Part shown: piece after piece, positions 1 through 61,339 of the stretch
How the letters are laid out: the number at the start of each line of letters is the position of its first letter
Position numbering within the stretch: the first letter of the stretch is position 1
The notes under the pieces: model-generated
Database searches by the model: none
Seen by the model: the letters and a program-made list of their open reading frames with translations, nothing else
What the model was told of the DNA's origin: nothing
Made by a program: the position numbers and the translations under genes
DNA from: Candidatus Omnitrophota bacterium
GTDB lineage: Bacteria > Omnitrophota > Gorgyraeia > Zapsychrales > Fredricksoniimonadaceae
Reading direction: 5' to 3'
Length of the DNA stretch: 61,339 bases
Assembly: GCA_903836515.1 (NCBI GenBank)
Contig: CAILQW010000061.1
Coordinates: 1 to 61,339 of the forward strand

Positions 1-1
1 C

Positions 2-3000
2 TGGGAAGACCTGAACCTGATGAACAGCCTGGGGATCAACTGGAACGACCTGCAGACGATGACGAATGCGGGGGTCAACTGGGGCGACATGCAGGCGATG
101 AGCGGCGCGGGTGTCAACTGGCAGAATATTGAAGTGATGAGCGACACGGGCGTGAACTGGAGCGATATTCAGACGATGGCCGCCGCGGGCGTCAACTGGT
201 ATGACATGCAGATGATGACATCGACCGGGATCAACTGGTCGGATATGTCGGTGTACACCAACCAGGCGATCAACTGGTCGGATCTTCAGACCTTGACCGA
301 ACAGGGCGTGAACTGGATGGATATGTCGGTGTTCAGCAACCAGGGGATCAACTGGTCGGATATCCAGGTGTTGAGCCAGCAGGGTGTCAACTGGTCGGAT
401 GTTGATGTATTGGCGAAGACAGGGGTCAATTGGTCGGATATCCAGGCGATGAGCGGCGCGGGCGTCAATTGGCAAAATATCGGGGTCATGAGCGATGCCG
501 GGATCAACTGGTCGGATATGGATGTCCTGGCACAAACGGGGATCAATTGGTCGGATGTGGGCATATTGAGCACAACGGGCATCAACTGGTCGGATATGTC
601 AGTCTTCAGCCACCAGGGCGTGAACTGGTCGGATCTTCAGGTCATGACCGAGCAGGGTGTGAACTGGTCGGATATCGATGTGCTGGCCAAGGCCGGGATC
701 AACTGGTCGGATATGGAGGTGCTGAGCACCATCGGTTTAAACTGGGGCGATATGGCGGCGATGACCTCTTCGGCGGTTAACTGGAGCGATCTGCAGGTCA
801 TGAGCGATGTGGGTGTCAACTGGCAGGATGTCGAGGCCATGAGCGCGGCCGGAGTCAATTGGGATGATCTGGGCCATATGGCCGCCACAGGCATCAATTG
901 GTCGGACATGCAAGTGCTTAGCGAACAGGGTGTGAATTGGACGGATATGTCGGTATTCAGTAACCAGGGGATCAACTGGGCGGACATCCAGGTGCTGAGT
1001 CAGCAGGGCGTGAACTGGTCCGATATCGATGTGCTGGCCAAGGCCGGGATCAATTGGTCCGATATGGATGTGTTGAGTACGGCGGGGCTCAACTGGAGCG
1101 ATATGACCGTGATGTCTTCTTCCGGGTTGAACTGGAATGACATGCAGGTCATGAGTTCTTCGGGTGTCAATTGGGAAGATTTGAATCACATGAGTACCGT
1201 GGGCGTCAACTGGGAAGATTTGAACCTGATGAACAGCCTGGGCGTTAATTGGAACGATCTTGAGTCCATGACCAATGCCGGCATCAATTGGCATGACATG
1301 CAGGCGATGACCTCCACCGGGGTTAACTGGTCCGATATGTCGGTGTACACCAACCAGGCGATCAACTGGGCGGATCTTCAGGCCTTGACCGGGCAGGGCG
1401 TGAACTGGATGGATATGTCGGTCTTCAGCAACCAGGGGATCAACTGGTCGGATATCCAGGTGCTGAGTCAGCAGGGCGTGAACTGGTCCGATATCGATGT
1501 GCTGGCCAAGACGGGGATCAACTGGTCGGATATTCAGGTGTTAAGCCAGCAGGGCGTGAACTGGTCCGATATCGATGTCTTGGCCAAGACAGGGATCAAT
1601 TGGTCGGATATGGGTGTTTTGAGTGCGGCCGGGGTGAACTGGAGCGACATGCAGGCGATGAGCGGTGCGGGGGTGAACTGGCAGAATATCGAGGTGATGA
1701 GCGATGCCGGGATCAACTGGTCCGATATCGATACGATGACTACGGCGGGCGTCAATTGGTCCGACCTTCAGACGATGAGCATGACCGGTGTCAACTGGGT
1801 TGACATGTCGGTGTTCAGCAACCAGGGGATCAACTGGTCCGATGTTGAGGTGTTGAGCCAGCAGGGCGTGAATTGGTCAGACCTGGATGTATGGACGAAG
1901 ACCGGCATCAACTGGTCCGATATCCAGGTCATGAGTGCGCAGGGCGTGAACTGGTCGGATATGGATGTGCTGGCCAAGACCGGGATCAACTGGTCGGATA
2001 TCCAGGCGTTGAGCCAGCAGGGGATCAACTGGTCGGATTTCCAGGTGATGACCGGGCAAGGTGTGAACTGGACGGATATGTCGGTGTACACCAACCAGGG
2101 GATCAACTGGTCCGACATCCAGGTGTTAAGTCAGCAGGGTGTGAATTGGTCCGATATCGACGTTCTGGCCAAGACCGGGATCAACTGGTCCAACCTTGAA
2201 ACCATGACGGATGCGGGGGTCAATTGGTCGGATCTTGATATGCTGACAACCCGTGGCGTCAACTGGGACGATATCACGGTCATGAGTGCTTCCGGTGTGA
2301 ACTGGGAAGATTTGAATCATATGAGCACGGTGGGTGTGAACTGGGAAGACCTGAATTTGATGAACAGCCTGGGGGTAAACTGGAACGACCTGGAGGCTAT
2401 GACCAATGCCGGTGTCAACTGGGGCGACATGCAGGCCATGAGCAGCACGGGTGTCAACTGGCAGAATATCGAGGTGATGAGTGATGCGGGCGTCAACTGG
2501 GGCGACCTGCAGGCTCTGACCGCCGCCGGGGTGAACTGGTCCGACCTGCAGGCGATGACGGCGTCCGGGGTGAACTGGACCGATATGTCGGTCTACACCA
2601 ATCAGGCGATCAACTGGTCGGATCTAGAGGTGTTGAGCCAGCAGGGCGTGAACTGGTCGGATGTTCAGGTGTTGAGTCAGCAGGGCATCAACTGGTCGGA
2701 TATTGATGTGCTGGCCAAGACCGGGGTCAACTGGACGGATATTGATGTGCTGGCCAAGACCGGGATCAACTGGTCGGATATGGGTGTCCTGAGTGCGGCC
2801 GGAGTCAACTGGAGTGATATGCAGGCGATGACCCTGGCGGGGATCAACTGGAGCGACATGCAGGCGTTGAGCGCTTCGGGCGTCAACTGGTCCGATTTGA
2901 ATATCATGACAGATGCCGGGATCAACTGGTCTGACTGGAGTACCATGACCAATATCGGGGTCAACTGGTCGGATCTTCAGGCAATGGCCGGCATCGGCGT

Positions 3001-5686
3001 GAACTGGTCCGATCTTGAGGTGATGAGTGTTAATGGCGTGAACTGGTTTGACCTGGCGGCGATGACCACCAATGTCTTGAATTGGGCAGACCTTTCCACC
3101 ATGACACAGGCTTCTGTCAATTGGCAGGATATGGCGGTTTTCAGTGCATCCGGTGTCAACTGGGCAGACCTTTCCATGATGGCCACGGCGGGTATCAATT
3201 GGTCTGACATGCAGGCGATGAGCGACATGGCGATCAACTGGGCTGATTGGCAGGTTTTGTCGGGACAGGGTGTCAACTGGAGCGATATCGGGGTCATGTC
3301 TGCGGCCGGCATGAACTGGTCCGGCATGGCCTACATGACGACTACGGGTGTGAACTGGGATGATCTGGCGGGTCTTTCCAGGGCAGGGGCGAACTGGCAG
3401 GATTTTGAGGTGATGTCGGACATCGGGGTCAACTGGGACAGCTTCAGCGGCATGACCAATGCCGCTGTTAACTGGGATGATTTTGTGACCCTGACCCGAC
3501 TGGGGATCAACTGGCAGGATATCGATGCCATGTCGAATGCGCAGGTCAACTGGCAGGACATGAACCAGATGACGACCCGCGGCGTCAACTGGGATGACCT
3601 GACGGTCATGACCGATGCGGGTGTCAACTGGAACGATATTGTTACGATGTCGGCGGCAGGTGTCAATTGGGACGATATGACAGCCATGAGCGCGATGGGG
3701 GTCAACTGGTCCGACATGCAGGCCATGACCGATGCGGGTGTCAATTGGGATGATGTTTCCACGCTTACTAACCAGGGTGTCAACTGGTCGGATATCCAGG
3801 TGTTGAGCCAGCAGGGTATCAATTGGTCGGATATCGATGTGCTGGCCAAGACCGGCATTAACTGGTCGGATATCCAGGTGCTCAGCCAGGAAGGTGTCAA
3901 TTGGTCGGATATCGGGGTTTTAGCGGGGACCGGAATCAATTGGTCGGATATTGCGGCCATGGCAGGTACAGGTGTCAACTGGACGGACCTCGAGGCTTTG
4001 AGCGCGGCCGGGATCAACTGGTCGGACATGTCGGTTTTTACGGGCCAGGGGATCAATTGGGCGGATATGGAGACATTGAGTACCCAGGGGATCAACTGGT
4101 CTGATATCCAGGTATTGAGCGCCCAGGGCATCAATTGGTCGGATATCGATGTGCTGGCCAAGACGGGTATCAACTGGTCGGATATCCAGGCCTTCAGCCA
4201 GGAGGGGATCAACTGGTCTGACCTGCAGTTTATGACGGATGCGGGGGTCAACTGGTCGGACATCCAGGTCATGAGCCAGGGCGGGGTCAATTGGGATGAT
4301 CTGCAGCAGATGACCGTGACAGGCTTAAACTGGTCCGATCTCCAGGTGATGACTGATCTTGGCATCAACTGGGGCAATATGGAAGAAATGCTGGGCACGG
4401 GCGTCAACTGGTCTTCGCTGGCCGGGATGTCCCTGACAAGCGTCAACTGGGATGATATGGCCGCCATGACCACCGACGGCGTGAACTGGATGAGCCTTGC
4501 ACAAATGTCAGAGGCCGGGGTGAACTGGGCCAGCGTTGACGTGATGACAGCTTCCGGTGTGAACTGGGATGATGTGGCCCTGCTGACAACCACAGGGGTT
4601 AATTGGGACAGCCTGCAGTTTATGAGCAATGCGGGTGTGAACTGGGATGATATCCAGGCTATGTCCTCCACCGCTGTCAACTGGGACGGTTTGCAGACCG
4701 TCAGTGAAACAGGTGTCAACTGGAGCGATCTGGGGGTCATGACCAACCAGGGGATGAACTGGGAGAATCTTACGGTGATGACGGCCTCCGGCATGAATTG
4801 GGAAGATCTCCAGGCCTTGACCACGACGGGCGTGAACTGGGACAATTTCAGCGCCATGTCCAACGACGGCATCAACTGGTCGGCGTTGGGAGTTATGACG
4901 GAGAGTGCTGTCAATTGGGATGATCTGAGCGTTCTGACCGGCGCCGGGATGAACTGGGCCAATATGAATGATATGACAACGGTGGGGGTCAACTGGGCTA
5001 ATTTGAGCGAGCTGACGGTCGCGGCTGTGAATTGGGACGAGTTCGGGGCCATGTCGGCGGCAGGGATCAACTGGATCAATATCAGCGAGATGTCCGAGAA
5101 TGCGGTCAACTGGAGCGGTGTGGCGGATATGGCGGCGGCCGGGATCAACTGGGGAGAGATCGGTCATCTTTCGGAATCCAATGTCAACTGGTCCGATCTG
5201 GGGGCCATGACCGATGCTGGCATCAACTGGTATGATATCGGTGTGATGAGTGACACCGGTGTCAACTGGGAAGGGATATCGGTCTTCAGTGCCGCCACGA
5301 TCAACTGGGAAGGGATCGGGGATATGAGTAACGGCGGCGTCAACTGGGCCAATATCGGAGAGCTTTCTGCCGCCGGGATCAACTGGGATGAGATTGATCA
5401 TCTTTCCCGTCAGGGCCTTAACTGGGACGAGATCGGTGAGTTGACGACCAGCGGCATTAACTGGAATGACATCGCCCAGATGACGGCGAGCGGTATTAAT
5501 TGGGATGATGTCACGGCCATGACAACGAGCACGGTCAACTGGTCCGATTTCTCCAGCATGACGGGATCCAGCGTCAATTGGGATGAGCTTGCCGAGTCGA
5601 CCACCAGCAATGTGAATTGGGCGGACATGTCCAGCATGACCCACCAGAACATTGATTGGAGCGAGATGAGCTATTTCTCGAAGAAC
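2..5686 (+). repeat. Coding tandem repeat, 39-nt period, 145 full units
   Basis: Trp codons fall at 41+39n from 41 to 5657 with no indel (hand-checked at 41, 1211, 2342, 5657). Confidence 0.95.
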
Positions 5687-6376
5687 GCCCGCACGCTTAT
5701 CAGCGAGATGGATGCAGTGTACACCAGGATCGGGTCTGTCACGGATACCAGTTCTGCTAATACCCTTTTTGGCAGGATACAGAAAATACTGGATGCGGTG
5801 GGGTCAAGCGACCTGTCGACGATCATAGCGACGCTCGGGAAAGCCACGGATGCGGGCACGGCCGGAACGATCTTCGGGGACATCAACAATATCCAGTCGT
5901 CCCTCGGTACAAGCACCACGTCTTCCACCGTATTCTCCCAGATGGATACCATCCAGGGCTATGCCAAGAAAGGCAAAGACAGTGCGGATGCGGCGCTCGG
6001 TGTGGCCAAGAATATCCAGGAAGACCTGGGTGTCAACGGCGAAACGCCCAGTGCTTATCAGAAACTGAAAGATCTCGAAACGTATATCAAGGACATCCAG
6101 GCGTCGGCCCTGGCCATGGGCAACAAGCAGGATGTCACCGGTGATCTTGCCCAGCAGATGATCGACATGGTCAAGAATTTCATCAACCGCCAGGCCGAGC
6201 TGGCCGGTATCGCCACCAGCGGCCTTGCGGTGGAAGGCCTCTCCGGGAAAAATGCGGGCGATATGGATAAGGTCAACGAGAAGCTTGAAGAGATCGATGC
6301 CAAGATCCTGGCCCTGCGTGAAGCCATGAAGCTTGATGATGTGGTGGTGAAGACCTGGTTTGAAAGCGAGGAATAA
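2..6376 (+). CDS. Giant 13-aa tandem-repeat protein (G-[VI]-N-W-x-D), 5'-truncated by the window edge; non-repetitive C-terminal ~240 aa
   Basis: Frame is open from base 2 (WEDLNLMNSLG...), so the true start lies upstream. 145 units, then a helical/coiled-coil tail ending VVKTWFESEE. Next gene starts 3 nt after the stop. Confidence 0.9.
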   Translation, partial: WEDLNLMNSLGINWNDLQTMTNAGVNWGDMQAMSGAGVNWQNIEVMSDTGVNWSDIQTMAAAGVNWYDMQMMTSTGINWSDMSVYTNQAINWSDLQTLTEQGVNWMDMSVFSNQGINWSDIQVLSQQGVNWSDVDVLAKTGVNWSDIQAMSGAGVNWQNIGVMSDAGINWSDMDVLAQTGINWSDVGILSTTGINWSDMSVFSHQGVNWSDLQVMTEQGVNWSDIDVLAKAGINWSDMEVLSTIGLNWGDMAAMTSSAVNWSDLQVMSDVGVNWQDVEAMSAAGVNWDDLGHMAATGINWSDMQVLSEQGVNWTDMSVFSNQGINWADIQVLSQQGVNWSDIDVLAKAGINWSDMDVLSTAGLNWSDMTVMSSSGLNWNDMQVMSSSGVNWEDLNHMSTVGVNWEDLNLMNSLGVNWNDLESMTNAGINWHDMQAMTSTGVNWSDMSVYTNQAINWADLQALTGQGVNWMDMSVFSNQGINWSDIQVLSQQGVNWSDIDVLAKTGINWSDIQVLSQQGVNWSDIDVLAKTGINWSDMGVLSAAGVNWSDMQAMSGAGVNWQNIEVMSDAGINWSDIDTMTTAGVNWSDLQTMSMTGVNWVDMSVFSNQGINWSDVEVLSQQGVNWSDLDVWTKTGINWSDIQVMSAQGVNWSDMDVLAKTGINWSDIQALSQQGINWSDFQVMTGQGVNWTDMSVYTNQGINWSDIQVLSQQGVNWSDIDVLAKTGINWSNLETMTDAGVNWSDLDMLTTRGVNWDDITVMSASGVNWEDLNHMSTVGVNWEDLNLMNSLGVNWNDLEAMTNAGVNWGDMQAMSSTGVNWQNIEVMSDAGVNWGDLQALTAAGVNWSDLQAMTASGVNWTDMSVYTNQAINWSDLEVLSQQGVNWSDVQVLSQQGINWSDIDVLAKTGVNWTDIDVLAKTGINWSDMGVLSAAGVNWSDMQAMTLAGINWSDMQALSASGVNWSDLNIMTDAGINWSDWSTMTNIGVNWSDLQAMAGIGVNWSDLEVMSVNGVNWFDLAAMTTNVLNWADLSTMTQASVNWQDMAVFSASGVNWADLSMMATAGINWSDMQAMSDMAINWADWQVLSGQGVNWSDIGVMSAAGMNWSGMAYMTTTGVNWDDLAGLSRAGANWQDFEVMSDIGVNWDSFSGMTNAAVNWDDFVTLTRLGINWQDIDAMSNAQVNWQDMNQMTTRGVNWDDLTVMTDAGVNWNDIVTMSAAGVNWDDMTAMSAMGVNWSDMQAMTDAGVNWDDVSTLTNQGVNWSDIQVLSQQGINWSDIDVLAKTGINWSDIQVLSQEGVNWSDIGVLAGTGINWSDIAAMAGTGVNWTDLEALSAAGINWSDMSVFTGQGINWADMETLSTQGINWSDIQVLSAQGINWSDIDVLAKTGINWSDIQAFSQEGINWSDLQFMTDAGVNWSDIQVMSQGGVNWDDLQQMTVTGLNWSDLQVMTDLGINWGNMEEMLGTGVNWSSLAGMSLTSVNWDDMAAMTTDGVNWMSLAQMSEAGVNWASVDVMTASGVNWDDVALLTTTGVNWDSLQFMSNAGVNWDDIQAMSSTAVNWDGLQTVSETGVNWSDLGVMTNQGMNWENLTVMTASGMNWEDLQALTTTGVNWDNFSAMSNDGINWSALGVMTESAVNWDDLSVLTGAGMNWANMNDMTTVGVNWANLSELTVAAVNWDEFGAMSAAGINWINISEMSENAVNWSGVADMAAAGINWGEIGHLSESNVNWSDLGAMTDAGINWYDIGVMSDTGVNWEGISVFSAATINWEGIGDMSNGGVNWANIGELSAAGINWDEIDHLSRQGLNWDEIGELTTSGINWNDIAQMTASGINWDDVTAMTTSTVNWSDFSSMTGSSVNWDELAESTTSNVNWADMSSMTHQNIDWSEMSYFSKNARTLISEMDAVYTRIGSVTDTSSANTLFGRIQKILDAVGSSDLSTIIATLGKATDAGTAGTIFGDINNIQSSLGTSTTSSTVFSQMDTIQGYAKKGKDSADAALGVAKNIQEDLGVNGETPSAYQKLKDLETYIKDIQASALAMGNKQDVTGDLAQQMIDMVKNFINRQAELAGIATSGLAVEGLSGKNAGDMDKVNEKLEEIDAKILALREAMKLDDVVVKTWFESEE

Positions 6377-6379
6377 CCA

Positions 6380-7711
6380 ATGGGGCTGCGTACAGGGGTG
6401 TCCGGCAGGGGGTGGGGTATTCTTGCCGCTTCCTTTTGGGGGCTCGTCCTCCTTGTCCCTTTGGCGTATGCTGACATTGTGATCAATGTCCTGGCAGTCA
6501 ATGGGACGGACCAGCCTCAGAAAAAGAATATCGAATTCAGCCTCCCGGGAGAACTGAAGCCCGAGGATGTTGTTGATAATGCCGGGCTTCAGCTTGATTA
6601 TAATGTCAAGGATGCCGGGTATTTCCTGCACGGCGATGTTGATCTTCAGTCCAAGGAGACAAAGACCTTCCGGGTCCATGTGCGTGATGTCTGGCGTATC
6701 GGCGATACCGCAGTGGGCGCGCTGCGCGATGACATCGAGCGCGGGTACAGGGAAATGGGCGGCGAGCGCGATGCCGCCAATGCCGGGAAGCTCCGTCAGA
6801 AACTGATCGACAAGCTTGATTATATCCTTGCAGAACAGGACAGGTCTGCCGGCAACATCGATGCGCGCATCGATGCCTACCGCAATCATACCCAGACCAT
6901 TGCAGGGATCAGGGCCAAGGCCAAGCTCATCGACTACTGGCGCACCGATGCCGCCATTGCAGATCCGGCCAAGGTCATTAATTTTCTGGTCCAGGTCGAG
7001 AATCCGGGCGAGAAGACCAAGAAGGTCAAGCAGCAGCACTATCTTCCCGCCGAAGTCAGGCCCGAGTATATCACCGACCGCCAGGGTTTCGAGATCCGTT
7101 TCGATGAGAAAAAAGGACAGCCTTTCCTTTTCAGGGAGGATGATTTTGCTCCCGGTGAAAAACGGAAGGTTTCTATCGCCATCCAGGATGTCTGGTTTGT
7201 CCCGGAGAACGAGCTTCAATATGTCCGGGGGCACGCCAAGTACGCCATGGGTGACCTTCAGAAATCAAAGTACATTGATACCGCCAAGGCGCTTTTTAAT
7301 GATATCATCAATAATCTCGATCTGATCGATGCGCTTCAAAAGACGCTCCAGCCGGACATTGAACAGCATATCGGCGCCTACCGTCTTAATGCGGTCAGGT
7401 TCGAGCAGGCGAAGAAGGATCTTGACGCGCTGGAGAAGCTTTTGTCCAGGTTCCGTGCGGACAGGGAAAAAAGCAAGATCAAGAACGTGATGCAGAAGAT
7501 ACAGACCCTGAAGTCCCTGGCCAAGGTTTCCGAAGCGATCCTCGACAAGAAACCGACCGTGAACGCGGCCTGGAAACTGATCGGGTCCGTGATGCTCTTC
7601 CTCGCATTTTTCACGACCATTTATTTCATCACATGGTTTTTCCGCTCTTCCCGGGAGAAAAAACAGGAAGAGATCAAGTACGGCCAGAAGAAAGATGAAG
7701 CGCGCGGTTAA
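6380..7711 (+). CDS. Exported protein with signal peptide, two tandem ~167-aa domains and a C-terminal TM anchor; function unknown
   Basis: N-terminal hydrophobic stretch ending LAYA. Motifs LPxExxPE, DVW and AYR each recur 501 nt apart. TM LIGSVMLFLAFFTTIYFITWFF followed by a basic tail. Confidence 0.85.
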   Translation: MGLRTGVSGRGWGILAASFWGLVLLVPLAYADIVINVLAVNGTDQPQKKNIEFSLPGELKPEDVVDNAGLQLDYNVKDAGYFLHGDVDLQSKETKTFRVHVRDVWRIGDTAVGALRDDIERGYREMGGERDAANAGKLRQKLIDKLDYILAEQDRSAGNIDARIDAYRNHTQTIAGIRAKAKLIDYWRTDAAIADPAKVINFLVQVENPGEKTKKVKQQHYLPAEVRPEYITDRQGFEIRFDEKKGQPFLFREDDFAPGEKRKVSIAIQDVWFVPENELQYVRGHAKYAMGDLQKSKYIDTAKALFNDIINNLDLIDALQKTLQPDIEQHIGAYRLNAVRFEQAKKDLDALEKLLSRFRADREKSKIKNVMQKIQTLKSLAKVSEAILDKKPTVNAAWKLIGSVMLFLAFFTTIYFITWFFRSSREKKQEEIKYGQKKDEARG

Positions 7712-7729
7712 CGTCCAGGCGGGAATATT

Positions 7730-9214
7730 ATGAGCATTAAACTGCAGTATACGGAAGTCGGCGTGGTCAAGGCGATCAGGGGCTGTATTGTCATTGTGAC
7801 AGGGCTGTCCAATTGCATCAACGGCCAGCTCATCCGTTTCGGTTACGGCACGTTGGGGATGGTGGTCGGGTTCACGCAGGATGAGGCGCAGGTTCTTATC
7901 CTCAAGGAATCCTCCAAGATCCGTACCGGGGATGAAGCCAATGCGGCGATCGAGCCGCTGGTCACGCCGGCCGGCAAGAATTTTATCGGGCGTATCGTCA
8001 ATCCGCTGGGGGAACCCCTGGACGGGCTGGGCCCCATCGAGGCAGATGTCATGGTCCCGATATTTCCCGAGTCGCCGCCGATCCTCGACCGTCAGCCGTT
8101 GAACAAGACCCTGGAGACCGGCATCAAGGTGCTTGATGCCATGATCCCTATCGGACGGGGTCAGCGGGAGCTGATCCTGGGCGATAAAATGACCGGCAAG
8201 ACCACGTTTGTGACCGATACCATCGTGAACCAGAAGGGCAGCGGGGTCATTTGCATCTACTGTTCCATCGGCAAGGCCCGTGCTTCCATGGCCAAAGTCG
8301 TCCAGCTTTTCAAGGATCGCGGCTGTTTCGATTACAGTATCATCGTGTCTGCGGCGGCATCGTCCACACCGGGACAGCAGTATCTGTCGCCGTATGTCGC
8401 CTGTTCTCTGGGGGAGTATTTCATGCAGCGGGGCATGGACGTGTTCATCGGGTTTGACGATTTCACCAAACACGCCTGGTGTTACCGCGAGATTTCCCTG
8501 CTCCTGGGCCGTCCGCCGGGGCGCGATTCCTATCCGGGAGACATTTTTTATCTCCATTCCAAGATGATCGAGCGCTCCTGCTTTCTCAGCAAGGAGAAGG
8601 GCGGCGGATCCATGACGTTTTTTCCGATCGTCGAGATCCTCGAGGGCGACCTGACCGCCTTTGTGCCTTCGAACCTGGTGTCCATGACCGACGGCCAGAT
8701 CTACCTGAGTTCACAGTTATTCGGGGAGGGCCAGAAACCCGCGCTCGACCTGGGGCTTTCGGTTTCGCGTGTCGGATCCAAGGTCCAGTGGTCCGCGATC
8801 AAGTCCCTTTCGGGCCCGTTGCGCCTGGAATATCTCCAGTACCGCGAACTGCTGAGGCTTTCGAAACTGAAGACCTCCGGCCAGTCCGAGGAAATGAAAC
8901 AAAAACTCAAGCGCGGCGCGATCCTGACCGCCATTCTCCGGCAGGACAAGGACTCCCCGGTCTGCCAGGAGATGCAGGTCCTGATCTTTTATGCGTTCAA
9001 CAAGAAATACTTGAACGATCTCTCCATCGAGCAGGTCAATGCGTTCCAGGACACATGCCTGGATTATGTGGTCAGGAACAAGCCTGAGTTCATGGCGCTG
9101 ATGCGCGAACGGCGCAAACTGGACCCCGAGATCGAGAAAATGCTTGATGAGATGATCAAGGGGCTTGTCATGGGCATCGTGGAACAGACCATGGCCAAGT
9201 CCGACCGCGGTTAA
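7730..9214 (+). CDS. atpA: F-type ATPase alpha-like subunit (divergent, short N-terminus)
   Basis: ETGIKVLDAMIPIGRGQRELILGDKMTGKT, DDFTKHA..YREISLLLGRPPGRDSYPGDIFYLHS, TDGQIYL, SVSRVG (Arg finger). Confidence 0.93.
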   Translation: MSIKLQYTEVGVVKAIRGCIVIVTGLSNCINGQLIRFGYGTLGMVVGFTQDEAQVLILKESSKIRTGDEANAAIEPLVTPAGKNFIGRIVNPLGEPLDGLGPIEADVMVPIFPESPPILDRQPLNKTLETGIKVLDAMIPIGRGQRELILGDKMTGKTTFVTDTIVNQKGSGVICIYCSIGKARASMAKVVQLFKDRGCFDYSIIVSAAASSTPGQQYLSPYVACSLGEYFMQRGMDVFIGFDDFTKHAWCYREISLLLGRPPGRDSYPGDIFYLHSKMIERSCFLSKEKGGGSMTFFPIVEILEGDLTAFVPSNLVSMTDGQIYLSSQLFGEGQKPALDLGLSVSRVGSKVQWSAIKSLSGPLRLEYLQYRELLRLSKLKTSGQSEEMKQKLKRGAILTAILRQDKDSPVCQEMQVLIFYAFNKKYLNDLSIEQVNAFQDTCLDYVVRNKPEFMALMRERRKLDPEIEKMLDEMIKGLVMGIVEQTMAKSDRG

Positions 9215-9228
9215 GGAAAGGGGCCGGC

Positions 9229-9495
9229 ATGGCGTCATCGTATACCGGAACATTTCGCTGTGTGATCCTCAGCGCCAAACAATTGATCTTTGAGGGCGAG
9301 GTGAACAGCGTTTTTATTTCCGGCGACCGCGGCGAGTACGAGCTTTTAGCCTATCATTACCCCTTGATCGGGATCGTGGCCGGGGATGTGGTCCTGGACT
9401 GGGATAAACGCCTTGTGGTCAAGGGCGGTGTTGTCAGGTTTTTCGCGAACGAATGCACGATCATGATTGAAGAAAAACAGGTCGCATCCGAATGA
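9229..9495 (+). CDS. atpC: F-type ATPase epsilon-like subunit, N-terminal beta domain only
   Basis: FRCVILSAKQLIFEGEVNSVFISGDRGEYELLAYHYPLI matches the epsilon N-terminal pattern. 88 aa, no C-terminal helical hairpin. Confidence 0.8.
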   Translation: MASSYTGTFRCVILSAKQLIFEGEVNSVFISGDRGEYELLAYHYPLIGIVAGDVVLDWDKRLVVKGGVVRFFANECTIMIEEKQVASE

Positions 9496-9546
9496 AGAGG
9501 CGTTTCCCCGGCAGGGGATGCGGGCGATAACCAGAAAAGGGAAGGT

Positions 9547-9768
9547 ATGCTGGCAGAAACATTCATTATCCTGATGGTTATGTTCATCGCGGTCCTGGGT
9601 CCGTCTTTGGTTATTTCGGTGCTGGGGTACGCGGTCATCATGGCGTTAAGCCGCAACCCGTCCGCGGCGTCCAAGATTTTCATGGGCATGGCGATCATGC
9701 TGGTGTTCGTCGAGGCGATCTCGATCATTTCGATCCTGATCATTTTTCAGCTTTTTTCGGCAAAATAA
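9547..9768 (+). CDS. atpE: F-type ATPase c-like subunit
   Basis: 73 aa, two TM helices, loop SRNP, conserved carboxylate in FVEA. Confidence 0.85.
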   Translation: MLAETFIILMVMFIAVLGPSLVISVLGYAVIMALSRNPSAASKIFMGMAIMLVFVEAISIISILIIFQLFSAK

Positions 9769-9809
9769 GTTCTGCGGCCGGGGACAGGGCCTGCGGGAGG
9801 GCATGATAC

Positions 9810-10046
9810 ATGGGCGAGCGGTTCATCTATTGGAATGAAGGCCTGGTCTTTATAGGGCTCTTGACGTTCATCGTCGGTGTCCCTTGCCTGGCGGTGGCCA
9901 TTCTCGGGACCCGGCTTATCAACCATATCGGCCGTTATCCCACCAAAAGCGCACGGCTGCAGATGGGTATTTGCAGCCAGCTTCTGGTCATTGTGATCTT
10001 TTCCTTCTTTCTGTTGGCGTTATTTTTTCATGTTTTCTCAGATTAA
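9810..10046 (+). CDS. Second c-like subunit lacking the ion-binding Glu
   Basis: 78 aa, two TM helices, loop GRYP. Aligns without gaps to the preceding c subunit, with Val at the Glu position. Confidence 0.65.
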   Translation: MGERFIYWNEGLVFIGLLTFIVGVPCLAVAILGTRLINHIGRYPTKSARLQMGICSQLLVIVIFSFFLLALFFHVFSD

Positions 10047-10060
10047 CCAAGGAGTTTAAG

Positions 10061-10816
10061 ATGAACGTCCAGTTAATGGTTGGTTTTGTGCTCAGTCAGG
10101 TCGTCGTGTTCGGCGCTATCCTGGGGCTCCTTTATTATTTCTATGTTTCGCAGACGGACGGGGCCAAACAGCGCCTTGAGCGCGATGCGGAAGCCGCCCG
10201 CGCCCGCGAGGCTGAGCTTAACCGCAAGATCAAGGCTGCGGACGAGGAGCTTGCCGCCCGCCGGAAGGAGCTCGACCAGCTTGAACAGAAAATGAAGATC
10301 GAACTCGAGGCCGAGTCGGCCAAGCACCGGGAAGAGCTGGTCCAGAAGGCCCGCGCGGAAGCGGAAGAGATCATCACCAAGGCCCAGAACGCCGCTGACG
10401 GCATCAGGCGCGATATCGAGAAACAGATGGAACTGAAGATCATCGATCATTCCGTTAATATTCTGGGCGGGGTGTTGACCCGCGGGGCCAGGGTCTCCCT
10501 GGAGAAAGACCTTCTCGAGGAGTTCATCGAACAGTTGAAGAACGTGGACATGTCCCGGATCAGCCTGGACATCAAGAAAGCGGATGTGATCACGTCGGCC
10601 GGGCTGGGCGATACGGATGTCAAGCGCATCAGCGATATCATCAGGGCCAAGACCGGGCGGGACATTGCCCTTAACGCCAAGACCGATGACGCCCATGTGG
10701 CAGGGGTTGTGATCCACTTCGGGAGTCTGCAGCTTGACGGGAGCATTAAAGCGGCGGTCAGGGATGCGGCCTCTGCGCTCAAGGCCGATGTCGAGAAGTC
10801 TTCACAGAAAAAATAA
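10061..10816 (+). CDS. atpF: F-type ATPase b-delta fusion subunit
   Basis: RBS AAGGAG then ATG at 10061. N-terminal TM, long coiled coil, C-terminal delta-like segment (VITSAGL...VAGVVIHFGSLQLDGSI). Confidence 0.82.
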   Translation: MNVQLMVGFVLSQVVVFGAILGLLYYFYVSQTDGAKQRLERDAEAARAREAELNRKIKAADEELAARRKELDQLEQKMKIELEAESAKHREELVQKARAEAEEIITKAQNAADGIRRDIEKQMELKIIDHSVNILGGVLTRGARVSLEKDLLEEFIEQLKNVDMSRISLDIKKADVITSAGLGDTDVKRISDIIRAKTGRDIALNAKTDDAHVAGVVIHFGSLQLDGSIKAAVRDAASALKADVEKSSQKK

Positions 10817-10849
10817 CCATCCCTCCGCGCGGGGCGGGTAAGGTATTTT

Positions 10850-13175
<2,326 letters not shown>

Positions 13176-13177
13176 CC

Positions 13178-14899
13178 ATGCTGAAGCCCGCTGTCAACAA
13201 GACCGTCGGCGAGATCCTTGTCAAGCGTGCTCTTCTTGACGAGGACGGGATGAAGCAGGCCTGTGCGCAGGCCCGTCACGAGAATCTGCGCCTCACCGAC
13301 TACCTGGTCCGTGCCGGTATCCTTAAGGCCCGGGACATCCTTGATGCCCTGTGCGCCGGGATCCCCTGTGATGCTGTGGACTTAAAAGCGCTCGCCATCG
13401 ATAAAAGTGTCATTGAGCGCGTCCCCGTCAAGTTTGCTTCGTATTACCGGTTCATGCCCTTGGCCATCGAAGGGCAGAAGCTGACCCTGGCGGCTTCCGA
13501 GCCGCTCGATATCCATACCCAGGACGATATCCGCGCTCATCTGGGCCTCGAACCCAAGTGCGTTTTGGCCAGCGCCTGGGATGTGGAGGAAGCCCTGAAG
13601 AAATATTACGGGTTCGCTTCGGACACCATCGACAGGATATTGACCCGTGATCCCAAACGTTTCCGCGAACAATCCGGTGATCATGCGGCGATCGAGGATA
13701 TCGAGCGCCAGAGCGAGGACCCGACGGTCACGAAGCTCGTCAATGAGATCATCCTGGAAGCCTACCAGAAGCGCGCCACCGATATTCATATCGAGCCTTA
13801 CCGCAACAGGGTCCGTTTCCGTTACCGCATCGACGGGGTCCTGATCGATGCCAATCTGCCGCCGGAAGCGCGGCATTTTCTGGCCGCCATTCTTTCGCGC
13901 ATCAAGATCATGGCTGAACTGAGCATCACCGAAAAACGCAAGCCGCTCGACGGGAGCGCGGTGGTGCGCGTGGGCGGGCAGGCTTTGGACTTGAGGGTGT
14001 CGACCATTCCTGCCCTGCACGGGGAAAGCATGGTTATCCGCCTTCTGCCGACCACATCGGAGCTCCTTAACCTTGAGAAGCTCGGCTTTAACGCGGATAA
14101 TGCCCGGCGTTTCCGCGATCTTGTCCGGCGTCCCCACGGGGTGGTCTTTGTGACCGGGCCTACGGGCAGCGGCAAGACAACGACCCTTTACGCGTGCCTG
14201 AACGAGATCAACGACCCTTCCCGCAAGATCATCACCATCGAGGATCCCGTAGAGTACGAGATGGACGGCATCACGCAGATCCAGGTGAACGCGGATGTCA
14301 ATTTCAGCTTTGCCGACGGACTTCGCAGCGTCCTGCGTCATGACCCTGATATCCTGATGGTGGGTGAGGTGCGCGACACGGAGACCGCCAACATCGCCAT
14401 CCGTACGGCCCTCACCGGGCATCTTGTTTTTTCATCCCTTCATACCAACGATGCGGCCAGCGCCGTGACGCGCCTGGTGGACATGGGAGTTGAACCCTAC
14501 CTGGTCGCCTCGAGTGTCCAGGCGTTTGTGGCCCAGCGGCTCGTCCGGGTCATTTGCCCGCACTGCCGGGAAGAGGATGCCTCATCCCTGACGGATATCC
14601 GCCAGGAGATCGCCCGCAGCCTTGGCGATGTCGAGGCCTCCCGGGTTGTCATTTTTCGGGGTCGTGGCTGTGATGCCTGCAATAATACGGGGTATTACGG
14701 GCGGACAGCCATTTACGAGATATTGGAACTTGACGAGCAGATCCGGGCCGTTATCCTGGACAAGCCACGGGCCGAGGAGATCCGGCGTATCGCCATTGAG
14801 CGCGGTATGCGCACCCTGCGCCAGGACGGATGGAAGAATGTGGCCAACGGGGTGACCACTCCGGCGGAAGTCATGAACGTGACCATGAAAGAGGATTGA
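13178..14899 (+). CDS. gspE: T2SS/T4P assembly ATPase (GspE/PilB family)
   Basis: GPTGSGKTTT, TIEDPVEY, LRHDPDILMVGEVRD, TGHLVFSSLHTND, CPHC...CDAC zinc motif. Confidence 0.95.
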   Translation: MLKPAVNKTVGEILVKRALLDEDGMKQACAQARHENLRLTDYLVRAGILKARDILDALCAGIPCDAVDLKALAIDKSVIERVPVKFASYYRFMPLAIEGQKLTLAASEPLDIHTQDDIRAHLGLEPKCVLASAWDVEEALKKYYGFASDTIDRILTRDPKRFREQSGDHAAIEDIERQSEDPTVTKLVNEIILEAYQKRATDIHIEPYRNRVRFRYRIDGVLIDANLPPEARHFLAAILSRIKIMAELSITEKRKPLDGSAVVRVGGQALDLRVSTIPALHGESMVIRLLPTTSELLNLEKLGFNADNARRFRDLVRRPHGVVFVTGPTGSGKTTTLYACLNEINDPSRKIITIEDPVEYEMDGITQIQVNADVNFSFADGLRSVLRHDPDILMVGEVRDTETANIAIRTALTGHLVFSSLHTNDAASAVTRLVDMGVEPYLVASSVQAFVAQRLVRVICPHCREEDASSLTDIRQEIARSLGDVEASRVVIFRGRGCDACNNTGYYGRTAIYEILELDEQIRAVILDKPRAEEIRRIAIERGMRTLRQDGWKNVANGVTTPAEVMNVTMKED

Positions 14900-14904
14900 T
14901 CCCG

Positions 14905-16119
14905 GTGCCGGTATTTATTTATAAAGCCAAGAAAGAAGATGCCGTGACCGTGACGGGGGAAGTCACGGCGCGCGATGCCGACGAGGCCCTGGACATGGTG
15001 GTCCGCCAGGGCTTGCTGCCGGTCAGTGTCGATGAAAAGGGGGCCAATGCCCTTCCCGGTGCTGTCCGGGGGCAGGGGGTCAAGCCGCGCCAGATCCATG
15101 CCTTTACCCGTCAGCTGGGGAGCCTGCTCAGGTCGGGCGTTCCTCTGCTGAGGGCGCTTGAGGTCCTCGCACGCCAGATGCATGCGCCCCGTGACGCGCA
15201 TTTCGCGGGCATTGTCCGTGATGTGGCGCTCAATCTGCGCAACGGCCGTTCATTTTCAGCCTGTCTCGCCGAGCATCCCCGGGTGTTCGCGGATATTTAT
15301 GTCACCATGGTCCGCGCCGGTGAGGAAAGCGGGCGGTTGAAAGAAGTTCTCGAAAGCCTGGCCGTCTACGAACGCAAGCAGGATGAAATCGCCCGCCAGG
15401 TACGCGGCGCCCTGGTGTATCCGGCGTTCATGCTGATGGTGGGGGTGTGTACCGTTTTCTTTATCCTGAGTTTTGTGATGCCCAAGATCGCTGTTCTTTT
15501 TGAAGGTATGCGTGTCGCCCTGCCGTGGCCGACCCGGTTTGTCATGGGCTTAAGCCGGGCTGTCCGCGTGGCGTGGCCCGTATTGCTGGGCCTGGCCATG
15601 GCCGCGGCCGCGGGCGCGCGTTTTATGGCCCTGGCCCCGCAGATCCGCCGCAGGTTCATGGCGTTTGTGGCCGCGCTGCCCTTCATCCGTGAATTCACGG
15701 TCAAGACGGATATGGAACGTTTTGCCCGCACCCTGGCCCTGCTTTTGGGGAGCGGTGTCCCGATCCTCAAGGCCCTGGAGACGGCGGTGCCATCCCTGGC
15801 GTATGAGCCGTTGCGGCGGGAGCTTTCCCTTTGCCAGGAGCGTGTGGCGGGCGGCGCATCCCTGGGGGCGTGCCTGCGCGAATCGCCGCATATTCCCGAC
15901 ATCATGGTGCAGATCATCGCGATTGGCGAGGAAACCGGGGAACTGGCCGGGTCGCTTAAGGACGTTGCCGATACGTATGAACAGGAGATCGCCGAAACCA
16001 CCCGTTCGATGACGACGCTCCTGGAACCGCTCCTGATCCTGGCTGTGGGGCTTGTGGTGGGATTTATTGTCCTGGCGATGCTGCTGCCCATCTTCCGGAT
16101 GGACATGTTCGCTTCCTGA
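14905..16119 (+). CDS. gspF: T2SS/T4P inner-membrane platform protein (GspF/PilC)
   Basis: GTG start after GAGGA gives MPVFIYKAK. FTRQLGSLLRSGVPLLRAL, MVRAGEESG, IAIGEETGEL, three TM segments. Confidence 0.93.
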   Translation: MPVFIYKAKKEDAVTVTGEVTARDADEALDMVVRQGLLPVSVDEKGANALPGAVRGQGVKPRQIHAFTRQLGSLLRSGVPLLRALEVLARQMHAPRDAHFAGIVRDVALNLRNGRSFSACLAEHPRVFADIYVTMVRAGEESGRLKEVLESLAVYERKQDEIARQVRGALVYPAFMLMVGVCTVFFILSFVMPKIAVLFEGMRVALPWPTRFVMGLSRAVRVAWPVLLGLAMAAAAGARFMALAPQIRRRFMAFVAALPFIREFTVKTDMERFARTLALLLGSGVPILKALETAVPSLAYEPLRRELSLCQERVAGGASLGACLRESPHIPDIMVQIIAIGEETGELAGSLKDVADTYEQEIAETTRSMTTLLEPLLILAVGLVVGFIVLAMLLPIFRMDMFAS

Positions 16120-16217
16120 TTTATTATTTTTACACCCCGAATTTTTTCAGTTGTGGTATTTTTATTACATCAGCAGGGCGATGCCTTTGCTTGGGATAAC
16201 CATCAGGGAGGTTCGAT

Positions 16218-16643
16218 ATGATTGACGGCACAACCATGTTTCGGCGCCGGGGGTTCACGCTCATCGAGATCATGCTTGTGGTCATCATCATCGGGGCGCT
16301 GGCCGCGATGATCGTCCCGCGCCTGGCGGGGCGTTCCGAACAGGCCAAGGCCGCGGTCGCTAAAGCGGACCTGATGAACATCGCCACGGCGCTTAAGCTT
16401 TATGAGCTGGATAACGGGGGATTTCCTGCTACGGCCCAGGGGCTTGCTGCCTTGCGCGAACGACCTTCCGGTGCGCCCGTTCCCCGGAACTGGAACGGCC
16501 CTTACCTTGAAAAAGACCCTGTGGATCCGTGGGGGAATGCGTATATTTATGCCGCACCGGGAACGCACCGCCCGGATTATGACCTTTCATCCAGGGGCAA
16601 GGATGTGGCTTCAGCGGATGATGATGTTGTCAACTGGCAGTAG
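16218..16643 (+). CDS. gspG: Major pseudopilin GspG
   Basis: RBS GGAGG. G|FTLIEIMLVVIIIG prepilin motif, LKLYELDNGGFP, WNGPYL...DPWG. Confidence 0.93.
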   Translation: MIDGTTMFRRRGFTLIEIMLVVIIIGALAAMIVPRLAGRSEQAKAAVAKADLMNIATALKLYELDNGGFPATAQGLAALRERPSGAPVPRNWNGPYLEKDPVDPWGNAYIYAAPGTHRPDYDLSSRGKDVASADDDVVNWQ

Positions 16644-17064
16644 CCGTTCCCGGCGCCGGCAGGGCATCACCTTCATTGAAGTGATGCTGGCGGTGGTCAT
16701 CCTGTCGGGAGGGCTTGTGGCGCTTTACCGGTGTTTCTTTTCCGCCGTGGATTATCTGGACCGCCTGTCCACGCGGCTGTATGCGTTCAATCTCCTTGAA
16801 GGGCGTATGGCCGCGGTCGAGAAAGAGTTTCGTTCCCCGAAGGATTTTGATATCGGTCTGCTGGATGAAGAAGTCGTGATCAACAACCGTCCCGTGGCGT
16901 TCCATTATAATGTTAACCTGAAACCTGTGGGCACCCTCCTGTCGGTCTTTGAACTGGACATGGACCTTTCGTGGCAGGAGCGCGGGCGCCGTGTCACGCT
17001 TTCGCGCACGGCCTATGTTTCAGGTGTCACCGCCATATCCCCGGCGGAAGGGAAGGGAACCTGA
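16621..17064 (+). CDS. Minor pseudopilin, GspI-like
   Basis: RRQG|ITFIEVMLAVVIL prepilin motif. Start ambiguous among ATGs at 16618, 16621 and 16624. Confidence 0.78.
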   Translation: MMLSTGSSRSRRRQGITFIEVMLAVVILSGGLVALYRCFFSAVDYLDRLSTRLYAFNLLEGRMAAVEKEFRSPKDFDIGLLDEEVVINNRPVAFHYNVNLKPVGTLLSVFELDMDLSWQERGRRVTLSRTAYVSGVTAISPAEGKGT

Positions 17065-17651
17065 TGCGCCGGCGCGCCTTCACCTTTATCGAGATCATGC
17101 TGGTAGCGGCTCTTTTTGCCATTCTGTCGACCGCCATTTTTACGTGTCTGCTTAACGGGATCAGGCTCTCGGACCGGGCCCGCCAGATGATGTCCGGAGA
17201 GGATTCGCTTATTTTCTTCGACCGCATGGCCTCGGACCTGCGCAACACGTTTCATTTTGCCAACATCGATCTAGCCGGTGAAGAGGGGCGCATGGCATTC
17301 CCGTGCGTTGTCTGGACGCCGGCCGACCGTGTGAGCATGCGTGCCCCTGAAGGCGTTGTCGACCAGATCGGCCGTGTGGCGTATGATTATGATCCTGTGC
17401 GTGAAGCTGTGGTCCGCCGCCAGGCCAATTATTCCCAGGCGATGGCCGGGGGGTGGGGGGCTGACACGGTGCTGGTCAAGGGGGTCAAGGGGCTGCGCTT
17501 CCGTTATTTTCACGGCGTATCCGGCGAAGCGTCCACGCACCTGGAACCCACGGACGAGATACCTTCCGGTGTTGAGGTCGAACTCCATGTGATCCAGGCG
17601 GGAGAAGAACGGGTGCTCAAACGTTATATCGCTATTCCGGCGGGGGTGTAA
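17064..17651 (+). CDS. Minor pseudopilin, GspJ-like
   Basis: TGATG overlap with the upstream gene. MRRRA|FTFIEIMLVAAL, RMASDLRN. Confidence 0.8.
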   Translation: MRRRAFTFIEIMLVAALFAILSTAIFTCLLNGIRLSDRARQMMSGEDSLIFFDRMASDLRNTFHFANIDLAGEEGRMAFPCVVWTPADRVSMRAPEGVVDQIGRVAYDYDPVREAVVRRQANYSQAMAGGWGADTVLVKGVKGLRFRYFHGVSGEASTHLEPTDEIPSGVEVELHVIQAGEERVLKRYIAIPAGV

Positions 17652-18671
17652 ATGGCGGTCGTGAGGCGGCATGGTTTTATCCTGATCACCGCGTTATGGA
17701 CGCTGACCTTCTTGTCGGTTCTGGCGGTGATGCTGTTGGCCGGGGTCCGCCAGAGGATTGTTCTTTTTCAGCGCCTTGAGGACCGTGCCCGTGTGCAGGC
17801 TGCGGCAGAAGCCGGGGTCAAGAAGGCGGAGGCCATGACGCTTGATGCCCTGGAGGATCCCTCCGTGGCGGCCGTTGTGGTCAAACAGCGCCTGCACAAC
17901 AATCCTGCAGAATTCGCCGGCATGGATGTCGGAGGGGTTGCCGTCGAGGTTGTCCCTGATGCGCTGGATCCGGGCACGGGGGCCGTGGGCACGGCGTGGG
18001 GGGTGGCGGACGAGCAGTCAAAGATCAACTTAAACACGTCTTCCCGCGAGATCCTGGCCCGCCTGGTGACCGAGGCTCTCGGCTGGAACGGGGTCGAGGC
18101 ACGCGCCCTGGCTGATGCCATCGCCGACTGGCGGGATTACGGCCAGCATAGCACGGAGGGTTTTTTCAACGATGATTATTACAAAAGCCTCGAATTTCCT
18201 TATCCGATGAAAGATGCGGTGTTCGCACGGCCCGACGAGCTGCTGCTGGTGAAAGGGGTCAATGCAAAGATCTACGAAACATTACTGCCCTTCATCACCG
18301 TCTACGGGGACGGGCATGTCAATATCAATACAGCCTCGCGCCAGGCCCTTGTTGCCCTGGGACTTGATGTCCCGCTTGCCCAGAAGCTTGTGCGCTTCCG
18401 CCGGGGCGCAGACAACCTTGAGGCGACCGCCGATGATCATGTTTTTGCGCGGACATTCGATGTTGCCGCCGATATTGCCGGGAGTGTCAAGCTTGACCCG
18501 TCAGAGGTCCGCCAGATCGACGACCTTAACGCCCGCGACCTGTTGACGTCCGAGTCGGGTATTTATGCGTTTATCAGCCGTGTGCCCGCATCCGCCGGCG
18601 GGTACAAGCGGTCCATCGCGTGTGTTTTCAGTGTTTTTGAGAGCCGTGTCCTCTACTGGTATGAAAAATAA
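17652..18671 (+). CDS. gspK: Minor pseudopilin GspK
   Basis: RRHG|FILITALW (no E5), DEQSKINLNT, LLLVKGV, NINTAS. Confidence 0.88.
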   Translation: MAVVRRHGFILITALWTLTFLSVLAVMLLAGVRQRIVLFQRLEDRARVQAAAEAGVKKAEAMTLDALEDPSVAAVVVKQRLHNNPAEFAGMDVGGVAVEVVPDALDPGTGAVGTAWGVADEQSKINLNTSSREILARLVTEALGWNGVEARALADAIADWRDYGQHSTEGFFNDDYYKSLEFPYPMKDAVFARPDELLLVKGVNAKIYETLLPFITVYGDGHVNINTASRQALVALGLDVPLAQKLVRFRRGADNLEATADDHVFARTFDVAADIAGSVKLDPSEVRQIDDLNARDLLTSESGIYAFISRVPASAGGYKRSIACVFSVFESRVLYWYEK

Positions 18672-18682
18672 TCAATTTTATG

Positions 18683-18712
18683 TTGAAGCCCTTTAAAGAC
18701 ATAGTCTATAAT
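18683..18712 (+). promoter_or_regulatory. Putative sigma70 promoter internal to the T2SS cluster
   Basis: TTGAAG-18-TATAAT in the only AT-rich gap between gspK and the GspL-like gene. Confidence 0.55.
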
Positions 18713-18735
18713 GGTGCCATTAAAGATCGGATCTT

Positions 18736-20226
18736 ATGACGCTCAAATACCGCAAATACATAACAATCGCCATCACCCCGGCAAGCGTGAAGGTGGCTCA
18801 GGTCACCGCCGGAGGTGTGGTTGAGAAGCTTTCGCGCCGTGACATTTCAGGCGGTGCCGCGGATGCGGCCCTGCGCGATGCCCTGGCAGGGTTCCAGACC
18901 CGCAAGGCCGGCATCCTGTGCGTGATCCCGGGCGAAGTGGCCACCACCAAGTTCCTTGATGTCCCTTCGGTTGACAATGACGAAATAGATTCCATCCTCG
19001 GCCTGCAAGCGTCACGGCATACGCCCTTCACCAAGGATGAGATCCTTACCGGTTATGTCAAGATCCGTTCACCGCGTCCGAATTTCACAAGCGTCCTGTT
19101 GATCGTGGTCAAGCGACAGATCGTCAAGGATAAGATCGCCCTCATGCGCGCGGCAGGGCTTGATGTTGCCTCCGTGATATTTGTGCCCGAAGGTGTGGCC
19201 CGTTTTTATGCCCAGGCGCTTAACCTGCGCAAGGGGGGTTCCGCGGTCATCCTTGATATCGATGCGCAGAATACCAATTTCATCATCCTGGCCGAGGGGG
19301 CTGCGGTCATGGCGCGCAGCATTCCTGTTGGGATCGACCAGGTCAAGGCTGATCCGTCGGTTATTGCCCGGATCGTGGATGAAGCTAAAGCGTCGCTGGA
19401 AGCTTTTGAGCAGGAAGGCGGCACCCGTCCGACACGGCTCGTCGTGACATCGAATCATCCTTCCCTGGCTGGCCTGGAAGCGGCGCTGGCCGGGCCGTTG
19501 GCCATGAAACCGGAGTGCCTGCCGTATCAAAATTTTGTCAAGGGCTTTGCCGGGCTGAAGCAGCAGATTTCCAGGGATTTTATCGACGATTCTGCCCTGG
19601 ATGTCATTGCTGCGGGTGTGACGGCAGCGCGATGCGGGGCGGAACTCCTGCCCCAGGAGCTCAAAGACCAGCGCATGGTCGCGGAAAAGGGCGGGGAGAC
19701 CATGAAAGCGGGGATCTTTGTCCTGATGGCTTTTCTTTTTATCGGGGCGGCGCTCCTCAGCCGGGTTTATTTCGAGGATCTTTTCTTCAGGCAGAACCTG
19801 GTTGAAAAATACGCGGGCCAGAAAAAAGAGGTCGGGCTTCTCGAGAAGATGATCGTCAAGACGGGGCTCCTGCGCGATTACCTTCAGGCCAGGCAGATGC
19901 CCCTGGAGGCCATTACGGAACTTTACAGGATCATCCCCCAGGAGATATATCTTTCGGGTGTCACCATGGACGACAAGGGCGAGGTGTCCATCCAGGGCAT
20001 TTCCGAATCCATGTCGCGTGTTTTTGCCTTGGTCACGGCGCTGGAGGATTCGCCTCTTTTCGAGAATGTCAAGACCCGCTCCACCACGGCGAAAAAAGAA
20101 CGCGGCAAGGATGTGGCGGCCTTTGAGATCGTCCTGAAGCTTTCCGCGCCATCTGCCGCGGCTGCCGGTGTCCAAGACCTTAAAACCGCAGGGCAGGGCA
20201 ACCAAGGAGCAGGCCTTGATCAGTAA
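18736..20226 (+). CDS. GspL-like protein (PilM-PilN fusion architecture)
   Basis: Actin-like N-terminus (ITIAITPASVKVAQ; ILDIDAQNTN), single TM, PilN-like periplasmic part (IPQEIYLSGVT...VSIQG). Confidence 0.82.
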   Translation: MTLKYRKYITIAITPASVKVAQVTAGGVVEKLSRRDISGGAADAALRDALAGFQTRKAGILCVIPGEVATTKFLDVPSVDNDEIDSILGLQASRHTPFTKDEILTGYVKIRSPRPNFTSVLLIVVKRQIVKDKIALMRAAGLDVASVIFVPEGVARFYAQALNLRKGGSAVILDIDAQNTNFIILAEGAAVMARSIPVGIDQVKADPSVIARIVDEAKASLEAFEQEGGTRPTRLVVTSNHPSLAGLEAALAGPLAMKPECLPYQNFVKGFAGLKQQISRDFIDDSALDVIAAGVTAARCGAELLPQELKDQRMVAEKGGETMKAGIFVLMAFLFIGAALLSRVYFEDLFFRQNLVEKYAGQKKEVGLLEKMIVKTGLLRDYLQARQMPLEAITELYRIIPQEIYLSGVTMDDKGEVSIQGISESMSRVFALVTALEDSPLFENVKTRSTTAKKERGKDVAAFEIVLKLSAPSAAAAGVQDLKTAGQGNQGAGLDQ

Positions 20227-20842
20227 ATTTATTTCCGGGCTTTCCGCCAATGAGCGCAAGATTCTTATCGTGGCGTCCTTGTTCGTCCTGTTTGCGCTTT
20301 TCGACAGGCTTCTGGTCGGGCCATCGTTTAACCGCATGAAAGAGCTTGACGAGAGTATTGCCAAGGAAGAGGATACGATCCGCCATAACCTGAGGTTCCT
20401 CGATTATAAAAAACGCATTGTGGGTGAAGCGGCCGCCTTCCGTGATTTTTATACGCAGGAGGTCCGCAGCGAGGACGAGGTCATCGCCGATTTCCTGAAG
20501 AAAATGGAACTGCTGGCATCGCAGGCTCAGGTGACCCTCTCGAAGATATCTCCGGCGGGGCAGGACGCCCAGAAAGATTATGTCAAGTATTTCGTGACCA
20601 TGGATTGTTCCGGGAAACTGGAGAGTATCACCAGCCTTGTTTACGCGATCAACAATGCGAAGGCATTGATCAAGGTCGAGAAAATGAGCCTTTCCAGCAA
20701 TGCCCGCAGCGCGGATACGGTCCAGGCGAGCCTTACGGTATCAAAGATGATCGTGGGTGCGGATCCTTCTGTCGAGGCCAAGGATCTTGTCCGGGTGAAG
20801 GAGTCCGACAAGCCCGAGGCCAAGACGGATACAGGTAAATGA
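20216..20842 (+). CDS. GspM/PilO-like protein
   Basis: TTG start after AAGGAG. LSANERKILI-TM-coiled coil-ferredoxin-like segment. Confidence 0.75.
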   Translation: MISKFISGLSANERKILIVASLFVLFALFDRLLVGPSFNRMKELDESIAKEEDTIRHNLRFLDYKKRIVGEAAAFRDFYTQEVRSEDEVIADFLKKMELLASQAQVTLSKISPAGQDAQKDYVKYFVTMDCSGKLESITSLVYAINNAKALIKVEKMSLSSNARSADTVQASLTVSKMIVGADPSVEAKDLVRVKESDKPEAKTDTGK

Positions 20843-21633
20843 TCCCCTTCTGGCACAGGACGCTGGTCCCGTGCATGCTTATTTCTCTTCTATCCGCAGC
20901 GCAGGTTTCTGCCGCCCCCGTGAGCCGGGAGCAGTTGTTCCAGCTCGCCACCATTGCGGCCGGAGACCATCAGTTTGAACGTGCCATTGAACTTTTCCAG
21001 AAGATCATCGAAGTGGATCCCAAGTTTGCCCCGGCTTATAACGGGATCGGGCTTGTCCATCAGTCGGATGAAAATGGTTCGCCGCTGGAAGCGCTGCGTT
21101 ATTTCAGGCTTGCCGTTGACATTGACCCTGAATATGCCGAAGGCTGGAACAATCTGGGAAGGGCTTATTATACCCAGGCCCGTTTTGTGAACGCGGAACA
21201 GGCGTTCTTGACATCCTTGCGCCTTAAGCCCGGGCAGACAGATATCGAGTTCGCCCTGGCGTGGGACTATCTTTTGGGGCAGTCGCGCCCCGATGAGGCG
21301 ATTACCTATTTTGAGAAAGTCAGGGCCCGCCAGGATAATCCCATGATCTATTACGGGATCGGGCTGGCGAGCCTCCTGCAGGGCAACCGCATGAGGGTCA
21401 TGGAGGCTGTCACGCAGCTGCGCCATCATCAGAGGGAAGAACAGGCCCTGGGGCTTGAGAAAATGTTGAAGGAGAATGTCCTGATCAATTCAAAGCCGGG
21501 GACTCCGCTGGTGACAGGTGCGCCGCAGGCGGAATCATTATTCGATCATCAACTCAGGGAACTTAACGCGTCGGGGTATACGGTTCCCGGCAAAGAAGGC
21601 ATCAAGGTCAGATTAAAGGGGCCCTTGCTGTGA
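20839..21633 (+). CDS. Exported TPR protein
   Basis: Signal peptide. TPR motifs (DPKFAPAYNGIG, DPEYAEGWNNLGRAY). Confidence 0.85.
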   Translation: MIPFWHRTLVPCMLISLLSAAQVSAAPVSREQLFQLATIAAGDHQFERAIELFQKIIEVDPKFAPAYNGIGLVHQSDENGSPLEALRYFRLAVDIDPEYAEGWNNLGRAYYTQARFVNAEQAFLTSLRLKPGQTDIEFALAWDYLLGQSRPDEAITYFEKVRARQDNPMIYYGIGLASLLQGNRMRVMEAVTQLRHHQREEQALGLEKMLKENVLINSKPGTPLVTGAPQAESLFDHQLRELNASGYTVPGKEGIKVRLKGPLL

Positions 21634-22769
21634 CAAATAAATTTACGGTCTGTGTTGCGCTGGGGACACGTCCCGAGGCCATCAAGCTGGCACCGGTGAT
21701 CCGCGCGCTGCGCACGCTTCCCGGGGTGACGGTCAGGGTCCTGGTGACGGGCCAGCATCGTGGCATGATGGATGAGGCGCTTGACGTGTTTGGCATCACG
21801 CCGGATTATGACCTGGATATCATGCGCAAAGGCCAGGCGCTTTTTGATGTGACGGCCCGCATCCTTAAGGGGATGCCGCGCGTGCTGGCGCAGGAAACCG
21901 TTGACCTGATGGTGGTTCAGGGAGATACCGCGACCACCTTTGCCTGCGCCCTGGCCGCGTACTATCACCGTATCCCGGTAGCGCATGTCGAGGCCGGCCT
22001 GCGTACGGGCGACAAGTACCGCCCGTTTCCCGAGGAGGGCAACCGGCGGCTGACCGGCGTGTTGGCTGACCTTCATTTTCCGCCCACCCCGCAGGCAGAA
22101 CGTGCGCTGCTGCAGGAAGGCGTGTCCCGCCAGAGCGTCCTGATGACCGGGAATACCGTGGTGGATGCGCTTCGGCTGGCCGGAGGACAGGACAGGGCCT
22201 TCACAGATCCTTTACTGCGGGAGTTGGCGGCAAGCCGGCGCAAGATTGTTCTGGCGACACTTCACCGCCGGGAAAGTTTTGGCGATGGCCTGCGTCAGGT
22301 GCTCTTGGCCCTGCGGGATATCAGCATGCTGCCGGGAGTGGATGTGGTTTATCCCGTGCACCTTAATCCGCAGGTCCGCTCTCAGGTGAAAGAGACGCTT
22401 TCTGGCGGGCGGGTTCATCTCCTGGAGCCTTTGGCGTATGACCAGTTTGTCGTGCTCATGAAGAAGGCGCGTGTGATCGTGACGGACTCGGGCGGCATTC
22501 AGGAAGAAGCCTGTGCCCTCAGGAAGCCTGTGATCATCACGCGTGAGATGACCGAGCGGCCCGAGGCCGTTGCCGCCGGGTTTGCCCAGCTTTTGGGGTT
22601 CGACCGAAAGCGTATTGCCGCGGCCGTGCAGCGCCTGGTGCAGGATGATGCCTGGTACCGTCAATGTACGTGCCACAAGAATCCTTTTGGAGACGGCAAG
22701 GCATCGGCCCGTATTGCCCGTGCCTGCCTGCGTTATCTCCAGGCCCATCAACCGCGAGGCAAGAGATGA
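21630..22769 (+). CDS. wecB: UDP-N-acetylglucosamine 2-epimerase (non-hydrolysing)
   Basis: GTRPEAIK, TGQH, VQGDT, HVEAGLRT, FPEE.NR, TDSGGIQEEA. Confidence 0.95.
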   Translation: MTNKFTVCVALGTRPEAIKLAPVIRALRTLPGVTVRVLVTGQHRGMMDEALDVFGITPDYDLDIMRKGQALFDVTARILKGMPRVLAQETVDLMVVQGDTATTFACALAAYYHRIPVAHVEAGLRTGDKYRPFPEEGNRRLTGVLADLHFPPTPQAERALLQEGVSRQSVLMTGNTVVDALRLAGGQDRAFTDPLLRELAASRRKIVLATLHRRESFGDGLRQVLLALRDISMLPGVDVVYPVHLNPQVRSQVKETLSGGRVHLLEPLAYDQFVVLMKKARVIVTDSGGIQEEACALRKPVIITREMTERPEAVAAGFAQLLGFDRKRIAAAVQRLVQDDAWYRQCTCHKNPFGDGKASARIARACLRYLQAHQPRGKR

Positions 22770-23461
22770 TATCTGTTGTAGTTCCTGCTTATAACGAAGA
22801 AGAGGTCATCGGCCGTTTTCTGGAGGCCTGCGTCCGGGATATCCGCCGGGATGTGCCGCTGGAGATCGTGGTGGTCAATGATGGCAGCCGTGATGCCACG
22901 CGGGATCTGGTGCAAGGGTTCACGGCACAATATCCCTTTATCCGCCTGGTCAACCATGAGGTCAACCGCGGCCTGGGCAAGGCGTTGGAGACAGGGATTG
23001 CCGCGGCCCGGGGCGAGGTCATTGTCACCATGGATGCGGACCTGACCCATCCTCCCGCCATGATCCGGGAGCTTGCCGCCGGGCTCAAGGACGCGGACAT
23101 TTGCATCGCGTCGCGTTATGTCAAAGGCGGCGGGATGCAGGATGTGCCGGCCTGGCGCATTGGGGTCAGCCGCATGGCCAATCTTGTCTTTGATCTGATC
23201 TTCTGGACGCATATCCACGACCTTTCTTCGGGGTTCAAGGCTTACCGCGCGGAGCACCTCAAGAAGGCGCCGATTATATCGAACGGGTTTGAATGCCAGA
23301 TGGAGATCATGCTGTATTTCATCAAGCACCATTTGCGTTCCCGTGAGATCCCGCTCATGCTCAAGAACCGTCAGTTCGGCACCTCCAAGTTCCAGGTCGT
23401 GCGGATGGGGATGAAGTATGTGCGCAGCCTGGCGCGTTTTCTGGCATACCGCTGGTCATGA
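22766..23461 (+). CDS. GT2 polyprenol-phosphate glycosyltransferase (DPM1-like)
   Basis: MISVVVPAYNE, VVNDGSRD, NRGLG, MDADLTHPP, IASRYVKGG. Confidence 0.9.
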   Translation: MISVVVPAYNEEEVIGRFLEACVRDIRRDVPLEIVVVNDGSRDATRDLVQGFTAQYPFIRLVNHEVNRGLGKALETGIAAARGEVIVTMDADLTHPPAMIRELAAGLKDADICIASRYVKGGGMQDVPAWRIGVSRMANLVFDLIFWTHIHDLSSGFKAYRAEHLKKAPIISNGFECQMEIMLYFIKHHLRSREIPLMLKNRQFGTSKFQVVRMGMKYVRSLARFLAYRWS

Positions 23462-23462
23462 T

Positions 23463-25115
23463 ATGAACTCTCTGGTCTGGCGATGGCTTACAGCGGGATA
23501 CGTTCAAGCGGGGCTTGTTTCCCTCGGTATTTTGCTGCGCACCATCCATTATCTCGAGAACCGTTCCTTCTGGCAGGATGAGATATGCCTGGCGTTGAGC
23601 ATTGTCAACCGTTCCTTCACGGCAATAGTCCACAACGTCCTTTTGTTCCCTGATTTTGCCCAGGCCCCTCTCTTATTCCAGCTTGTCGAGAAATCTGCTG
23701 TGGTTGTGCTGGGCAATACCGAGATGGCGCTGCGGCTGTTCCCTTTCCTGGCGGGTGTGGCCGCACTTTTTCTGGCGCGTCGTTTTTTTAACCGCCTCCT
23801 GGGCCCTGCCGCGGCGACCCTGGCGCTTGCTCTTTTTGTCCTGGCGGAACCGTTGGTTTATTTTGCAGCGGAACTGAAGCCTTACGGGATAGACGTCTTT
23901 GCCGTATTCCTTGTTTATGAGATGTTCTTCGCCCTGAAGGATCGCTGGACGCCGGGCCGGCTTGTGATATTTATGGCGGGCGGAGCCGTGGTGATATGGC
24001 TGTCCAATGCCATGCTCTTCATTCTAGGCGGGGCCGGGCTTGTGCTGGGGCTGGATCAGCTGCGGCGGCGAGAATGGCACAGGTGCCTGGGACTGGGTAT
24101 TGCCTACGGTGTCTGGCTCATCAGTTTTCTGCTGTTGTACAAGTTGTCTTTAAGCGGGATGCTCAATCCCGAGTTGTTGAAGAACTGGCGTCTGGCCGGA
24201 GGTTTTTCTCCGGATCCGCTTTGGACATGGGGTTGGCTGGTCTGGATGGGGAAGGCGTGCCTTGCGTTGTTCCGTGTGCCGCTGGGTCTGGCGTGGCCGT
24301 ATCTTATGGCGGTGTTTTTTGCCGCAGGGTGCTGGTCATTCTTCCGCCGGGACAGGTTTCTTTTGTGGCTGTTGACAGTGCCCCTGGGGCTGGCGCTTCT
24401 GGCCGGGGTGCTCGACAAGTATCCTTTCTTTGAGCGGCTTGTTATTTTCCTCGTTCCCGGGATGCTGGTGCTTCTGGCGGCGGGGATGCAGGCTGCCGCG
24501 TCAGCCGTGACTGGACGCGGCCAGGCATGGGCCGCCGGAGTCATCATCGCGGCGGTGTTCTGGTTCCCGGTGTCTGCCGCGGCATGGCATGCGGTCCATC
24601 CCCGGGGGAATGAGGATAACCGCGCGGCGATGCGTTATATGGCCGACCATTACCGTCCCGGCGATCTGGTGGCCTTGAGTTCCCAGGCGCAATATCCTTT
24701 CTGGTATTACGGCGAGCGTTTCGGCCTTAACAGCCGTCTGGTGACAAGTCCTGTAGGGACATCGGGCGAGAGGGCCACGTTGGTGATCCAGTTGTTTCCC
24801 AACATGGTGACCCAGGCCGGACGGAATATGCTGGCGTTGCGCCAGACCTTAAGCATTTATGATGCCCGGGGTTTTTATCGTTCGTTCAGGCTGGCGGCCC
24901 GTTCCAGCACCCCGATGTTCGTCCCGGCGGATGCGCCCGCGGCCCTGCAGGGCATGGGGCGGGTGTGGGTCTTTTTGTCCCATCACAATGATGCGCATTT
25001 TCCCGGATTTGTGAACCAGGTTTTTGCGCGGGCCGGAGAGCGGCTGGAATACCTTGAACGCCCGGGTGTGTGCGTGGCCCTTTATAATATCCCTCCTGAT
25101 GACAGAAAGAACTGA
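23463..25115 (+). CDS. GT-C fold membrane glycosyltransferase (PMT/ArnT-like)
   Basis: About 11-13 TM segments. First loop RSFWQDE, LRLFP, ELKPYG.D. Confidence 0.8.
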   Translation: MNSLVWRWLTAGYVQAGLVSLGILLRTIHYLENRSFWQDEICLALSIVNRSFTAIVHNVLLFPDFAQAPLLFQLVEKSAVVVLGNTEMALRLFPFLAGVAALFLARRFFNRLLGPAAATLALALFVLAEPLVYFAAELKPYGIDVFAVFLVYEMFFALKDRWTPGRLVIFMAGGAVVIWLSNAMLFILGGAGLVLGLDQLRRREWHRCLGLGIAYGVWLISFLLLYKLSLSGMLNPELLKNWRLAGGFSPDPLWTWGWLVWMGKACLALFRVPLGLAWPYLMAVFFAAGCWSFFRRDRFLLWLLTVPLGLALLAGVLDKYPFFERLVIFLVPGMLVLLAAGMQAAASAVTGRGQAWAAGVIIAAVFWFPVSAAAWHAVHPRGNEDNRAAMRYMADHYRPGDLVALSSQAQYPFWYYGERFGLNSRLVTSPVGTSGERATLVIQLFPNMVTQAGRNMLALRQTLSIYDARGFYRSFRLAARSSTPMFVPADAPAALQGMGRVWVFLSHHNDAHFPGFVNQVFARAGERLEYLERPGVCVALYNIPPDDRKN

Positions 25116-25116
25116 T

Positions 25117-25458
25117 ATGGAACGATCAGATCGAATGGCTGTGATTGTTATGCCGCGCGAGCCGCTGGTTGACTGGATCAACAGTGTGGCCCCGGATGAC
25201 CCGGTGTGGGTGGATGATTTCGCCGACCGGGCGAACGTGTATTTCATCCCGCAGTACGAGACCCTGGACGAAGCCGAGGAGTATGTGCGCGCCAATTTCG
25301 ACGAAATATTCCGCACTGAACTGGCCGAGTGGTTCGAGGATGAAGCCTCCTGGCCCGGCGAACGAACCTTCGAGATGTTCAGCGAATGGTTCGATGTGCT
25401 CTACGATGTCATGGTCTTCGACTCCCGCTCCTCCCGCCATCCGCATCATCGGAATTGA
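25117..25458 (+). CDS. Conserved acidic hypothetical protein
   Basis: ATG 1 nt after the upstream stop. Trp/acid-rich pattern (PLVDWIN...VYFIP...ELAEW...WP..RTFEMFSEWF). Confidence 0.75.
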   Translation: MERSDRMAVIVMPREPLVDWINSVAPDDPVWVDDFADRANVYFIPQYETLDEAEEYVRANFDEIFRTELAEWFEDEASWPGERTFEMFSEWFDVLYDVMVFDSRSSRHPHHRN

Positions 25459-25480
25459 AGGAATTTCTGTTGGCTATCGC

Positions 25481-25509
25481 TTGACAACCGGGCGTGTACG
25501 TAGTACATT
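25481..25509 (+). promoter_or_regulatory. Sigma70 promoter with overlapping inverted repeat (probable antitoxin operator)
   Basis: TTGACA-17-TACATT. TGTAC-gta-GTACA at 25495-25507. Confidence 0.65.
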
Positions 25510-25530
25510 GTCTTACAGGAGGGTGGAACA

Positions 25531-25755
25531 ATGTCAGTATCAAAGTTGATTAATATCCGGGTGCCGGTCATGATCCAGAAAGAACTGGAAGATATAAGCC
25601 GGAGCGAGCACGTTTCCATCAGTGATCTTGTGCGCGATTCATTGCGTGAATTCCTGGCTGTACGGAAGTTCCGTCGGTTAAGCAAGAATGTGCGTGGGTA
25701 TGCGCGCAGGTCAGGTTTTGTTACGGATGATGATATCCTTGGGTTGAAGGCGTGA
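25531..25755 (+). CDS. Ribbon-helix-helix (CopG-like) antitoxin
   Basis: 74 aa. INIRVP beta strand then helices (VSISDLVRDSLREFL). GTGA overlap with the PIN gene. Confidence 0.8.
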   Translation: MSVSKLINIRVPVMIQKELEDISRSEHVSISDLVRDSLREFLAVRKFRRLSKNVRGYARRSGFVTDDDILGLKA

Positions 25756-26153
25756 GAGTCGTTCTTGACTCGAATGTTCTTGTGGCTGCCTTTGCGACAC
25801 ACGGCGTTTGTCATGACCTTTTAGAGCATTGTTTAAGAAATACCACGATTATTTGCAGCGACTTCATCGCCGTCGAAGTGGAGCGGATCTTGATCACAAA
25901 GATTAAAACATCTCGCCCAACCGCATTGGAAATCATTGGTTATCTCAAGAGCCAGGCTGAGTGGGTAGCGCCGGATTGTCAGGACATTGAGAATCTGCGT
26001 GATCCCAATGATCGATTGGTGATGGCAACGGCTTTATCCGGCAACGCTGATTTCTTGATTACCGGGGACAAGGATTTACTTGTTTTAAAACAAGTTAAAG
26101 ATACTCTTGTCATTCTCCCCAGAGACTTCTGGCTCAAGTGCCAGGCTGTTTAA
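25752..26153 (+). CDS. PIN-domain toxin (VapC-like)
   Basis: MRVVLDSNVLVAA, DPND, ATALSGNADFLITGDKDLL. Confidence 0.9.
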   Translation: MRVVLDSNVLVAAFATHGVCHDLLEHCLRNTTIICSDFIAVEVERILITKIKTSRPTALEIIGYLKSQAEWVAPDCQDIENLRDPNDRLVMATALSGNADFLITGDKDLLVLKQVKDTLVILPRDFWLKCQAV

Positions 26154-26520
26154 TCCGCATCATCATTGAAATAATAAGTTCTCTGCCTGTGCATTGAGCG
26201 GGTTGTTCGTTTCTCCCTTCCGACTGGCATCCAATAATTTATATATGTTATCCAGAATGAACCGGTCATTGTGTCGTTGGGTTCGTGCGGCGGGTCCCGT
26301 TATGTTGTCAAAGTGCTTGAGCATGCACCCCAGGCGCATATTATTTCGACTAAAGGGATGGGATTTATGGCAGCTAATGACGCGGTATATCGCGAGTTAA
26401 ATGGCGATATATTGAAAGGAGAAGATATTTTGTGGAGTGATCTTTGGAAGAGGGCTCGTTGCTGATTTGTCAGGGTTTTTGGGAGTCCACGATTGATTTT
26501 CGTATGCTTCTGTATTGTAC

Positions 26521-26566
26521 CAAGCTAAAAGACCTTGTCCCGTACGGAACAAGGTCTTTTAGCTTG
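26521..26566 (-). terminator. 18-bp perfect hairpin just 3' of the tRNA (terminator-like, possibly bidirectional)
   Basis: CAAGCTAAAAGACCTTGT / ACAAGGTCTTTTAGCTTG, with T-tracts inside both arms. Confidence 0.65.
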
Positions 26567-26573
26567 TATCAAA

Positions 26574-26649
26574 TGGTGGATCGGATGGGAGTTGAACCCA
26601 CGGCCTCCTCATTGCGAACGAGGCGCTCTCCCAACTGAGCTACCGACCC
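26574..26649 (-). tRNA. tRNA-Ala(CGC)
   Basis: 76 nt cloverleaf. Acceptor GGGTCGG/CCGATCC with G3:U70, anticodon loop TTCGCAA, GTTCAA T-loop, encoded CCA. Confidence 0.96.
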
Positions 26650-26766
26650 GAGAAAGTTCTAGAGAACAGGAAGTATATTAACAAAAAAAAATTAAAAAAC
26701 AAGAATTTATCCCAAGAGCTTTGTGGCGATGCCTTGTTCATCCGGGCTTAGCATGACAGCCATAGG

Positions 26767-29262
26767 TCAGAATGACGCGGGCCACTTGACTTTGTACACA
26801 AATATTTTGGTGCGGCCTGTCAGGTCTTGTTCTTTGGCAAAGGGCTTGAAATAGTCGAGGCCTTTGCCGTCAAAGTAATACAATTTCATGATGATCGCGC
26901 CGGCCAGCATCTGATCCATCAAAATGCAGTGCGGGGTGTTCTGCTGGTCGCGAAAAATAACCGCCGCGTAACCGAGTGTGGCGTTGGTAAGCGGCTTTTC
27001 CACCACATGGCCCGAGGCTTCATCAAGATAGACCACAGCCGCCGGGATCCCGTGCCCGAATTTAGGCGAGTTGACCACAACCGACATCTCCGCGGTATCA
27101 AGCATCACGCCCTGGTCAAAGAGGATCCTGGACCCGTTGCGCCCCGCCGGGGAAAGGGTTTCGCTTTGCCGCAGCTGCCCGCCCACAAGGCTCCAGAGAA
27201 AATCAATATAGCCGCGGGAACTGCGGGAGGGGATCTTCTTTAACTGTGCGGGATCGGCGTTGAGGTGCTCGATCCTGGCGAAATCCCATTTGCCCACATA
27301 ACCCAAAAGGACATTGCCTTCCACGATCTCGTTGTAAATAAGGAGATAGGAAGGCGGCGGGGCGGCGTGGGTCAGTTTGAGCAGGGCATCGGCGTGAGCG
27401 GGGCCAAGGATGCCGTTTAAGTAACGGGCGGCTTGTGCGCGTGAGAGAGGTGTGATCTGTTCCAACAGCGGCACAGCCCGTGACAGGGGCCAGCCCAGAC
27501 CTTGGAGGAATTCACAGGCCTGGTTGGAGCTGGTGTTGAGCATACGCAGGAACCCCAGGGCCTCCTGTTCGCTGCGGCTTAAGTAAATCCTGGTCAGCCA
27601 ATAAGCCTGTTCGCCTTTGATCGAGGCGCCGTCAAAGGTCACCTCACGCCGTGCGATGGCCTTGACAAAGTGCCCGGGGGCCCACCAGGTGTCGATCACG
27701 CTGTTGGCCGGGGTTTTGTCGTGCAGGGCGGTGAGGGCGCGATCCCAGGCTGAATTAAAGATGGGGTGAAGGAACGAGGCGATGTTCCGGTTTGTCGCGG
27801 CGATGGGGATCACGGATACCACAAGGAAGGCCGCGATCAGTCCTCCCGTGCTTGTTGAGACCGGGAGTTTCAACCGCACGGCCCATGATGGGCGCGCCTG
27901 CCAGAGTTGTTCCAGGCCAAGGGCAAAGGCTAAAGCGAGCGGGGTCACCAGAAGCAGGGCGAAGCGTTCCGCACTCAAGGCGAGGACAAATGTCACGGCG
28001 GTAAAGAGCGCCAAAAGCAGGATATGATCCGGCGGGCTTTTACGTTTGATGACTGCGTCACGGCCATACATGAAAAACGCCGCGGCAGCGCCCCAGAAAA
28101 CAATGGGCCCACCCGTCAGCATGATAGATTCGGCGGTGGTGCCATGACGGAGTTCACCCACAACAATGAAAAGATCCGGCCAGTCCTTGATGCGCGGCGC
28201 AATGAATTTGCCAAGTTCCGCGCAGGCCAGCGGGATAAGCGCAAGGAACTGGTTTATGCCGATCATGATGGTCAGGCAACCTAAGGCCATAGCGCCTGTG
28301 ATGAGGAGGATGAGGGCCAGATTGGCGCGCCGGGGTTCCTTGAAGATGAAGGCACGCGTTGTCATGAGCGCGAGCGCGGCCATGGTGATGCCCCAGGAAA
28401 AACTCCACCCTGTCCAGAACCGTGCAAAGAGGGCGAAGGAAAGCCCGGCGAGGAGGCTCCAGATGATCGTTTTCCGGGTGTTGTCCAAAGACCTCAGGGC
28501 AAAGGCCGTGAGTCCCAGGTTGAGGGCAGGGAAAAGAACGCTGTAAGAATCGTTGTCGTACCAGGCGTAGGTGCTGCGCTGGAGGTAAATGGGCGCCAGG
28601 GTAAAAAAGATCGACGCGGTGAACGCGGCCGGCCATTGACAGCCCAGCGCGCGGCAGGCCAGCAGGAACGCGGCCAGAACAAACGGGAACAGGACAAGCG
28701 GCGTGAAGGCGACCCCTCGCATCACATCGATCGAGGGATCCAGGAATCTTGCGGCCTTGTAGACCCAGGCGCCGATGTAGGGGTGCCATGTCTGCGGCTC
28801 CCAGTAGCCCAGGGGAGCCAGCATCTTGTTGTTAAAATATTGACTGCCGTTCACCTTGGAACTTACGTCGCCTTGTTCCAGGATGTTCTGGGTCAGATCC
28901 AGAAAGTAATAGGAGTCCGATTCTTGGAGGTAGTGACGGGTTTCGCCGGTCTTTTGAAGCAGCTGCAGGCCGACTTTGTCAAAGGTGTCGCGCAGTTTGG
29001 CGTTTTGGGTACGGACGACCTGATTGAACTGTTCCTGGATGATGCGCTGGCGCTGGGCGGGCGGCATGTCGGGGTAGCGCCGGGCGATCTGTTCGGTGAT
29101 GCTGGCGCGCACTTTGGCCAAGACGAGCATGGTTGCCGATTCATAGGAATCTGCCGCGACATTGTGGGCCAAAGGATAGAGCCGGAAATAAAGTCCGATC
29201 ACCAGCGTGATGAGCCCGCCCATGATCCACGGCACAAGGGGAAGCCAATTGTTTTTTTTCAT
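26767..29262 (-). CDS. STT3/AglB/PglB-family oligosaccharyltransferase with variant WWAPG motif
   Basis: ESDSYY, RSTYAWYDND, VGEL, AERF, about 13 TM segments, soluble domain with TWWAPG and FDGAS. Start placed at MKKNN after the upstream stop. Confidence 0.85.
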   Translation of the reverse strand: MKKNNWLPLVPWIMGGLITLVIGLYFRLYPLAHNVAADSYESATMLVLAKVRASITEQIARRYPDMPPAQRQRIIQEQFNQVVRTQNAKLRDTFDKVGLQLLQKTGETRHYLQESDSYYFLDLTQNILEQGDVSSKVNGSQYFNNKMLAPLGYWEPQTWHPYIGAWVYKAARFLDPSIDVMRGVAFTPLVLFPFVLAAFLLACRALGCQWPAAFTASIFFTLAPIYLQRSTYAWYDNDSYSVLFPALNLGLTAFALRSLDNTRKTIIWSLLAGLSFALFARFWTGWSFSWGITMAALALMTTRAFIFKEPRRANLALILLITGAMALGCLTIMIGINQFLALIPLACAELGKFIAPRIKDWPDLFIVVGELRHGTTAESIMLTGGPIVFWGAAAAFFMYGRDAVIKRKSPPDHILLLALFTAVTFVLALSAERFALLLVTPLALAFALGLEQLWQARPSWAVRLKLPVSTSTGGLIAAFLVVSVIPIAATNRNIASFLHPIFNSAWDRALTALHDKTPANSVIDTWWAPGHFVKAIARREVTFDGASIKGEQAYWLTRIYLSRSEQEALGFLRMLNTSSNQACEFLQGLGWPLSRAVPLLEQITPLSRAQAARYLNGILGPAHADALLKLTHAAPPPSYLLIYNEIVEGNVLLGYVGKWDFARIEHLNADPAQLKKIPSRSSRGYIDFLWSLVGGQLRQSETLSPAGRNGSRILFDQGVMLDTAEMSVVVNSPKFGHGIPAAVVYLDEASGHVVEKPLTNATLGYAAVIFRDQQNTPHCILMDQMLAGAIIMKLYYFDGKGLDYFKPFAKEQDLTGRTKIFVYKVKWPASF

Positions 29263-29267
29263 ATCCG

Positions 29268-30059
29268 TTACTGTATCGGTTTTGCGGCGTCTGCGCAAGG
29301 CATAAGGGGCGTTTTCCTGCGCGAGGCATGCAGCATCAGGAATATCTTGAGAAGATCCAGGCCGCTGGTGACAAAGTCTTTCAAACGGAGTTTGGAGCCT
29401 TTCTTATCGATCCAGATCCGCAGGGGATATTCCATGCAGATGGTGTCTACCGGCGGAAAGCCTTGATGTTGAGTGATAATAAAACGCGCCAGGATCTCGA
29501 CGTCGAATATCCAGTGTGTGGTAAAAGGGGCGGCAAAAATCTGCTTGAGCCTGGTGTTGACACGGAAGAGCTTGGCCCCGCATTGGGTGTCATAAACGCG
29601 CAAGCCCAGGATCATGGAGGTGGCTGTGGCAAAGGCGCGTCCGGCATAGTGCCGCACAGGGTTGCGTTCGATCTTGTAGCCCAGCAAGGCGACGCGCGAG
29701 GCCATGGCGATGTCTTTATGGCCTTGGGTGAGGGCGTTTTCAAGTTCCAGCATGCTTGCGATGGGCGCGGCCAGATCTGCGTCGAGAAACCCGATCAGGG
29801 CGGGGTTCATGGTAAAGCCTTTGAGAAATCCCAGGCGGACCGCTTCCGCCTTGCCGCTGTTATGCGGCAGGTGCAACACGCTGATGTGTCCAGGGGCCTT
29901 GGCCTGAAGATCATCGAGCATCGCGGATGTTTTGTCCGTGGAGCCGTCGTCCACGAAAAGAAGATGAATCGCGGCGTGTTGTCCGGCAAAAGCCAAAAAC
30001 ACGTCAGGCATCAGGCGCTCGGCTTCGTTGTAACAGGGGATGACAATGAGGATGCGCAT
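29268..30059 (-). CDS. GT2 polyprenol-phosphate glycosyltransferase (ALG5/DPG synthase-like)
   Basis: IVIPCYNEAERL, FVDDGSTD, NSGKAEAVRLG, FLDADLA, DTQCGAKLF, WIFDVEIL. Confidence 0.9.
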   Translation of the reverse strand: MRILIVIPCYNEAERLMPDVFLAFAGQHAAIHLLFVDDGSTDKTSAMLDDLQAKAPGHISVLHLPHNSGKAEAVRLGFLKGFTMNPALIGFLDADLAAPIASMLELENALTQGHKDIAMASRVALLGYKIERNPVRHYAGRAFATATSMILGLRVYDTQCGAKLFRVNTRLKQIFAAPFTTHWIFDVEILARFIITQHQGFPPVDTICMEYPLRIWIDKKGSKLRLKDFVTSGLDLLKIFLMLHASRRKTPLMPCADAAKPIQ

Positions 30060-31510
30060 CAGGGCTGGTTCTTGGCTTCTTTGGCTATTTTACTGAAGAC
30101 GGGATAGAGCTTTTCCCAGATGAGCCTGGCCTGGGTGCAGTTATCCCCGTGGTAGCGCATCAGGTAGTAACGTGACAAGAGCATGTGGTAATGGTAGCGG
30201 TAGAGGAAATTCATCCACGCCTGGTCGGTTTTGGCATGGCTGGCTTCTTCCCGTGTCCAGACGCTGAACCAGCCGCGGCTATCCTTGGCGTAATCGTAGA
30301 AATACTGCCGCAGAAAAACACAGGCGAAGGCGCCGGCCAGGGCCAGGGCGAGGAGGCCGGACCATGGCCATTTTTCGGTTGTCTTGTGCAGGATGATGCC
30401 CGTGGCCAGCATGGCGAAAGGCCAGGCGCCGATGGAGCGCAGCGGGTGAGGGTTTTCGATCCATACGAGCGTGGCCGGGAAAATGCCGATGATGATATTG
30501 ATCCCCAGGAAGCCAAGGAATAGAAGTGTTGCTGTGGCAGCGGCCGGTTTGCGCTGGATAAAGCGCAACGCCATCCAGCCAAGCCCTGCCACAAGCGCGG
30601 TCACGTCGATCCAGCTCAGCATGCCCTGGTGCCCGGTCGAAAGGGTAAGATTTTTGGGAGTTCCTTTAAAGAATAGATAATCAGGGTGCAGGTGGGCGAT
30701 AAAATTCTGGATGACGATTTTAAAAAGCTCCAGCATTGTTCCGGAACTGCCGATGTCGCGCAAGTGCTCAGGGTTGGTGATGGCGACTTCCTTAAATCGT
30801 GCGGACAAAGAGGGGTGGGTGAGATAAAACCATACCAGGGGAGTGCTGGTGAGGAGAAACGCCGCGGCTAAGGCGACGAGGTGGCGGATGCGCCATTGGC
30901 GCCAGATAAGGCCGTAACACGTCATGATGAGAATGAAAAGCGGGACCTGCAGCCTGGCGGTTGGATACGAATAGGCCGCGCCCGACAAGAGCATCCCGGC
31001 CAGGATGAAGTGCCAGGATCGTTTGGCTTTCAGGCAGAAAAAAAGTCCCCAGATCAGGAAGGGGAGCATGAGCAAGGATTCCCATGAGACGCGCGAGATA
31101 GACCATATCCAGGGCGATAGGCTGGCCGCCAAAAGGATCCATAGGCCGCAGCGCAGGCCGGCGAGGTAGTACCCGATGGCAAAAAGTCCCAGCAAGCCGA
31201 TGACAACGGCAAAAGCCGTGAATCCGCGCAATGCGCCTTGGGAAAAGCCAAAGGCTTTGACCCAGAGCATGCCCGGGTACATATAGGTCGGCGGGGAGGG
31301 CGTGGCAAAGCTGTTTTCGCCGAAAAGCGGATAATGGGTATCGCCCAGCGGAGAGGCGCCTTCCTGGGCCATACAGCTTAAGGTGACACCGGCCGTCAAT
31401 TCATCGATCTGAAACCCGTCGGGCACATCACCCAGGCCGACAAAACGCAGCACATTGACACTCAGGATCAGGCTGATGAGGAGGGCAGGAAGAATGTATT
31501 TCTTTAACAT
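30059..31510 (-). CDS. GT-C fold membrane glycosyltransferase (ArnT/PMT-like)
   Basis: First loop VPDGFQIDE, multiple TM segments, SRVSWES, YSYPTAR. Confidence 0.8.
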   Translation of the reverse strand: MLKKYILPALLISLILSVNVLRFVGLGDVPDGFQIDELTAGVTLSCMAQEGASPLGDTHYPLFGENSFATPSPPTYMYPGMLWVKAFGFSQGALRGFTAFAVVIGLLGLFAIGYYLAGLRCGLWILLAASLSPWIWSISRVSWESLLMLPFLIWGLFFCLKAKRSWHFILAGMLLSGAAYSYPTARLQVPLFILIMTCYGLIWRQWRIRHLVALAAAFLLTSTPLVWFYLTHPSLSARFKEVAITNPEHLRDIGSSGTMLELFKIVIQNFIAHLHPDYLFFKGTPKNLTLSTGHQGMLSWIDVTALVAGLGWMALRFIQRKPAAATATLLFLGFLGINIIIGIFPATLVWIENPHPLRSIGAWPFAMLATGIILHKTTEKWPWSGLLALALAGAFACVFLRQYFYDYAKDSRGWFSVWTREEASHAKTDQAWMNFLYRYHYHMLLSRYYLMRYHGDNCTQARLIWEKLYPVFSKIAKEAKNQP

Positions 31511-31641
31511 ACCCTAGGGTTTTTCAAGGATGTTTTTTTGTTTATGTCTGGATGAAGTCCCATTATAAATAGAGAAGTGCCATGTGCAAGCGATTTCTGT
31601 TCAGTTCTGGCCGGGCTTCCAGGATCATCCGCAGAAAACCT

Positions 31642-31670
31642 TTGGTGATGCGCTCTCCGGCGTGTACAAT
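31642..31670 (+). promoter_or_regulatory. Putative sigma70 promoter giving a leaderless helicase mRNA
   Basis: TTGGTG-17-TACAAT, with the ATG at 31677 six nt after the -10 and no SD. Confidence 0.45.
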
Positions 31671-31676
31671 GTCCCG

Positions 31677-33023
31677 ATGGACATTGATTCCAACCGTATC
31701 CACAAGACCCCTGAGTTCATCCGCGCTTTCGGGATGTTCGAAGAAACATCGAAGCATATCTTCCTGACCGGCCGCGCCGGGACCGGGAAGTCGACGCTCC
31801 TGCAGTATTTTCGTGCCAGCACCAGGAAGAACGTCGCGGTGCTCGCCCCCACAGGGGTGGCCGCGGTCAATATCAAGGGACAGACGATCCATTCGTTCTT
31901 CAATTTCAGGCCCGACATCACGCCCGAAAGCGCCAAGACCATCCGCTTGCGCCGGGGCCAGCGCGACCTTTACCGCGGCCTGGACGCGGTGGTCATTGAC
32001 GAGGTGTCCATGGTGCGTGCGGATCTCCTCGATTGTGTGGATGCTTTTTTGCGGCATAACGGCCCGGACAAGAAGAAGCCTTTTGGCGGCATACAGATGG
32101 TCCTGGTCGGCGACCTGCACCAGCTGCCGCCCGTGGTGACCAGTGCCGAGCGCGAAATATTTGCCGAACATTATCCCAGCCCTTATTTCTTCGATGCCCG
32201 TGTTTTCATGGAGTGCGGCTTCGAACTGCTGGAACTTGAAAAAGTCTACCGGCAGACCGAGGACAGGTTTATCCGGCTGTTGAACGCTGTGCGCGATAAT
32301 ACAGTGGATGGGGAGGATATGACCCTTTTGAACGCGCGCTGTCACCCGGACTTTGAGCCGTCCCACGGGGATTTTTATGTGTACCTGACCACGACCAATG
32401 ACCTGGCGGATAATATCAACCGCGTGCGCCTGGCCGCGACCAGGGGCAAGGCCTATACTTACGGCGGCGAGGTGAGCGGGGCGTTTGAGAAAAAGAACTT
32501 GCCGACGCATGAAGAGCTTCAGCTGAAGTCCGGGGCCCAGGTCATGCTGTTAAACAACGACCCTTTGGGCCGCTGGGTGAACGGGTCGATCGGACAGGTC
32601 CTGAGTGTGATCCATGGTGTTAGCGACGGCGAGGATGCGGTGTGCGTGCGCCTGGCGGACGGGCAGGAGGTGGAGGTGACCCCCTTTACCTGGGAGATGT
32701 TCCGTTTTGTGTATGACAAGGAGCTGGCGCGTGTAGATTCCCAAAGCGTGGGGTCATTCCGGCAGTACCCTCTGCGTCTGGCCTGGGCAGTTACCATTCA
32801 CAAGTCGCAGGGCAAGACGTTTCCGAAAGTTATCATTGATGTCGGGAGAGGTACATTTTCTCACGGGCAGACCTATGTGGCCCTGTCTCGCTGTACCACC
32901 CTGGAAGGCATTGTGCTCAAGCGGCCGATCCTGCGGCATCATATCATCCTTGATCCGCGTATCAGGGGGTTTGTGGAAAACTTTAAAAAAAAGATGCGGA
33001 ATCAGCATCTTGTTCTAGAATAA
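31677..33023 (+). CDS. PIF1-family (SF1B) DNA helicase
   Basis: TGRAGTGKST, APTGVAA, TIHSFF, IDEVSMV, GDLHQLPPV, VYRQ, AWAVTIHKSQG, YVALSR. Alternative GTG start at 31584. Confidence 0.92.
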   Translation: MDIDSNRIHKTPEFIRAFGMFEETSKHIFLTGRAGTGKSTLLQYFRASTRKNVAVLAPTGVAAVNIKGQTIHSFFNFRPDITPESAKTIRLRRGQRDLYRGLDAVVIDEVSMVRADLLDCVDAFLRHNGPDKKKPFGGIQMVLVGDLHQLPPVVTSAEREIFAEHYPSPYFFDARVFMECGFELLELEKVYRQTEDRFIRLLNAVRDNTVDGEDMTLLNARCHPDFEPSHGDFYVYLTTTNDLADNINRVRLAATRGKAYTYGGEVSGAFEKKNLPTHEELQLKSGAQVMLLNNDPLGRWVNGSIGQVLSVIHGVSDGEDAVCVRLADGQEVEVTPFTWEMFRFVYDKELARVDSQSVGSFRQYPLRLAWAVTIHKSQGKTFPKVIIDVGRGTFSHGQTYVALSRCTTLEGIVLKRPILRHHIILDPRIRGFVENFKKKMRNQHLVLE

Positions 33024-33052
33024 ATGAGACGTATTATAAATAAGTCAGTAAC

Positions 33053-33841
33053 ATGGAGATGTTTATGCCCAAGAAAATACTTATAGCCGACGACGAGCCC
33101 ACAGTCGTTGCCTTGGCCCGCCAGAAACTCGAAGAGCAGGGGTATGAGGTGAAGACCGCGCGTAATGGCAAAGAGGCCTGGGATATCATGCAGAACGGAC
33201 CGGTGGACCTGGTCGTGACGGACGTTGTCATGCCGGTCATGGACGGCGTTGATCTTTACAAGGAGATCAAGAAGGACCCGCGCCTGGCGGATATCCCCAT
33301 CGTGATCATTACGGATAACCGGATCTTCCGGGAATCTTTCCAGACGCTGGGGGTTGAGCACTTTCTGCCCAAGCCGCTTGATTCGGAAAAACTTGTCCAT
33401 AAAGTGGAATACATCTTCACTTGCGCGGAACTGGAGCGCAAAAACAAGCAGGCCCTTATTCTTGGCGCCAATCCGGACGTCAACAAGGACATGGTCCGTA
33501 TCTTTCAGGAACAGGGCTGTATTGTCGGTACCAGCACGGATCCTATCGAGTTCATTTCCAACTGCCTCATCCTTCTGCCCAGGGCGGTGATGATCGATGT
33601 CCTGGTGAAAGGCGATGTGCCAAGCCGTGATATTATCCGGGCCTTGCGCTGTTTTACACGCCTGAGCAGTATGGATATCCTGGTCTTTACCCAATTTGCC
33701 CCTGAAGATATCGGGAGCATGCAGGGCATCGAGGAGCTTCGTCAGGCCAAGAACGATTGCATGGAAGCGGGGGCGACCAAGTATATCGGACGCTTTACGC
33801 CCGCTACATTCTGGGAGATGGTCAAGGACAAAATTAACTGA
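33053..33841 (+). CDS. Response regulator with a canonical receiver and a second degenerate receiver, no output domain
   Basis: ILIADDE, VVTDVVMPVMDG, FLPKP. Second alpha/beta unit with VMIDVL and GATKYI. Start may be 33065. Confidence 0.8.
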   Translation: MEMFMPKKILIADDEPTVVALARQKLEEQGYEVKTARNGKEAWDIMQNGPVDLVVTDVVMPVMDGVDLYKEIKKDPRLADIPIVIITDNRIFRESFQTLGVEHFLPKPLDSEKLVHKVEYIFTCAELERKNKQALILGANPDVNKDMVRIFQEQGCIVGTSTDPIEFISNCLILLPRAVMIDVLVKGDVPSRDIIRALRCFTRLSSMDILVFTQFAPEDIGSMQGIEELRQAKNDCMEAGATKYIGRFTPATFWEMVKDKIN

Positions 33842-34946
33842 GTTCTTCGCACACAACCAGGGCCGCGCGGCGGCTGGCTCCGGGGGCGCCCAGCAGGTCT
33901 TTGACGCGGGATAGTTCCCGGCGGAGGGTGTCTGAGGGATCAAGTGTTTTTAATGTTTCCCAGGCGATTTGCCGGGGGGACGCGTTATTCTGCAGCAATT
34001 CTTCCACGATCTTTTTTCCCGCCACAATGTTTACCAGGGCAATGCAGGGGATCCTGACCAGGAGCCGGGCCAGAAACCAGGTGAGCCAGGACGTTTTGTA
34101 TACAACCACCATAGGCTTGCCCATGAGCGCGGTTTCGAGCGTGGCGGTTCCTGAGCAGACGATCCCGCTGTCACAGGCACCCAGCGCATTGTAATAATCT
34201 TCGGATATTTTGAGCCCTTCAGGAGCGCGGGGCATCCAGGGGGTGAAAATGCCCTGGGCAAGGCTCTTGGCCTTGAGGAGGATGAACTGTGTTTCCGGGC
34301 GTTGCTGTTGGATGAGGCGGGCTGCATCCAGCATGACAGGCAGGTGCCGCGAGATTTCCTTGGCGCGCGATCCGGGCAGAAGGGCAATGACAGGCTTTTG
34401 GGTATCAAGGCCGCTCTGTGCCAGGAAGGCGTCGCGGGGGGTGTCGCTGTGGACTTCATCCACCAGGGGATGGCCGACAATGTCAGCGGCATAGCCATGG
34501 CGGGCGTAAAGATCCTTTTCAAAAGGGAAGAGCACCATCATCCGGTCGACCGAGCGTTTCACCGCCTCGACACGGGATTCTTTCCAGGCCCACACCTGGG
34601 GGCTGATGTAATAGATGACCTTGATCCCGTCTTTTTTGAGTTCCCTGGCCAGGCGGAGGTTGAAGCCCGGATAATCCACAAGGATCGCCGCGTTCGGGCG
34701 TTCCGTGCGGGCGTGTTCCAGGGTCAGGTCGAACACGCGTTTCAGGCGGGCAAGGTTCTTGATGACTTCGCTGAAGCCGATGACCGCAAGTTCCGTGATG
34801 TCCGTAAATGTGGCCACACCGGCGCGCCGGCATCGCTCGCCGCCGATACCGATGAAACGGGTGCCGGGGCACAGCGCCGTGATCTCGCGCACAAGAGCTG
34901 CCGCGCGCATGTCGCCGGATTCCTCGCCGGCAACGATCAGGATCAT
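33834..34946 (-). CDS. lpxB: Lipid-A-disaccharide synthase
   Basis: IVAGEESGD, LVDYPGFNLRLA, YYISPQVWAW, VGHPL, LLPGSR.KE, SGTATLE. Start 34946 (ATGA overlap) or 34964. Confidence 0.93.
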   Translation of the reverse strand: MILIVAGEESGDMRAAALVREITALCPGTRFIGIGGERCRRAGVATFTDITELAVIGFSEVIKNLARLKRVFDLTLEHARTERPNAAILVDYPGFNLRLARELKKDGIKVIYYISPQVWAWKESRVEAVKRSVDRMMVLFPFEKDLYARHGYAADIVGHPLVDEVHSDTPRDAFLAQSGLDTQKPVIALLPGSRAKEISRHLPVMLDAARLIQQQRPETQFILLKAKSLAQGIFTPWMPRAPEGLKISEDYYNALGACDSGIVCSGTATLETALMGKPMVVVYKTSWLTWFLARLLVRIPCIALVNIVAGKKIVEELLQNNASPRQIAWETLKTLDPSDTLRRELSRVKDLLGAPGASRRAALVVCEELS

Positions 34947-35872
34947 TTGAGGTGCTCGGACCATATGATGTTCTGGATGTCGAGGGCTGTTTTGAGGGCG
35001 TCCCGGCCTTCCGTTCCGGAAACCAGGGGTTTTTTGTCTTCGCGGATACATTCAAGGAAATGCGCGAGTTCGCGCCGCAGAGGTTCTTCTTTTTCAATGG
35101 GCAAAGCTGTGCGGGTGATCGTCGTGCCGTCCTTGCGATAGATGAACGCTTCCTGCTTGACGTAGTCGAGGGAAATGTAGGCATTAGGGATAAAGATGCG
35201 TATCTTGCGCATCACTTCCGGAGAAACGCGGCTGGCGGTCAGGTTGCACACCGAGCGGTTGGCAAAGGTCAGGCGCACGTTGGCGATGTCGTCCTTGGAT
35301 GTCAGGACATTGATGCCGATGGCCTGGATATCGGCCAAAGGCGCGTTGATGAGCCCCTGGACAATGTCGATATCATGGATCATCAGGTCCATCACAACCC
35401 CGATGTCGAGCGAACGGTTGGGGAATTTATTCAGGCGGTGGCATTCGATGAACAGGGCGTCGCGCGCAATGTCCTTGATGGCCTGGAAGGCGCTGTTGAA
35501 GCGTTCGATATGCCCGACCTGGAGCTTGACGTTGTGCTCGCGAGCGGCGTTAACAAGGAGGTCGGCCTCGTCAATGTTCATGGCGATGGGCTTTTCAATG
35601 AGCGTATGGATACCTGCGTTAAGGCATAAAAGGCCTGTGGCGCCATGGTTGGTGGTGGGCGTGCAGATGCTGACCGCTTCCGCCTTGCCGATCAGATCCC
35701 TGGCATCCGGGAAGAATGTGGTGTGGTATTCGCGCGCGAGTTTTTGCCCGGCGTCTTTGTCGAGATCCGAGATCCCGACGAGCTCAGCCTGGTCCCGCAT
35801 TTGGTGGTACGTTTTGAGGTGACGGGAACCCAGATGGCCCACACCGATCACAGCGACTTTTATTTTTTTCAT
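34943..35872 (-). CDS. Gfo/Idh/MocA oxidoreductase (GnnA-like by context)
   Basis: VAVIGVGHLG, LIEKPIA, VGHIERFN, DLMIHDID. Translationally coupled to lpxB. Confidence 0.88.
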   Translation of the reverse strand: MKKIKVAVIGVGHLGSRHLKTYHQMRDQAELVGISDLDKDAGQKLAREYHTTFFPDARDLIGKAEAVSICTPTTNHGATGLLCLNAGIHTLIEKPIAMNIDEADLLVNAAREHNVKLQVGHIERFNSAFQAIKDIARDALFIECHRLNKFPNRSLDIGVVMDLMIHDIDIVQGLINAPLADIQAIGINVLTSKDDIANVRLTFANRSVCNLTASRVSPEVMRKIRIFIPNAYISLDYVKQEAFIYRKDGTTITRTALPIEKEEPLRRELAHFLECIREDKKPLVSGTEGRDALKTALDIQNIIWSEHLK

Positions 35873-35880
35873 AGGTTTTC

Positions 35881-35909
35881 AGGATAACAAAGCCCCCCTT
35901 AAAAGTCAA
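35881..35909 (-). promoter_or_regulatory. Putative sigma70 promoter, near-leaderless
   Basis: Minus strand TTGACT-17-TATCCT, with the ATG 8 nt after the -10. Confidence 0.55.
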
Positions 35910-35941
35910 ACCCCGTGGGGGAATGTTTTAAATGAAACTTC

Positions 35942-36054
35942 CCCAAGGTCGGCGGTATATCTTGCTGCTCAGACAGCAGAAACAGCTTTTTCAAAAAGAT
36001 ATTGGGGTAAGCTTGGTTTCTGAACTCGCATCAAGACATGCCGCCAACCTTGGG
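35942..36054. repeat. Structured palindromic intergenic element, copy A
   Basis: Shares identical 32-nt and 22-nt arms with 38068-38137, separated by a different 16-nt loop. Outer stem CCCAAGGT..GGCGG / CCGCC..ACCTTGGG. Confidence 0.85.
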
Positions 36055-36106
36055 TTGTTATGTTCTATGGCATGGCAGCTTTCATCAACATGTTAAGTTT
36101 TTTTAT

Positions 36107-36150
36107 TTGACTTGAGAATGCCGGGTGCTATTATGAACCATGGTTCATAA
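36107..36150 (+). promoter_or_regulatory. Promoter plus perfect 20-bp palindromic operator for the DUF134-acr3-arsC operon
   Basis: TTGACT-16-TATTAT with extended TG. TTATGAACCATGGTTCATAA at 36131-36150 overlaps the -10 and start site. Confidence 0.7.
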
Positions 36151-36164
36151 AAGGAAGGGCCGTC

Positions 36165-36479
36165 ATGAGACCCCAAAAGACCAGATGGGTGAAGTGCCTG
36201 CCGGGGGAGAGATGTTTTCGTCCCAAAGGCAGGAAGTCCGTTGATCCGCAAGATGTGTGTCTGACCATCGATGAATTCGAGGCGCTGCGCCTGTCTGACC
36301 TTGAGGGGCTGACACATGCCCAGGCGGCCGGGTTGATGAAGGTGTCGCGCCCGACGTTTACCCGCATTCTTATGGCGGCGCATCACAAGGTTGCTGACAG
36401 TCTTGTCAATATCAAGTCGATACGTATCGAGGGCGGCTGTTGCAGCATCGGCACAGCCTCCGTCAAGGGGAGGTTATGA
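36165..36479 (+). CDS. DUF134-family HTH protein
   Basis: MRP.K.R.V...P...[19 protein letters not shown]...AA..M.VSRPTF.RIL..A..KVA..LV....IRIEGG. Confidence 0.88.
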
Positions 36480-37537
36480 TGAAAGGGAAGAAAGAATTGT
36501 CGTTCCTGGACCGGTATTTGACGCTATGGATTTTTTTGGCCATGGGGGTCGGGGTGGGGGTTGGTTTCTGGTTCCCAGGCACGGCGGGCTTTTGGAATCA
36601 GTTTGATTCCGGGTCTACGAATATTCCTATTGCCATCGGGCTGGTCCTCATGATGTATCCGCCGTTGGCCAAGGTGAAATATGAGGAATTGGGGGATGTG
36701 TTTCGGGATTACAAGGTTCTTTTCCTTTCCCTTGTCCAGAACTGGGTGATAGGCCCGGTATTCATGTTTATTCTGGCCATCGTATTTCTGCGCGGTTACC
36801 CGGAATATATGGTGGGCCTGATCCTGATCGGGCTTGCCCGCTGTATTGCCATGGTCATTGTATGGAATGATCTTGCCGACGGGGACGGTGAATATTGCGC
36901 GGGGCTTGTGGCGTTCAATGCCGTTTTTCAGGTGCTGTTCTTCTCGGTTTATGCCTGGGTATTCATCACCATCCTGCCGGCCTGGTTTGGCTTGAAGGGG
37001 GTTGTGGTGCCTGTAACGATCCTTGAGATCGCCCAGAGTGTTTTTATTTATTTGGGGATCCCTTTTCTGGCAGGGATGTTCTCCAGGTTTGTCCTGCTCA
37101 AGATCAAGGGACGGGGGTGGTATGAGGATGTTTTTATCCCGCGCATCAGTCCGATCACCTTGACCGCACTTCTTTTTACGATCTTCGTCATGTTCTCTAT
37201 TAAAGGCGAATATATTGTGAAGATCCCCATGGATGTCTTTCGTATCGCGGTGCCATTATTGATCTATTTTCTGGTGATGTTTTTTGTTTCTTTCTGGATG
37301 AGCCTTAAAGCCGGGGCGCATTACGGCAGATGCGTGACATTGTCTTTCACGGCGGCCAGCAATAATTTTGAACTGGCCATAGCCGTGGCCATCGCCGTGT
37401 TCGGGATTAATTCGGGGGTGGCGTTTGCGGCCGTCATCGGGCCATTGATCGAGGTGCCGGTGATGCTGCTTTTGGTCAATGTGGCCATGAAACTCAAGAA
37501 AAGTGTCAAAGAGATTCAATCTTCTACCGGTTCTTAA
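36476..37537 (+). CDS. acr3: ACR3-family arsenite efflux permease
   Basis: [60 protein letters not shown]. Confidence 0.95.
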
Positions 37538-37556
37538 GGCTTGCGGCATGCCTTGC
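37519..37556. repeat. Truncated left end of the palindromic element, supplying the acr3 stop
   Basis: 34/38 nt identical to 38035-38072. Confidence 0.75.
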
Positions 37557-37615
37557 GGCATAGACAGCGGGAAAGATATTTTTAAACCAGGGATCTGTTA
37601 CAGAAAGGGTATGTT

Positions 37616-38053
37616 ATGTCCAGGCAGAAAGTTTTATTTGTGTGCATCCATAATTCGGCGCGCAGTCAGATGGCCGAGGAAATGCTGCGGCAGCTCGGCG
37701 GCGACAGATTTGATGTGGAGAGCGCCGGGATCGAGCCGGGGAAGCTTAATCCTGTTGTTGTCGAAGTCTTAAAGGAAGTCGACATAGATATCGCCGGCAA
37801 GAAGACGCAGGCTGTTATGGATCTTTTGAAACAAGGACGGCTTTACAGTTATGTCATCACGGTGTGTGATGAAACCAGCGCCGAACGCTGTCCTGTATTC
37901 CCGGGCCATGCCAAGCGCCTGCATTGGGGGTTTACGGATCCATCCAAATTTGAAGGGACATGGGACGAGAAGTTAAAGCAAACACGCGCGGTCCGCGATC
38001 AGATCAGGGACAAGATCCAGGCATGGCTGGGGGTATCTTCTACTGGTTCTTAA
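37616..38053 (+). CDS. arsC: Arsenate reductase, LMW-PTP/thioredoxin type
   Basis: FVCIHNSARSQMAE, ITVCD...CPVFPG, HWGFTDP. Confidence 0.93.
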   Translation: MSRQKVLFVCIHNSARSQMAEEMLRQLGGDRFDVESAGIEPGKLNPVVVEVLKEVDIDIAGKKTQAVMDLLKQGRLYSYVITVCDETSAERCPVFPGHAKRLHWGFTDPSKFEGTWDEKLKQTRAVRDQIRDKIQAWLGVSSTGS

Positions 38054-38168
38054 GTCTTCCGGCATACCTTGCTGCTCAGACAGCAGAAACAGCTTTTTCT
38101 AGAAAGAAGCAAAGAAAGCTTGGTTTCTGAACTCGCAGTCAAGGTATGCCTTCAGCCTTAAACCAGTA
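38035..38168. repeat. Structured palindromic intergenic element, copy C, supplying the arsC stop
   Basis: Nested stems TACTGGTT/AACCAGTA, GGCATACCTTG/CAAGGTATGCC, CAGAAAC/GTTTCTG, AGCTT/AAGCT. Confidence 0.85.
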
Positions 38169-38255
38169 AAAACTTTTCAAGTCATGGATATGCTAAATGC
38201 TTTTGACGGGAGCCCCTTGTTTCTGGTAATATGACGGCTAGTTACAGGTAAATAT

Positions 38256-38945
38256 ATGAAAAAAAGAATATTGATTGTCGAGGATGAGAAGGATATCGCC
38301 CGGTTGATCCAGTACAATCTGGATAAGGCCGGCTTTATGTGCGACACGGCGGGTTCGGGCGAGGATGCTCTGGCCGCCCTGGCGCGCAAGGGGTTTGATC
38401 TTCTCCTGCTCGATGTCATGCTGCCGGGACTTGACGGGCTTGAGGTGTGCCGCCGTATCCGGCAGGACGCGCGTCTGGCAGCCCTTCCGGTCATCATGCT
38501 GACAGCCAAAGGCGAAGAAGTGGATCGTATTGTCGGCCTTGAATTGGGGGCTGAGGATTATATTGTCAAGCCGTTCAGCCCGCGCGAACTCGTGCTGCGT
38601 GTCAAGGCTGTCCTCCGGCGGCAGGCGTCTGTGGGAAACGCGGATGTGCTGCGCTCCGGGGAGTTGATACTGGACAAGGCGCGGCACAAGGTTACGGTGG
38701 AGGGGCGTGAGATCGTGCTCACGGCCATGGAGTTTAGATTTTTGGCGCTTTTGATGGGGCGGCCGGGCCGTATCCAGTCCCGGGAGGTCCTGTTGAATGA
38801 TGTCTGGGGCATTGACGCGGATGTCTATACACGCACGGTGGATACCCATGTCCGCCGCCTGCGTTCCAAACTGGGGACTGCCGGAGCCATGATCGAAACG
38901 GTCATTGGCGCAGGCTACCGTTTCAGGCAGGATGATGAAAATTAA
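38256..38945 (+). CDS. phoB: PhoB/PhoP-type OmpR-family response regulator
   Basis: Receiver (VEDE, LDVMLPG, KPFSPREL) plus winged helix (RTVDTHVRRLRSKL). Coupled to a PhoR-type kinase, with pst genes nearby. Confidence 0.85.
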   Translation: MKKRILIVEDEKDIARLIQYNLDKAGFMCDTAGSGEDALAALARKGFDLLLLDVMLPGLDGLEVCRRIRQDARLAALPVIMLTAKGEEVDRIVGLELGAEDYIVKPFSPRELVLRVKAVLRRQASVGNADVLRSGELILDKARHKVTVEGREIVLTAMEFRFLALLMGRPGRIQSREVLLNDVWGIDADVYTRTVDTHVRRLRSKLGTAGAMIETVIGAGYRFRQDDEN

Positions 38946-40719
38946 TCTCCACTGGAAGCTCACGGCATTCTTCTGTTCGGCGGTCATGGCCGGACTTCTT
39001 TTGGGGTATTTCTACCTTTCTTCCCATCTCACAGCGTATCTTGAACGCGATCTGCACGCGGACATGAAACACCAGATAGCCCTCACCCGGGATTTCCTTG
39101 AAACGCATATCAGCGACCGCATGGGCTTGCCCGATGCGCAGGCCATCGCGCACCGCATGGGCCGGGAACTCGGCCTGCGTGTGACCATTGTGGCTGTTGA
39201 TGGAAAGGTGCTGGGGGATTCTGACCTGGATGATGCGGCGCTCAAGGCGGTGGAAAATCACGCCGGGCGTCTGGAGATCAAAAAGGCCCTGGACACAGGC
39301 TGGGGCGTAAGCAAGCGTTATAGCTATACTTTAAAGAAGTATCTGGTGTATGTGGCGGCGCCTTTTAGCAGCGGGCATATGGCCGGTGTCATCCGCCTGG
39401 CCATGCCGCTGGCGGATGTTGAAGTCTTTGAGGCTGGCCCGGTCAAGATCGCGGCGGCCGCCCTTTTGCTTGTTTTTATCCTCAGCCTGGGGTTCACGCT
39501 TTTGGTGGCTGTGATCGTTTCGAGGCCCTTGCGGGAGATGTCGGTCGTTGCCCGTGCCATGGCCGCCGGTGATTTTTCCCGCAAGCCGTCCATCCGTTCT
39601 CGCGATGAACTGGGCGATCTGGCCCGGGCGCTCACGCATATGTCCGAGGAGGTGCGCGACAAATTGAGGACCATTGCGCGGGAAGGGGCCAGGCTGGATG
39701 CGGTCCTGGAGAGCATGTCGGAAGGGCTGATGGTGGTGGATGAAAAAGGGGCGATTCTTCTGATGAACGCTTCCCTGCGTAAATTCTTCCTGATCTCGGG
39801 TAAGGTTGACGGACGCCAGGTTGCCGAGATTATCCGTAACAGTGCGGTTGTTGATATGGTGACCCGCCTGGTATCGGGCGGGGAGCGTCTGGTCAGCCGC
39901 GAGGTATTGGCAGGACTTCCGGAAGAGAAAGTGTTCAGGGTCAATGCGGTTCAGGTCAGGGTGGCAGACAAGCTTGAAGGCGCGGTGCTGGTGTTCCACG
40001 ATATCAGCGAACTGCGCCGTCTTGAAAAAGTCCGGCAGGATTTTGTGGCCAACGTGTCGCACGAATTGCGCACGCCGGTGGCCAGCATTAAAGGCTATGC
40101 GGAAACCCTCTTAAGCGGGGCCATGGATGATCCCCAGGCCCTGAAAGAATTCCTGGGGACCATCCATCACAACAGCGACCGGCTGGTCAACCTGATCAAT
40201 GATTTGCTTGATTTGGCCAGGATAGAGTCCGGCAAGATGAAAATGACGCTGTTGCCCATGGATGCCGTGTTGGTGGTGCGCAAGTGCCTGGATATATTGG
40301 AGAATGCTATAGAAGCCAAGCGTTTGTCCGTTACACTGGATTTCCTGGGTATTTTGCCCAAGGTTTTGGCGGATGAGGCGCGGCTTTCCCAGGTATTTTT
40401 GAACCTGCTCGACAATGCCGTGAAATACACGCCTGAGGGTGGGCGGGTTGTCATCAAGGCGATCCCGGGAGAAAAAAATATCCGTTTTGAAGTATCGGAT
40501 TCCGGCATCGGTATTCCTGAGGAAGACCTGCCGCGGATCTTTGAGCGTTTTTACCGCGTGGACAAGGCCCGAGCCCGCGATGTGGGCGGCACCGGTCTTG
40601 GCCTTTCCATTGTCAAACATATCGTTGCGGCCCATGGCGGCGACGTGGCGGTCCATTCCAAGGTAGGCCAGGGCACGACCTTCAGTTTTACCCTTCCATC
40701 ATCAGCTGATTTCTTCTGA
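38932..40719 (+). CDS. phoR: PhoR-type sensor kinase (TM, HAMP, PAS, HisKA, HATPase)
   Basis: DFVANVSHELRTP, NLLDNAVKY, DSGIGI, FERFYRVDKAR, GGTGLGLSIVKH. Confidence 0.88.
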   Translation: MMKINLHWKLTAFFCSAVMAGLLLGYFYLSSHLTAYLERDLHADMKHQIALTRDFLETHISDRMGLPDAQAIAHRMGRELGLRVTIVAVDGKVLGDSDLDDAALKAVENHAGRLEIKKALDTGWGVSKRYSYTLKKYLVYVAAPFSSGHMAGVIRLAMPLADVEVFEAGPVKIAAAALLLVFILSLGFTLLVAVIVSRPLREMSVVARAMAAGDFSRKPSIRSRDELGDLARALTHMSEEVRDKLRTIAREGARLDAVLESMSEGLMVVDEKGAILLMNASLRKFFLISGKVDGRQVAEIIRNSAVVDMVTRLVSGGERLVSREVLAGLPEEKVFRVNAVQVRVADKLEGAVLVFHDISELRRLEKVRQDFVANVSHELRTPVASIKGYAETLLSGAMDDPQALKEFLGTIHHNSDRLVNLINDLLDLARIESGKMKMTLLPMDAVLVVRKCLDILENAIEAKRLSVTLDFLGILPKVLADEARLSQVFLNLLDNAVKYTPEGGRVVIKAIPGEKNIRFEVSDSGIGIPEEDLPRIFERFYRVDKARARDVGGTGLGLSIVKHIVAAHGGDVAVHSKVGQGTTFSFTLPSSADFF

Positions 40720-40735
40720 AGAAGGAATCCCTTGA

Positions 40736-41001
40736 TAGTAAATCTTTAGTGAGTCGAGAGGATTTCCTTAATTGATACCCGCTCTCTCTGTGGGGCGGGC
40801 ATGGGTGGGGGGTTTTAAATGGCCCTCGATGTGCTGATACACACCATCCAGGTTGCTAAGCACTTCATTATTCTAAAAGCGTATCACTTTAAATGCTTGC
40901 GCCTTTAACCATTTATCTCGCAGAGCATCTTTCCGGTTCTGATTGTGTTGTCCGCCGCTAAACATGTTCGGAAATCCTCTCGATTATCTGAACATTTACT
41001 A
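40736..41001. repeat. Pair of 32-bp inverted repeats (40736-40767 and 40970-41001) bracketing a nuclease remnant
   Basis: 27/32 identity between one copy and the reverse complement of the other. Inner 14 bp (TCGAGAGGATTTCC) perfect. Confidence 0.7.
40780..40959 (-). pseudogene. DUF559 (Vsr-like endonuclease) C-terminal remnant
   Basis: SGGQHNQNRKDALRDKWLKAQAFKVIRF*NNEVLSNLDGVYQHI. The usual RFWN Trp is TAG and the N-terminal half is missing. Confidence 0.72.
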
Positions 41002-41041
41002 GGAGCGCAATTCATTGCGCCCTTTAACGCGAACCTATTCA

Positions 41042-41075
41042 TTGACGAATACAGAAGAATATACTATATTCTTCT
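41042..41075 (+). promoter_or_regulatory. Promoter with perfect 23-bp palindromic operator
   Basis: TTGACG-17-TATATT. AGAAGAATATA-C-TATATTCTTCT at 41053-41075 covers the -10. Confidence 0.72.
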
Positions 41076-41091
41076 AAGAAGGAGAATATTT

Positions 41092-41334
41092 ATGTCCAAG
41101 ACAGTTACTATTAGACTTTCCGATGAAGATTACCGGGTGATTTCAAGTGTCGCCGAGCACGAAAGGCGGCCGATCTCGAATTTCATCACGCACAGGGTCA
41201 TGGCAGCGATCGCCGATATGAACACTGTTGATGATGCAGAGATGAAGGAGATATTATCTGACGAGAAGGTCATGCATAGCATCGACCGTGGCCAAAAGCA
41301 GTTTGTTCAGGGGAAGGGCCGCTTCGTTGTTTAA
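41092..41334 (+). CDS. RHH-type antitoxin
   Basis: RBS AAGGAG. MSKTVTIRLSDEDY...ISNFI, acidic C-terminus, overlaps the toxin start. Confidence 0.8.
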   Translation: MSKTVTIRLSDEDYRVISSVAEHERRPISNFITHRVMAAIADMNTVDDAEMKEILSDEKVMHSIDRGQKQFVQGKGRFVV

Positions 41335-41614
41335 TTTTAAGATCTTCGAAACACAGGATTATCTCGACCATCTTGAAGCGCTCTTGGAGAAGAAGCAAGA
41401 AGCGTTTAATAAGAAGCTTCAGGATTATGTTTACCCTCAGCTCAGAAATCAGCCGTATTTCCGAAAGAACATTAAGAAGTTGAAGGCCTGTTCGCATCCG
41501 ATGTGGCGGTATCGAGTCGGAGATATCCGCCTTTTTTACCAGGTTGACTCCTGCGGAAACGTTGTCCTCATGACAGTGGCCATGTTGCGTAAAGATTCCT
41601 ACCGTAGTTCTTAA
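41327..41614 (+). CDS. RelE/ParE-family toxin
   Basis: TTG start overlapping the antitoxin end. NIKKLK...WRYRVGDIRLFYQVD. Confidence 0.82.
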   Translation: MFNFKIFETQDYLDHLEALLEKKQEAFNKKLQDYVYPQLRNQPYFRKNIKKLKACSHPMWRYRVGDIRLFYQVDSCGNVVLMTVAMLRKDSYRSS

Positions 41615-41621
41615 TTTAAAT

Positions 41622-44279
41622 ATGCCAGCAATCTATCTTTCGCCGCACCAGCGGCTTTATGTTGAGGGGGACGGCCTGGATCCGGACCTGGAGGCGGCTT
41701 TTGCCAGGGGGGCCGGGCACGGGTTGTTGTGCCTTGACGCGGCCAGCGGCGGGTTCAGCGAGGAGCCGGCATTTGCTTTCTGGAAGGATTTTGTCCGACT
41801 GTACCTGTCGTTATTTACGGCCGTTCCTGATCTGGACAGCCGCGATCTTTCAAGAAATCCTGTGGGCATTGCTATGCCTGCCGATGACCTGAGCCGGATG
41901 CTTTTGACGCTCCCTCCGATGAAAGGGGCGGAGTATGCCGATGAGGCTTGTTTGCGAGGCTTGTGGGGCGGGATCGAAGAGGCCCTTGGCCGCGAGATCC
42001 TGGAGTCCGGGAAGACGGCAGGGCTTTATTTTGCCGCCCGCCATTCGCATTGGAGCTTGCTGGGGCGGGTGTGTTTTCATCTGGCGGAAAACAAGAAATC
42101 CCAAAGCCAGCCGTTTGCTTTCTTGGCGACCTACGCGCACGCGGTGGGCCATCATGGCCGGGTGCAGCACATTCTTTTGGGAAAAGCCCTGGAGGAATAC
42201 GGTGGCGCGGGCAATAGAAATTTGCTGTTGCGACTACTGGCGCCTGTTTACAAGGCGTCGGAAAAGAGTGCCTATCTTAAAACCATTGTTGATTCGGGCG
42301 ATATTTACCGCCCCTTGGCATGGACCCCGCAGGAAACTTACCGTTTCTTAAAAGACATCCCTTTTTTTACCGAGTCGGGTATTTTTGTCAAGGTTCCCGA
42401 CTGGTGGAAGCCCAAACAGCCGCGGCGCCCGCAGGTGGCTGTGCGTATCGGCGAGAAGGATCCCGGAGTGATGGGCCTGGACACCTTGCTTGATTTCAGG
42501 TTGTCGGTGATGCTCGATGAGCAGGAGCTGGATGAAGGTGAAGTGCGAGATCTTGTGGCGCACAGTGAACAGCTGGTATTCTTCAGAGGGCAATGGGTCG
42601 AGATCAACAGGGATAAGCTTGGCGAAGTCCTGGCGCAATGGAAATCGGTGGCTAAATCAGCCAAGGTGGGTGATGTGACGTTTGCCGAGGGGATGCGCTG
42701 GCTGGCGGGCCTGGGGCGCGCTGGAACCGGTATGGACAGGACGGATATCCAGGCGTATACCCGGGTGATCTCGGGCCAGTGGCTCACCAAGGTGCTTGAC
42801 ATGATGCGCGCACCTGGCGAGGATGCGCGCGTGGATGCCGCGCTTAAAACAAAATTAAAGGCTTCCTTGCGGCCGTATCAGCGGCAGGGTGTCGCGTGGC
42901 TGAATACGGTCAATCGGATGGGGCTTGGGGCGGTGCTTGCTGATGACATGGGGCTTGGGAAAACAATCCAGGTGCTGGCTTTGCTCCTGTTGAGGCAGGG
43001 CGAAGGCAAGAAAAACCATTCCTTGTTGATCGTGCCGGTGTCGCTCATGGGCAACTGGCTGGCGGAGATCCGCCGGTTCGCGCCTTCGTTGACGGTATGG
43101 ACAGCGCACACCGCTGGTGATGGCCTGGATGCGCCCCCGAATGATGTTGATCTTGTGATCACAACGTATGGTTCAACTGGAAGGCTGGCATGGATAACTT
43201 CCCGGGGGTGGGATATTGTGATCGCCGATGAGGCCCAGGCGATCAAGAATCCCGCCGCCAAACAGACCAAGGCGCTGAAGGCCATCAGGAGTTCCCATCG
43301 TCTGGCCTTGACCGGGACGCCGGTGGAGAATCACCTGTCGGATCTGTGGTCTTTGTTTGATTTTGTCGCGCCGGGCCTCTTGGGGTCCATGAAGGAGTTT
43401 GATACGTTTCTCAGGCGGACGCCTGTCTCCGGTGGCAGCCCTTATGCCGCACTGCGGTCGCTGGTGCGGCCATATATTCTGCGGCGGTTGAAGACCGACA
43501 GGAGTGTTATTGCTGATCTTCCGGACAAGACAGAGGCCAAGGCTTATTGCGCGCTTTCCAAAGGGCAGATGGCGCTTTACCAGAAGTCTGTGGAAGCGCT
43601 GACCAAAGATATTGCCGCGGCGGAAGGGATTAAGCGGCGCGGGATTATTTTATCGTATTTGATGCGATTCAAACAGATATGTAATCATCCCTCGCATTTT
43701 GTCAAGGACGGGATTTTTGCCGCCGGCGACAGCGGGAAATTCCTGAGGCTCAAAGAGATCTGTGACGTGATCGCGGAAAAACAGGAGAAGGTGCTTGTGT
43801 TTTCCCAGTTCAAGGAAATGATGCTGCCGCTGGCTGATTTCCTTGGAACCGTATTTGGGAAACCGGGGCTTGTTCTTGACGGGGATACACCGGTCAAGCG
43901 GCGTGCGGCGATGGTGGCGGCGTTTCAGGAAGATGATGGCCCGCCGTTCTTTGTGTTGTCCCTGAAAGCCGGTGGTACAGGGCTTAACCTGACCGCGGCA
44001 GCACATGTTATTCATTTTGACCGCTGGTGGAACCCGGCGGTGGAAAACCAGGCCACGGACCGGGCGTACCGTATCGGCCAGAAACGCAATGTCCTTGTGC
44101 ACAAGTTTATTTGCAAAGGGACACTGGAAGAGAAGATCGATGCCATGATAGAGTCAAAGAAGTCGATGTCGCGCGAGATCCTTGAAGGCGCTGACACGGC
44201 GATCCTGACGGAATTGTCCAATGAGGACCTGATCAAGATCGTTTCGCTCGATATTAAATCCGCGGAGAATGCCGCGTAA
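41622..44279 (+). CDS. SNF2-family helicase/ATPase
   Basis: LRPYQRQG, LADDMGLGKT, DEAQAIKN, LTGTPVEN, LRRLK, SLKAGGTGLNL, WWNPAVENQATDRAYRIGQ. Confidence 0.95.
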   Translation: MPAIYLSPHQRLYVEGDGLDPDLEAAFARGAGHGLLCLDAASGGFSEEPAFAFWKDFVRLYLSLFTAVPDLDSRDLSRNPVGIAMPADDLSRMLLTLPPMKGAEYADEACLRGLWGGIEEALGREILESGKTAGLYFAARHSHWSLLGRVCFHLAENKKSQSQPFAFLATYAHAVGHHGRVQHILLGKALEEYGGAGNRNLLLRLLAPVYKASEKSAYLKTIVDSGDIYRPLAWTPQETYRFLKDIPFFTESGIFVKVPDWWKPKQPRRPQVAVRIGEKDPGVMGLDTLLDFRLSVMLDEQELDEGEVRDLVAHSEQLVFFRGQWVEINRDKLGEVLAQWKSVAKSAKVGDVTFAEGMRWLAGLGRAGTGMDRTDIQAYTRVISGQWLTKVLDMMRAPGEDARVDAALKTKLKASLRPYQRQGVAWLNTVNRMGLGAVLADDMGLGKTIQVLALLLLRQGEGKKNHSLLIVPVSLMGNWLAEIRRFAPSLTVWTAHTAGDGLDAPPNDVDLVITTYGSTGRLAWITSRGWDIVIADEAQAIKNPAAKQTKALKAIRSSHRLALTGTPVENHLSDLWSLFDFVAPGLLGSMKEFDTFLRRTPVSGGSPYAALRSLVRPYILRRLKTDRSVIADLPDKTEAKAYCALSKGQMALYQKSVEALTKDIAAAEGIKRRGIILSYLMRFKQICNHPSHFVKDGIFAAGDSGKFLRLKEICDVIAEKQEKVLVFSQFKEMMLPLADFLGTVFGKPGLVLDGDTPVKRRAAMVAAFQEDDGPPFFVLSLKAGGTGLNLTAAAHVIHFDRWWNPAVENQATDRAYRIGQKRNVLVHKFICKGTLEEKIDAMIESKKSMSREILEGADTAILTELSNEDLIKIVSLDIKSAENAA

Positions 44280-44292
44280 ACGGGGAGTGGTT

Positions 44293-45075
44293 ATGTACAG
44301 ATACTGGAAGCCTTATGTTTCGGTTGCCAGACGGCGGTCGCAAGCGGTCAAAGCGACAGCGAAGATGGTGAAGAAGGGCGCTAAAATGACGCCGATCCAG
44401 ATCAACGGACGGGCGATCGCTCAAACGTTCTGGGGGAAAGCCTGGTGTGTGCATCTGGAGTCTTTCAGTGATTATGACAACCGCCTCCCGCGCGGGCGCA
44501 CCTATATTCGCAACGGCTCTGTGATCCATCTGGCCGTCAGCAATGCGAAAGTCGAGGCACTGGTCCAGGGTTCGAGCCTTTACAAGGTCAAGGTTGATGT
44601 TGAGGCCATCGCAGAGGGGCACTGGAAGCGGATCGTCAGTTCCTGTTCGGGCGAGATAGGTTCTGTGATCGAACTGCTGCAGGGGAAGTTGTCGGCGGGT
44701 GTGATGAAGATCATTGTCGATCGGCACAAGGGGCTTTTCCCGGAGCCTAAAGAAATATCTTTTTCATGCTCTTGTCCCGATTGGGCCGGGATGTGCAAAC
44801 ATGTGGCCGCTGTTTTGTATGGTCTAGGGCATCGCCTTGACCAGGAACCGGAGCTTCTTTTCAAGCTTCGGGGTGTTAATCATCTGGATTTGATCAGCAG
44901 TGCCGCCATTAAATTACCCACAGCGAAATCCCGACGTTCCAAAGGGGTGTCTTCCGGGGATCTGGCTGAAGTGTTTGGTATCGATATCGCCGACACTGGT
45001 GTCAGGCCTCCCTCTGTTAAGAAGTCAAAGCCTCCTGAGCGGCGGTCAAAGGTTGTCCGCAAGAAGCGGGCATAG
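44293..45075 (+). CDS. SWIM zinc-finger protein
   Basis: RLPRGRTY, FSCSCPDWAGMCKHVAAVLY (CxC...CxH). RBS GGGGAG before 44293. Confidence 0.9.
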   Translation: MYRYWKPYVSVARRRSQAVKATAKMVKKGAKMTPIQINGRAIAQTFWGKAWCVHLESFSDYDNRLPRGRTYIRNGSVIHLAVSNAKVEALVQGSSLYKVKVDVEAIAEGHWKRIVSSCSGEIGSVIELLQGKLSAGVMKIIVDRHKGLFPEPKEISFSCSCPDWAGMCKHVAAVLYGLGHRLDQEPELLFKLRGVNHLDLISSAAIKLPTAKSRRSKGVSSGDLAEVFGIDIADTGVRPPSVKKSKPPERRSKVVRKKRA

Positions 45076-45083
45076 CAATAGGA

Positions 45084-45105
45084 AGGGGCGTGATGAATCA
45101 CGCCC
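45084..45105. repeat. REP-like hairpin
   Basis: AGGGGCGTGA-TGAA-TCACGCCC. Same AGGGGCG...CGCCC frame as 59811-59837. Confidence 0.5.
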
Positions 45106-45250
45106 GTGCAGCCCCAGTACAACAATGCTGATCCAGCGCAAGAGACCCCGGACCTCGCTATCGATTAAGATTGGGTGAGGAGCAGGTGTTCTAAAGTACT
45201 AATATTAAGGATAATCCATATGATACTATTATTATCCTCTTTTATTATTC

Positions 45251-45403
45251 AATGATGCCAGCGAAAAGACGGGTGGTATTGATCTGAGTGCCAAGAACAT
45301 GGGTTTGGATGTCGCCATGGATCCCCGTCCGGCCGAAATGCCTGGCGGGGGCTTTCTATTTCTGAACTTTTCCAGAATCAAGCGTCATTTTGACATTATC
45401 TGA
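45251..45403 (+). pseudogene. Orphan GGIDL-type C-terminal fragment of a giant protein
   Basis: NDASEKTGGIDLSAKNMGLDVAMDP...II*. In-frame stop upstream at 45221 and no start codon before the motif. Resembles DNGGLDLS at the end of 45509-53860. Confidence 0.55.
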
Positions 45404-45508
45404 CATTATGGGTCGATAGTTAACAACGATTTCACATGGACGTCACTTCCCGGTCATACGCCAAGGATATACTCTGGCAGGCATCATTCATTGGCCTGAA
45501 AGGTATCC

Positions 45509-48500
45509 ATGCATCAATTTCTGCGTCAGGGGAGTTTGCGTCATCTCAAGCAACGGGCATGGTTTCGCCTGTTGTGTCTTACTGTGTTGGTTACTTATTG
45601 CATTGATTTGGTCGGTATGGACCTGCTTCGGACCCGTGAGGCGTATGCGCAAAGCGTGGTTGTGGCTCCCGTGCCAGGTGTGTTGCTGCCTTCTTCCGCT
45701 CCCGGATCCAGTCCGCTTCTTAAGGCCATATCCCTTGACCCGGCGGATCCGTTCAAGATCAATTTTCTCGTTGATGCCGGTGATCACGCGCGTGTCGATG
45801 AGAAGGAATCCAGCCGGCTTATAAAGTATTTTCTTACCTGTCTGACTATTCCTGAGAAAGATCTTTGGGTTAATTTGTCTCCCTCCGAACCCGGCCGTAT
45901 TGTGGATAAGAGGTTAGGTGCCACTACGGTGGGCGCGGATATGCTCAGAGAAGATTATCTGCTTAAACAATTGGCCGCGTCCATGACATTCCCCGACCGA
46001 GAGCCAGGCAAGGCATTCTGGAAACAGGTGTATGTCAGGATCAAGAAAAAATATGGTGATCTTGACCTTCCGGTGGACACCTTCAGCAAGGTATGGGTGG
46101 TGCCGGCAAAAGCTGTTGTGTACGAACAGGCAGGCAAGGCGTTTATTGCTGAAAGCCGGTTGAAGGTCATGCTGGATGAAGATTATCTGACCAACAAGAG
46201 CCATGTGACGCCTGATCAGGCACACCGTGATGATGCCGGCAAGGCCGATGATGTGTACCGGACGATCGCGCGCGAGATCATTATTCCGGAACTTGAGCGG
46301 GAAGTGAACGACGGCCAGTATTTTGCCCCGCTGCGCCAGATCTTCAGTGCGCTGATCCTGGCGATATGGTTTAAACGGAAATTGCGCCACAATATCATGA
46401 ACCGGGTATATGCCGATCAAAAGAAAACATCCGGTATCCAGACGGATGACAGGCAGGTGAGCCAGAAGGTCTATGCCCAGTATATGCTCGCGCTCAAGAA
46501 GGGGGTTTATGATGTGATCCGTGAGGATTATGACACGGATCAACAGGAGACCGTTGCACGCCATTATTTCTCCGGAGGATTTTCTTTTGAGAAAGCCGCC
46601 GGGAAGATTGATTTTGCCCAACTGTCTTCTTCGCGGGTTGACCGTTTGAAGTTACTCAAGGAAATCGGCAGTAATCTTGTCACGCTGGGTGTTTCGTTTA
46701 TCCCCAGAGGGATGCCCAAAAAGATGCTTCTGGCGTTGGCCATGGTTTCTCTTTCTTCTTCCGTTGTCCCTGCACCAGGGTTAGCTCCCAGGCAAGCCGT
46801 TGTCGCGCCTAAAGCCGTAGTTGTCAGCACAATACCCAGAGCAACACCACCACCGGTTATTGCAACAACAACGCCGGAGGCTGTTTCCGAGGCTATCATC
46901 AAAAGGGGCGACAAGATACCGGAAGCGGATCAGAAGTATCTTACTTATATGAAGGAAATGCTCACATTGAAGGATGTCCAGGATCTTCATGGAACGGTCA
47001 ACGCGTCGCTGCACATGACGTATGCGTTTGATATGACGCCGATAGAAAATAATTGGGACGCTATTTTCACGGCATCCACCATGGGCTGGCGGCAGGAAGT
47101 TGTGGTGATGACAGTCCAACAGAAGCTGGGGATTACAGCAGACGGCATCATGGGCCCAGAGACGCGTCGTGCGTTGAACGCTAAAATAGGGACGAAGGCA
47201 GCAGCTCCTGCTGGATCAGTATCTTCCCAGGTGTCGTTGCCGCAGGCCTCTAGAGGATTTTCTGTTGTGTCTGATAAAGCACCTTTTTCGATAGAGCCGG
47301 TCTCTCTGACCGCACCGAGCGGAGGTGTGGTGAATGGGTTTGATGTGCATAAGACAAAATATCGTAAGGGAGAGCCTATTCTTAAGGTATTGGATCCTGG
47401 CCTTGCGCAACAAATAGCTGCGTTAAAAGGGCAATTAAGTCCACTGCAGCAGCGGCTCAAGCGATTAAAGGCGTTGCAAGCGGCGCATCCGGGGGCCATT
47501 ACAGACATTGAGATCACAACAGCGGGTCTTGAGGTTCAAAATATCTCGCAGCAGTTGGCGCCGTTGATCCAGATCGAACAGGCAGGAGTTCTCAGGGCGC
47601 CTTATGATTTTCTTATCAAAGAGATCCGTGTGGGTAATGGACAAACGGTGTCCTCCAAGACAGTTTTGCTCGATTATCTTTCCGGGCAAATGCCAAGCTT
47701 TACGCTCAGGATGACTCGGGAAGAATCCCAAAACCTGGATCATAAGCGCATCACCATTGACGGCCAGCCTGTCACCTCGAACCCCAAGCTGGATATCCGC
47801 ATTGATCCCTTGAAGCCTAGCGAGGCGCTTGTTACATTCGTTGTGACGACAGCGTTGGATATTCAGGCCGGGAGTGTGCATCAGGTGAAGGTGGAGGTGC
47901 CGGCTTCTGTGGCGGATGACGGACTTGCGCTGGTGAAGGGAGTGGCTCATACAACCGCCAAAGTCGGATCATCCCCGGAGATACCGGTTGTTACTCTTGG
48001 AGCAGGTCCTGTCAACATCCTTGTCAGGCCCGGGCAAGAGGTTTTTCAGGGGCAGGTGGCGGCTATTCAACCTGGGGCCGCACAAGCCTGGCATGCGACC
48101 AAACTTTTGTATGACCAGGTGGATGTTCAGCTCAAGGAGAGGACTTCCGGCAATGGGGTCTATTTTACAACCACTCAAACGATGCCGCTGGAAACAAGAA
48201 GGGCTTCCTTGAAGGCGCAATTGCAGGCACAAGGTGAGGCTGTTGGCCGTTCTTTCATTAAAGCGCCTTGCAACGGTACGGTGACGACGGTGTCGTTATC
48301 AGGCGCTTTTACGCCGGGGAGCGAAATCTTCCGTTTAAATGGCCCTGTCCGTATCGGTGATCTGAATGATCCCAAAGGGGCGATCTTTGTGTCGGGCCTA
48401 TTGGATATCAAGAACGGTGATCCTGTCCTTGTGCGGACAGGATCGGGAAGGAATATCCCTGCCAGGATCACGAATATCAATAAGATGCCTGTAAGCCCGG

Positions 48501-51500
48501 GCATGGATCTTCAGGGCCTTCAGTCCCTTGAGGTGACGGCTATGGATCCGGATCATTATTTAGGCCTTAATATGCGGGTCACGGTCATTGTGCTCACAGA
48601 TGCCGAGAAATTACTTGTTGCGAAGAAGTTGGTGCCAGCCATGAAAGGGCAGCCCAGCCAGCGCACGGTCGCCGCGATGACGCCGGTGCCAGGATCAGAG
48701 CCACCCAGGAAAAAGACCGTTCCGATGCCGGAACCTGTAGACCTTGTTGGGCCGATTCAGACGGCCGCTTTATCGCCTGCCGCGATGGCCTCCGTCCCGC
48801 CAGCAGCGCCCCAGGTTCCATCGGTTTCAAACATGGCATTCTTTCAGAATATGCCTGTAGAATTTACTCCATCAACGGAGCAGGAAGTCGAGATCGGCAA
48901 AGTGGGACGTAATATTGAGGCATTGAAGAAGCTGGTGGGTGACCTCCAGGACGCCAGTCGCGTGCTTGCGGCCAGAGAGGCGGTAGCGCTTGCGCTTACG
49001 TCCGAAAAGGATGGGTTGAATCTGAAGATCCAGCATGTCGGTCAACGGCTTGCTGATGCAGAGGATCATAAGCGCCTTCTCATGGATAATATGGGTCAGA
49101 CTGATGTTGAAAAGAAAGATTCACGTTTCCACTGGGATGGCCAGTTCCCCCGTTTTTACACCGACAAGAAAGGCGCCTTTGATCCTCCATCCTCGTATTT
49201 AAATTGGAATATGTCCTTTGCTGAAAGGAGGGCGGTCAATGACATGAAGGCTTTGAGCGTGCTCATCAGACAGCAGAACAGTACATGTGATTCCAATCGT
49301 CGGGCTTTGGAGGAACAAAGCCGGATTTTACGGAAGGATCAACTGGTTGATCTGCGCGAGAAAGTGACGGATAGCGTCCTTAGATTGAACGAGCTCAAGG
49401 CGCAATATTTTAAGGCATGCTTGTTGGTTAGAGGGCACCTTTGGGACAGTAATAACTGGGGGGCCCCCCGCGTGCCGGCAGAGGCGGGACAACAGGTAAC
49501 GGAGCCCCGGCAACAGGCACCGGTCGTCCAGGCTGTGCTGGCCGCGGTTACAGAAGCGGTGGGTGCACCGCGACCTGCACCAGTGTATCATCCGAAAACA
49601 TCAGTCAGGCATCCTGATGAAGGTATTTCGTTGGCACAGCCGCGCATGTCATCGACGGTCAAGCCGCCTGGCGACGGTTTTATGGGTACGGGAGTTGTGT
49701 CGTATGATGAAAGCCCGTTGGCGGGGGCAACAGGCGCGGACGGCGAAGTTAATCTGGCACTTTTTGTCCATGACCCCAATCCTCTGGTGCGGATGGAGGG
49801 ACTGGATCTTTTCTTACAGCAAGGGCAGGGTTTGAATTTTATCGCCAATGCCCGGCAGGCTGTCCTGACGAGTCCGTTTCCTGATGTCCAGGCCAGGATA
49901 TTAGGTTATATGGTCGAGAGGAAGGATGCGGGCCTGCGTTTTGTGGTGAGCGTCCTTGATGAGGCGATCAGGAAGAAGCAATGGCCTCTCGTTGAAATTG
50001 GCTTCCAGTCCCTGTCGGACATTCTGGCCCAGGACCCGGCGTTGAAGCAACATGTGTCCGATCTGAATTATGCCTCAGGAACGCCGCTGAGCTCTTTGGT
50101 TCCTGTTGCACCGGAAGGGGCGCGCAAGGTTTTGCTGACGTTCTTGTCCCGTGACGGTGGACGTTCAAAGGCCGGGATAAATTTGTTGCGTCATATGCCC
50201 TCAGATCAGCTGGATCAGATATGTCATACGCTGGAATCATCCGGGGATCCGCGTTGGGGCCAACTTAAGGGGCTTCTCTTGAGCGAGATCATGCGCCAGG
50301 AAGCTGGCCACGGGATCGAGGATATCCAACCAGGTCCTTTCCAGGAGTATTCAACCGCTTACACCTGGGCGGATCAGATGACTTTTTTCCTGTATCATTC
50401 ACCGGAAGGGTTAAAACATATTAACGAGGATTTCCTCAAGGCATCACCGCACGGGGCTGATCCGCAAGGATATCTCCCTCAATGGTTGCGGGATAGGGCG
50501 TTAAAAGGTGTGCAAAAGCGTCTGGCATCAGCGCCTCCGTTGGCGGCGTCTTCCTTGATATATGATCTTCCTCCCGGGTTCGGGAATGCTGTCAATGCAC
50601 TGGCTGATTTTAACAGCCTTCTTGTCGATGCCCGGCAAAAAGATATTTTGCAAACCCAGAATATTGAAAAGCTTGGGCGTATCTTCGCGTCGTCGACTGT
50701 GCACAGCCGCTTGGCGCTTGACAAGTTGATGAAGACACCGGCAGGCATTATTCGGGCCCTGCAGGCTTATGCCGGATCAAAAGACCCGGAAGTGCGTAAA
50801 CTGATGAAAAACCACGCGGCCGATGTTCTGGCCATGAATAATGTCATTAATCCCTTGGATTGCCTTTCCATGCCGATCCGTAATATCCCGGATCCCGTTT
50901 CCATGGGGATCCTGCGCCATGCGTTGGAGCAATTGTATCAGGAGACCAACGACCCTGAGTTTTTGAATCTTCGCCTAAAGACGTTTGGCTTCATTGAACT
51001 GAGCACCGCAAAGGATCCCCGCGGGCAACACAAAGTCGGTGAGCAGATCGAGGCGGAGGCGATACGGCTGTCCTTGGCGTTGCTGGACATGATCAAGCCG
51101 TATTATGTGCCTTTGAGTTCTATTATCAGTGGCCAACATACCTACGACTCTGGCGTGCAGTCGGTTATCGATGACCTGGGCAACAGGATCAATGCGGGAG
51201 ATCCCCGGGAAGTGTCGCGTTATCTGGAAGAGGTCCAAAGAAATGGCGGCGGGGACAAGAAACAATTCGCTAACGATATCAATTCCTGGGAAAAGGCGTT
51301 TGTTTCGAGGATTTCAAGGAATGATCAGGGTGTCCAGGGTATGCCTCTCTGGAATGTTGTTGCTGCGCTTGGCGCTATCGGCTTTGTCCTTAGCACCATG
51401 AAGAAGAATTTGTACAATATGTTTTTCCTGAAGTGGACAAGCATCGCAGGCCTTCGCAGAATGGTGGAGAAAGATTTAATGAAGCCTGAATATTGGATCA

Positions 51501-53860
51501 AGGCAGGCAAGAAGACTGACGCTAGCATGCGAAATCAGCTGTCTTTGTTTGAGGTCCGTAAGATTCCCGATGAGAAGGGCTTCTTTTATAAGGATACGGG
51601 TGATTCTTTGAAACAGTGGGCCGGGATCCTGGGTGGATGGAGCAAGCCCGGTCAGACAACACCGCAAAGTCTTATCCAGGGGTTCAATGATATCCTTAAC
51701 AATGTGGCAAAGATCCTTTATCAGTTGCCGTATACTCCGCAACTCATGGGTGTCCCTGATGCACATGGGGCTTACCTTGATAGAACGTATATCAATGCCT
51801 TGAGTTTTTTTATCACGCTGACAGAGGACACGTTAACAAATCTTGACACTCTCATGCAGCCTGAAATTCTACACGCATTGAGCCCTTCTCAACGGCAGGT
51901 ACTTTCCCGGGACAGGGGTATTCTGGTGGAAAAGGTGGGGTATGCTATCGAGTTTCTGGCTATCCTTGAATTGCGCGGGGTTATGGACAAATGGATCGGC
52001 GAGAAACGTGCGAATGATCACAAGCTGGAAAAGGGAGGTTTTTTCCCGTTCCTGCGAACGTTGCTTTTTCGCGGTACGGGATTGTTAGAGAAAAAATTGT
52101 TCAAGAGATTGCCAGGCCTTTTGGAAAAGGGTGAGGCGTTGATGCCAGGATTGTATCCAGCTGATACGCAGGAAGCCATGGTTTTGCGTAGTCAGGAAAT
52201 ATTTGACGCGATGGAAGCGAATGGAACTACTATGGGGGGGCATGTGCTGCCAGGAACATCCGACACGTTGACACAGAACAGTACGTGGCGGCAGGCACGT
52301 ACAGCCATAGTGTCTCTTGCGGTCGTGGCGGGGGTTGTCTTGTCCTTCGGCAGGTCGTCTACGTTGCCCGCTATTGTGGTTGCGTTTTTGGGCCTGTTCC
52401 TTTATATGATACCGAATATCAAGCTTGCGTCATTGGGCTGGGAGACGGTCTCGCATGTTCTTATCAGGAAACTTGACGCCGCTTTGACCATGTCACTGGG
52501 GCCGGCGCCCAGGGAGAGCAATGGTGACGCTAAAGCCGTGATCATCAAGGCCGCGTTGCAGGAAGCTGATGAACGGCTTAAGGAGGCGTTGGCGGCACAA
52601 AAGCCGTACGTGGATATGGTCGTGATCGTTCCGCAAGACGGTAGCCTTGTGAACAATCTGGATACTTATGTGGCTGCCCGCCGCGGGAAGATCTTCAGGC
52701 ACGATGTGCCGGTTGAAGTGATGGCGCCACAAAGGACAGGCAGTGCGAATCTCAATTTTGAGGTCATGCAGCTGGTGGAGGAGAAATTAAGGGACACTAA
52801 ATTTCTGGAAGAATATCCTTACCTTAAGGACCGCGCGTTGGAGGATATACGGGTGATGGTGGTGTTGCATGGCAACAATGAGGTTCAGCATGACAAGATC
52901 CTGGATCTGGCTATTGTGAACGGGTATCGCATTTTTGCGGTGATGCCTCAAGGGCAAGGCGGGTATGTGCTCATGTACAGCCGGGACGCCTATCTTGGCC
53001 CCGTGCCTGAAGCCATCGATCAGCCGTTAAGTGTGTTTGGTCATTGGGTGGGCGAGGATGGGTTGATGACATTGGGCCTGTTGGACCTGATCAAGAAAAG
53101 AGTCCTCGAAAAACTGAATATCAAGAAGTTGAAAAAGACCGCAGGCGATGCTGATTCTTATGGCGGTTCAGTACTGAAATATCTGGGTGCTCATTTTGAT
53201 TTGTCTAAAGAGCAGTTAGAGCAGTATCCCGGAGGGATCGGCATAACGGTTTTTAATCCTTCAACAGTTTCGATCCTTGCAAAGATTTTGCATCAATTGC
53301 AAAAAGATCCTGATCTTTGGGATAAGTTAAATCTGCAGATGACCCTGGATATTATCGATGTTCTCAAAATATCTTCGCAAGCCGAACGGCAAAAATATAT
53401 TAACAAACGGATCACGCTTCCAGATATTGAGCAAGAATATGCCGTTAAAGATCCAGAAAGGGTGCGGCTTCTTTTGTCTGCGTTTTATGGGATGTTCAAT
53501 GGGCCTTCGATTCCCTTTACTGATTTCCTTCCGCATCCCGGCGCCGCGGTGGTGAAGCATCTTAAAACAGCTGAAGATCGGGACGCCATCCTGCGCTTGT
53601 TGCAAGGCTGGCGCGATGACGCCGCCGCGCTTGTCCCTGTCCAGGCAAGTGTCCCTGTGCAAATCGATAATGGCGGGCTTGACCTTTCACGGGCGCAGGA
53701 CCAGATTGAATGGCGTGGCGGTCACGCGCCTGAGGCCCCCTCATTGGATCCGGTTTATTCCGGGCATGCGGTCCAATTCCTTCAGCTTTTCCGTGGTTTT
53801 GATTTTCGCATCACAGCCTCCCAGCCGCTTGAAGATCCCAAGGTATTTTTAGGCTTTTAA
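45509..53860 (+). CDS. Giant 2783-aa mosaic protein (conserved leader domain, PG-binding-like motif, two MFP-like modules, helical repeats, TM segments, GGLDL tail)
   Basis: Uninterrupted 8.35-kb ORF. LWVNLSP...DYLLKQLAAS...FWKQVY...TFSKVWVVP leader, QQKLGITADGIMGPETRRAL, two lipoyl-hairpin-lipoyl patterns. Confidence 0.9.
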   Translation: MHQFLRQGSLRHLKQRAWFRLLCLTVLVTYCIDLVGMDLLRTREAYAQSVVVAPVPGVLLPSSAPGSSPLLKAISLDPADPFKINFLVDAGDHARVDEKESSRLIKYFLTCLTIPEKDLWVNLSPSEPGRIVDKRLGATTVGADMLREDYLLKQLAASMTFPDREPGKAFWKQVYVRIKKKYGDLDLPVDTFSKVWVVPAKAVVYEQAGKAFIAESRLKVMLDEDYLTNKSHVTPDQAHRDDAGKADDVYRTIAREIIIPELEREVNDGQYFAPLRQIFSALILAIWFKRKLRHNIMNRVYADQKKTSGIQTDDRQVSQKVYAQYMLALKKGVYDVIREDYDTDQQETVARHYFSGGFSFEKAAGKIDFAQLSSSRVDRLKLLKEIGSNLVTLGVSFIPRGMPKKMLLALAMVSLSSSVVPAPGLAPRQAVVAPKAVVVSTIPRATPPPVIATTTPEAVSEAIIKRGDKIPEADQKYLTYMKEMLTLKDVQDLHGTVNASLHMTYAFDMTPIENNWDAIFTASTMGWRQEVVVMTVQQKLGITADGIMGPETRRALNAKIGTKAAAPAGSVSSQVSLPQASRGFSVVSDKAPFSIEPVSLTAPSGGVVNGFDVHKTKYRKGEPILKVLDPGLAQQIAALKGQLSPLQQRLKRLKALQAAHPGAITDIEITTAGLEVQNISQQLAPLIQIEQAGVLRAPYDFLIKEIRVGNGQTVSSKTVLLDYLSGQMPSFTLRMTREESQNLDHKRITIDGQPVTSNPKLDIRIDPLKPSEALVTFVVTTALDIQAGSVHQVKVEVPASVADDGLALVKGVAHTTAKVGSSPEIPVVTLGAGPVNILVRPGQEVFQGQVAAIQPGAAQAWHATKLLYDQVDVQLKERTSGNGVYFTTTQTMPLETRRASLKAQLQAQGEAVGRSFIKAPCNGTVTTVSLSGAFTPGSEIFRLNGPVRIGDLNDPKGAIFVSGLLDIKNGDPVLVRTGSGRNIPARITNINKMPVSPGMDLQGLQSLEVTAMDPDHYLGLNMRVTVIVLTDAEKLLVAKKLVPAMKGQPSQRTVAAMTPVPGSEPPRKKTVPMPEPVDLVGPIQTAALSPAAMASVPPAAPQVPSVSNMAFFQNMPVEFTPSTEQEVEIGKVGRNIEALKKLVGDLQDASRVLAAREAVALALTSEKDGLNLKIQHVGQRLADAEDHKRLLMDNMGQTDVEKKDSRFHWDGQFPRFYTDKKGAFDPPSSYLNWNMSFAERRAVNDMKALSVLIRQQNSTCDSNRRALEEQSRILRKDQLVDLREKVTDSVLRLNELKAQYFKACLLVRGHLWDSNNWGAPRVPAEAGQQVTEPRQQAPVVQAVLAAVTEAVGAPRPAPVYHPKTSVRHPDEGISLAQPRMSSTVKPPGDGFMGTGVVSYDESPLAGATGADGEVNLALFVHDPNPLVRMEGLDLFLQQGQGLNFIANARQAVLTSPFPDVQARILGYMVERKDAGLRFVVSVLDEAIRKKQWPLVEIGFQSLSDILAQDPALKQHVSDLNYASGTPLSSLVPVAPEGARKVLLTFLSRDGGRSKAGINLLRHMPSDQLDQICHTLESSGDPRWGQLKGLLLSEIMRQEAGHGIEDIQPGPFQEYSTAYTWADQMTFFLYHSPEGLKHINEDFLKASPHGADPQGYLPQWLRDRALKGVQKRLASAPPLAASSLIYDLPPGFGNAVNALADFNSLLVDARQKDILQTQNIEKLGRIFASSTVHSRLALDKLMKTPAGIIRALQAYAGSKDPEVRKLMKNHAADVLAMNNVINPLDCLSMPIRNIPDPVSMGILRHALEQLYQETNDPEFLNLRLKTFGFIELSTAKDPRGQHKVGEQIEAEAIRLSLALLDMIKPYYVPLSSIISGQHTYDSGVQSVIDDLGNRINAGDPREVSRYLEEVQRNGGGDKKQFANDINSWEKAFVSRISRNDQGVQGMPLWNVVAALGAIGFVLSTMKKNLYNMFFLKWTSIAGLRRMVEKDLMKPEYWIKAGKKTDASMRNQLSLFEVRKIPDEKGFFYKDTGDSLKQWAGILGGWSKPGQTTPQSLIQGFNDILNNVAKILYQLPYTPQLMGVPDAHGAYLDRTYINALSFFITLTEDTLTNLDTLMQPEILHALSPSQRQVLSRDRGILVEKVGYAIEFLAILELRGVMDKWIGEKRANDHKLEKGGFFPFLRTLLFRGTGLLEKKLFKRLPGLLEKGEALMPGLYPADTQEAMVLRSQEIFDAMEANGTTMGGHVLPGTSDTLTQNSTWRQARTAIVSLAVVAGVVLSFGRSSTLPAIVVAFLGLFLYMIPNIKLASLGWETVSHVLIRKLDAALTMSLGPAPRESNGDAKAVIIKAALQEADERLKEALAAQKPYVDMVVIVPQDGSLVNNLDTYVAARRGKIFRHDVPVEVMAPQRTGSANLNFEVMQLVEEKLRDTKFLEEYPYLKDRALEDIRVMVVLHGNNEVQHDKILDLAIVNGYRIFAVMPQGQGGYVLMYSRDAYLGPVPEAIDQPLSVFGHWVGEDGLMTLGLLDLIKKRVLEKLNIKKLKKTAGDADSYGGSVLKYLGAHFDLSKEQLEQYPGGIGITVFNPSTVSILAKILHQLQKDPDLWDKLNLQMTLDIIDVLKISSQAERQKYINKRITLPDIEQEYAVKDPERVRLLLSAFYGMFNGPSIPFTDFLPHPGAAVVKHLKTAEDRDAILRLLQGWRDDAAALVPVQASVPVQIDNGGLDLSRAQDQIEWRGGHAPEAPSLDPVYSGHAVQFLQLFRGFDFRITASQPLEDPKVFLGF

Positions 53861-54178
53861 ATCAGTAGTTTATTTTCGTCATAGGTCAGCGCTTAAAAGT
53901 TGAGTGCGGCTTAATATTATTTGTTTTCACAAGAAATTCACTTTAAGGTCACGCGCTGTTCATATCGGGCGGGTAGACTTGTTGTTAAGAAAGGAGTGTG
54001 CGTTATGGGTACCAACAGGATGATCAAAAGCAGGTTGAACAGGTTTTTTGACGGCGGATCGATTTCAGAGTGGCATGCTGACAGGCCCGTTGATTCGTGG
54101 CCGACGGTGGCGCGGATACCACACAGTCGTTTTTGTTCCGACACGCAACGGGGTGGGGTTAATATGCAGGGAGAAGTT

Positions 54179-54388
54179 ATGCTGAAAAAATCTGATGCTG
54201 ATCTGTTGGGGGATCCTCGTGTCAGGAAGGAGATTGAGCGTTACAAGTGGGTTGAGAGCGAGAAGGCTGGTTACGATATCGGCATGGCCAGGGCGAACCG
54301 CGAATGGTTGACCTCATGTGCTGAAGCCTGGAAGAAGATGAACCAGCCACGCAAACGCGTGGTGCGCAAGGCTGCTAAAGTCAATTAG
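54179..54388 (+). CDS. Small protein, DUF4032-like motif
   Basis: EIERYKWVESEKAGYDIG...EW. Alternative in-frame starts at 54164 and 54005 (AAGGAG RBS). Confidence 0.6.
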   Translation: MLKKSDADLLGDPRVRKEIERYKWVESEKAGYDIGMARANREWLTSCAEAWKKMNQPRKRVVRKAAKVN

Positions 54389-54427
54389 CGAGCGAGAATA
54401 TCTCTATGAGGATGTCGATTTGTAAAA

Positions 54428-54480
54428 GTTCACACGTTTGTCACATGGATGCCATCATTTTGACAAATGTTTTCTATATT
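54428..54480 (+). promoter_or_regulatory. Putative Pho-box array and -10 element
   Basis: 11-bp-spaced units GTTCACA (54428), TGTCACA (54439), TGCCATC (54450), TGACAAA (54461), then TATATT at 54475, upstream of the porin-pst genes. Confidence 0.6.
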
Positions 54481-54537
54481 CTTGTGTAGAAAGATCCGTG
54501 TGGGTCTTTGGAAAAGCGGGATAAAAAAGGAGAATGT

Positions 54538-55863
54538 ATGCGAAAAGGATTGTGGGCAAGTGTGGTGTTGTGGGGGGCGGCATTGTTGTGCGCTATGCCG
54601 ACAGCCTATGCGGGGGAAGTGGATCTTCTTGTTCAGAAATTGGTCGAGAAAGGTGTCCTCTCGGCGAATGAGGGTCAGATCCTATTGGATGAGACCAAGC
54701 AGGATGTGGCCAAGCAAAATGCCAAGGGCACCAATGACGCGATCCCAGCCTGGGTACAGACCACGAAACTCAAGGGTGATTTTCGTTTCCGGTATCAGCA
54801 TGATCATGCCAAGAGGCTGGCCACGACCAGCAATAACCCTGATACGGACCGCACCCGCATCCGTATGCGCCTGGGGTTGGAAACAAAGCCTAATGACAAG
54901 CTGCTCGTTGGCATTGGGTTGTCGACTGGCAAGGATGATTTGACCACAGAGTCTGCAGACCAGTCGCGTTCCACCAATCAAACGTTGACCGATGGGTTTT
55001 CCAAGTATGCCCTGGCGCTGGATTATGCTTTTGCCCAGTATACGCCTGTTTCGTGGGCTACACTTTATGCGGGTAAATTCAAGAGCCCCTTGTGGGAACC
55101 GGGCGACCTTATCTGGGATACGGATATCAATCCTGCGGGCGGAGCGCTTAAGCTTGATTATCAGCTGGCACCCAGCCTGGATGTATTCCTTAATACAGGT
55201 GTTTTGACCATCGCGGAAGTAACAAGCGCGTCCACCAAGAAATGGGCGAGTCCCACCATGTATGTGGCTCAGCCGGGAGTTGTTGTTGATTTGTCCGATA
55301 CGGTGAGCTTGAAGAGTGCCGTTGCTTATTACACCCACACAGGGATCAATAATAAACAGTTGTATGGTTCTGCGGGAACCAATACCAATACGACAGGAGC
55401 CTCTACCGGGTTGTTGTTGTACAAATATACAGAAGTCAATCCTTCGGCTGAGTTGAGTTTCAAGGAGCCGTTGAAGGCTTTTGGGATAGGTCTTCCGTAT
55501 TTTAGTTTATTTGGGGAGTATGTGGAGAATATCGCCGTGAAAGACCGTAATACAGGGTATATGGGCGGGTTTAAGGTGGGTGCTGAAAAAATCGCGGCTT
55601 TTGGCGATTGGCAGTTTAGGTATAATTATGCCATGCTGGGCCGGGACGCCGTCCTGGACATCCTGCCTGATTCTGATCGTTACAGCGGGAAGACAGGTAT
55701 GAGGTCGCATGAAGGCATGCTGGATTTCGGCCTGGGAAAGAATACCTGGCTGGGGCTTGATTATTACTATGGATGGCAGTTGCCCGGTAGTGTTCAGCCC
55801 AGCGGTGCGACTCAGACCAAGCCGGCCAGTGAGTATCAGGTTGATTGGAATATGAAGTTCTAA
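54538..55863 (+). CDS. Putative outer-membrane porin
   Basis: RBS AAGGAG, signal peptide, KLKGDFRFRYQ...RIRMRLG, alternating beta strands, C-terminal aromatic WNMKF. Confidence 0.82.
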   Translation: MRKGLWASVVLWGAALLCAMPTAYAGEVDLLVQKLVEKGVLSANEGQILLDETKQDVAKQNAKGTNDAIPAWVQTTKLKGDFRFRYQHDHAKRLATTSNNPDTDRTRIRMRLGLETKPNDKLLVGIGLSTGKDDLTTESADQSRSTNQTLTDGFSKYALALDYAFAQYTPVSWATLYAGKFKSPLWEPGDLIWDTDINPAGGALKLDYQLAPSLDVFLNTGVLTIAEVTSASTKKWASPTMYVAQPGVVVDLSDTVSLKSAVAYYTHTGINNKQLYGSAGTNTNTTGASTGLLLYKYTEVNPSAELSFKEPLKAFGIGLPYFSLFGEYVENIAVKDRNTGYMGGFKVGAEKIAAFGDWQFRYNYAMLGRDAVLDILPDSDRYSGKTGMRSHEGMLDFGLGKNTWLGLDYYYGWQLPGSVQPSGATQTKPASEYQVDWNMKF

Positions 55864-55871
55864 CGCAGGTG

Positions 55872-55909
55872 TGCCGGGGCGGCTCTGTGGGGCCGCTCCG
55901 GCATCTTTT
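55872..55909 (+). terminator. GC-rich hairpin between the porin and pstS (weak terminator or mRNA stabiliser)
   Basis: TGCCGGGGCGGC / GCCGCTCCGGCA followed by TCTTTT. Confidence 0.45.
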
Positions 55910-55934
55910 CCCAATGGAATCTGAAGGAGAAAAT

Positions 55935-56807
55935 ATGAAATTATTATCGAAATTTACAATGATCTTGTCGGGTCTTGTGGTGATGACGACGGCGGCATCA
56001 GCGGAAATGATCCAGATCAAAGGGTCGGATACGATCATCAACCTGGTCCAGAAAGAGGCCGAGGTTTACATGCAGGAAAATCCTGGCGTCAAGATATCTG
56101 TCACGGGTGGCGGCTCCGGGACAGGGCTTGCGGCGCTGGTGAACAAGAAATGTGCGATCGCCGATGCTTCCCGTGCGATCAATGCGAAGGAACTCGAGGC
56201 AGCTACGACCAATGGCGTCAACCCCAGCCGTATTGTGATCGCGTTCGACGCGCTGAGCATCATTGTGAATTCCGGCAATCCTGTGAAAGTATTGACTAAG
56301 GACCAGGTCGGCGCCATTTATCGTGGCGAGATCAAGAATTGGTCTGAAGTGGGTGGCAGCGACATGCCGATCAACCTGTATGGCCGCCAGTCCAATTCAG
56401 GGACGTATGGCTTTCTGCAGGAAATGGTTTTGAAAGGCAATTATTCATCCAAAATGAATACCATGAATGGCAATTCACAGATCGTGGAAGCTGTCAAAGC
56501 GGATCCGTCGGGCATCGGTTATATCGGTGTTGGTTATGCCAAACAGGCCACAGGGGTGAACATCCTTGATATTAACGTCAGTAACGGCCAGCCGGCTGTT
56601 AGTCCTGTTGACAAACCTGCTGTCATGTCCGGGAAATATCCGATCGCGCGTCCTTTGTATCAGTATGTTAATGGTAGTCCCGCTGGGACTGTCAAGGCGT
56701 TCATCCAGTTCGAGTTGAGCGCTGAAGGCCAGAAGATCGTCGAAGAAGAAGGGTTCTATGAGATCCCTGCCGAGTATAAAGAAGCCAATGCCAGGTTTGG
56801 GCTTTGA
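55935..56807 (+). CDS. pstS: Phosphate ABC transporter substrate-binding protein
   Basis: RBS GAAGGAG, signal peptide, IKGSDT, GGGSGTG, ASR, GRQSNSGTY, YPIARPLY. Confidence 0.94.
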   Translation: MKLLSKFTMILSGLVVMTTAASAEMIQIKGSDTIINLVQKEAEVYMQENPGVKISVTGGGSGTGLAALVNKKCAIADASRAINAKELEAATTNGVNPSRIVIAFDALSIIVNSGNPVKVLTKDQVGAIYRGEIKNWSEVGGSDMPINLYGRQSNSGTYGFLQEMVLKGNYSSKMNTMNGNSQIVEAVKADPSGIGYIGVGYAKQATGVNILDINVSNGQPAVSPVDKPAVMSGKYPIARPLYQYVNGSPAGTVKAFIQFELSAEGQKIVEEEGFYEIPAEYKEANARFGL

Positions 56808-56827
56808 GCGTTTTTGATAATGATGCG

Positions 56828-56865
56828 AAAACGGGCAGGCTCGAATATCAGCCTGCCCGTTTTTT
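56828..56865 (+). terminator. Intrinsic terminator after pstS
   Basis: AAAACGGGCAGGCT / AGCCTGCCCGTTTT 14-bp stem followed by a T run. Confidence 0.8.
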
Positions 56866-56937
56866 AATACAGCACATTGCTAGTCTTACGATAAGGTTCT
56901 TTGAAGAAATTGAGTGCAAAGAAGGTGCGATGTTAAT

Positions 56938-57126
56938 ATGTCGGAGAGAAATAAAGAAGCATGGGCTACGCCGCAGTTGATCCTCCTGGTGAGGGGTGGA
57001 AACAGTGGGGCAGAGCGCGTTTTATCTGGATGCAAGTTTCAATCATGGATTATTGCGGGGAATGCGGTTGATTGGGATGGTTGTGAGACGAGTTGCCAGC
57101 TTTGCCTTGATAGGACGCCATCGTAA
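56938..57126 (+). CDS. 62-aa Cys-rich RiPP-precursor-like peptide
   Basis: MSERNKEAWATPQLILLVRG...ERVLSGCK...C-x3-C-x2-C...PS. AAGGTG upstream, AT-rich insert. Confidence 0.62.
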   Translation: MSERNKEAWATPQLILLVRGGNSGAERVLSGCKFQSWIIAGNAVDWDGCETSCQLCLDRTPS

Positions 57127-57295
57127 GATAATCTGAAAGAGAAAAGTTCTCCATAGACCGATGGTGTCAAAGATGTTCAGTGGTAGTTCGTTCAATACGG
57201 CCTCCTGCGCGCAATAGTGCTTGATATGGTTTTAAATAGCAGAACATCCTGATAAAATCGGGTAGCAATAATACTGTTTCAAAATAAGAGGTTTC

Positions 57296-58174
57296 ATGAA
57301 TCGTAGGATCAAGGAAAAGATCATTGAAGGGTTCTTTTTTTTGAACGGGATCATCGTTATCGGTATCCTGGTGGGGATCTTTGTGATCCTTGTCAGGAAT
57401 GCCTGGCCCGCGTTCCATGATGTCAGCATCGGGGACATGATCAGGTGGCCCAACTGGAATCCTGATGCCTATACCACCCCGACCTACGGTGTTTTGCCCA
57501 TGCTTATGAGTACGCTCATGGTGACGCTGGGGTCACTGGCGGTGGCGGTTCCTGTCGGGATCGGCGCGGCCGCGTACCTTTCGGATGTCGCCAGCCCCCG
57601 CGTGCGTGAGATCGCCAAGCCTGTTGTCGAGATACTGGCCGGTATCCCGTCGGTTGTGCTGGGGTTCCTGGGGATTGTCCTGGTGGGTCCTATGATCTGC
57701 AAATTAACGGGAAGATACAATGGCCTCAATGCGGTTAACGGCTCGATCCTTCTGGCCGTGATGGCCTTGCCCACCATCATCAGCCTATCCGAGGACGCTT
57801 TGGGCAGTGTCCCGCGTTCTTATGAGGAAGCTTCCCTGGCTTTGGGTGCCAATAAATGGCAGACCGTGATCAACGTCAAGATCCCGGCCGCGGCATCGGG
57901 GATCCTGGCCGCGTGCATGCTGGGCATGGGGCGGGCTATTGGCGAGACCATGACTGTCCTGATGGCGACGGGGAATGCCGCCGAGTTCCCGGGGAGTTTT
58001 CTGGGGCCGGTTAAGACCATGACCGCCACCATTGCGATCGAACTTGGCGAGGTCGCCTATCACACGACCCATTATTACATGCTCTTCGTGGTCGGGTTGA
58101 TGCTCTTCATTATCACGTTCTTTATCAACCTTGCTGCGGATGTTTTCTTTCACAAGCATACGAGGGCGCACTGA
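57296..58174 (+). CDS. pstC: Phosphate ABC transporter permease
   Basis: YGVLPMLMSTL, VEILAGIPSVVLG, EEASLALGA, GMGRAIGETM. Confidence 0.95.
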   Translation: MNRRIKEKIIEGFFFLNGIIVIGILVGIFVILVRNAWPAFHDVSIGDMIRWPNWNPDAYTTPTYGVLPMLMSTLMVTLGSLAVAVPVGIGAAAYLSDVASPRVREIAKPVVEILAGIPSVVLGFLGIVLVGPMICKLTGRYNGLNAVNGSILLAVMALPTIISLSEDALGSVPRSYEEASLALGANKWQTVINVKIPAAASGILAACMLGMGRAIGETMTVLMATGNAAEFPGSFLGPVKTMTATIAIELGEVAYHTTHYYMLFVVGLMLFIITFFINLAADVFFHKHTRAH

Positions 58175-59043
58175 TGAAGGCCGGCTCGTTGCGTGTCATC
58201 GAATGGTTGGGGTTCATGGCCTTGCGGGCTTGCATGTGTTTCGTGGTGCTCATTCTTGTTGTTGTTTTTTACGATATTATCACTAAGGGAATCGGGATCA
58301 TATCCTGGGAATTCCTGACACAGCCGCCTTTGGACGGGATGACCAAGGGCGGTATTTTTCCGGCGATCATCGGGACACTTTTTGTCACGATCATCGCAGG
58401 CCTTCTGGCTGTTCCGCTGGGCATGGGTTGCGCGATCCATCTTAACGAATATGCCCGTGATAACGGCCTGACGCGGTTCATCCGCATGGCCATTCGCAAC
58501 CTTTCCGGCGTGCCGTCGATCGTTTACGGGCTTTTCGGGGTGGCGTTGTTCGTCGAAGCGGCCCATTTTGGCACATCTATTTTGGCTGCGGGATGCACGC
58601 TGGGATTGATGACACTGCCGGTCACGATCACAGCGAGTGAAGAGGCGTTAAAGACAGTACCGCGTGCTTACCGTGAAGGGGCGCTGGCGCTGGGCGCGAC
58701 CAAGTGGCAGTCGATCTGGGGCAATGTGCTGCCGTACGCGGTGCCCGGAATGCTGACGGGCGCGATTCTGGGAATATCCCGCGCGGCGGGAGAGACAGCG
58801 CCGATCCTGTTCACGGGGGCGGCGTTCTTTTTGCCAGATATACCAAATTCGCTGTTTAGTCAGTTCATGGCCTTGCCGTATCATTTGTATATCATGTCCA
58901 CCCAGCATCATAATATCGTGCTGGTGAGGCCCATCGCCTATGGTACGGCGCTGGTCCTGATCGTCCTGGTCTTTACGTTGAATTTGGCGGCGGTAATGTT
59001 GCGTTATCATTTGAGAAAAAAAGGGATCGCTCATGGACAATAA
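58174..59043 (+). CDS. pstA: Phosphate ABC transporter permease
   Basis: [46 protein letters not shown]. Confidence 0.95.
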
Positions 59044-59794
59044 GATCAGGATGAAAGCCAGGGATGTTAATTTTTATTATGGGACAGCGCAGATCCTAAA
59101 CGGGATTAACCTGGATATCTTTGCCAACAATGTCACGGCGATCATTGGCCCCTCGGGCTGCGGGAAATCCACGTTCATACGCCTCTTGAATCGCATGCAC
59201 GAACTTGTGCCCAATGCCAGGCTGGAGGGAAGCATCACGCTGGACGGATCTGATATTATGGCGGATGCGGTTGATCCTGTGGAGATCCGGCGGAAAGTGG
59301 GGATGGTCTTTCAGAAACCCAACCCCTTCCCCAAAAGTATTTTCGAGAACATTGCTTACGGGCTTGAGATCAACGGGACCAGGAACAAGCAGTTCATCGA
59401 GGACAAGGTCGTGGAATCGCTCAAGAAGGCGGTGCTCTGGCACGAGGTTGAAAAGAGGCTGCATGACAGCGCCCTGCGACTGTCGGGCGGGCAGCAGCAG
59501 CGGCTGTGCATTGCCCGTTGCCTGGCCATTGAGCCGGAGGTGATCCTTTTTGACGAGCCGTGTGCTTCGCTGGATCCTATATCGACCCACAAGGTTGAGG
59601 AACTGATCCTGGAATTAAAGAAGGTTTATACCATTGTGATCGTGACGCATAACATGCAGCAGGCTGCGCGTGTTTCCGACCATACGGGTTTCTTTTACAT
59701 GGGCAAGCTGGTGGAGTTCGGGCGCACCGAGGACATCTTCACCCGTCCCCGGGAGAAGCGCACCGAGGACTACATCACGGGTCGATTTGGTTAA
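59033..59794 (+). CDS. pstB: Phosphate ABC transporter ATPase
   Basis: [48 protein letters not shown]. Confidence 0.96.
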
Positions 59795-59810
59795 AGTTTC
59801 TGTATTACAT

Positions 59811-59837
59811 GTAGGGGCGGGTCTTAGACCCGCCCTA
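59811..59837. repeat. GTAG-type REP-like element
   Basis: GTAG followed by the stem GGGCGGGTCT-T-AGACCCGCCC, between pstB and phoU. Confidence 0.65.
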
Positions 59838-59879
59838 TTGTTCCAATTAGACATTAATTTCAATGCAAGGAGAACGAAG

Positions 59880-60545
59880 ATGGGACGGCATTTCCGTGAG
59901 GAGCTGGAACAACTTAACAGTGATCTTTTGAAAATGGATGCGCTGGCGGAAGAAGCGGTGGCCAAGGCGGTGGCGGCGCTCCGTGACCGCGATCCTGTGG
60001 CCGCACGGGCCGTGATCGACAATGACAGCCGTGTGGATGAGCTTGAGCTTGTGATCGACGAGCGGTGCCTGGACCTTATTGCCCGGTACCAGCCCATGGC
60101 CAGCGACCTTCGGTTCATCACCACAGGGATGCGCCTGAATGGGGAGCTGGAGCGTATTGCGGATATTGCGGTCGATATTGCCGAACGGGTTATTGTGATG
60201 GCCAGGGATCCGTTTGTAAAGCCGCTGGTGGATATCCCGCGCCTGACGGCCGTGGCCCAGAAAATGGTCAAGATGGCCATTGATGCTTTTATCGCGCGTG
60301 ACAGCGAGATCGCCAAGCAGGTGTTATTTCTGGATCCCGAAGCCGATAGCTTGCGGGATGCCATTCATAAGGAGCTCGTCGAAGAGCACATGATGAAGGA
60401 TCCGGCTACGGCGGAGCGTGCGGTCCAGCTTCTGTTGATCGCCCGGTTTCTGGAGCGTGTTTGTGATCACGCCACGTATATTGCCGAAGACGTGATCTAT
60501 ATGATCAAGGCCGAAGTCGTCAAGCACCATCCGGAACGGCTCTGA
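59880..60545 (+). CDS. phoU: Phosphate uptake regulator
   Basis: RBS AAGGAG. IARYQPMASDLR, ELERIADIA, RFLERVCDHATYIAE. Confidence 0.94.
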   Translation: MGRHFREELEQLNSDLLKMDALAEEAVAKAVAALRDRDPVAARAVIDNDSRVDELELVIDERCLDLIARYQPMASDLRFITTGMRLNGELERIADIAVDIAERVIVMARDPFVKPLVDIPRLTAVAQKMVKMAIDAFIARDSEIAKQVLFLDPEADSLRDAIHKELVEEHMMKDPATAERAVQLLLIARFLERVCDHATYIAEDVIYMIKAEVVKHHPERL

Positions 60546-61135
60546 TGGGACGGGTCTGGTTTATCATCGTAGTGGCTGTTGTCATGGCTGTGGTGTTGGC
60601 AGGTGTTTATGGATACCGTTTTTGTCAAGAGCAGCGCCTGACCCGGGAGGATGCATTCCTCAGGATTGAGAAACAGCGTATGGCTCTCGAATTTCTTCAG
60701 AAGGATGTGGAAGGGTTCCATGGGCAGTTCAATGACGCTTTGGCCGCACAGGATAAGAGGCTTATTTCCATTGAATCTGAAACGCGTGAGGTCAGGGATC
60801 TGTTGCCGCAGATGAAGGAGAGTATCGAAAAGATCAAGGCTGTGATCGCGCAGAGCCAGGCGCAAGCCTTTGCCATCAAGGAAGACGCCAAACAATGGCA
60901 AAAGGATTATGTATCTGTTCTGCTGGAGCTCGATGGACGCTTGAATGCCGCTGATACCAGGTTCAAAGCTTTCCAGGAAAGGTTACCTGAAGGGGCTTTG
61001 GAAAAGCTGCGGCAAGAAATGGAATCTTTAAAGGACAGTATCAAGAAGACAGATGCACAGCCCCAGCCACAGGAATCAGAGAAGAAACCTTCATTAGACG
61101 CCGCATTCTCGTCCTTGCCCCGTTATTATCCCTGA
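60545..61135 (+). CDS. Membrane-anchored coiled-coil hypothetical protein
   Basis: TGATG overlap with phoU. N-terminal TM followed by heptad-rich helix. Confidence 0.75.
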   Translation: MGRVWFIIVVAVVMAVVLAGVYGYRFCQEQRLTREDAFLRIEKQRMALEFLQKDVEGFHGQFNDALAAQDKRLISIESETREVRDLLPQMKESIEKIKAVIAQSQAQAFAIKEDAKQWQKDYVSVLLELDGRLNAADTRFKAFQERLPEGALEKLRQEMESLKDSIKKTDAQPQPQESEKKPSLDAAFSSLPRYYP

Positions 61136-61339
61136 TCACACGGCTTCCCAGCCTCCGTTGACGTGTACCCACGTATATAGCAATTTTAATAAATATATTT
61201 TATCCCGCATTTTGCAATAGGCACAGAGGAACGCGGGATAACCCCGGCTTTTCTGGACGAGAAAAGATATGGAAGCCGACGATTTTGCATCCGCATCATT
61301 TTGTGCGCAGGGACACGTCGATAAAATTGGCGCAATGCC

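What the first reader, a model, noticed from the sequence alone, without database searches (positions are those of the whole stretch)
26767..29262. Oligosaccharyltransferase with WWAPG instead of WWDxG
Seen: the catalytic metal and phosphate motifs are intact (ESDSYY, RxxxxxYDND, VGE, ERF), but the soluble-domain motif is TWWAPG. Established: the WWD Trp-Trp-Asp pocket recognises the +2 Ser/Thr of the sequon. Inference: altered or relaxed acceptor specificity. This could match the neighbouring repeat, where N-W is invariant but +2 varies.
Basis: partly seen in the sequence, partly recalled or inferred. Interest (0 to 1): 0.65.

Follow-up and report, generated by a model that had tools for sequence, protein, structure and literature searches.

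The report
Omnitrophota STT3-like enzyme lacking WWD aspartate
This gene encodes a probably active relative of the enzymes that attach sugar chains to asparagine in proteins, but in a whole clade of Omnitrophota bacteria the residue that reads the usual N-x-S/T signal is gone. The gene also travels with a giant Asn-Trp repeat surface fibre and its secretion/motor locus, so it may carry out an undescribed kind of protein glycosylation.

Summary
ORF 26767..29262(-) is an 831-aa protein with the STT3/PglB/AglB fold. Its best structural matches are PglB chains, and the EL1 Asp, the D-x-D and the phosphate-binding Arg are invariant. An invariant Glu sits in a TIXE-like T/V-V-G-E motif. The motif reads T-W-W-A-P-G-H-F.

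This is not a sequencing error. After the motif columns were removed, a tree recovers one clade (98% support) that has WW-[P>S>C>A>T]-P-G-[H/Y]-F and no Asp in 148 cluster representatives. More distant Omnitrophota homologues keep SWWD[FY]G.

New here is the link to the repeat protein. Among 301 Omnitrophota genomes, 61 of the 74 with the WWxPG enzyme also carry the 13-residue G-[VI]-N-W-x-D repeat protein. Only 4 of the other 227 do (Fisher p=1e-45; stratified by family p=2e-14). In 23 genomes the two genes lie 15-28 kb apart in one conserved locus: fibre, anchor, F1-like ATPase, T2SS/T4P-like genes, then the STT3-like gene.

The invariant Asn and Asp also fit a helix capping box, and the whole locus is inherited together, so other exported parts could be the target.

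I found no published description. Earlier notes of this scan already describe the clade, though not the link to the fibre.

The parts
26767..29262 (-). STT3/PglB/AglB-fold glycosyltransferase (831 aa, P0001) of the WWxPG clade
   Evidence: Pfam STT3 N-terminal domain, E=1.4e-16. AF2 model pLDDT 85. Top Foldseek hits are PglB 6gxc/5ogl/3rce at E=3e-18 to 4e-16, followed by AglB and STT3. It is the only STT3 hit in the 2.0-Mb genome.
27667..27690 (-). T525-W-W-A528-P-G-H-F532, in place of WWDYG
   Evidence: DNA read. Aligned to WWDYGH of AfAglB and WWDYGY of STT3A. Clade consensus is WW[P103/S26/C7/A6/T4]PG[H/Y]F.
28915..28917 (-). D116 (in ESDSYY), equivalent to the EL1 catalytic Asp (PglB D56 / AglB D47 / STT3A D49)
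   Evidence: Asp in all 142 ungapped rows of 149. Aligned to the Asp in 'GGNDPWYY' (AglB) and 'HEFDPYFNY' (STT3A); the residue numbers are from PMC7226087.
28549..28557 (-). D236-N-D238, the second metal-binding D-x-D motif
   Evidence: D236 in 144 and D238 in 145 of 149 rows, the rest gaps apart from one Arg at 236. Aligned to 'GFNDHHIWE' of AglB (D161/H163) and 'GSYDNEGIA' of STT3A; residue numbers.
28153..28155 (-). E370 in (T/V)-V-G-E, the presumed TIXE/SVSE Glu on external loop 5
   Evidence: 149/149 invariant. The assignment rests on the motif and the invariance. The profile alignment to AglB pairs it with a Glu about 12 residues after the TIAE stretch that I take to hold E360, so the equivalence is not settled.
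27964..27966 (-). R433 (E/Q-R-F), equivalent to the lipid-phosphate-binding Arg (PglB R375; by my recollection AfAglB R426)
   Evidence: 149/149 invariant. Aligned to the Arg of 'GQNRFAYY' in AglB.
29268..30059 (-). GT2 glycosyltransferase resembling polyprenyl-phosphate sugar synthases, co-transcribed upstream of the STT3-like gene
   Evidence: Pfam Glycos_transf_2, E=3.5e-20. Its start overlaps the stop of the 483-aa gene, and its stop lies 6 nt before the STT3-like ATG.
30059..31510 (-). 483-aa multi-pass membrane protein, PMT_2/ArnT-like GT-C by distant homologues
   Evidence: No direct Pfam hit. Homologues at 32-33% identity carry PF13231. In a relative, the same GT-C + GT2 pair lies elsewhere, a few kb from a recombinase gene.
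2..6376 (+). C-terminal 2124 aa of a giant protein with 144 phased 13-residue G-[VI]-N-W-x-D units; candidate acceptor
   Evidence: Spacing is 13 residues in 143/143 intervals. The +2 residue is S69, D21, A11, Q9, E8, N6, G6, T5. Homologues occur in 65/301 genomes. The probable N-terminal half, on contig C5, has a Sec-type signal peptide.
6380..7711 (+). 443-aa protein with a signal-like N-terminus and a C-terminal TM helix ('anchor')
   Evidence: Sequence. By my reading of the match table, full-length homologues lie almost only in genomes that also have the repeat protein and the WWxPG enzyme; this was not tabulated.
7730..13175 (+). F1-like ATPase genes (alpha-like, OSCP/delta-like, gamma, beta-like)
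   Evidence: Pfam hits. [quoted passage not shown]
13178..21633 (+). T2SS/T4P-like genes (GspE, GspF, pseudopilins, GspK, PilM-N, PilO/GspM-like) and a TPR protein
   Evidence: Pfam hits; pseudopilin sequences.
21630..25115 (+). UDP-GlcNAc 2-epimerase, a GT2 and a 565-aa PMT_2-like GT-C, lying between the pilus operon and the STT3-like gene
   Evidence: The 565-aa protein is 36% identical to the PMT_2(weak) neighbour of the STT3-like gene in L003.

Best explanation
The gene encodes an active, periplasm-facing GT-C glycosyltransferase of the STT3/PglB/AglB lineage. It draws a sugar or glycan from a polyprenyl-(di)phosphate carrier using the conserved metal site (D116, D236/D238, E370) and the phosphate-binding R433.

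It belongs to a monophyletic, Omnitrophota-wide clade in which the acceptor-reading motif WWD-Y-G has become WW-x-P-G-[H/Y]-F. The Asp that accepts the hydrogen bond from the +2 Ser/Thr hydroxyl is gone, and its position is unconstrained (P/S/C/A/T). The enzyme therefore does not read N-x-S/T in the classical way.

The gene is a fixed component of a conserved locus made of a giant Sec-exported Asn-Trp repeat fibre, a membrane anchor, an F1-like ATPase and a T2SS/T4P-like machine. It most likely glycosylates an exported part of that machine. The leading candidate acceptor is the Asn of the G-[VI]-N-W-x-D unit of the fibre, which offers at least 144 sites in this ORF.

What is shown: the fold, the conserved catalytic residues, the clade-wide loss of Asp, the co-occurrence and the synteny. 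What is inferred: activity, membrane topology, donor and acceptor.

My probabilities: active enzyme with non-classical acceptor recognition, about 0.85; functionally tied to the fibre/ATPase/pilus locus, about 0.7; acceptor is the repeat Asn, about 0.3. The overall confidence of 0.5 is for the composite statement: an active, non-classical enzyme dedicated to this locus.
For: Fold and catalytic core:
- Pfam STT3.
- AF2 model pLDDT 85, with PglB, AglB and STT3 as the top 18 Foldseek hits.
- D116, D236, D238, E370 and R433 are essentially invariant in 149 cluster representatives and 71 genome copies. Apart from E370 (see evidence against), they align to the catalytic residues of AglB and STT3A (roles from PMC7226087).

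Clade:
- No Asp at position 528 in 148 representatives.
- One clade with 98% support when the motif columns are excluded.
- 147 loci in GTDB species genomes, nearly all labelled Omnitrophota.
- Strong purifying conservation of the periplasmic domain argues against decay.

Link to the locus:
- 61/74 WWxPG genomes against 4/227 others carry the NW repeat (Fisher p=1.3e-45).
- In nine families with mixed states the two traits track each other (Cochran-Mantel-Haenszel (CMH) test stratified by family, p=2e-14).
- Only 1 of 27 genomes that have just the canonical WWD type has the repeat.
- In 23 genomes the two genes lie 15-28 kb apart on one contig.
- G194 has two STT3-like genes, each about 14 kb from an anchor gene, one also with the repeat gene.
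- The fibre carries a Sec-type signal peptide, so it passes the side of the membrane where OST active sites sit.
Against: - There are no activity, glycan or glycopeptide data.
- The fibre, the anchor and the STT3-like gene have the same distribution. Co-occurrence therefore cannot single out the fibre as the acceptor.
- The invariant N (N-cap), the D at +3 (N3), the V/I before N and the I/L/M at +4 fit a capping box plus hydrophobic staple at the start of a 9-residue helix. This follows the secondary-structure period of the repeat model, though that model has pLDDT of only 42. The conservation therefore needs no glycosylation to explain it.
- 51% of units here do have Ser/Thr at +2, so a canonical enzyme could have served many of them.
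- A canonical WWD-type homologue in G235 also lies directly after a secretin-GspE-GspF-pseudopilin operon. The link between STT3 homologues and pilus genes may therefore predate the motif change and point to pseudopilins.
- The STT3-like gene is convergent with the pilus operon, not co-transcribed with it.
- The E370 = TIXE assignment is not confirmed by the AglB profile alignment.
Confidence: 0.5

Rival explanations
1. The enzyme is tied to the same locus but has a different target: it glycosylates the pseudopilins, the anchor or cargo of the adjacent T2SS/T4P-like machine, not the NW fibre.
For: STT3-like genes sit at the end of the pilus operon in distant relatives. A canonical WWD-type homologue in G235 directly follows a secretin-GspE-GspF-pseudopilin operon, and its five pseudopilins carry 8 N-x-S/T sequons in all (1-2 each). 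By established knowledge, archaeal AglB glycosylates pilins and archaellins (abstract of PMC5131992, listed).
Against: The window's pseudopilins and anchor have only 0-2 N-x-S/T sites and no shared conspicuous motif. The change from WWD to WWxPG coincides with presence of the NW fibre and anchor, not with presence of pili. By my recollection pili are near-universal in the phylum; PMC10066038 reports type-4a pilus genes in most genomes of most classes.
Confidence: 0.25
2. It is a general envelope N-glycosylation enzyme with a relaxed or different sequon that acts on many periplasmic and surface proteins. Its place next to the fibre locus reflects conserved gene order only.
For: It is the only STT3 homologue in this genome. 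Gene order around it (PIF1 helicase, response regulator, LpxB, GFO/IDH oxidoreductase) is also conserved in L003, which shows that unrelated genes can stay syntenic.
Against: The distribution within families is patchy yet matches the fibre and anchor. Two STT3-like copies each lie beside an anchor gene in G194. A housekeeping gene would not be expected to be absent from about three quarters of genomes in the phylum.
Confidence: 0.1
3. The acceptor is not a protein. The enzyme has been re-purposed to transfer sugar to a lipid, lipopolysaccharide core or polysaccharide, as other GT-C enzymes do (ArnT, AftA/Emb).
For: Loss of the peptide-reading Asp. Weaker fold matches to AftA, ArnT, DPY19 and PMT. 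PMT_2/ArnT-like GT-C and GT2 genes lie next to it, with LpxB nearby.
Against: Both Trp of the peptide-binding motif, the following Gly and the whole periplasmic domain are strongly conserved. E370, presumed equivalent to the EL5 Glu that contacts the acceptor carboxamide in PglB, is invariant. The OST structures match far better than any other GT-C (E=1e-18 against 1e-5).
Confidence: 0.1
4. It is a catalytically dead or decaying relic, or the Ala is an assembly or sequencing error in an ordinary WWD enzyme.
For: GCC (Ala) differs from GAC (Asp) by one base.
Against: The next codon is Pro, not Tyr/Phe. The identical protein occurs on 13 contigs. All 148 clade representatives lack Asp. All catalytic residues are invariant, the frame is intact, and conservation is high over 831 residues.
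Confidence: 0.03

Closest known systems
Campylobacter lari / C. jejuni PglB (bacterial single-subunit N-oligosaccharyltransferase, GT66; PDB 3RCE, 5OGL, 6GXC)
   Same: It is the best structural match (Foldseek E=3e-18, TM-score 0.65 normalised to the target). It is also a single-subunit bacterial enzyme. The EL1 Asp, the D-x-D, a T-x-x-E-type Glu and the phosphate-binding Arg are present.
   Different: Sequence identity is only 13-14%. WWDYG is replaced by WWxPG. No MxxI motif is recognisable. The periplasmic domain is larger (about 300 residues, with a helical insert at 565-635). The gene sits beside a fibre/ATPase/pilus locus, not in a pgl glycan-assembly operon.
Archaeal AglB (Archaeoglobus fulgidus AglB-L; PDB 3WAJ, 5GMY, 7E9S)
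   Same: It is the best sequence-profile match among solved structures (E=4.5e-29). The motif-by-motif alignment includes WWppGh to WWDYGH, and the His after the Gly is shared. By established knowledge, AglB glycosylates pilins, archaellins and S-layer proteins.
   Different: AglB keeps the Asp and a DK motif and reads N-x-S/T. TM-scores are lower (0.44-0.47).
Canonical SWWD[FY]G[DN]WF STT3 homologues of other Omnitrophota
   Same: Same phylum, same length and architecture, 21-25% identity, same catalytic residues. At least one (G235) also lies beside a T2SS-like operon.
   Different: They keep WWD. They form separate branches outside the WWxPG clade. Genomes that have only this type lack the NW fibre in 26 of 27 cases.
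'Symbiotic' F-type ATPase / type-4a pilus loci and giant ORFs of Omnitrophota (Seymour et al. 2023, PMC10066038; West-Roberts et al. 2023, bioRxiv 10.1101/2023.11.21.568195)
   Same: The window holds such a locus: F1-like ATPase genes directly followed by GspE/GspF and pseudopilins, next to a giant ORF.
   Different: Term searches for 'glycosylation', 'oligosaccharyl' and 'Stt3' in Seymour et al., and for 'STT3' in West-Roberts et al., found no occurrences. The locus-associated STT3-like enzyme and its link to the NW fibre are therefore not described there.

Membership tests
GT66 oligosaccharyltransferases (STT3 / AglB / PglB) | GT-C fold: multi-pass N-terminal membrane domain plus a C-terminal soluble domain superposable on PglB/AglB/STT3 | tested here: met
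   Pfam PF02516 scores 61 bits against a cut-off of 24.5. The AF2 model has pLDDT 85. The 18 best Foldseek PDB hits are all PglB, AglB or STT3, at E=3e-18 to 5e-9.
GT66 oligosaccharyltransferases (STT3 / AglB / PglB) | Catalytic Asp on external loop 1 (PglB D56) | tested here: met
   D116 is Asp in every ungapped row. It aligns to the Asp in 'GGNDPWYY' of AglB (D47) and 'HEFDPYFNY' of STT3A (D49) (numbering).
GT66 oligosaccharyltransferases (STT3 / AglB / PglB) | Second metal-binding motif D-x-D / D-x-E / D-x-H | tested here: met
   D236-N-D238 is conserved in at least 144/149 rows. It aligns to D161/H163 of AglB and to the D-N-E of STT3A.
GT66 oligosaccharyltransferases (STT3 / AglB / PglB) | TIXE / SVSE Glu on external loop 5 (PglB E319) | tested here: inconclusive
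   An invariant E370 sits in a (T/V)-V-G-E context. However, the profile alignment to AglB pairs it with a Glu about 12 residues after the TIAE stretch that I take to hold E360. I had no access to model coordinates to settle this.
GT66 oligosaccharyltransferases (STT3 / AglB / PglB) | Arg binding the lipid (pyro)phosphate (PglB R375) | tested here: met
   R433 is invariant in 149/149 rows. It aligns to the Arg of 'GQNRFAYY' in AglB.
GT66 oligosaccharyltransferases (STT3 / AglB / PglB) | WWD(Y/W)G motif whose Asp and Trp indoles bind the +2 Ser/Thr hydroxyl | tested here: not met
   The motif is WWAPG here and WW[P/S/C/A/T]PG in 148/148 clade representatives. Both Trp and the Gly are kept; the Asp is absent.
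GT66 oligosaccharyltransferases (STT3 / AglB / PglB) | DK or MxxI motif contacting the +2 residue | tested here: inconclusive
   Sequence homology to solved OSTs fades about 40 residues after the WW motif. Candidate stretches (NEIVEGN 644-650, GKWDF 657-661) could not be placed without coordinates.
GT66 oligosaccharyltransferases (STT3 / AglB / PglB) | Transfers a lipid-linked glycan to Asn in N-x-S/T | not testable with these tools
   This needs enzymology or glycoproteomics.
Omnitrophota 'symbiotic' F-type ATPase / T4aP locus (Seymour et al. 2023) | Non-respiratory F1-like ATPase genes co-located within 10 kb of type-4 pilus / T2SS-like genes | tested here: met
   ATP-synt_ab x2, OSCP and gamma lie at 7730-13175 and are followed at 13178 by T2SSE and T2SSF. 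I did not run the alpha-subunit phylogeny that defines 'type 2/3'.

The most novel reading that the evidence does not exclude
The WWxPG enzymes are a fourth functional branch of the STT3 family. On this reading they perform N-glycosylation that does not depend on Ser/Thr at +2. Their sequon would be the G-[VI]-N-W helix-start of a 13-residue repeat, and each Sec-exported giant fibre (more than 300 units in this genome) would be decorated along its whole length. The fibre is thought to work with an F1-like ATPase and a pilus-like machine in attachment or motility of ultra-small predatory or epibiotic bacteria.
Probability: 0.27. Interest if true: 0.88.

Novelty: new variant of a known kind. Interest (0 to 1): 0.68.

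Why it matters
[quoted passage not shown] Here a large natural clade keeps the catalytic core but has discarded the Asp. That makes it a ready-made experiment on how OSTs choose their sites, and a possible source of enzymes with new site rules for glycoengineering.

The co-inheritance with a giant Asn-Trp repeat fibre and an F1-like ATPase/pilus locus gives a concrete candidate substrate that can be cloned and tested. It also adds a glycosylation component to a machine proposed to underlie the host-dependent lifestyle of Omnitrophota.

Tried and rejected
- **Sequencing error at the codon:** rejected, because the neighbouring Pro codon, 13 identical contigs and clade-wide absence of Asp all argue against it.
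- **Single-sequence phmmer against PDB:** it gave only a marginal hit to P. furiosus AglB. A family profile was needed.
- **'Ala is the meaningful change':** rejected, because position 528 is P/S/C/A/T and Ala arose recently from Ser.
- **S1 protease as an obligatory partner:** the protease gene is adjacent in 20 of 23 genomes of the same order, including the same-genus genome. It is not adjacent in this genome, where the best homologue is on contig C63, nor in 25 genomes of other orders and classes.
- **The local GT-C + GT2 + STT3 operon as a conserved unit:** rejected. In a relative the GT-C + GT2 pair lies elsewhere, a few kb from a recombinase gene, so it is an insertion here.
- **Direct annotation of the 483-aa and 565-aa membrane proteins:** Pfam, NCBIfam and PDB gave no hits. 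Only distant homologues or orthologues carry PMT_2.
- **AF2 model of 20 repeat units:** pLDDT was 42, so I used only its secondary-structure period and ran no fold search.
- **An N-W motif in other locus proteins as a shared sequon:** my scan of the listed locus genes found none. That scan did not include the GspG-like pseudopilin, which contains N-W twice: R-N-W-N-G internally and V-N-W-Q at its C-terminus. From memory the C-terminal one is the usual GspG ending; I did not assess the internal one.
- **+2 position as the helix N-cap:** this was my first idea. The model instead puts the Asn itself at the N-cap.
Full report
**Observation.**
The ORF at 26767..29262 on the minus strand translates to an uninterrupted 831-residue protein. 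Its ATG matches the N-termini of homologues and lies 6 nt after the stop of the upstream GT2 gene. The identical protein is on record from 13 contigs.

**What it is.**
- Pfam assigns the N-terminal half to STT3 (E=1.4e-16).
- NCBIfam gives only sub-threshold hits to archaeal STT3 and PglB models, so this is a distant relative.
- An AlphaFold2 model built on 22 homologues has mean pLDDT 85 and pTM 0.80.
- Its 18 best PDB matches are all oligosaccharyltransferases, led by C. lari PglB (E=3e-18 to 4e-16, TM-score 0.65 on the target), then AglB and eukaryotic STT3. Other GT-C enzymes (AftA, DPY19, PMT, ArnT) follow only at E>=1e-5.
- A family profile aligns to A. fulgidus AglB (E=4.5e-29) and human STT3A motif by motif. 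D116 pairs with AglB D47 and STT3A D49. D236/D238 pair with AglB D161/H163 and the STT3A D-N-E. R433 pairs with the phosphate-binding Arg. 'sWWppGhF' pairs with 'SWWDYGHW' (AglB 549-556) and 'SWWDYGYQ' (STT3A).
- A528 therefore occupies the position of the WWD aspartate. The roles of these residues are taken from PMC7226087.
- E370 lies in a T/V-V-G-E context that looks like the TIXE motif and is invariant. The AglB alignment, however, pairs it with a Glu about 12 residues downstream of the TIAE stretch that I take to hold AglB's E360, so I treat that equivalence as likely but unsettled.
- This is the only STT3 homologue in the 2.0-Mb, 96%-complete genome.

**Does WWxPG define a clade?**
Yes.
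- Forty-five full-length relatives at 37-66% identity, mostly labelled Candidatus Omnitrophota, all have WW[S/P/A]PGHF. A 29%-identical outgroup has WWDDG.
- An exhaustive profile search found 1,263 clusters (50% identity) at E<=1e-30. Among the best 148, position 528 is P 103, S 26, C 7, A 6, T 4, G 1, N 1, and never D. P529 (144 of 149 aligned rows, outgroup included), G530 (149/149), H/Y531 and F532 are fixed. D116, D236, D238, E370 and R433 are essentially invariant.
- In 301 genomes sampled across the phylum, 105 have a homologue. Extracting and aligning them gave 74 genomes with the WWxPG type and 27 with only a canonical SWWD[FY]G[DN/H]WF type; 4 were unclassified.
- A FastTree tree built without the motif columns recovers all x-P-G sequences as one clade with 98% local support. 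The WWD types fall in separate branches outside it.
- Within the clade Pro is the common and probably ancestral state. The Ala here is a recent change from Ser: the sister sequences have S, S and T. The residue that replaced Asp is thus unconstrained, while the Pro after it is fixed. The pocket has been rebuilt rather than retuned by one substitution.
- A scan of GTDB species genomes returned 147 loci, almost all Omnitrophota.
- Some genomes (G024, G044, G276) carry both types, as expected for functionally distinct paralogues.

**Local context.**
In this genome the gene is the last of a tightly coupled three-gene unit: a 483-aa membrane protein, then a GT2, then the STT3-like gene.
- The 483-aa protein has no direct family hit, but its distant homologues carry PMT_2/ArnT-like PF13231.
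- In a relative the same GT-C + GT2 pair sits elsewhere, a few kb from a recombinase gene, so it is an insertion here.
- In 20 of 23 genomes of the same order, including the same-genus genome, the gene directly upstream is instead a secreted S1 (Trypsin_2) protease. That is not the case here, nor in 25 genomes of other orders and classes.
- On the other side lie a PIN-domain gene, then a 565-aa PMT_2-like GT-C, a GT2 and a UDP-GlcNAc 2-epimerase. These are orthologous to neighbours of the STT3-like gene in L003.
- Beyond them, on the plus strand, come the TPR gene and the T2SS/T4P-like operon.

**The link to the repeat protein.**
The window starts inside a gene with 144 units of exactly 13 residues, G-[VI]-N-W-x-D-[ILM]-x-x-[LM]-[ST]-x-x. 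N-W is invariant, and the +2 residue is S 69, D 21, A 11, Q 9, E 8, N 6, G 6, T 5.
- Contig C5 ends in an open ORF with 177 more units behind a Sec-type signal peptide (MRINKRLKF...LAATYAHA/Q). This is probably the N-terminal half of the same gene, so the protein is exported.
- Homologues of the repeat occur in 65 of the same 301 genomes.
- 61 of the 74 WWxPG genomes have it. Only 1 of 27 WWD-only genomes and 3 of the roughly 200 genomes without a WWxPG- or WWD-type homologue do. The odds ratio is 262 and Fisher p=1.3e-45.
- The association is not just phylogenetic. In nine families with mixed states the two traits track each other. In f18 the counts are 2/2 against 0/27, in f8 3/3 against 0/6, in f7 1/1 against 0/9, and in f48 24/34 against 1/21. 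The Cochran-Mantel-Haenszel p is 2e-14 over 194 labelled genomes.
- Most WWxPG genomes without a detected repeat are fragmented or incomplete assemblies, and in such assemblies repeat genes are easily lost. Three of them still have the anchor gene.
- In 23 genomes, down to 28% enzyme identity, the two genes lie 15-28 kb apart on one contig. In the genomes where I compared anchor positions the order is the same: fibre, 443-aa anchor, then the intervening block, then the STT3-like gene. In this window that block holds the F1-like ATPase genes, GspE/F, pseudopilins, GspK, PilMN, PilO and TPR.
- G194 has two STT3-like genes, each about 14 kb from an anchor gene; one of the two loci also shows the repeat gene.
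- The full-length anchor has the same distribution.
- The ATPase/T4aP loci and the proximity of giant ORFs to T2SS-like genes are published (PMC10066038; bioRxiv 10.1101/2023.11.21.568195). Term searches of the two papers for STT3 (and, in Seymour et al., for 'glycosylation' and 'oligosaccharyl') found nothing.

It makes the enzyme a component of the fibre/ATPase/pilus system, and it makes the fibre the most conspicuous candidate acceptor. The fibre is exported, is present whenever the enzyme is, and carries an invariant Asn every 13 residues. The Asp that would demand Ser/Thr at +2 is missing from the enzyme. There are three cautions.
- First, because the whole locus is inherited together, co-occurrence cannot separate the fibre from the anchor, pseudopilins or cargo.
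- Second, the conserved letters of the unit have a sufficient structural explanation. The repeat model is of low confidence (pLDDT 42) but shows a regular helix from W to position 12 of each unit. That places Asn at the N-cap, Asp at N3 (a capping box), V/I at N' and I/L/M at N4 (a hydrophobic staple), and Gly at the preceding C-cap. These are established helix-capping rules, recalled from knowledge. Glycosylation on Nd2 would not necessarily break an Od1 cap, so this neither supports nor excludes modification.
- Third, a canonical WWD-type homologue in G235 also sits directly after a secretin-GspE-GspF-pseudopilin operon, and its pseudopilins carry 1-2 N-x-S/T each. The window's pseudopilins have 0-1. 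With one genome on each side this is only a lead. It suggests that the ancestral job may have been pilin glycosylation at ordinary sequons. Another WWD-type gene (G149) lies among housekeeping genes.

**Mechanism proposed.**
A periplasm-facing GT-C enzyme binds a polyprenyl-(di)phosphate-linked sugar through R433 and a divalent metal held by D116, D236/D238 and E370. It transfers the sugar to a nucleophile presented in the groove formed by the two conserved Trp. Without the Asp, recognition of a +2 hydroxyl is lost or weakened. The fixed Pro-Gly-His/Tyr-Phe, and clade-specific residues such as I/V533, A/G546 and T631-H632, presumably form a new, more hydrophobic acceptor site. The neighbouring Dpm1-like GT2 and PMT_2-like GT-C pairs could extend or complement the glycan from lipid-monophosphate sugars on the same side of the membrane, as AglD/AglS do in Haloferax (recalled, not tested). 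Donor identity, acceptor atom and acceptor protein are all inferred.

**Comparison and novelty.**
The protein works like, and descends from, GT66 oligosaccharyltransferases, but it fails one defining feature (WWD). I therefore file it as a new variant of that kind, not as a canonical N-x-S/T OST. Literature searches found no description of STT3 homologues lacking WWD or of N-glycosylation in Omnitrophota. Earlier notes of this scan (AI notes, unchecked) describe the same clade in at least eight other genomes shown (13 matching notes), and they name the protease and T2SS links. One of them judged giant proteins not to be constant neighbours. The quantitative co-occurrence and synteny with the NW fibre found here go beyond those summaries and partly contradict that note.

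**Limits.**
- There are no coordinates for the models, no reads and no taxonomy for the G handles.
- Family labels were available for only 194 of the 301 genomes.
- The tree is FastTree only.
- Repeat detection depends on assembly quality.
- The pseudopilin sequon comparison rests on one genome per type.

Noticed in passing
genome contig C5:59797-67560 (+) and window 2-6376: C5 ends in an open 2588-aa ORF with a Sec-type signal peptide, a roughly 250-aa head and 177 NW units. The window (contig C61) opens inside 144 NW units. They are probably two halves of one gene of more than 4,700 aa with at least 321 units, split by assembly.
   Followed up: partly
genome contig C5, first ~90 residues of the 2588-aa ORF: Right after the signal peptide there are three canonical sequons (N-A-T, N-G-T, N-G-S), the first two within short G-G-A-x-N-G-x-[AT]-T-A-T repeats. 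This is odd in a genome whose only STT3 homologue lacks the WWD Asp.
   Followed up: no
window 29268-31510 (-) and L200:7001-9220: The PMT_2-like GT-C (483 aa) plus GT2 pair upstream of the STT3-like gene replaces the S1 protease found at that spot in the same-genus genome G249. In a relative, the same pair lies with another GT2 and a methyltransferase, a few kb from a serine recombinase gene, which suggests a mobile glycosylation cassette.
   Followed up: partly
L198 (G235:C1:275000-294000), 819-10524: A canonical SWWDYGDWF STT3 homologue is co-directional with, and directly follows, a secretin-GspE-GspF-five-pseudopilin operon. Those pseudopilins carry 8 N-x-S/T sequons in all (1-2 each), mostly near their C-termini. 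GT2, GT9 and radical-SAM genes follow.
   Followed up: partly
window 25752-26153 (+): A PIN-domain (PIN_3) toxin-like gene sits alone between the glycosylation genes and the STT3-like gene. Small overlapping ORFs at 25024-25549 might encode its antitoxin.
   Followed up: no
window 16218-16643 (+): The GspG-like major pseudopilin contains R-N-W-N-G and ends in D-D-D-V-V-N-W-Q. From memory, a C-terminal D-I-x-N-W is the usual GspG ending, so I read this as coincidence, but it is the only other V-N-W in the locus.
   Followed up: no
L055 (G060:C68:60193-62634) and L048 (G036:C1:54982-57438): These are odd members inside the WWxPG clade. One reads S-W-F-D-P-G-Y-F (an Asp is back, but the second Trp is Phe) and one reads S-S-W-S-P-G-Y-L. 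Both are second copies in genomes that also have a standard WWPPGYF gene.
   Followed up: no
window 45509-53860 (+): A second giant ORF (2783 aa) has no significant Pfam domain. It is preceded by an SNF2 helicase and a SWIM gene, and followed by a porin and a phosphate-type ABC transporter.
   Followed up: no
window 2-6376 (+), residues 1465-1559: Pfam PF25533 (Lysostaphin_N, itself a 13-residue tandem repeat region) hits the NW repeat at E=7e-63. I did not examine whether this reflects homology or only shared period and composition.
   Followed up: no

Follow-up and report, generated by a model that had tools for sequence, protein, structure and literature searches.

The ends of IS200/IS605 elements and PATEs are moved by single-strand "peel and paste" transposition, in which the Y1 HUH transposase TnpA is the enzyme (PMC3201880; PMC3597680; PMC3119063). 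In IS608, the imperfect palindromes are subterminal and the cleavage sites are distant from them (PMC3201880). The REPIN/RAYT systems (PMC3116915; PMC3337134) are the second reference to which the locus described here can be compared. This locus belongs to an uncultured Candidatus Omnitrophota bacterium of a lineage known from metagenomes only, and it contains three related palindromic repeats (copies A, B and C) associated with an arsenic resistance (ars) operon. The analyzed window, i.e., the whole stretch of DNA, is 61 kb long (61,339 nt), and its relevant features are given in Table 1. Copies A, B and C are most likely not regulatory RNA but the cis-acting ends, or the scars, of a mobile DNA unit.

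Table 1. Features of the ars locus and its flanks, with positions in the 61-kb window.
Feature	Position	Strand	Description
Promoter of the Gfo/Idh/MocA-lpxB operon, predicted	35881-35909	-	In sister-conserved flank; A lies upstream
Inserted segment	35914-38195	+	2282 nt relative to sister species; contains A, ars promoter/operator, DUF134 gene, acr3, B, arsC and C
Left members of two candidate 6-nt direct repeats	35929-35940	+	TAAATG at 35929-35934 (partner at 38194-38199); AAACTT at 35935-35940 (partner at 38170-38175)
Copy A	35942-36054	+	113-nt imperfect palindrome; AACTTC (35936-35941) in front
Left core of A	35961-35992	+	32 nt, same as in C
Right core of A	36009-36030	+	22 nt, same as in C
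ars promoter, predicted	36107-36134	+	TTGACT-16-TATTAT at 36107-36134
ars operator, probable	36131-36150	+	Perfect 20-nt palindrome TTATGAACCATGGTTCATAA, overlapping the promoter
DUF134 gene, putative As-responsive regulator	36165-36479	+	PF02001, E = 7.6e-19
acr3, arsenite efflux, SBF family	36479-37537	+	Tail QSSTGS-stop instead of the relatives' conserved CCS-stop
Copy B	37519-37590	+	C-type element, internal deletion of ~57 nt
arsC, LMWP thioredoxin-type arsenate reductase	37616-38053	+	Tail GVSSTGS-stop, seen in no homolog
Copy C, unit common to B	38035-38167	+	ATCTTC (38035-38040) plus palindrome 38042-38167
Left core of C	38068-38099	+	32 nt
Right core of C	38116-38137	+	22 nt
Promoter of the OmpR/PhoB-type response regulator and histidine kinase operon, predicted	38203-38232	+	In sister-conserved flank

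Comparison of empty and filled sites, which was suggested in the initial annotation of this DNA, revealed that the whole block from A through the ars operon to C is missing at the otherwise collinear site of a sister species, where the same divergent pair of flanking genes is 132 nt apart and neither ars genes nor a hairpin are present. Homology with the sister loci (L071 and L072) stops at 35913 and restarts at 38196 (scores of 52 and 34, respectively, with a null 95% value of 24), and 37 nt in the sister species occupy the same site as the 2282 nt in the window. The flanks of the window and the sister species are 12-22% different, and the flanking Gfo/Idh/MocA oxidoreductase (GFO) is 90% identical. 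The ars genes are also missing at this site in two more distant relatives, and the GC content of the inserted segment is 0.48-0.52, compared to 0.55-0.61 for the flanks. Copies A and C are in direct orientation, A beginning and C ending 28 nt inward of the left and right borders, respectively. To judge from its contigs, the hairpin locus is not an assembly artefact, because contigs obtained in several studies and with several assemblers agree at 100% identity. Strain variants lacking the insertion were not found, as all readable contigs show 100% identity across whatever portion of the ars region they cover, and other sites with identical flanking proteins have the ars genes alongside wherever the contig extends to them. 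From these comparisons, the locus reads as a clean case of recent ars acquisition between two divergent promoters, beside Pho regulator genes.

Two candidate 6-nt direct repeats surround the block, each expected by chance with a probability of about 1-2% by our estimate; neither is significant, and the two are mutually exclusive. Inspection of the sequence around the individual copies A, B and C found no clear target-site duplication. The small hairpin of the sister species is not significant (z = 0.03), and none of the similarities that the left end of A, the loop plus right core of A and the 28-nt border pieces show to sister or local sequences exceeds the null range. In an attL/attR test of an integrated circle, neither the 32-nt nor the 22-nt core was present in the 132-nt spacer of the sister species.

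The DUF134 gene is the first gene of ars operons in four Omnitrophota contexts, and Cys11, Cys17 and Cys92-93 of the encoded protein are invariant. A palindrome homologous to the probable ars operator, TTATGCACCATAGTGCATAA, is found at the same position in locus L074. In related Omnitrophota, DUF134-acr3-arsC is a conserved compact operon with a spacer of 11 nt between acr3 and arsC, which contradicts the earlier suggestion that single resistance genes were assembled cassette-style. The closest ars operons of the relatives are all free of such hairpins and of any comparable long inverted repeat, and no donor of the hairpin-bounded ars unit is found among them. In another Omnitrophota contig, of 26,156 bp in ERZ1426617, a Y1_Tnp gene (PF01797) is directly upstream of a homologous DUF134-acr3-arsC-arsP operon, an arrangement that was counted in favor of a Y1 enzyme.

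No local inverted repeat in the 61-kb window is longer than copies A and C, whose hairpins measure 113-126 nt. Their identical 32-nt and 22-nt arms around unrelated loops of 16 nt, as described in the initial annotation, are exact, and the window holds no further match to either block with up to three mismatches, where none is expected by chance. Copy C had been placed at 38035-38168, of which the palindrome itself occupies 38042-38167. Conserved bulges interrupt the stems of the core, and A and C have no differences in the 54 core columns and 39 differences in the 73 other columns (P about 1e-12). Unconstrained positions of A and C differ by about 53%, compared to 12-22% for the flanks, which would mean that the two ends were already differentiated when the unit arrived. 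In the A/C alignment, both partners have changed in six of the 36 predicted pairs without loss of pairing, all in the outer stems; the proposed outer-stem covariation is, with two sequences compared, suggestive rather than statistical proof. The predicted RNA folds have energies of -54.3 kcal/mol for A (z = -6.9) and -42.7 kcal/mol for C (z = -5.1), the single-stranded DNA folds have z values of -5.2 and -6.5, respectively, and the long hairpins form on either strand. Covariance-model scores are 143 bits for A on the + strand, 45 bits for A on the - strand and 151 bits for C. All three copies have the motif A(A/T)CTTC immediately 5' of the hairpin foot, and there is no conservation 3' of the foot. 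The C-type copies, B and C, have the termini ACYGGTT...AACCAG, while the termini of A differ. Half-sites of a Pho box or of the DUF134 operator were considered for the core and rejected by eye, as neither spacing nor symmetry fits. The conserved strand of the hairpins coincides with the G-rich one of the window, which would template lagging-strand synthesis; this would fit hairpin ends that act as single-stranded DNA, with a prior chance of 50%.

The third copy, initially described as truncated and confined to 37519-37556, is real and longer. Positions 37519-37573 are 84% identical to C over 55 nt and the right terminus TTAAACCAG is kept at 37582-37590, so that B is an entire element from which about 57 nt have been deleted internally. 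By both RNA and DNA folding, its hairpin fold is lost. Because DUF134-acr3-arsC is compact and hairpin-free in relatives, B looks like an insertion into an existing operon. The common SSTGS-stop tail of Acr3 and ArsC was confirmed: the last five codons and the stop are from B in acr3 and from C in arsC, with the stop TAA inside the left arm at 37535-37537 and 38051-38053, respectively. B and C also have 8 nt outside the palindrome in common, plus the reading frame. Given its equal length, SSTGS was considered as a mutated native acr3 tail and rejected, since nucleotide similarity to the tails of five relatives falls short of significance (P 0.02-0.9). When the two in-frame translations were made into a profile and compared to 1.84 billion protein representatives, only two repeat-rich proteins were retrieved.

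A degenerate pattern of the core, compatible with all three copies, was used to scan public collections, while the window was analyzed, with filters off, by two covariance models, R1 for the whole hairpin and R2 for the core hairpin. Beyond A, B and C, no further copies were found in the window, about 95 kb of related Omnitrophota loci, GTDB representative genomes, JGI metagenome contigs, IMG/VR, plasmids or phages. The idea of a genome-wide repeat family thus finds no support within this scope, in which the host genome is represented by the 61-kb window. Neither R1 nor R2 identified copies outside 35.9-38.2 kb of the window or in the related loci, and a 16-bit match in locus L073 is an ordinary terminator beside a tRNA-like sequence. 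None of the 13 pattern matches in GTDB representatives (about nine expected by chance, an estimate) extends past the 19-23-nt pattern by BLAST, nor do the 32 matches in JGI metagenome contigs by BLAST of A and C; the JGI result is a weak negative because the collection lacks the known JGI contig of this locus. IMG/VR yielded no matches with three patterns, and BLAST of the elements found nothing in plasmids and only a marginal 37-nt match in Listeria phages. The hairpins fit no Rfam family: at the gathering score, the only match in the window is a tRNA (26577-26649), and in the E-value mode the hairpins have only sub-threshold, generic-hairpin matches of 18-22 bits, compared to cut-offs of 72-110. 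A RAYT/TnpA(Y1) or recombinase gene, for which the initial annotation proposed to look beside the copies, is not found in the 61 kb, nor is any other transposase or integrase gene. As for a MITE, the palindrome supplies the inverted termini of B and C, with no duplication at single copies and the two weak 6-nt candidates around the block, and neither a related autonomous IS nor dispersed copies are present in the window, related loci or public collections.

Based on these results, we propose that the hairpins may be the ends, active as folded single-stranded DNA, of a non-autonomous mobile ars unit of the IS200/IS605, PATE or REPIN type, a tentative proposal to which we give somewhat less than an even chance. 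Copies A, B and C would constitute an uncatalogued family of long hairpin-forming DNA repeats imported with the horizontally acquired ars operon, and A and C would be the two differentiated ends of a 2.3-kb unit, alike in strand and orientation. Each end would consist of an invariant irregular core, a free loop, outer stems that need only to pair and A(A/T)CTTC 5' of the foot. Copies A and C may be extruded as single-stranded hairpins and recognized by an enzyme whose gene is elsewhere in the genome and which would most plausibly be an HUH/Y1 transposase of the IS200/IS605-RAYT kind. This enzyme would cut some distance outside the hairpins, and everything between A and C would then be moved, as in a cargo-carrying, non-autonomous PATE/REPIN-like element. 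Copy B would be an older C-type copy at the end of acr3 whose loop and right arm were lost, probably owing to the harm done by a complete hairpin within the operon. In acr3 and arsC, the final five codons and stop that come from the C-type left arm would be a by-product. We infer mobility of the element from a single insertion, because no other copy was found anywhere searched. The lack of a transposase or recombinase in the 61 kb argues against such hairpin ends, as does the length of the hairpins, which is four to five times that of known IS200/IS605 or REP hairpins; moreover, B requires an extra event, and the common in-frame tail of two genes is not predicted.

Long palindromic MITEs are represented by ERIC/IRU of enterobacteria, Correia/NEMIS and RPE. 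In a credible though unlikely account, a common selfish palindrome (MITE/ERIC/REPIN-like), with many copies in the donor or in the rest of the genome, was inserted independently upstream of the operon and at the ends of acr3 and arsC, and the three copies are passenger scars that came in with the fragment without helping to move it. Elements of the ERIC/REPIN type are alike in size and shape, internally deleted variants such as B are typical of these families, and C-type copies have defined termini. It would also fit that the copies are only in the low-GC foreign segment and that B breaks up an operon otherwise compact in relatives. The symmetric positions of A and C, 28 nt from the insertion borders, are however unexpected for passengers, and the single copies have no clear target-site duplication. 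Also against this account, the termini of A are unlike those of B and C, and three copies are found in 2.3 kb but none in the other 59 kb or in the searched collections.

Alternatively, the elements may act at the RNA level, B and C being 3'-end hairpins of the acr3 and arsC messages that serve as a stabilizer against 3' exonucleases, as a terminator/insulator before the phoB-like promoter or as a modulator of translation termination, and A being a leftover or an insulator. Copy C is the only strong structure 3' of arsC, there is no canonical terminator after the operon, and the closest relative has a classical terminator at the position of C. The stop codons of both genes in the 5' arm, the very stable RNA folds and the compensated pairs are consistent with this explanation, and the hairpin loss in the operon-internal B agrees with avoidance of polarity. 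On the other hand, no U-tract is found 3' of C, the folds have no strand preference and no Rfam match, the elements are absent from homologous operons, and an invariant bulged core of 54 nt exceeds the needs of a stabilizer hairpin. Copy A is probably not transcribed because it is upstream of both predicted divergent promoters, so that an RNA role could not explain it, and its core is still perfectly conserved. On balance, we regard a role in RNA as clearly improbable. Of the two possibilities raised in the initial annotation, a MITE/REP-like mobile hairpin or a structured noncoding RNA, a structured palindromic repeat tied to DNA mobility is retained, while a noncoding RNA is unlikely for A.

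It is very unlikely that the copies arose purely by local duplication and drift, with the palindromes kept by hairpin-templated correction or gene conversion and without function or element mobility. No copies but these are known, B and C have 8 nt beyond the palindrome and the frame in common as if copied locally, and quasi-palindrome correction can yield compensated pairs without selection. However, simple local duplication, which the initial annotation had set against its own reading, does not explain how the 32-nt and 22-nt blocks can be identical when the 16-nt loop between them is unrelated, a pattern that excludes both uniform drift (P about 1e-12) and a single conversion tract. In addition, A and C are both missing at the sister site and so were not made from resident sequence, and the repeat unit is not significantly similar to native acr3 tails. 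An integron-like cassette array, with the hairpins as attC-type sites and acr3 and arsC captured singly by an integron integrase, would match the order site-genes-site-gene-site, the hairpin length and the conserved unpaired bases in the stems, but this extremely improbable explanation is close to refuted by the absence of RYYYAAC (R'', 5') and GTTRRRY (R', 3') boxes from all copies on either strand, by terminal triplets (GTT...AAC) in the opposite order to attC, by the absence of intI or any other tyrosine recombinase from the 61 kb, by the promoter, operator and regulator that the unit has of its own and by the native compact acr3-arsC pair of relatives.

If A and C are the cis-acting ends of a mobile unit, they would provide a route for moving whole resistance operons that is invisible to standard annotation, because there is no transposase, integrase, inverted repeat or attC, and hairpin-recognizing single-strand transposition would be extended to much longer structured ends and cargo. 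We consider it rather improbable that the locus represents a new kind of gene mobilization, in which a regulated resistance operon between two hairpin ends of ~120 nt with a common invariant bulged core would be moved in trans by a single-strand-specific enzyme (HUH-type or other), without its own transposase, integrase or terminal inverted repeats, i.e., a cargo-bearing REPIN/PATE in Omnitrophota. If the hairpins belong to a palindromic repeat of ordinary kind from the rest of the genome, they would be a minor addition to the MITE/REP catalogue.

Compared to known systems, the hairpins resemble attC sites in their folded single-strand recombination-site architecture at the 3' ends of genes, in conserved unpaired bases that interrupt the stems and in a variable central part. 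They differ from attC in the missing R-box consensus, the lack of an integrase and the operon's own promoter, and their conservation is inverted, as the centre-proximal core is invariant and the outer part variable. With ERIC/IRU-type elements they share an imperfect palindrome of ~120 nt, internal-deletion variants like B and a position at gene ends, where such elements may supply codons or stops. Sequence similarity to these elements is not apparent, with no significant match of the copies in plasmids or phages. The ERIC/IRU-type families are multi-copy and mostly transcribed intergenic sequences, whereas A is outside the predicted transcripts. REPINs, too, are non-autonomous hairpins of ~100 nt with two conserved arms and a less conserved spacer, and their presumed partner is a single-copy Y1 enzyme encoded elsewhere. 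Unlike REPINs, which occur in tens to hundreds of extragenic, vertically inherited copies, the three copies here are clustered in an imported segment, their conserved blocks are not simple mutual inverted copies (32 nt and 22 nt, with bulges), and no RAYT is in the window. From IS200/IS605 elements and PATEs, in which the tetranucleotides for cleavage are defined and the target, 5' of the left end, is fixed, the unit differs in its hairpins of 113-126 nt instead of roughly 20-40 nt, in its cargo of a complete regulated operon, in the lack of tnpA in the 61 kb and in the single insertion known. Like these elements, and as in PATEs without a transposase, it has an imperfect palindrome close to each end, the two being alike in strand and orientation, a short conserved motif just 5' of the hairpin foot, neither terminal inverted repeats nor a clear target duplication and borders some distance beyond the hairpins. 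The placement of A and C matches that in IS608 (PMC3201880) and is unlike that in transposons with terminal inverted repeats.

Copies A and C of the palindromic repeat at the edges of the ars operon share a core of two exact blocks of 32 and 22 nt, separated in both by a 16-nt loop of unrelated sequence; no third match to either block with three or fewer mismatches is present in the 61 kb, and none is expected by chance. Each copy is predicted to fold into a single long hairpin (A and C, respectively: RNA folding, -54.3 and -42.7 kcal/mol, z -6.9 and -5.1; DNA folding, z -5.2 and -6.5), about equally on either strand, and no other local inverted repeat in the window is as long. The initial annotation of the blocks, hairpins, unrelated loops and divergent but pairing outer stems is thus confirmed, except that the C palindrome is longer than reported: its stem includes TACTGGTT (38041-38048) paired with AACCAGTA (38161-38168), which places the arsC stop codon (38051-38053) within the left arm. 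The alignment of A and C is nearly gapless, and six of the 36 pairs predicted by RNAalifold, all in the outer stems, have changed on both sides and still pair. As covariation between two compared sequences, these compensated pairs are suggestive only. The spread of differences is far stronger evidence: 0 of 54 core columns and 39 of 73 other columns differ (P about 1e-12). In all three copies, A(A/T)CTTC stands immediately 5' of the hairpin foot, and it is kept despite the divergence of the outer stems between A and C; 3' of the foot the three copies show no conservation.

Coordinates of the hairpin repeats and of the DUF134 genes
Feature	Position	Strand	Remark
Copy A	35942-36054
Copy B	37519-37590		decayed
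Copy C	38042-38167		repeat unit from 38035
32-nt block	35961-35992 (A) and 38068-38099 (C)	+	exact identity
22-nt block	36009-36030 (A) and 38116-38137 (C)	+	exact identity
A(A/T)CTTC	35936-41 (A), 37519-24 (B), 38035-40 (C)
DUF134 (PF02001) locus	window 36107-36479; L074 9640-10038; L055 5623-5931		heads ars operon, not ArsR

Copy B is 84% identical to C over 37519-37573 and keeps the right terminus TTAAACCAG at 37582-37590, so it is a C-type element that was once complete and has lost about 57 nt from its interior; by computed folding it no longer forms a hairpin. B and C begin in the same reading frame and give the codons SSTGS plus stop to Acr3 and ArsC, so the third copy and the common tail noted initially are present, B being longer than described and internally deleted. 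The SSTGS ending is absent from every ArsC and Acr3 homolog listed. The tail of Acr3 (37490-37537) reads ...QSSTGS-stop versus the conserved ...CCS-stop in related Omnitrophota, with loss of both cysteines. It may be a mutated form of the native tail, being of the same length, but the nucleotide similarity of the two is not significant. In the nearest Acr3/ArsC relatives, arsC follows the acr3 stop 11 nt later, and no hairpin is found upstream of, between or downstream of their genes. The 78-nt acr3-arsC spacer of the window is therefore best explained by insertion of B into a native compact operon, which counts against the earlier proposal of cassette-style, gene-by-gene assembly and leaves it unsupported.

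The left neighbours of A are lpxB and a Gfo/Idh/MocA gene on the minus strand. A is followed by a predicted promoter (TTGACT-16-TATTAT), the DUF134 gene, acr3, B, arsC and C, and 3' of C lies a promoter predicted to serve an OmpR/PhoB-type regulator and a kinase. In four other Omnitrophota contexts (three in another count) the ars genes are likewise headed by a DUF134 gene, and Cys11, Cys17 and the vicinal Cys92-Cys93 of its product are invariant. TTATGAACCATGGTTCATAA, a perfect palindrome of 20 nt, overlaps the predicted ars promoter at its -10, and a homologous palindrome is found at the same place in one relative's ars operon. The DUF134 protein looks like an undescribed family of arsenite-responsive repressors; full-text search found no relevant literature on DUF134 and arsenic.

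The window is a metagenome contig. Several studies, using several assemblers, yielded contigs that carry this locus at 100% identity, so an assembly artefact is excluded. Logan contigs end precisely within the shared cores, the expected effect of a 32-nt repeat; in these short-k assemblies of this organism, contig ends L004, L006, L064 and L069 fall within the 32-nt and 22-nt cores. As a practical warning, repeats of this kind break up the ars locus in publicly available assemblies. Candidatus Omnitrophota supply all the nearest homologs of ArsC, Acr3 and the flanking oxidoreductase, and elsewhere the window has ordinary chromosomal content (ATP synthase, type II secretion/pilus cluster, lipid A genes and pst-phoU cluster). 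A 46-nt palindrome without spacer (26521-26566, 96% perfect), with a PIN-domain gene on one side and a tRNA gene (26577-26649, minus) on the other, is probably a bidirectional terminator. Downstream of the kinase, within 40945-53860, lies a low-GC DUF6290/ParE-like toxin-antitoxin pair, followed by a DUF3670-SNF2 helicase (885 aa), a SWIM-finger protein and a 2783-aa ORF without Pfam annotation. Since the closest relative species (the sister) has different genes after the kinase (a 546-aa product without Pfam hits, then PMT_2), this region may be another accessory or defence island.

The sister, whose oxidoreductase is 90% identical, has the same divergent gene arrangement on a 257-kb contig, with 132 nt between the two start codons and neither ars genes nor a hairpin; two more distant relatives likewise lack ars at this site. 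Sister positions 1-41 align significantly with 35873-35913 of the window (score 52), as do positions 79-115 with 38196-38232 (score 34), against a 95% null score of 24. Hence 2282 nt (35914-38195) in the window correspond to 37 nt in the sister, and A and C lie just inside the borders, each 28 nt away. The predicted -35/-10 elements of both divergent promoters are within the two homologous flanks, the ars unit being inserted exactly between the -35 elements (flanks 35873-35913 and 38196-38255). The absence of any core trace from the sister spacer rules out both a deletion there by A x C recombination and simple attB x attP integration. The GC content of the inserted segment is 0.48-0.52 versus a higher 0.55-0.61 in the flanks. 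Unconstrained A/C positions differ by about 53% but the window and sister flanks by only 12-22%, so the hairpins were already distinct when the segment arrived. The insertion adjoins a PhoB/PhoR-like pair, and a porin-pstS-pstC-pstA...phoU cluster lies at 54.5-60.5 kb; an arsenate/phosphate link may give this site an advantage. GGG(G)TAAGCT occurs in the A loop and right core (36004-36022), in the spacer of the sister's regulator promoter (L072), in both cases followed by TTTCTG, and in a small hairpin after arsP of another Omnitrophota (L057, 2322-2336), each match being within chance expectation.

The genome-wide family envisaged initially was not demonstrated. The hairpins match no Rfam family, and covariance models built for the full element and for its core hairpin detected no member in the window besides A and C, and none in the retrieved loci, among them about 95 kb of DNA from related Omnitrophota scanned with filters off. 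A degenerate pattern fitting A, B and C gave no more than chance matches in GTDB (one genome per species) and the JGI metagenome collection and none in IMG/VR; plasmids, phages and a protein-level search were also negative for the element, all in collections that lack the organism's genome beyond this contig.

We tentatively favour a hairpin-ended, non-autonomous mobile ars unit, a reading to which we give somewhat less than even chances. Its closest rival, that A, B and C are commonplace MITE/REPIN-like elements which inserted in a donor genome and came with the segment as passengers, is less likely. An RNA-level role for B and C is less likely still, though it could well go together with either: no strong structure other than C follows arsC, and the nearest relative carries a classical terminator at that position, yet such a role leaves A unexplained, which is upstream of both predicted promoters with a perfectly conserved core, and the structured ncRNA of the initial annotation is thus unsupported. 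Neutral local duplication fails on the identical cores around an unrelated loop, and integron attC sites on the absent consensus and the opposite order of the terminal triplets. What stands of the earlier interpretation is a structured palindrome linked to mobile DNA. The main reservations about the mobile ars unit are that no transposase, integrase or other recombinase is seen in the 61-kb window, that B and the in-frame gene tails need extra events, and that one insertion underlies the whole case. The junction positions of the insertion are provisional, and of its two candidate 6-nt direct repeats, TAAATG and AAACTT, neither is significant.

The mobile ars unit is favoured because A and C fit IS200/IS605-type ends. 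In IS200/IS605, subterminal imperfect palindromes are recognised as folded single strands by the Y1 transposase and cleaved at a distance (PMC3201880, PMC3597680). A, B and C are all on one strand in one orientation, and the core of A and C is invariant and irregular with conserved bulges, while the loop is free and the outer stems need only pair; strand, orientation, bulged core, 5' motif, border position and the lack of terminal inverted repeats all fit these palindromes, although known hairpins of this type are four to five times shorter. On a contig of ERZ1426617, from another Omnitrophota, a 250-aa Y1_Tnp (PF01797) gene stands immediately 5' of a homologous DUF134-acr3-arsC-arsP operon; it may represent an IS200/IS605-type element associated with an ars operon. 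Together with the conserved strand of the hairpins, which is the G-rich strand and the presumed lagging-strand template, it points weakly to such a unit. The same description of A and C also fits PATEs (PMC3119063) and REPINs (PMC3116915), the non-autonomous relatives of IS200/IS605.

What the first reader, a model, noticed from the sequence alone, without database searches (positions are those of the whole stretch)
47100..48620. Two membrane-fusion-protein-like modules and a PG-binding-like motif embedded in a 2783-aa protein
Seen: QQKLGITADGIMGPETRRAL (about 47115-47175). Then LTAPSGGVV...GEPILKV-[coiled coil RLKRLKAL]-LRAPYDFLIKEIRVGNGQTV, and a second copy VRPGQEVFQG-[helix]-IKAPCNGTVTTV...beta-barrel-like. 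Established: lipoyl-hairpin-lipoyl-barrel is the HlyD/RND adaptor architecture, normally a stand-alone protein of about 40 kDa. Inference: a giant protein carrying its own tandem adaptor, perhaps forming a trans-envelope conduit or a device for contacting another cell's envelope. I know no precedent for this architecture.
Basis: partly seen in the sequence, partly recalled or inferred. Interest (0 to 1): 0.75.

Follow-up and report, generated by a model that had tools for sequence, protein, structure and literature searches.

The report
Giant envelope protein with fused adaptor pair
A 2783-residue membrane protein of an uncultured Omnitrophota bacterium really does carry two efflux-pump adaptor modules, a peptidoglycan-binding-like domain and the helical remnant of a TolC-like outer-membrane channel in one chain. 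It belongs to an apparently undescribed protein family that may build an envelope-spanning tunnel from a single polypeptide.

Summary
ORF 45509-53860 (+) encodes 2783 aa. Residues 597-809 and 810-1046 are two homologous MFP (periplasmic adaptor) modules, each split lipoyl, alpha-hairpin, beta-barrel. The family profile hits MFP structures at E 4e-11, Foldseek hits MacA/MexA/AcrA at E 3.5e-8, and module 1 aligns to module 2 at hhalign 96%. Residues 460-563 form a confident helical domain whose last 35 residues match PG_binding_1 domains (profile E 8.6e-5).

New here: at least 35 collinear 2500-3500-aa homologues exist, and every named source is Omnitrophota. Most carry a Pfam-detectable TolC/OEP domain directly after the adaptor pair. 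That gives 2 adaptors : 1 TolC per chain, the ratio of assembled tripartite pumps. The window protein and three close relatives have lost the beta-barrel strands and keep only two long helical hairpins (aa 1121-1314).

Further downstream lie a helical solenoid, three TM helices and a lineage-specific cytoplasmic alpha/beta domain with no ATPase motifs. The gene stands alone, with no transporter partner nearby.

The conduit idea is plausible but unproven. The "no precedent" claim is only partly right, because natural fused adaptor dimers are known. I call it a new variant of a known kind. The protein also shares an N-terminal head and a C-terminal tail with hundreds of other giant proteins, those that carry a name being Omnitrophota.

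The parts
45509..53860 (+). Giant ORF, 2783 aa plus stop codon (P0001)
   Evidence: Collinear over the full length with P0002 and P0004 at 42-44% identity.
45557..45631 (+). N-terminal hydrophobic segment (aa 17-41) after a basic stretch; signal anchor or signal peptide
   Evidence: Hydropathy peak 1.93. Conserved in most homologues. Orientation by the positive-inside rule is an inference.
45671..46708 (+). 'Head' module (aa ~55-400), shared with hundreds of other giant proteins that carry unrelated middle domains (named sources: almost all Omnitrophota)
   Evidence: 40-58% identity over query aa ~20-360. No Pfam, NCBIfam or PDB sequence match.
46886..47197 (+). Conserved helical domain (aa 460-563); its C-terminal third (aa 527-563, motif at nt 47117-47176) is PG_binding_1-like
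   Evidence: pLDDT 84-96. Profile vs PDB: 4lpq E 8.6e-5 and 5tv7 E 0.0076. Pfam PG_binding_1 in 18 of 21 members, best 22.7 bits vs cutoff 23. Weak endolysin hits in BFVD.
47297..47935 (+). MFP/periplasmic-adaptor module 1 (aa 597-809): lipoyl half, alpha-hairpin (aa 630-692, nt 47396-47584), lipoyl half, beta-barrel
47936..48646 (+). MFP/periplasmic-adaptor module 2 (aa 810-1046): lipoyl half, alpha-hairpin (aa 856-913, nt 48074-48247), lipoyl half, beta-barrel, capping helix
48869..49090 (+). TolC-derived helical hairpin A (aa 1121-1194)
   Evidence: pLDDT 83-96. Homologous to the TolC-like domain of relatives: hhalign 99.7%, E 4.6e-26.
49217..49450 (+). TolC-derived helical hairpin B (aa 1237-1314). 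The beta-strand segment that lies between A and B in relatives is deleted.
49733..51328 (+). All-helical (HEAT-like) solenoid (aa 1409-1940), predicted periplasmic
   Evidence: Secondary structure of both models (aa 1501-1699 lie in neither model). Conserved in the family.
51332..51403 (+). Transmembrane helix (aa 1942-1965)
51404..52249 (+). Predicted cytoplasmic helical domain (aa 1966-2247)
   Evidence: pLDDT 84-96 for aa 2029-2239. Basic residues after the TM helix.
52250..52432 (+). Transmembrane helical hairpin (aa 2248-2308)
52523..53605 (+). Lineage-specific cytoplasmic alpha/beta domain (aa 2339-2699) with no P-loop
   Evidence: pLDDT about 90. No significant PDB fold match; weak hits to NDP-sugar pyrophosphorylases. 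Only 49 relatives among 1.84 billion representatives. No Walker A or LSGG motif.
53606..53857 (+). C-terminal 'tail' (aa 2700-2783) with GGLDLS (nt 53672-53689) and FRGFDFRI (nt 53789-53812), shared with other head-bearing giants
   Evidence: a loose either/or motif test flags 105 of 120 proteins. No Pfam or NCBIfam match.

Best explanation
This is one member of an Omnitrophota-restricted family of about 3000-aa inner-membrane-anchored envelope proteins. One chain strings together the following parts:
- an N-terminal anchor and 'head' module;
- a PG_binding_1-like domain;
- a fused pair of periplasmic-adaptor (MFP) modules;
- a TolC-like outer-membrane-factor domain;
- a helical solenoid;
- three TM helices;
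- a lineage-specific cytoplasmic alpha/beta domain.

Proposed mechanism (inferred): three chains assemble. The six adaptor modules form the hexameric ring and the three TolC-derived segments form a 12-helix alpha-barrel above it. This reproduces in one gene the 6:3 adaptor:TolC arrangement of tripartite pumps. The result is a peptidoglycan-tethered periplasmic tunnel or strut rooted in the inner membrane.

In most relatives the tunnel ends in a TolC beta-barrel in the outer membrane. In the window protein and its three closest relatives the barrel strands are deleted. Here the helical tunnel probably stops below the outer membrane or docks onto a separate outer-membrane protein. What passes through it, and what drives passage, is unknown. 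The only candidate is the novel cytoplasmic domain, which has a faint nucleotide-sugar-transferase-like look.
For: Shown:
- Two MFP folds that arose by internal duplication.
- A PG_binding_1-like element.
- TolC/OEP above the Pfam cutoff in relatives, directly after the pair, plus a weak PDB OprJ hit with the family profile.
- The window's two hairpins are homologous to that TolC domain, with the strand part deleted.
- Conserved TM helices at query aa ~1955 and ~2272-2295 and an N-terminal hydrophobic segment.
- LpxB and a porin in the window, so the organism has an outer membrane.
- The adaptor modules and hairpins are as conserved within the four-member subclade (56-59% identity) as the other domains, and clearly more than the linkers (22-45%).
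- The gene stands alone in three genomic contexts.

From established knowledge: 3:6:3 assemblies built as a trimer of adaptor dimers, natural fused dimeric adaptors, and adaptor hexamers that superimpose on the TolC helical barrel (PMC4446572).

Inferred: trimerisation, tunnel formation and topology.
Against: - No recognisable energising transporter (ABC, RND or MFS) in the chain or next to it. No Walker A motif.
- No RLS tip motif in the hairpins.
- The window protein lacks the outer-membrane barrel.
- Some relatives lack TolC altogether (P0016) or the whole adaptor-TolC cassette (P0007) yet keep the rest. The cassette is therefore not essential to the family's core function.
- No oligomer model or experiment was possible.
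- The hydrophobic stretch at aa 405-426 could be a TM helix and would then invert the predicted topology. It is not conserved, though.
Confidence: 0.45

Rival explanations
1. Static envelope tether. The adaptor and TolC-derived modules are co-opted as rigid periplasmic spacers that, with the PG-binding-like domain, staple the inner membrane to peptidoglycan and the outer membrane. Nothing is transported.
For: - No transporter or ATPase domain.
- A PG-binding-like domain is present.
- The barrel is lost in this subclade while the helices stay conserved.
- A long solenoid is present.
Against: The exact 2:1 adaptor:TolC ratio and a complete TolC domain in most relatives are what a channel needs, not what a strut needs. 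A large conserved cytoplasmic domain is unexplained by a pure tether.
Confidence: 0.25
2. Decaying relic. The adaptor-TolC cassette is being lost in this lineage and is functionally irrelevant. The protein's real job lies in its head, solenoid and C-terminal domains.
For: Stepwise losses are seen across the family: barrel-less here and in P0002-4, TolC-less in P0016, cassette-less in P0007.
Against: Within P0001-4 the adaptor modules and hairpins are 56-59% identical, like the other domains, while linkers are 22-45%. The folds are predicted with high confidence. The reading frame is intact over 8.3 kb.
Confidence: 0.12
3. Cell-contact or predation device. The protein reaches out of the cell to engage another cell's envelope.
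For: Omnitrophota are proposed symbionts or predators, and giant proteins are suspected adhesins (PMC10066038). The window also holds the F-ATPase/type-IV-pilus locus discussed in that paper.
Against: No adhesin-type domain was found. Adaptor, PG-binding and TolC modules work inside the cell's own periplasm. The chain is anchored at both ends in the inner membrane.
Confidence: 0.08
4. Assembly chimera or mis-called ORF.
For: The contig comes from a metagenome, and the exact protein is on record from one contig only.
Against: The same module order occurs in at least 35 homologues from independent assemblies, two of them aligned end to end in one BLAST segment. P0003 shares the downstream porin-pst genes. 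There is no internal stop.
Confidence: 0.01

Closest known systems
Periplasmic adaptor / membrane fusion proteins of tripartite pumps (MexA, AcrA, MacA, EmrA; NCBIfam TIGR01730, Pfam HlyD families)
   Same: Split lipoyl domain interrupted by an alpha-hairpin and followed by a six-stranded beta-barrel. Foldseek E about 1e-8, TM-score 0.6 to MexA. Profile E 4e-11.
   Different: Two modules in tandem inside a 2783-aa chain. There is no membrane-proximal domain (each module is only about 210-235 aa) and no RLS tip motif. Scores are below the curated cutoffs, and no adjacent transporter gene was found.
Natural fused dimeric adaptors (DSY0927 of Desulfitobacterium hafniense), two-adaptor pumps (TriA/TriB) and engineered AcrA dimers
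   Same: Two adaptor units per functional protomer, taken as evidence for a trimer of adaptor dimers (PMC4446572). The family profile also hits the fused TriA-TriB chain 6vej.
   Different: Those are stand-alone adaptors that serve a separate RND transporter and a separate outer-membrane factor. Here the pair is fused to TolC-derived and membrane or cytoplasmic modules. I did not compare sequences with DSY0927 itself.
TolC / outer membrane factor family (Pfam OEP PF02321; OprJ, VceC)
   Same: Relatives carry an OEP domain above the cutoff (11 of 16, best E 1.6e-12). The window's hairpins are homologous to it.
   Different: The window protein has no OEP hit and lacks the beta-strand and equatorial parts. 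About 115 profile columns are missing from the second half and about 100 residues from the first. The domain is internal to the chain, not a free trimeric lipoprotein or porin.
PG_binding_1 (PF01471) domains of L,D-transpeptidases, SleB and endolysins
   Same: The helix, 'G..DG..GP.T' loop, helix element aligns to 4lpq, 5tv7, 5nm7, 6tci and 7aj9.
   Different: Only about 35 of about 100 conserved residues match. The N-terminal two thirds are family-specific. The score is just under the Pfam cutoff. Binding is untested.
Giant proteins of Omnitrophota (West-Roberts 2023 preprint; Seymour 2023; 2026 complete-genome preprint)
   Same: Same phylum, SP/TM-anchored multi-domain giants with HEAT-like scaffolding.
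   Different: Those papers treat ORFs of 10 kaa or more, or over 20 kb. Term searches find no mention of TolC, HlyD, adaptors or efflux in any of them; a separate search of the 2026 preprint turned up no shared head or tail.

Membership tests
Periplasmic adaptor / MFP (HlyD-RND_mfp superfamily) | Lipoyl (barrel-sandwich) domain split by an alpha-helical hairpin | tested here: met
   Seen twice in the AF2 model: aa 598-628 / 630-692 / 694-724, and aa 813-853 / 856-913 / 916-944. Foldseek. Biotin_lipoyl and HlyD_D23 in relatives.
Periplasmic adaptor / MFP (HlyD-RND_mfp superfamily) | Beta-barrel domain after the lipoyl domain | tested here: met
   Strands at aa 730-796 and aa 947-1028, plus a capping helix at 1031-1046. 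About 245-column alignments to MexA and AcrA.
Periplasmic adaptor / MFP (HlyD-RND_mfp superfamily) | Score above the curated family cutoff | tested here: not met
   TIGR01730 at 26.6 bits vs 94.9. HlyD_3 at 20.9 vs 22.2. Only the family profile is significant.
Periplasmic adaptor / MFP (HlyD-RND_mfp superfamily) | Membrane-proximal domain and own lipid or TM anchor (RND-type adaptors) | tested here: not met
   Modules of about 210-235 aa leave no room for it, and no extra strands appear in the model. This feature is not universal among adaptors.
Periplasmic adaptor / MFP (HlyD-RND_mfp superfamily) | RLS motif at the hairpin tip | tested here: not met
   No match to R-x3-L-x6-[ST] in aa 600-930. 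The motif is not universal (PMC4446572).
Periplasmic adaptor / MFP (HlyD-RND_mfp superfamily) | Works with a cognate inner-membrane transporter (ABC, RND or MFS), usually in the same operon | tested here: not met
   None in the chain. None next to it in three loci. A partner elsewhere in the genome cannot be excluded.
TolC / OMF (Pfam OEP) | OEP repeats above the Pfam cutoff | tested here: not met
   No OEP hit in the window protein at E<=1. Met in 11 of 16 relatives.
TolC / OMF (Pfam OEP) | Beta-strands that contribute to a 12-stranded outer-membrane barrel | tested here: not met
   The corresponding segments are deleted in P0001-4.
TolC / OMF (Pfam OEP) | Long coiled-coil helices of the periplasmic alpha-barrel | tested here: met
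   Two hairpins, aa 1121-1194 and 1237-1314, pLDDT 83-96. hhalign 99.7% to the relatives' TolC-like domain.
TolC / OMF (Pfam OEP) | Homotrimer | not testable with these tools
   No multimer prediction was available.
PG_binding_1 (PF01471) | Three-helix bundle carrying the conserved D-G-x-x-G-x-x-T loop, above the Pfam cutoff | tested here: inconclusive
   The loop motif is invariant (D, G, G). Profile E 8.6e-5 to 4lpq but only over helices 2-3. 22.7 bits vs cutoff 23.
PG_binding_1 (PF01471) | Binds peptidoglycan | not testable with these tools
   Needs a pull-down with aa 460-563.
Fused dimeric adaptor (DSY0927-type) | Two complete adaptor units in one polypeptide | tested here: met
   DSY0927 itself was not compared; the precedent is taken from PMC4446572.

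The most novel reading that the evidence does not exclude
The family is a previously unrecognised single-polypeptide trans-envelope machine of Omnitrophota. A homotrimer would supply the inner-membrane base, a hexameric adaptor ring and a TolC duct from one gene. It would be driven or fed by a novel cytoplasmic domain rather than by an ABC, RND or MFS transporter. The shared head and tail would mark a phylum-specific biogenesis or sorting route for hundreds of giant proteins.
Probability: 0.2. Interest if true: 0.85.

Novelty: new variant of a known kind. Interest (0 to 1): 0.62.

Why it matters
[quoted passage not shown] A natural chain that hard-wires two adaptors to one TolC is independent evolutionary evidence for the trimer-of-dimers design. 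It also offers a compact object for structural work.

The family lacks any known energising transporter. It shows graded loss of the outer-membrane part: complete, barrel-less, TolC-less and cassette-less. That makes it a natural experiment on what adaptor and TolC modules can do outside efflux.

It also gives a first handle on the mid-sized (2-4 kaa) giants of Omnitrophota, an uncultured phylum of suspected symbionts or predators. The common head and tail hint at a shared handling pathway.

Tried and rejected
- Single-sequence searches of aa 521-1052 against PDB gave only marginal lipoyl and PG-binding hits. Profiles were needed.
- Foldseek of the aa 340-1500 model against viral structures found nothing significant. 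There were only weak endolysin-type hits (E 0.4-1.3), compatible with a PG-binding element.
- Foldseek of the C-terminal model against PDB found nothing at E<0.099. The ABC-exporter rows have RMSD about 28 A, and the protein has no Walker A or LSGG motif, so I rejected an ABC reading. The ADP-glucose and UDP-GlcNAc pyrophosphorylase rows (probability 0.3-0.77) are a hint only.
- phmmer of the C-terminal domain against 1.84 billion representatives found only 49 hits at E<=0.001; those I could place are family members, and the unnamed rest were not examined.
- The first genome-contig scan, with exact peptides from the window protein, found no relative.
- Alignments A2 and A4, with poorly anchored fragment ends, scattered the termini and were replaced by A3 and A5.
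- The promoter and terminator scan was uninformative.
- No neighbouring gene is conserved apart from the porin-pst block in the closest relatives.
- The second giant ORF in the window (20-6376) shares no head, tail or adaptor.
- Term searches of the held library and of five papers for TolC, HlyD or adaptor fusions in Omnitrophota found nothing.

Full report
**The gene.** ORF 45509-53860 on the + strand encodes 2783 aa with no internal stop. It is not part of a transporter operon.
- Upstream lie a histidine kinase, an SNF2 helicase and a SWIM protein.
- Downstream lie a small unknown ORF, a Porin_5 porin and the pstSCAB-phoU phosphate system.
- Elsewhere the window holds LpxB, an STT3-like oligosaccharyltransferase, glycosyltransferases, and an F-type ATPase cluster that runs straight into type-IV-pilus/T2SS-like genes.
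- LpxB and the porin show that the organism has an outer membrane.
- Almost every named hit in the homology search (one is labelled Desulfobulbaceae) and all 27 related loci in GTDB representative genomes are Omnitrophota MAGs, or bins labelled 'uncultured Planctomycetales'.

**Checking the observation.**
- Taken alone, the sequence only brushes the curated models: TIGR01730 RND_mfp E 2.7e-6 but 26.6 bits against a cutoff of 94.9, HlyD_3 at 20.9 against 22.2, and PG_binding_1 at 18 against 23. phmmer against PDB is marginal.
- With 28 homologues aligned, the profile hits solved adaptors (4l8j, MacA, EmrA, MexA, TriA-TriB, LipC) in two separate regions, with E down to 3.7e-11.
- An AlphaFold2 model of aa 340-1500 (35-row alignment, mean pLDDT 68.7 because of long linkers) places two confident copies of the adaptor layout at aa 597-809 and 810-1046. 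Each copy runs three strands, a helix pair, three strands, then a barrel.
- Foldseek against PDB returns 63 hits at E<=0.001. The 50 listed are all adaptors: MacA 3.5e-8, MexA with TM-score 0.61 on the target, plus AcrA, EmrA and Spr0693.
- The two modules align to each other at hhalign 96.4%, E 1.4e-9, so they are an old internal duplication.
The segments do fold as MFPs, and the chain is not a chimera (see 'The family' below).

**The PG-binding-like motif.** It sits in a roughly 100-aa helical domain (aa 460-563, pLDDT 84-96). This domain is conserved in the family and in a second group of head-bearing proteins of 1700-1880 aa.
- Its profile hits the PG-binding domains of an L,D-transpeptidase (4lpq, E 8.6e-5) and of 5tv7 (E 0.0076). 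It hits 5nm7, SleB and YcbB more weakly. All hits fall on the last about 35 positions.
- Eighteen of 21 members touch Pfam PG_binding_1, the best at 22.7 bits against a cutoff of 23.
- I read this as a PG_binding_1-derived helix-loop-helix embedded in a family-specific domain. Binding to peptidoglycan is untested.

**The family.** At least 35 of the 119 other listed hits keep the same order: head, adaptor pair (the PG-like domain ahead of it was checked in only about 13 of them), variable middle, long C-terminal region. P0002 and P0004 are collinear over the full length (42-44% identity) and P0003 in two adjoining BLAST segments. They come from NCBI, ENA, JGI and Logan assemblies, which rules out an assembly chimera.
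- In relatives the 'variable middle' is a TolC domain. Pfam OEP is above its cutoff in P0018, P0024 and P0026 at about residues 1420-1630 and in 11 of 16 scanned members (best E 1.6e-12). The family profile weakly hits OprJ (E 0.0086).
- The ancestral chain therefore carries two adaptors and one TolC. That is the 6:3 ratio of assembled tripartite pumps, for which fused dimeric adaptors and two-adaptor pumps were already cited as evidence (PMC4446572).

**What is different in this window.** P0001-P0004 have a middle region of 380-389 aa against 525-604 aa in the other 25 aligned relatives.
- The alignment shows the glycine-rich first part and the 'LP...TS..G.N...P..D' strand part missing.
- hhalign of the four-member subclade against the others gives 99.7%, E 4.6e-26 over 213 columns, with a gap of about 115 columns exactly there.
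- What remains folds as two long helical hairpins, aa 1121-1194 and 1237-1314, with pLDDT 83-96.
- Other members went further. P0016 keeps the adaptor pair but has no TolC region, and P0007 lacks the whole cassette.
- The cassette is not decaying in this subclade. Adaptor modules and hairpins are 56-59% identical among P0001-4, like the solenoid (59%) and the C-terminal domain (61%). Linkers are 22-45% identical.

**The rest of the chain.** Conserved hydrophobic segments lie at aa 17-41, 1942-1965 and 2262-2306, the last being a hairpin. A weaker segment at aa 405-426 is not conserved.
- With the basic N-terminus inside, aa ~42-1940 would be periplasmic. That stretch holds the head, the PG-like domain, the adaptors, the TolC remnant and the helical solenoid. 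Residues 1966-2247 and 2309-2783 would be cytoplasmic. This topology is an inference.
- The second model (aa 1700-2783, pLDDT 79.4, pTM 0.67) shows a helical cytoplasmic domain, the TM hairpin and a confident alpha/beta domain at aa 2339-2699.
- Foldseek finds nothing significant for that model. The best local rows are ADP-glucose and UDP-GlcNAc pyrophosphorylases at E 0.1-1.3.
- There is no Walker A motif or ABC signature.
- Only 49 of 1.84 billion representative proteins match this domain.
- Its function is therefore open. 'Nucleotide-sugar-transferase-like' is a lead, not a result.

**Mechanism.** I commit, at about 0.45, to a homotrimeric, PG-tethered, periplasm-spanning tunnel or strut. 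It would be built from six adaptor modules and three TolC-derived segments and rooted in the inner membrane by the C-terminal TM helices. In this subclade the outer-membrane barrel has been lost, so the structure would end under the outer membrane or use another outer-membrane protein.
- Shown: the folds, their order, the homology to TolC, the deletion, the conservation and the stand-alone gene context.
- Inferred: oligomerisation, lumen, topology and any cargo.
- Rivals: a non-transporting tether (0.25), a functionless relic (0.12), a cell-contact device (0.08) and an artefact (0.01).

**Novelty.** The modules are known, and fused adaptor dimers are known. A giant chain that joins a PG-binding-like domain, an adaptor pair and TolC to novel membrane and cytoplasmic parts appears in none of the papers I could search. 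A barrel-less derivative of such a chain appears in none either. Databases label relatives only by automatic names such as 'TolC family protein' or 'biotin carboxyl carrier protein'. I rate it a new variant of a known kind.

Noticed in passing
window 45566-46708 (aa ~20-400): The N-terminal 'head' module is shared at 40-58% identity with more than 80 other listed giants of 1600-4500 aa, nearly all of the named ones Omnitrophota (779 hits in all). Their middles are unrelated: SNF2, phosphoglycerate kinase, UDPGP, SDR, radical SAM, kinases, methyltransferases, PPDK. It has no Pfam, NCBIfam or PDB sequence match.
   Followed up: partly
window 53606-53857 (aa 2700-2783; GGLDLS at 53672-53689, FRGFDFRI at 53789-53812): In a loose motif test, 105 of the 120 listed proteins, whatever their cargo, carry at least one of two motifs in their last 130 residues: a 'GG[ILV]D[LF]'-type motif and a hydrophobic 'GF.F' motif. 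Most head-bearing giants with other cargo show a 'GfxPVIInIxP'-like second element instead of 'GF.F'. Head and tail therefore bracket a large superfamily. No model exists in Pfam or NCBIfam, and the papers searched do not mention it.
   Followed up: partly
homologues P0007, P0016, P0001-4: Graded loss of the cassette across the family: complete MFP-MFP-TolC in most members, barrel-less TolC in P0001-4, no TolC in P0016, and no adaptors or TolC in P0007.
   Followed up: partly
homologues P0024 and P0032, at about query aa 1343-1383: A signal-peptide-like hydrophobic stretch follows the TolC domain in some relatives (for example RRFVLGLVWAVTLAVIPLSAQEE in P0024). It may be a scar of the gene fusion that joined TolC to the downstream part.
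   Followed up: no
window 52436-53608 (aa 2310-2700): The cytoplasmic alpha/beta domain has only 49 relatives among 1.84 billion representative proteins and no significant fold match. The conserved motifs GS(G/A)N and a following 'V.F.HG' strand recall, from memory only, NDP-sugar or fucose-1-P pyrophosphorylases.
   Followed up: partly
window 7730-21633: F-type ATPase alpha, OSCP, gamma and beta genes run directly into PilB/T2SSE, T2SSF, pseudopilins, PilM/N/O and a TPR protein. This is the F-ATPase/type-IV-pilus co-location that Seymour et al. 2023 discuss as a symbiosis signature of Omnitrophota.
   Followed up: partly
window 20-6376: A second giant ORF (2118 aa, possibly cut by the window start) has two Lysostaphin_N matches and an N-terminal run of 'G(V/I)NW.D(M/L)Q' repeats. 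It shares no head, tail or adaptor with the first.
   Followed up: partly
window 26767-35872 (- strand): An envelope-glycan cluster on the other strand: an STT3-like oligosaccharyltransferase (843 aa), a GT2, three unknown ORFs, LpxB and a GFO/IDH/MocA oxidoreductase.
   Followed up: no
window 45914-46621, 46987-47517, 47465-47950 (- strand): Three antisense ORFs of 161-235 aa lie inside the giant gene. Given the conserved + strand protein, they are most likely chance ORFs.
   Followed up: no

What the first reader, a model, noticed from the sequence alone, without database searches (positions are those of the whole stretch)
56866..57295. Orphan Cys-rich RiPP-like precursor inserted between pstS and pstC
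Seen: in a 430-nt AT-rich gap after the pstS terminator lies a 62-aa ORF with a leader W-x-x-P-x-L (WATPQLILLVRG...ERVL) and a core with four Cys (CK...C-x3-C-x2-C). No modifying enzyme is in the window. Established: [YW]xxPxL leaders are bound by RRE/PqqD domains in lasso and radical-SAM RiPP pathways. From memory, W..P.L..LVRG...E.VL..CK peptides occur beside PqqD + radical SAM/SPASM cassettes in anaerobes (unverified). Inference: a dispersed precursor modified in trans into a thioether-crosslinked peptide, perhaps one of several.
Basis: partly seen in the sequence, partly recalled or inferred. Interest (0 to 1): 0.7.

Follow-up and report, generated by a model that had tools for sequence, protein, structure and literature searches.

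The report
Stray RiPP precursor gene in pst operon
A 62-codon gene that no gene caller annotated, lying between the phosphate-transport genes pstS and pstC, is an intact stray copy of a large, unnamed family of cysteine-rich peptide precursors whose modifying enzymes lie on another contig of the same genome bins.

Summary
Window 56938-57126 (+) encodes the 62-aa peptide as described, in a 488-bp pstS-pstC gap.

It is not a chance ORF. A profile trained only on unrelated loci scores it at E = 8e-14. The next best of 1068 window segments scores 0.18.

It belongs to a large unnamed family with at least 1480 called proteins, all labelled 'hypothetical', and no Pfam or NCBIfam model. Members share the leader K-K-x-W-x-x-P-[EQ]-L-I-V-L-V-R-G...E-x-V-L-x-x-C-K. 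The core is variable, usually has 4 Cys, and ends in C-x5-Ser.

In metagenomes these genes sit a median 118 bp from a conserved cassette of three radical SAM/SPASM enzymes, a PEPCK/HprK-fold 'ScmC-like' protein, PqqD and an S24/S26-type peptidase.

The window has none of these genes. A cassette contig with four paralogous precursors occurs in the same four ENA+NCBI assemblies as the window contig. It also shares a private repeat with the window's gap.

Related species have gaps of 130-179 bp, so about 336 bp (56867-57202) is an insertion.

Translation, thioether chemistry and a PqqD gene in this genome remain unshown, and this organism's system shows signs of decay.

The parts
55935..56807 (+). 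pstS, the phosphate ABC transporter substrate-binding protein (290 aa as called elsewhere)
   Evidence: NCBIfam TIGR02136 scores 237 bits against a cut-off of 206.6. The gene call and Pfam PBP_like_2 hit appear in identical contigs.
56828..56865 (+). Intrinsic terminator of pstS: a 14-bp perfect stem, an 8-nt loop and a T-run
   Evidence: Inverted repeat I2 has arms 56828-56841 and 56850-56863, 100% complementary, and the sequence is. It is conserved in relative L106 with a compensatory T-A to C-G change in the stem. The simple scan did not list it.
56867..57202 (+). Inserted segment of about 336 bp, absent from related species. It carries the precursor gene and the left part of a cassette-associated repeat.
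   Evidence: In alignment A4 with L105 and L106, homology stops after the terminator T-run and resumes at about 57203. blastn gives limits of 56865 and 57218/57268. Gaps in relatives are 179, 130, 130 and 130 bp, with one of 289 bp.
56921..56927 (+). Shine-Dalgarno-like GAAGGTG, 10 nt before the ATG
   Evidence: Read from the sequence. Paralogues have GAGGTG at 5 nt and AAGGAGG at 6 nt, so the window's spacing is 5 nt longer than in paralogue b.
56938..57126 (+). Precursor peptide gene of 62 aa plus stop, not called by any gene caller
   Evidence: Searches give the ORF. Family HMM E = 8.4e-14. The leader is 24/33 identical to P0002. Across leader codons 1-21 against paralogues, dS is 0.40-0.41 and dN is 0.10.
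56938..57036 (+). Conserved leader region, codons 1-33: MSERNKEAW-ATP-QL-ILLVRG-GNSGAERVLSG-CK. It includes the W-x-x-P-x-L motif and the family's conserved Cys-Lys.
   Evidence: Alignment A5 has W, P, L and the first Cys invariant, and R, G, E, V, L and K at 90% or more. The W-to-CK offset is 23 here, against 21 in 81 of 88 members.
57037..57123 (+). Variable core, codons 34-62: FQSWIIAGNAVDWDG-C-ETS-C-QL-C-LDRTP-S, ending in the family's C-x5-Ser
   Evidence: Across 88 members, the last Cys is followed by exactly 6 residues in 71, the C-terminal residue is Ser in 73 (plus 5 Thr), and 60 have four Cys.
57147..57210 (+). Left part of a repeat of about 110 nt (42-nt core at 57161-57202) otherwise found only in this organism's cassette contig
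   Evidence: The local alignment score is 44, against a maximum of 32 in 2000 shuffles. Copies lie at L099 4927, 9024 and 9850, with 8, 9 and 12 substitutions. The four-way alignment is A6. There is no other copy in the window or in any other of the loci held when each scan was run. It has no significant RNA fold (z = 0.76) and no Rfam hit.
57203..57295 (+). Native pstC upstream region, with a promoter-like site (TTTAAA-16-TGATAAAAT, 57231-57258) and the pstC ribosome-binding site
   Evidence: The region is shared with L105. The promoter-like match is and is a consensus match only.
57296..58174 (+). pstC, the phosphate ABC transporter permease
   Evidence: NCBIfam TIGR02138 scores 277.5 bits against a cut-off of 196.45.

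Best explanation
The ORF is a genuine, intact paralogue of a widespread family of ribosomally made peptide precursors.

Shown: about 336 bp carrying the gene, its ribosome-binding site and part of a cassette-specific repeat is present just after the pstS terminator and absent from related species. Shown: the family's genes normally lie inside a conserved cassette. That cassette holds three radical SAM/SPASM enzymes, a PEPCK/HprK-fold P-loop protein (ScmC-like, often fused to one radical SAM enzyme), a PqqD-type leader-binding protein and an S24/S26-type peptidase, often with a GNAT domain. An NTP_transf_5 nucleotidyltransferase is frequently present too. Shown: a version of this cassette, with four more precursor paralogues, lies on another contig found in the same four assemblies as the window contig.

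Inferred mechanism:
1. The peptide is translated from read-through or operon transcripts of pstS-pstCAB, and so probably when phosphate is scarce.
2. Its W-x-x-P-x-L leader is bound by the PqqD protein.
3. The radical SAM/SPASM enzymes act on the four-Cys core, most likely forming Cys-derived cross-links.
4. The HprK-like protein modifies the conserved C-terminal Ser, by analogy with lasso-peptide kinases. The nucleotidyltransferase may extend that modification.
5. The peptidase removes the leader.

In this reading the window copy is a substrate encoded away from its enzymes, as the scattered prochlorosin precursor genes are (from established knowledge).
For: ORF and motifs.

Family membership: HMM E = 8.4e-14 with no competitor in the window.

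Family size: 88 non-redundant members from a DNA scan and 1480 called proteins at E <= 1e-3.

Features that were not part of the search pattern are conserved: CK in 86/88, four Cys in 60/88, and C-x5 to the C-terminus in 71/88, ending in Ser in 63 of those (Ser is C-terminal in 73/88 overall). The window ORF has all of them.

Coding signal in the leader: dS 0.40-0.41 against dN 0.10 versus paralogues.

Cassette linkage. PqqD passes the Pfam cut-off, and Radical_SAM, Peptidase_S24, GNAT and NTP_transf_5 are found.

ScmC-like fold: the AF2 model has pLDDT 90.7. Foldseek matches PEPCK at E = 3e-7 and HprK/P at 2e-5, and the P-loop core aligns to HprK.

Same genome: the cassette contig and the window contig both occur in ERZ1426847, ERZ1426688, ERZ1426625 and ERZ1426660, and in the same metagenomes. 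Each ERZ1426xxx accession seen holds a single PstC variant, as a genome bin would. A private repeat is shared.

Insertion.

Analogy for C-terminal Ser modification: PMC8498205.
Against: There is no expression or peptide data, and no gene caller predicted the ORF.

No sigma-70-like promoter was found between the strong pstS terminator and the ATG. The SD-to-ATG spacing is long, at 10 nt.

The W-to-CK spacing is 23, where 81 of 88 members have 21.

The organism's cassette looks eroded. Precursor a is frameshifted in independent assemblies, and precursor b is frameshifted in some assemblies. Two toxin-antitoxin pairs, an AAA_14/DUF4143 gene and a transposase-like remnant interrupt or flank it.

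No PqqD or S24/S26 peptidase gene is seen in the 12.4 kb available. The three radical SAM enzymes have no N-terminal domain that could replace PqqD.

Tetranucleotide composition does not tie the cassette contig to the window (r = 0.775).

I could not confirm from metadata that the ERZ1426xxx records are genome bins. The chemistry is entirely inferred.
Confidence: 0.62

Rival explanations
1. The ORF is a stranded relic. A piece of the cassette region was copied into the pstS-pstC gap by illegitimate recombination. The ORF is still open but is not expressed or processed and is on its way to decay.
For: The cassette in this organism shows erosion: precursor a is frameshifted, precursor b is polymorphic for a frameshift, and toxin-antitoxin, AAA_14 and transposase-like genes are inserted. 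No PqqD or peptidase gene was seen. The window copy deviates in leader spacing (23 against 21) and has an unusual C2-C3 gap of 3. It lies behind a strong terminator with no promoter-like site and has a lengthened SD spacing. All 20 long loci from other organisms keep precursors next to cassette genes.
Against: The ORF retains every family hallmark, including the exact C-x5-Ser-stop ending inside a core that is otherwise hypervariable. It has an SD-like site. Leader differences from paralogues are mostly synonymous. All three radical SAM enzymes keep CxxxCxxC, and the ScmC-like proteins keep the P-loop.
Confidence: 0.3
2. The insertion matters for the pst operon rather than for the peptide. It changes spacing, read-through or promoter activity between pstS and pstCAB, and the ORF is a passenger.
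For: The insert sits exactly between the pstS terminator and the native pstC promoter-like region. Its right end is part of a repeat that lies about 65-130 nt upstream of genes in the cassette contig.
Against: Only the left part of the repeat is present, without its promoter-like portion. The native pstC upstream region is retained. No RNA family or stable fold was found. This reading does not explain the preserved coding features.
Confidence: 0.05
3. The ORF is a chance open frame in an AT-rich spacer.
For: The ORF is short, uncalled, and sits in a low-GC intergenic region.
Against: HMM E = 8.4e-14, against 0.18 for the next best segment. It shares the leader with hundreds of cassette-linked genes.
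Confidence: 0.01

Closest known systems
SynChlorMet (SCM) cassette of TIGRFAMs/NCBIfam (ScmC TIGR04249, ScmD TIGR04248, ScmE TIGR04250, ScmF TIGR04251)
   Same: It has the same parts list: PqqE-like radical SAM/SPASM enzymes, a PqqD relative and an ScmC-type protein. The precomputed Pfam family PF27840 (ScmC) hits this cassette's proteins. The SCM models are among the hits.
   Different: All scores are far below the curated cut-offs: ScmC 25-44 against 125 bits, ScmD 24 against 100, and ScmE/F 58-89 against 400. This cassette has three radical SAM enzymes, often an S24/S26 peptidase with GNAT and an NTP_transf_5 gene, and an identifiable precursor family. As I recall, unverified, the SCM description says its precursor was not identified.
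Lasso peptides with PqqD-type leader recognition and HPr-kinase-like tailoring (paeninodin, pseudomycoidin)
   Same: The leader motif is [YW]-x-x-P-x-L, with faint profile similarity to lasso leaders (rhodolasso NF033534, E = 0.022). A discrete PqqD protein is present, along with an HprK-related P-loop protein and an NTP_transf_5-type nucleotidyltransferase. The C-terminal Ser is nearly invariant, matching the residue that lasso kinases phosphorylate (PMC8498205).
   Different: The score is below the lasso family cut-off (14.5 against 30 bits). The conserved maturases are radical SAM/SPASM enzymes. A lasso cyclase and B2 protease were not among the conserved cassette genes identified, but they were not searched for specifically. 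The core is Cys-rich.
Sactipeptides and ranthipeptides (subtilosin/AlbA, SCIFF, PapB-type)
   Same: These have Cys-rich cores processed by radical SAM/SPASM enzymes, aided by a PqqD-like recognition element. StsB, AlbA and PapB models are among the hits to the cassette enzymes.
   Different: None of these models comes near its cut-off (for example StsB 62-85 against 625 bits and PapB 44-50 against 340). This cassette has three separate maturases, a kinase-fold partner, a rigid C-x5-Ser terminus and a conserved Cys-Lys at the leader-core junction. No cross-link chemistry is known for it.
Prochlorosins (dispersed lanthipeptide precursor genes served by one enzyme; from established knowledge, not tested here)
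   Same: Many paralogous precursors share a conserved leader and have hypervariable cores. Some are encoded far from the modifying enzyme.
   Different: The enzyme class and organism group are different. Here only one dispersed copy is documented, and its processing is unproven.

Membership tests
Unnamed precursor family (K-K-x-W-x-x-P-[EQ]-L...L-V-R-G...V-L-x-x-C-K leader, C-x5-Ser core) | Significant match to a family profile built without this organism's copies | tested here: met
   E = 8.4e-14 (47 bits). The next best of 1068 window segments scores 0.18.
Unnamed precursor family (K-K-x-W-x-x-P-[EQ]-L...L-V-R-G...V-L-x-x-C-K leader, C-x5-Ser core) | Invariant W, P and L of the leader, and the Cys-Lys junction | tested here: met
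   The window ORF has W9, P12, L14, C32 and K33, which fall in invariant or >=90% columns of A5. CK occurs in 86/88 members.
Unnamed precursor family (K-K-x-W-x-x-P-[EQ]-L...L-V-R-G...V-L-x-x-C-K leader, C-x5-Ser core) | Fixed spacing of 21 residues from W to CK | tested here: not met
   81/88 members have 21 and the window has 23. Its paralogues have 20, 21 and 24. The difference lies in a Gly-rich linker.
Unnamed precursor family (K-K-x-W-x-x-P-[EQ]-L...L-V-R-G...V-L-x-x-C-K leader, C-x5-Ser core) | Four Cys, with the last Cys followed by five residues and a C-terminal Ser | tested here: met
   The window has C-x16-C-x3-C-x2-C-LDRTP-S-stop. In the family, 60/88 have four Cys, 71/88 have C-x5-end and 73/88 end in Ser.
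Unnamed precursor family (K-K-x-W-x-x-P-[EQ]-L...L-V-R-G...V-L-x-x-C-K leader, C-x5-Ser core) | Gene lies next to the radical SAM/SPASM-ScmC-PqqD cassette | tested here: not met
   There is no cassette gene in the 61-kb window, nor in about 11 kb further downstream in a longer identical contig. Elsewhere the median distance is 118 bp.
Unnamed precursor family (K-K-x-W-x-x-P-[EQ]-L...L-V-R-G...V-L-x-x-C-K leader, C-x5-Ser core) | Cassette present in the same genome | tested here: inconclusive
   The cassette contig occurs in the same four ENA+NCBI assemblies and shares a private repeat. PqqD and the peptidase were not seen, binning metadata were not available, and composition is uninformative.
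Unnamed precursor family (K-K-x-W-x-x-P-[EQ]-L...L-V-R-G...V-L-x-x-C-K leader, C-x5-Ser core) | Peptide is translated and post-translationally modified | not testable with these tools
   This needs Ribo-seq, peptidomics or co-expression.
SynChlorMet cassette (TIGR04248-TIGR04251) | Cassette proteins reach the curated equivalog cut-offs | tested here: not met
   ScmC scores 25-44 against 125 bits in seven ScmC-like sequences (L007 ScmC, five other loci, and the L008 fusion protein, which gave no ScmC hit among its best 25). ScmD scores 23.6 against 100, and ScmE/F score 58-89 against 400.
Lasso peptides | Precursor reaches a lasso precursor model cut-off | tested here: not met
   The best score is 14.5 bits against a cut-off of 30 (NF033534), for two family members. 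The window ORF gives no hit.
Lasso peptides | Lasso cyclase (asparagine-synthetase-like) and B2 protease in the cluster | not tested
   The conserved genes identified are radical SAM, ScmC-like, PqqD, S24/S26 and NTP_transf_5. I made no dedicated search for a cyclase.
Sactipeptides / ranthipeptides | Maturase reaches a named maturase model cut-off (AlbA, StsB, PapB) | tested here: not met
   Scores are 44-85 bits against cut-offs of 340-850.
Sactipeptides / ranthipeptides | Cys sulfur-to-carbon thioether cross-links in the product | not testable with these tools
   This needs mass spectrometry or NMR of the modified peptide.
HprK-type peptide kinases acting on a C-terminal Ser | HprK/PEPCK-fold P-loop domain | tested here: met
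   NCBIfam HprK_rel_B E = 4e-7 and hpr-ser E = 9e-5, both below cut-off. Pfam Hpr_kinase_C E = 7e-4. The PDB HprK alignment covers the P-loop. Foldseek matches PEPCK at 3e-7 and HprK/P at 2e-5, with TM about 0.5 on the target.
HprK-type peptide kinases acting on a C-terminal Ser | Phosphorylation of the precursor's C-terminal Ser | not testable with these tools
   The only support is the conserved C-terminal Ser or Thr (78/88 members) and the literature analogy.

The most novel reading that the evidence does not exclude
The family and its cassette define an undescribed class of ribosomal peptide natural products found in many uncultured anaerobic bacteria and in Methanotrichaceae archaea. Three radical SAM/SPASM enzymes would build cross-links on a four-Cys scaffold, and a PEPCK/HprK-fold enzyme would modify the invariant C-terminal Ser. 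In this organism one precursor would have been captured by the pst operon, so that a member of the class is made specifically under phosphate starvation.
Probability: 0.25. Interest if true: 0.8.

Novelty: new variant of a known kind. Interest (0 to 1): 0.6.

Why it matters
Radical SAM-dependent ribosomal peptides are a known kind of system, but this family has no name.

- It has no Pfam or NCBIfam model.
- All 120 listed hits (of 1480) carry either no name or 'hypothetical protein'.
- Many copies, including this one, are not predicted as genes at all.

The cassette is conserved across phyla and across the bacteria-archaea divide. It combines three radical SAM/SPASM enzymes with a kinase-fold protein, and it comes with a rigid C-x5-Ser peptide end. 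Together these give a concrete, testable route to new peptide chemistry.

The window copy adds two further points. Precursors of this family can be encoded far from their enzymes, so cluster-based genome mining would miss them. One has also landed inside a phosphate-starvation operon, which suggests a simple experiment on when it is made.

If the system in this organism turns out to be decaying, the locus is instead a clean example of how such gene families scatter and die.

Tried and rejected
- Pfam and NCBIfam scans of the ORF and of nine typical family members gave no family. The only signals were faint lasso-leader similarity.
- A word-indexed protein search with the single ORF found nothing.
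- Exhaustive phmmer gave one true homologue, P0002, and one spurious repeat protein, P0001.
- Rfam on 55500-58500 gave no hit.
- The RNA fold of the region downstream of the ORF is not better than shuffles.
- The antisense ORFs over the repeat (window 57043-57195 minus strand, and L007 4600-4875 minus strand) look similar at their N-termini. Their differences are mostly non-synonymous, so I read the block as DNA-level repeat homology rather than coding sequence.
- The terminal inverted repeat around the ORF (9 nt perfect, 23 nt at 74%) is within chance expectation, so there is no evidence for a transposon-like element.
- Tetranucleotide comparison of the cassette contig with the window was uninformative.
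- Polymorphism analysis of the ORF was impossible, because all available copies are identical.
- A search with the cassette's ScmC did not return the query protein itself. The exact-sequence look-up worked instead.
- The alignment of seven precursors was too diverse for the locus finder, so I used a hand-made degenerate DNA pattern.
- Literature searches for SynChlorMet, ScmC, TIGR04248-51, SPASM with HPr kinase and PqqD, PF14907 with radical SAM, and Methanothrix RiPPs found nothing relevant.
- The organism's taxonomy could not be established, because names are withheld for its proteins.
Full report
**The observation.** Window 56938-57126 (+) is an ATG-initiated ORF of 62 codons that encodes MSERNKEAWATPQLILLVRGGNSGAERVLSGCKFQSWIIAGNAVDWDGCETSCQLCLDRTPS. 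It lies in a 488-bp gap between two genes that pass NCBIfam curated cut-offs: pstS (55935-56807) and pstC (57296-58174). pstA, pstB and phoU follow. pstS ends in a perfect 14-bp hairpin with a T-run at 56828-56865. The gap is 40-48% GC, against 54.8% for the window. The gap is 100% identical in four independent assemblies over its full length and in two more over the part they hold. No gene caller predicted the ORF in any of them.

**Is it more than chance?** Pfam, NCBIfam and a word-indexed protein search gave nothing. An exhaustive phmmer search of 1.8 billion representatives gave one true relative, P0002 (67 aa). It is 24/33 identical over the leader and unrelated in the core. P0002 lies immediately upstream of an ScmC-family gene and a radical SAM gene, on a contig from the same metagenome as a window-identical contig.

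A scan of representative genomes found one more locus, in a Methanotrichaceae MAG. It holds at least three such peptides behind a cassette of PqqD, an S24/S26-type peptidase with GNAT, and three radical SAM/SPASM enzymes, one of them fused to an ScmC-like domain.

I then wrote a degenerate DNA pattern covering only [KR][KER]xWxxP[QE]L[IV]x[LV][VA]RG and scanned JGI metagenome contigs. It matched 90 stretches. Translating them showed that nearly all continue with motifs that were not in the pattern...P-E-E-x-V-L-x-x-C-K, then a variable core of 17-47 residues.

In 88 non-redundant members:
- CK is present in 86.
- 60 have exactly four Cys.
- The last Cys is followed by exactly six residues in 71.
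- The C-terminal residue is Ser in 73 and Thr in 5.
- The offset from W to CK is 21 in 81.

An HMM trained without this organism's copies scores the window ORF at E = 8.4e-14. The next best of 1068 stop-to-stop segments in the window scores 0.18. A profile search of the large protein collection found 1480 called members at E <= 1e-3. None of the 120 listed has a Pfam domain, and each is either unnamed or named 'hypothetical protein'.

**The cassette.** tblastn with the cassette proteins shows a conserved neighbourhood:
- a radical SAM/SPASM enzyme fused or adjacent to the ScmC-like domain;
- a second radical SAM/SPASM enzyme;
- one or more precursors;
- PqqD;
- an S24/S26-type peptidase, with or without GNAT;
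- a third radical SAM/SPASM enzyme;
- often an NTP_transf_5 nucleotidyltransferase.

Of 71 loci with a validated member, 52 contain a cassette gene, at a median distance of 118 bp. The 19 without one are contigs under 3 kb, apart from one 6.4-kb contig with the peptide at its end. All 20 loci of at least 7 kb have cassette genes.

The ScmC-like protein has 1171 relatives at E <= 1e-20. Every listed one that carries a name is called either 'hypothetical protein' or, for fused forms, a radical SAM/SPASM-domain protein. They come from Chloroflexi, Desulfobacterales, Aminicenantes, Poribacteria, Omnitrophica, WOR-1, WOR-3 and Methanotrichaceae. Its P-loop core aligns with HPr kinase. A confident AlphaFold model (pLDDT 90.7) matches PEP carboxykinase (E = 3e-7) and HprK/P (E = 2e-5).

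All cassette proteins hit the SynChlorMet models ScmC, ScmD, ScmE and ScmF, but far below their curated cut-offs. The cassette is therefore a relative of that bioinformatically defined system, not a member of it.

**Is the window copy an orphan, and are the enzymes in the same genome?** The window has no cassette gene. A longer identical contig shows none for about 11 kb beyond pstC either.

An exact-sequence look-up of the ScmC-like protein next to P0002 found its contig in ERZ1426847, ERZ1426688, ERZ1426625 and ERZ1426660. These are exactly the four ENA+NCBI assemblies that hold the window contig. It is also in the same metagenome assemblies. Each ERZ1426xxx accession seen holds a single PstC variant, as genome bins would.

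The longest version of the cassette contig, L099 (12.4 kb), carries the following in order:
- a transposase-like remnant;
- PMT_2;
- NTP_transf_5;
- a radical SAM enzyme;
- MazEF;
- precursor a, which is frameshifted;
- AAA_14/DUF4143;
- precursor b;
- the ScmC-like gene;
- a radical SAM enzyme;
- precursor c;
- a RelE/HTH pair;
- a radical SAM-ScmC fusion;
- precursor d.

A 42-nt block just downstream of the window ORF (57161-57202) matches L099 at three places, with 8-12 substitutions. It occurs nowhere else in the window or in any other of the loci held when each scan was run. This ties the window's insert to that cassette region. Composition alone is uninformative.

**The insertion.** Contigs from related species are 81-85% identical in DNA and at least 90% identical in PstC. 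They have the same porin-pstS-pstCAB-phoU order but gaps of 179 bp (L105) or 130 bp (L106, plus the P0127 and P0129 contigs, for which only gene tables are held).

The alignment shows homology through the pstS terminator, including a compensatory stem change. It then breaks at about 56866 and resumes at about 57203. So about 336 bp was inserted: the SD-like site, the ORF and the left part of the repeat. The native pstC upstream region, with its promoter-like site, is kept. I found no transposon-like ends.

**How it most likely works.** Shown: family membership, linkage of the family to the cassette, the insertion, and co-occurrence with a cassette contig.

Inferred:
- The leader is bound by PqqD. 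The motif resembles lasso leaders, with faint profile similarity at E = 0.022, and PqqD is adjacent to precursors in most loci.
- The radical SAM/SPASM enzymes modify the four-Cys core, probably by Cys-derived cross-links.
- The HprK-fold protein acts on the conserved C-terminal Ser. HPr-kinase homologues do this in lasso peptide pathways, where a nucleotidyltransferase can extend the phosphate (PMC8498205).
- The S24/S26-type peptidase removes the leader.

Because the ORF lies on the operon strand behind the pstS terminator and has no promoter-like site of its own, expression would depend on read-through. It would therefore be tied to phosphate limitation.

**Doubts.** This organism's system may be decaying.
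- Precursor a is frameshifted in independent assemblies.
- Precursor b varies in a G-run and is frameshifted in some assemblies.
- Selfish elements interrupt the cassette.
- No PqqD or peptidase gene is seen in the 12.4 kb available.
- The radical SAM enzymes have no N-terminal domain that could replace PqqD.
- The W-to-CK spacing of this organism's copies is 20, 21, 23 and 24, where the family is almost fixed at 21.
- The window copy's SD-to-ATG spacing is 5 nt longer than in paralogue b.

Against decay, the window ORF keeps the exact C-x5-Ser-stop ending and all four Cys. Its leader differs from paralogues mostly at synonymous sites, with dS 0.40-0.41 against dN 0.10. I put a functional or recently functional trans-encoded precursor at about 0.6 and a stranded relic at about 0.3.

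**Comparison and novelty.** The kind of system, a radical SAM/SPASM-modified ribosomal peptide with PqqD-type recognition, is known. This family is not in Pfam-A or NCBIfam (June 2026). The names that sources give its proteins say nothing about function. I found no paper on it. I rate it a new variant of a known kind. The stray copy in the pst operon is the unusual feature of this window.

Noticed in passing
window 40700-54520: A second insertion of about 13.8 kb relative to related species. In L105 and L106 the HAMP-HisKA histidine kinase gene is directly followed by the porin-pstS genes. In the window they are separated by an SNF2-family helicase (41622-44279), a 268-aa ORF and a 2783-aa protein with no Pfam hit (45509-53860).
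   Followed up: partly
L099 4880-5000, 8980-9130, 9800-9955; window 57147-57210: A repeat of about 110 nt occurs three times in the cassette contig, each time ending 0-100 nt before the start of the next gene (AAA_14, RelE-like, radical SAM-ScmC fusion). It contains a promoter-like TTGA[TC]G-18-GAAAAT. Only its left half is in the window. Its function is unknown.
   Followed up: partly
L007 4615-4789; L018 4683-4860; L099 4701-4875: Precursor paralogue a carries the same frameshift after LVRGG in assemblies from different projects (ENA and JGI). It is therefore a real pseudogene or a recoding site, not an assembly error.
   Followed up: partly
L007 6261-6464; L018 6329-6397; L099 about 6347-6420; L101/L102: Precursor paralogue b varies in the length of a G-run within the leader. 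The intact forms are P0002, P0143 and P0144, while L018, L099 and L100 read LVRGGG-stop. This is either homopolymer sequencing error or phase-variation-like switching.
   Followed up: no
L008 6258-10183 (Methanotrichaceae MAG CAZHNU010000008.1): Segmental duplications each carry the 3' end of the third radical SAM gene plus a precursor, giving at least three precursor copies. One has a disrupted C-terminus. A further leader-like trace lies near 9290-9530.
   Followed up: partly
L053 465-1825: Five tandem, nearly identical precursor genes lie within 1.4 kb. They differ mainly in the last one to three residues (…CSVVS, …CSVTP, …CSAVPI, …CSVVD, …CSVVPG).
   Followed up: no
L041, L046, L071, L096 (GC 68-72%): A high-GC clade of precursors (MDEPTRRAWSxPELIVLVRG…) sits near PqqD-like genes, but no radical SAM or ScmC homologue is detectable within up to about 12 kb.
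   Followed up: no
window 56828-56865 versus L106 2890-2928: The pstS terminator hairpin is conserved between species, with a compensatory stem change (GGCT/AGCC versus GGCC/GGCC) and a different loop.
   Followed up: no
window 20-6376 and 26767-29298 (minus strand): A 2118-aa protein carries two Lysostaphin_N-type stretches, and an 843-aa STT3-like oligosaccharyltransferase homologue is also present. Neither is related to the finding.
   Followed up: no
L099 2-136: The left end of the cassette contig encodes …AYGYRDDEYMKLKIIQ…, which looks like the C-terminus of a transposase (from memory). This would explain why assemblies break there.
   Followed up: no
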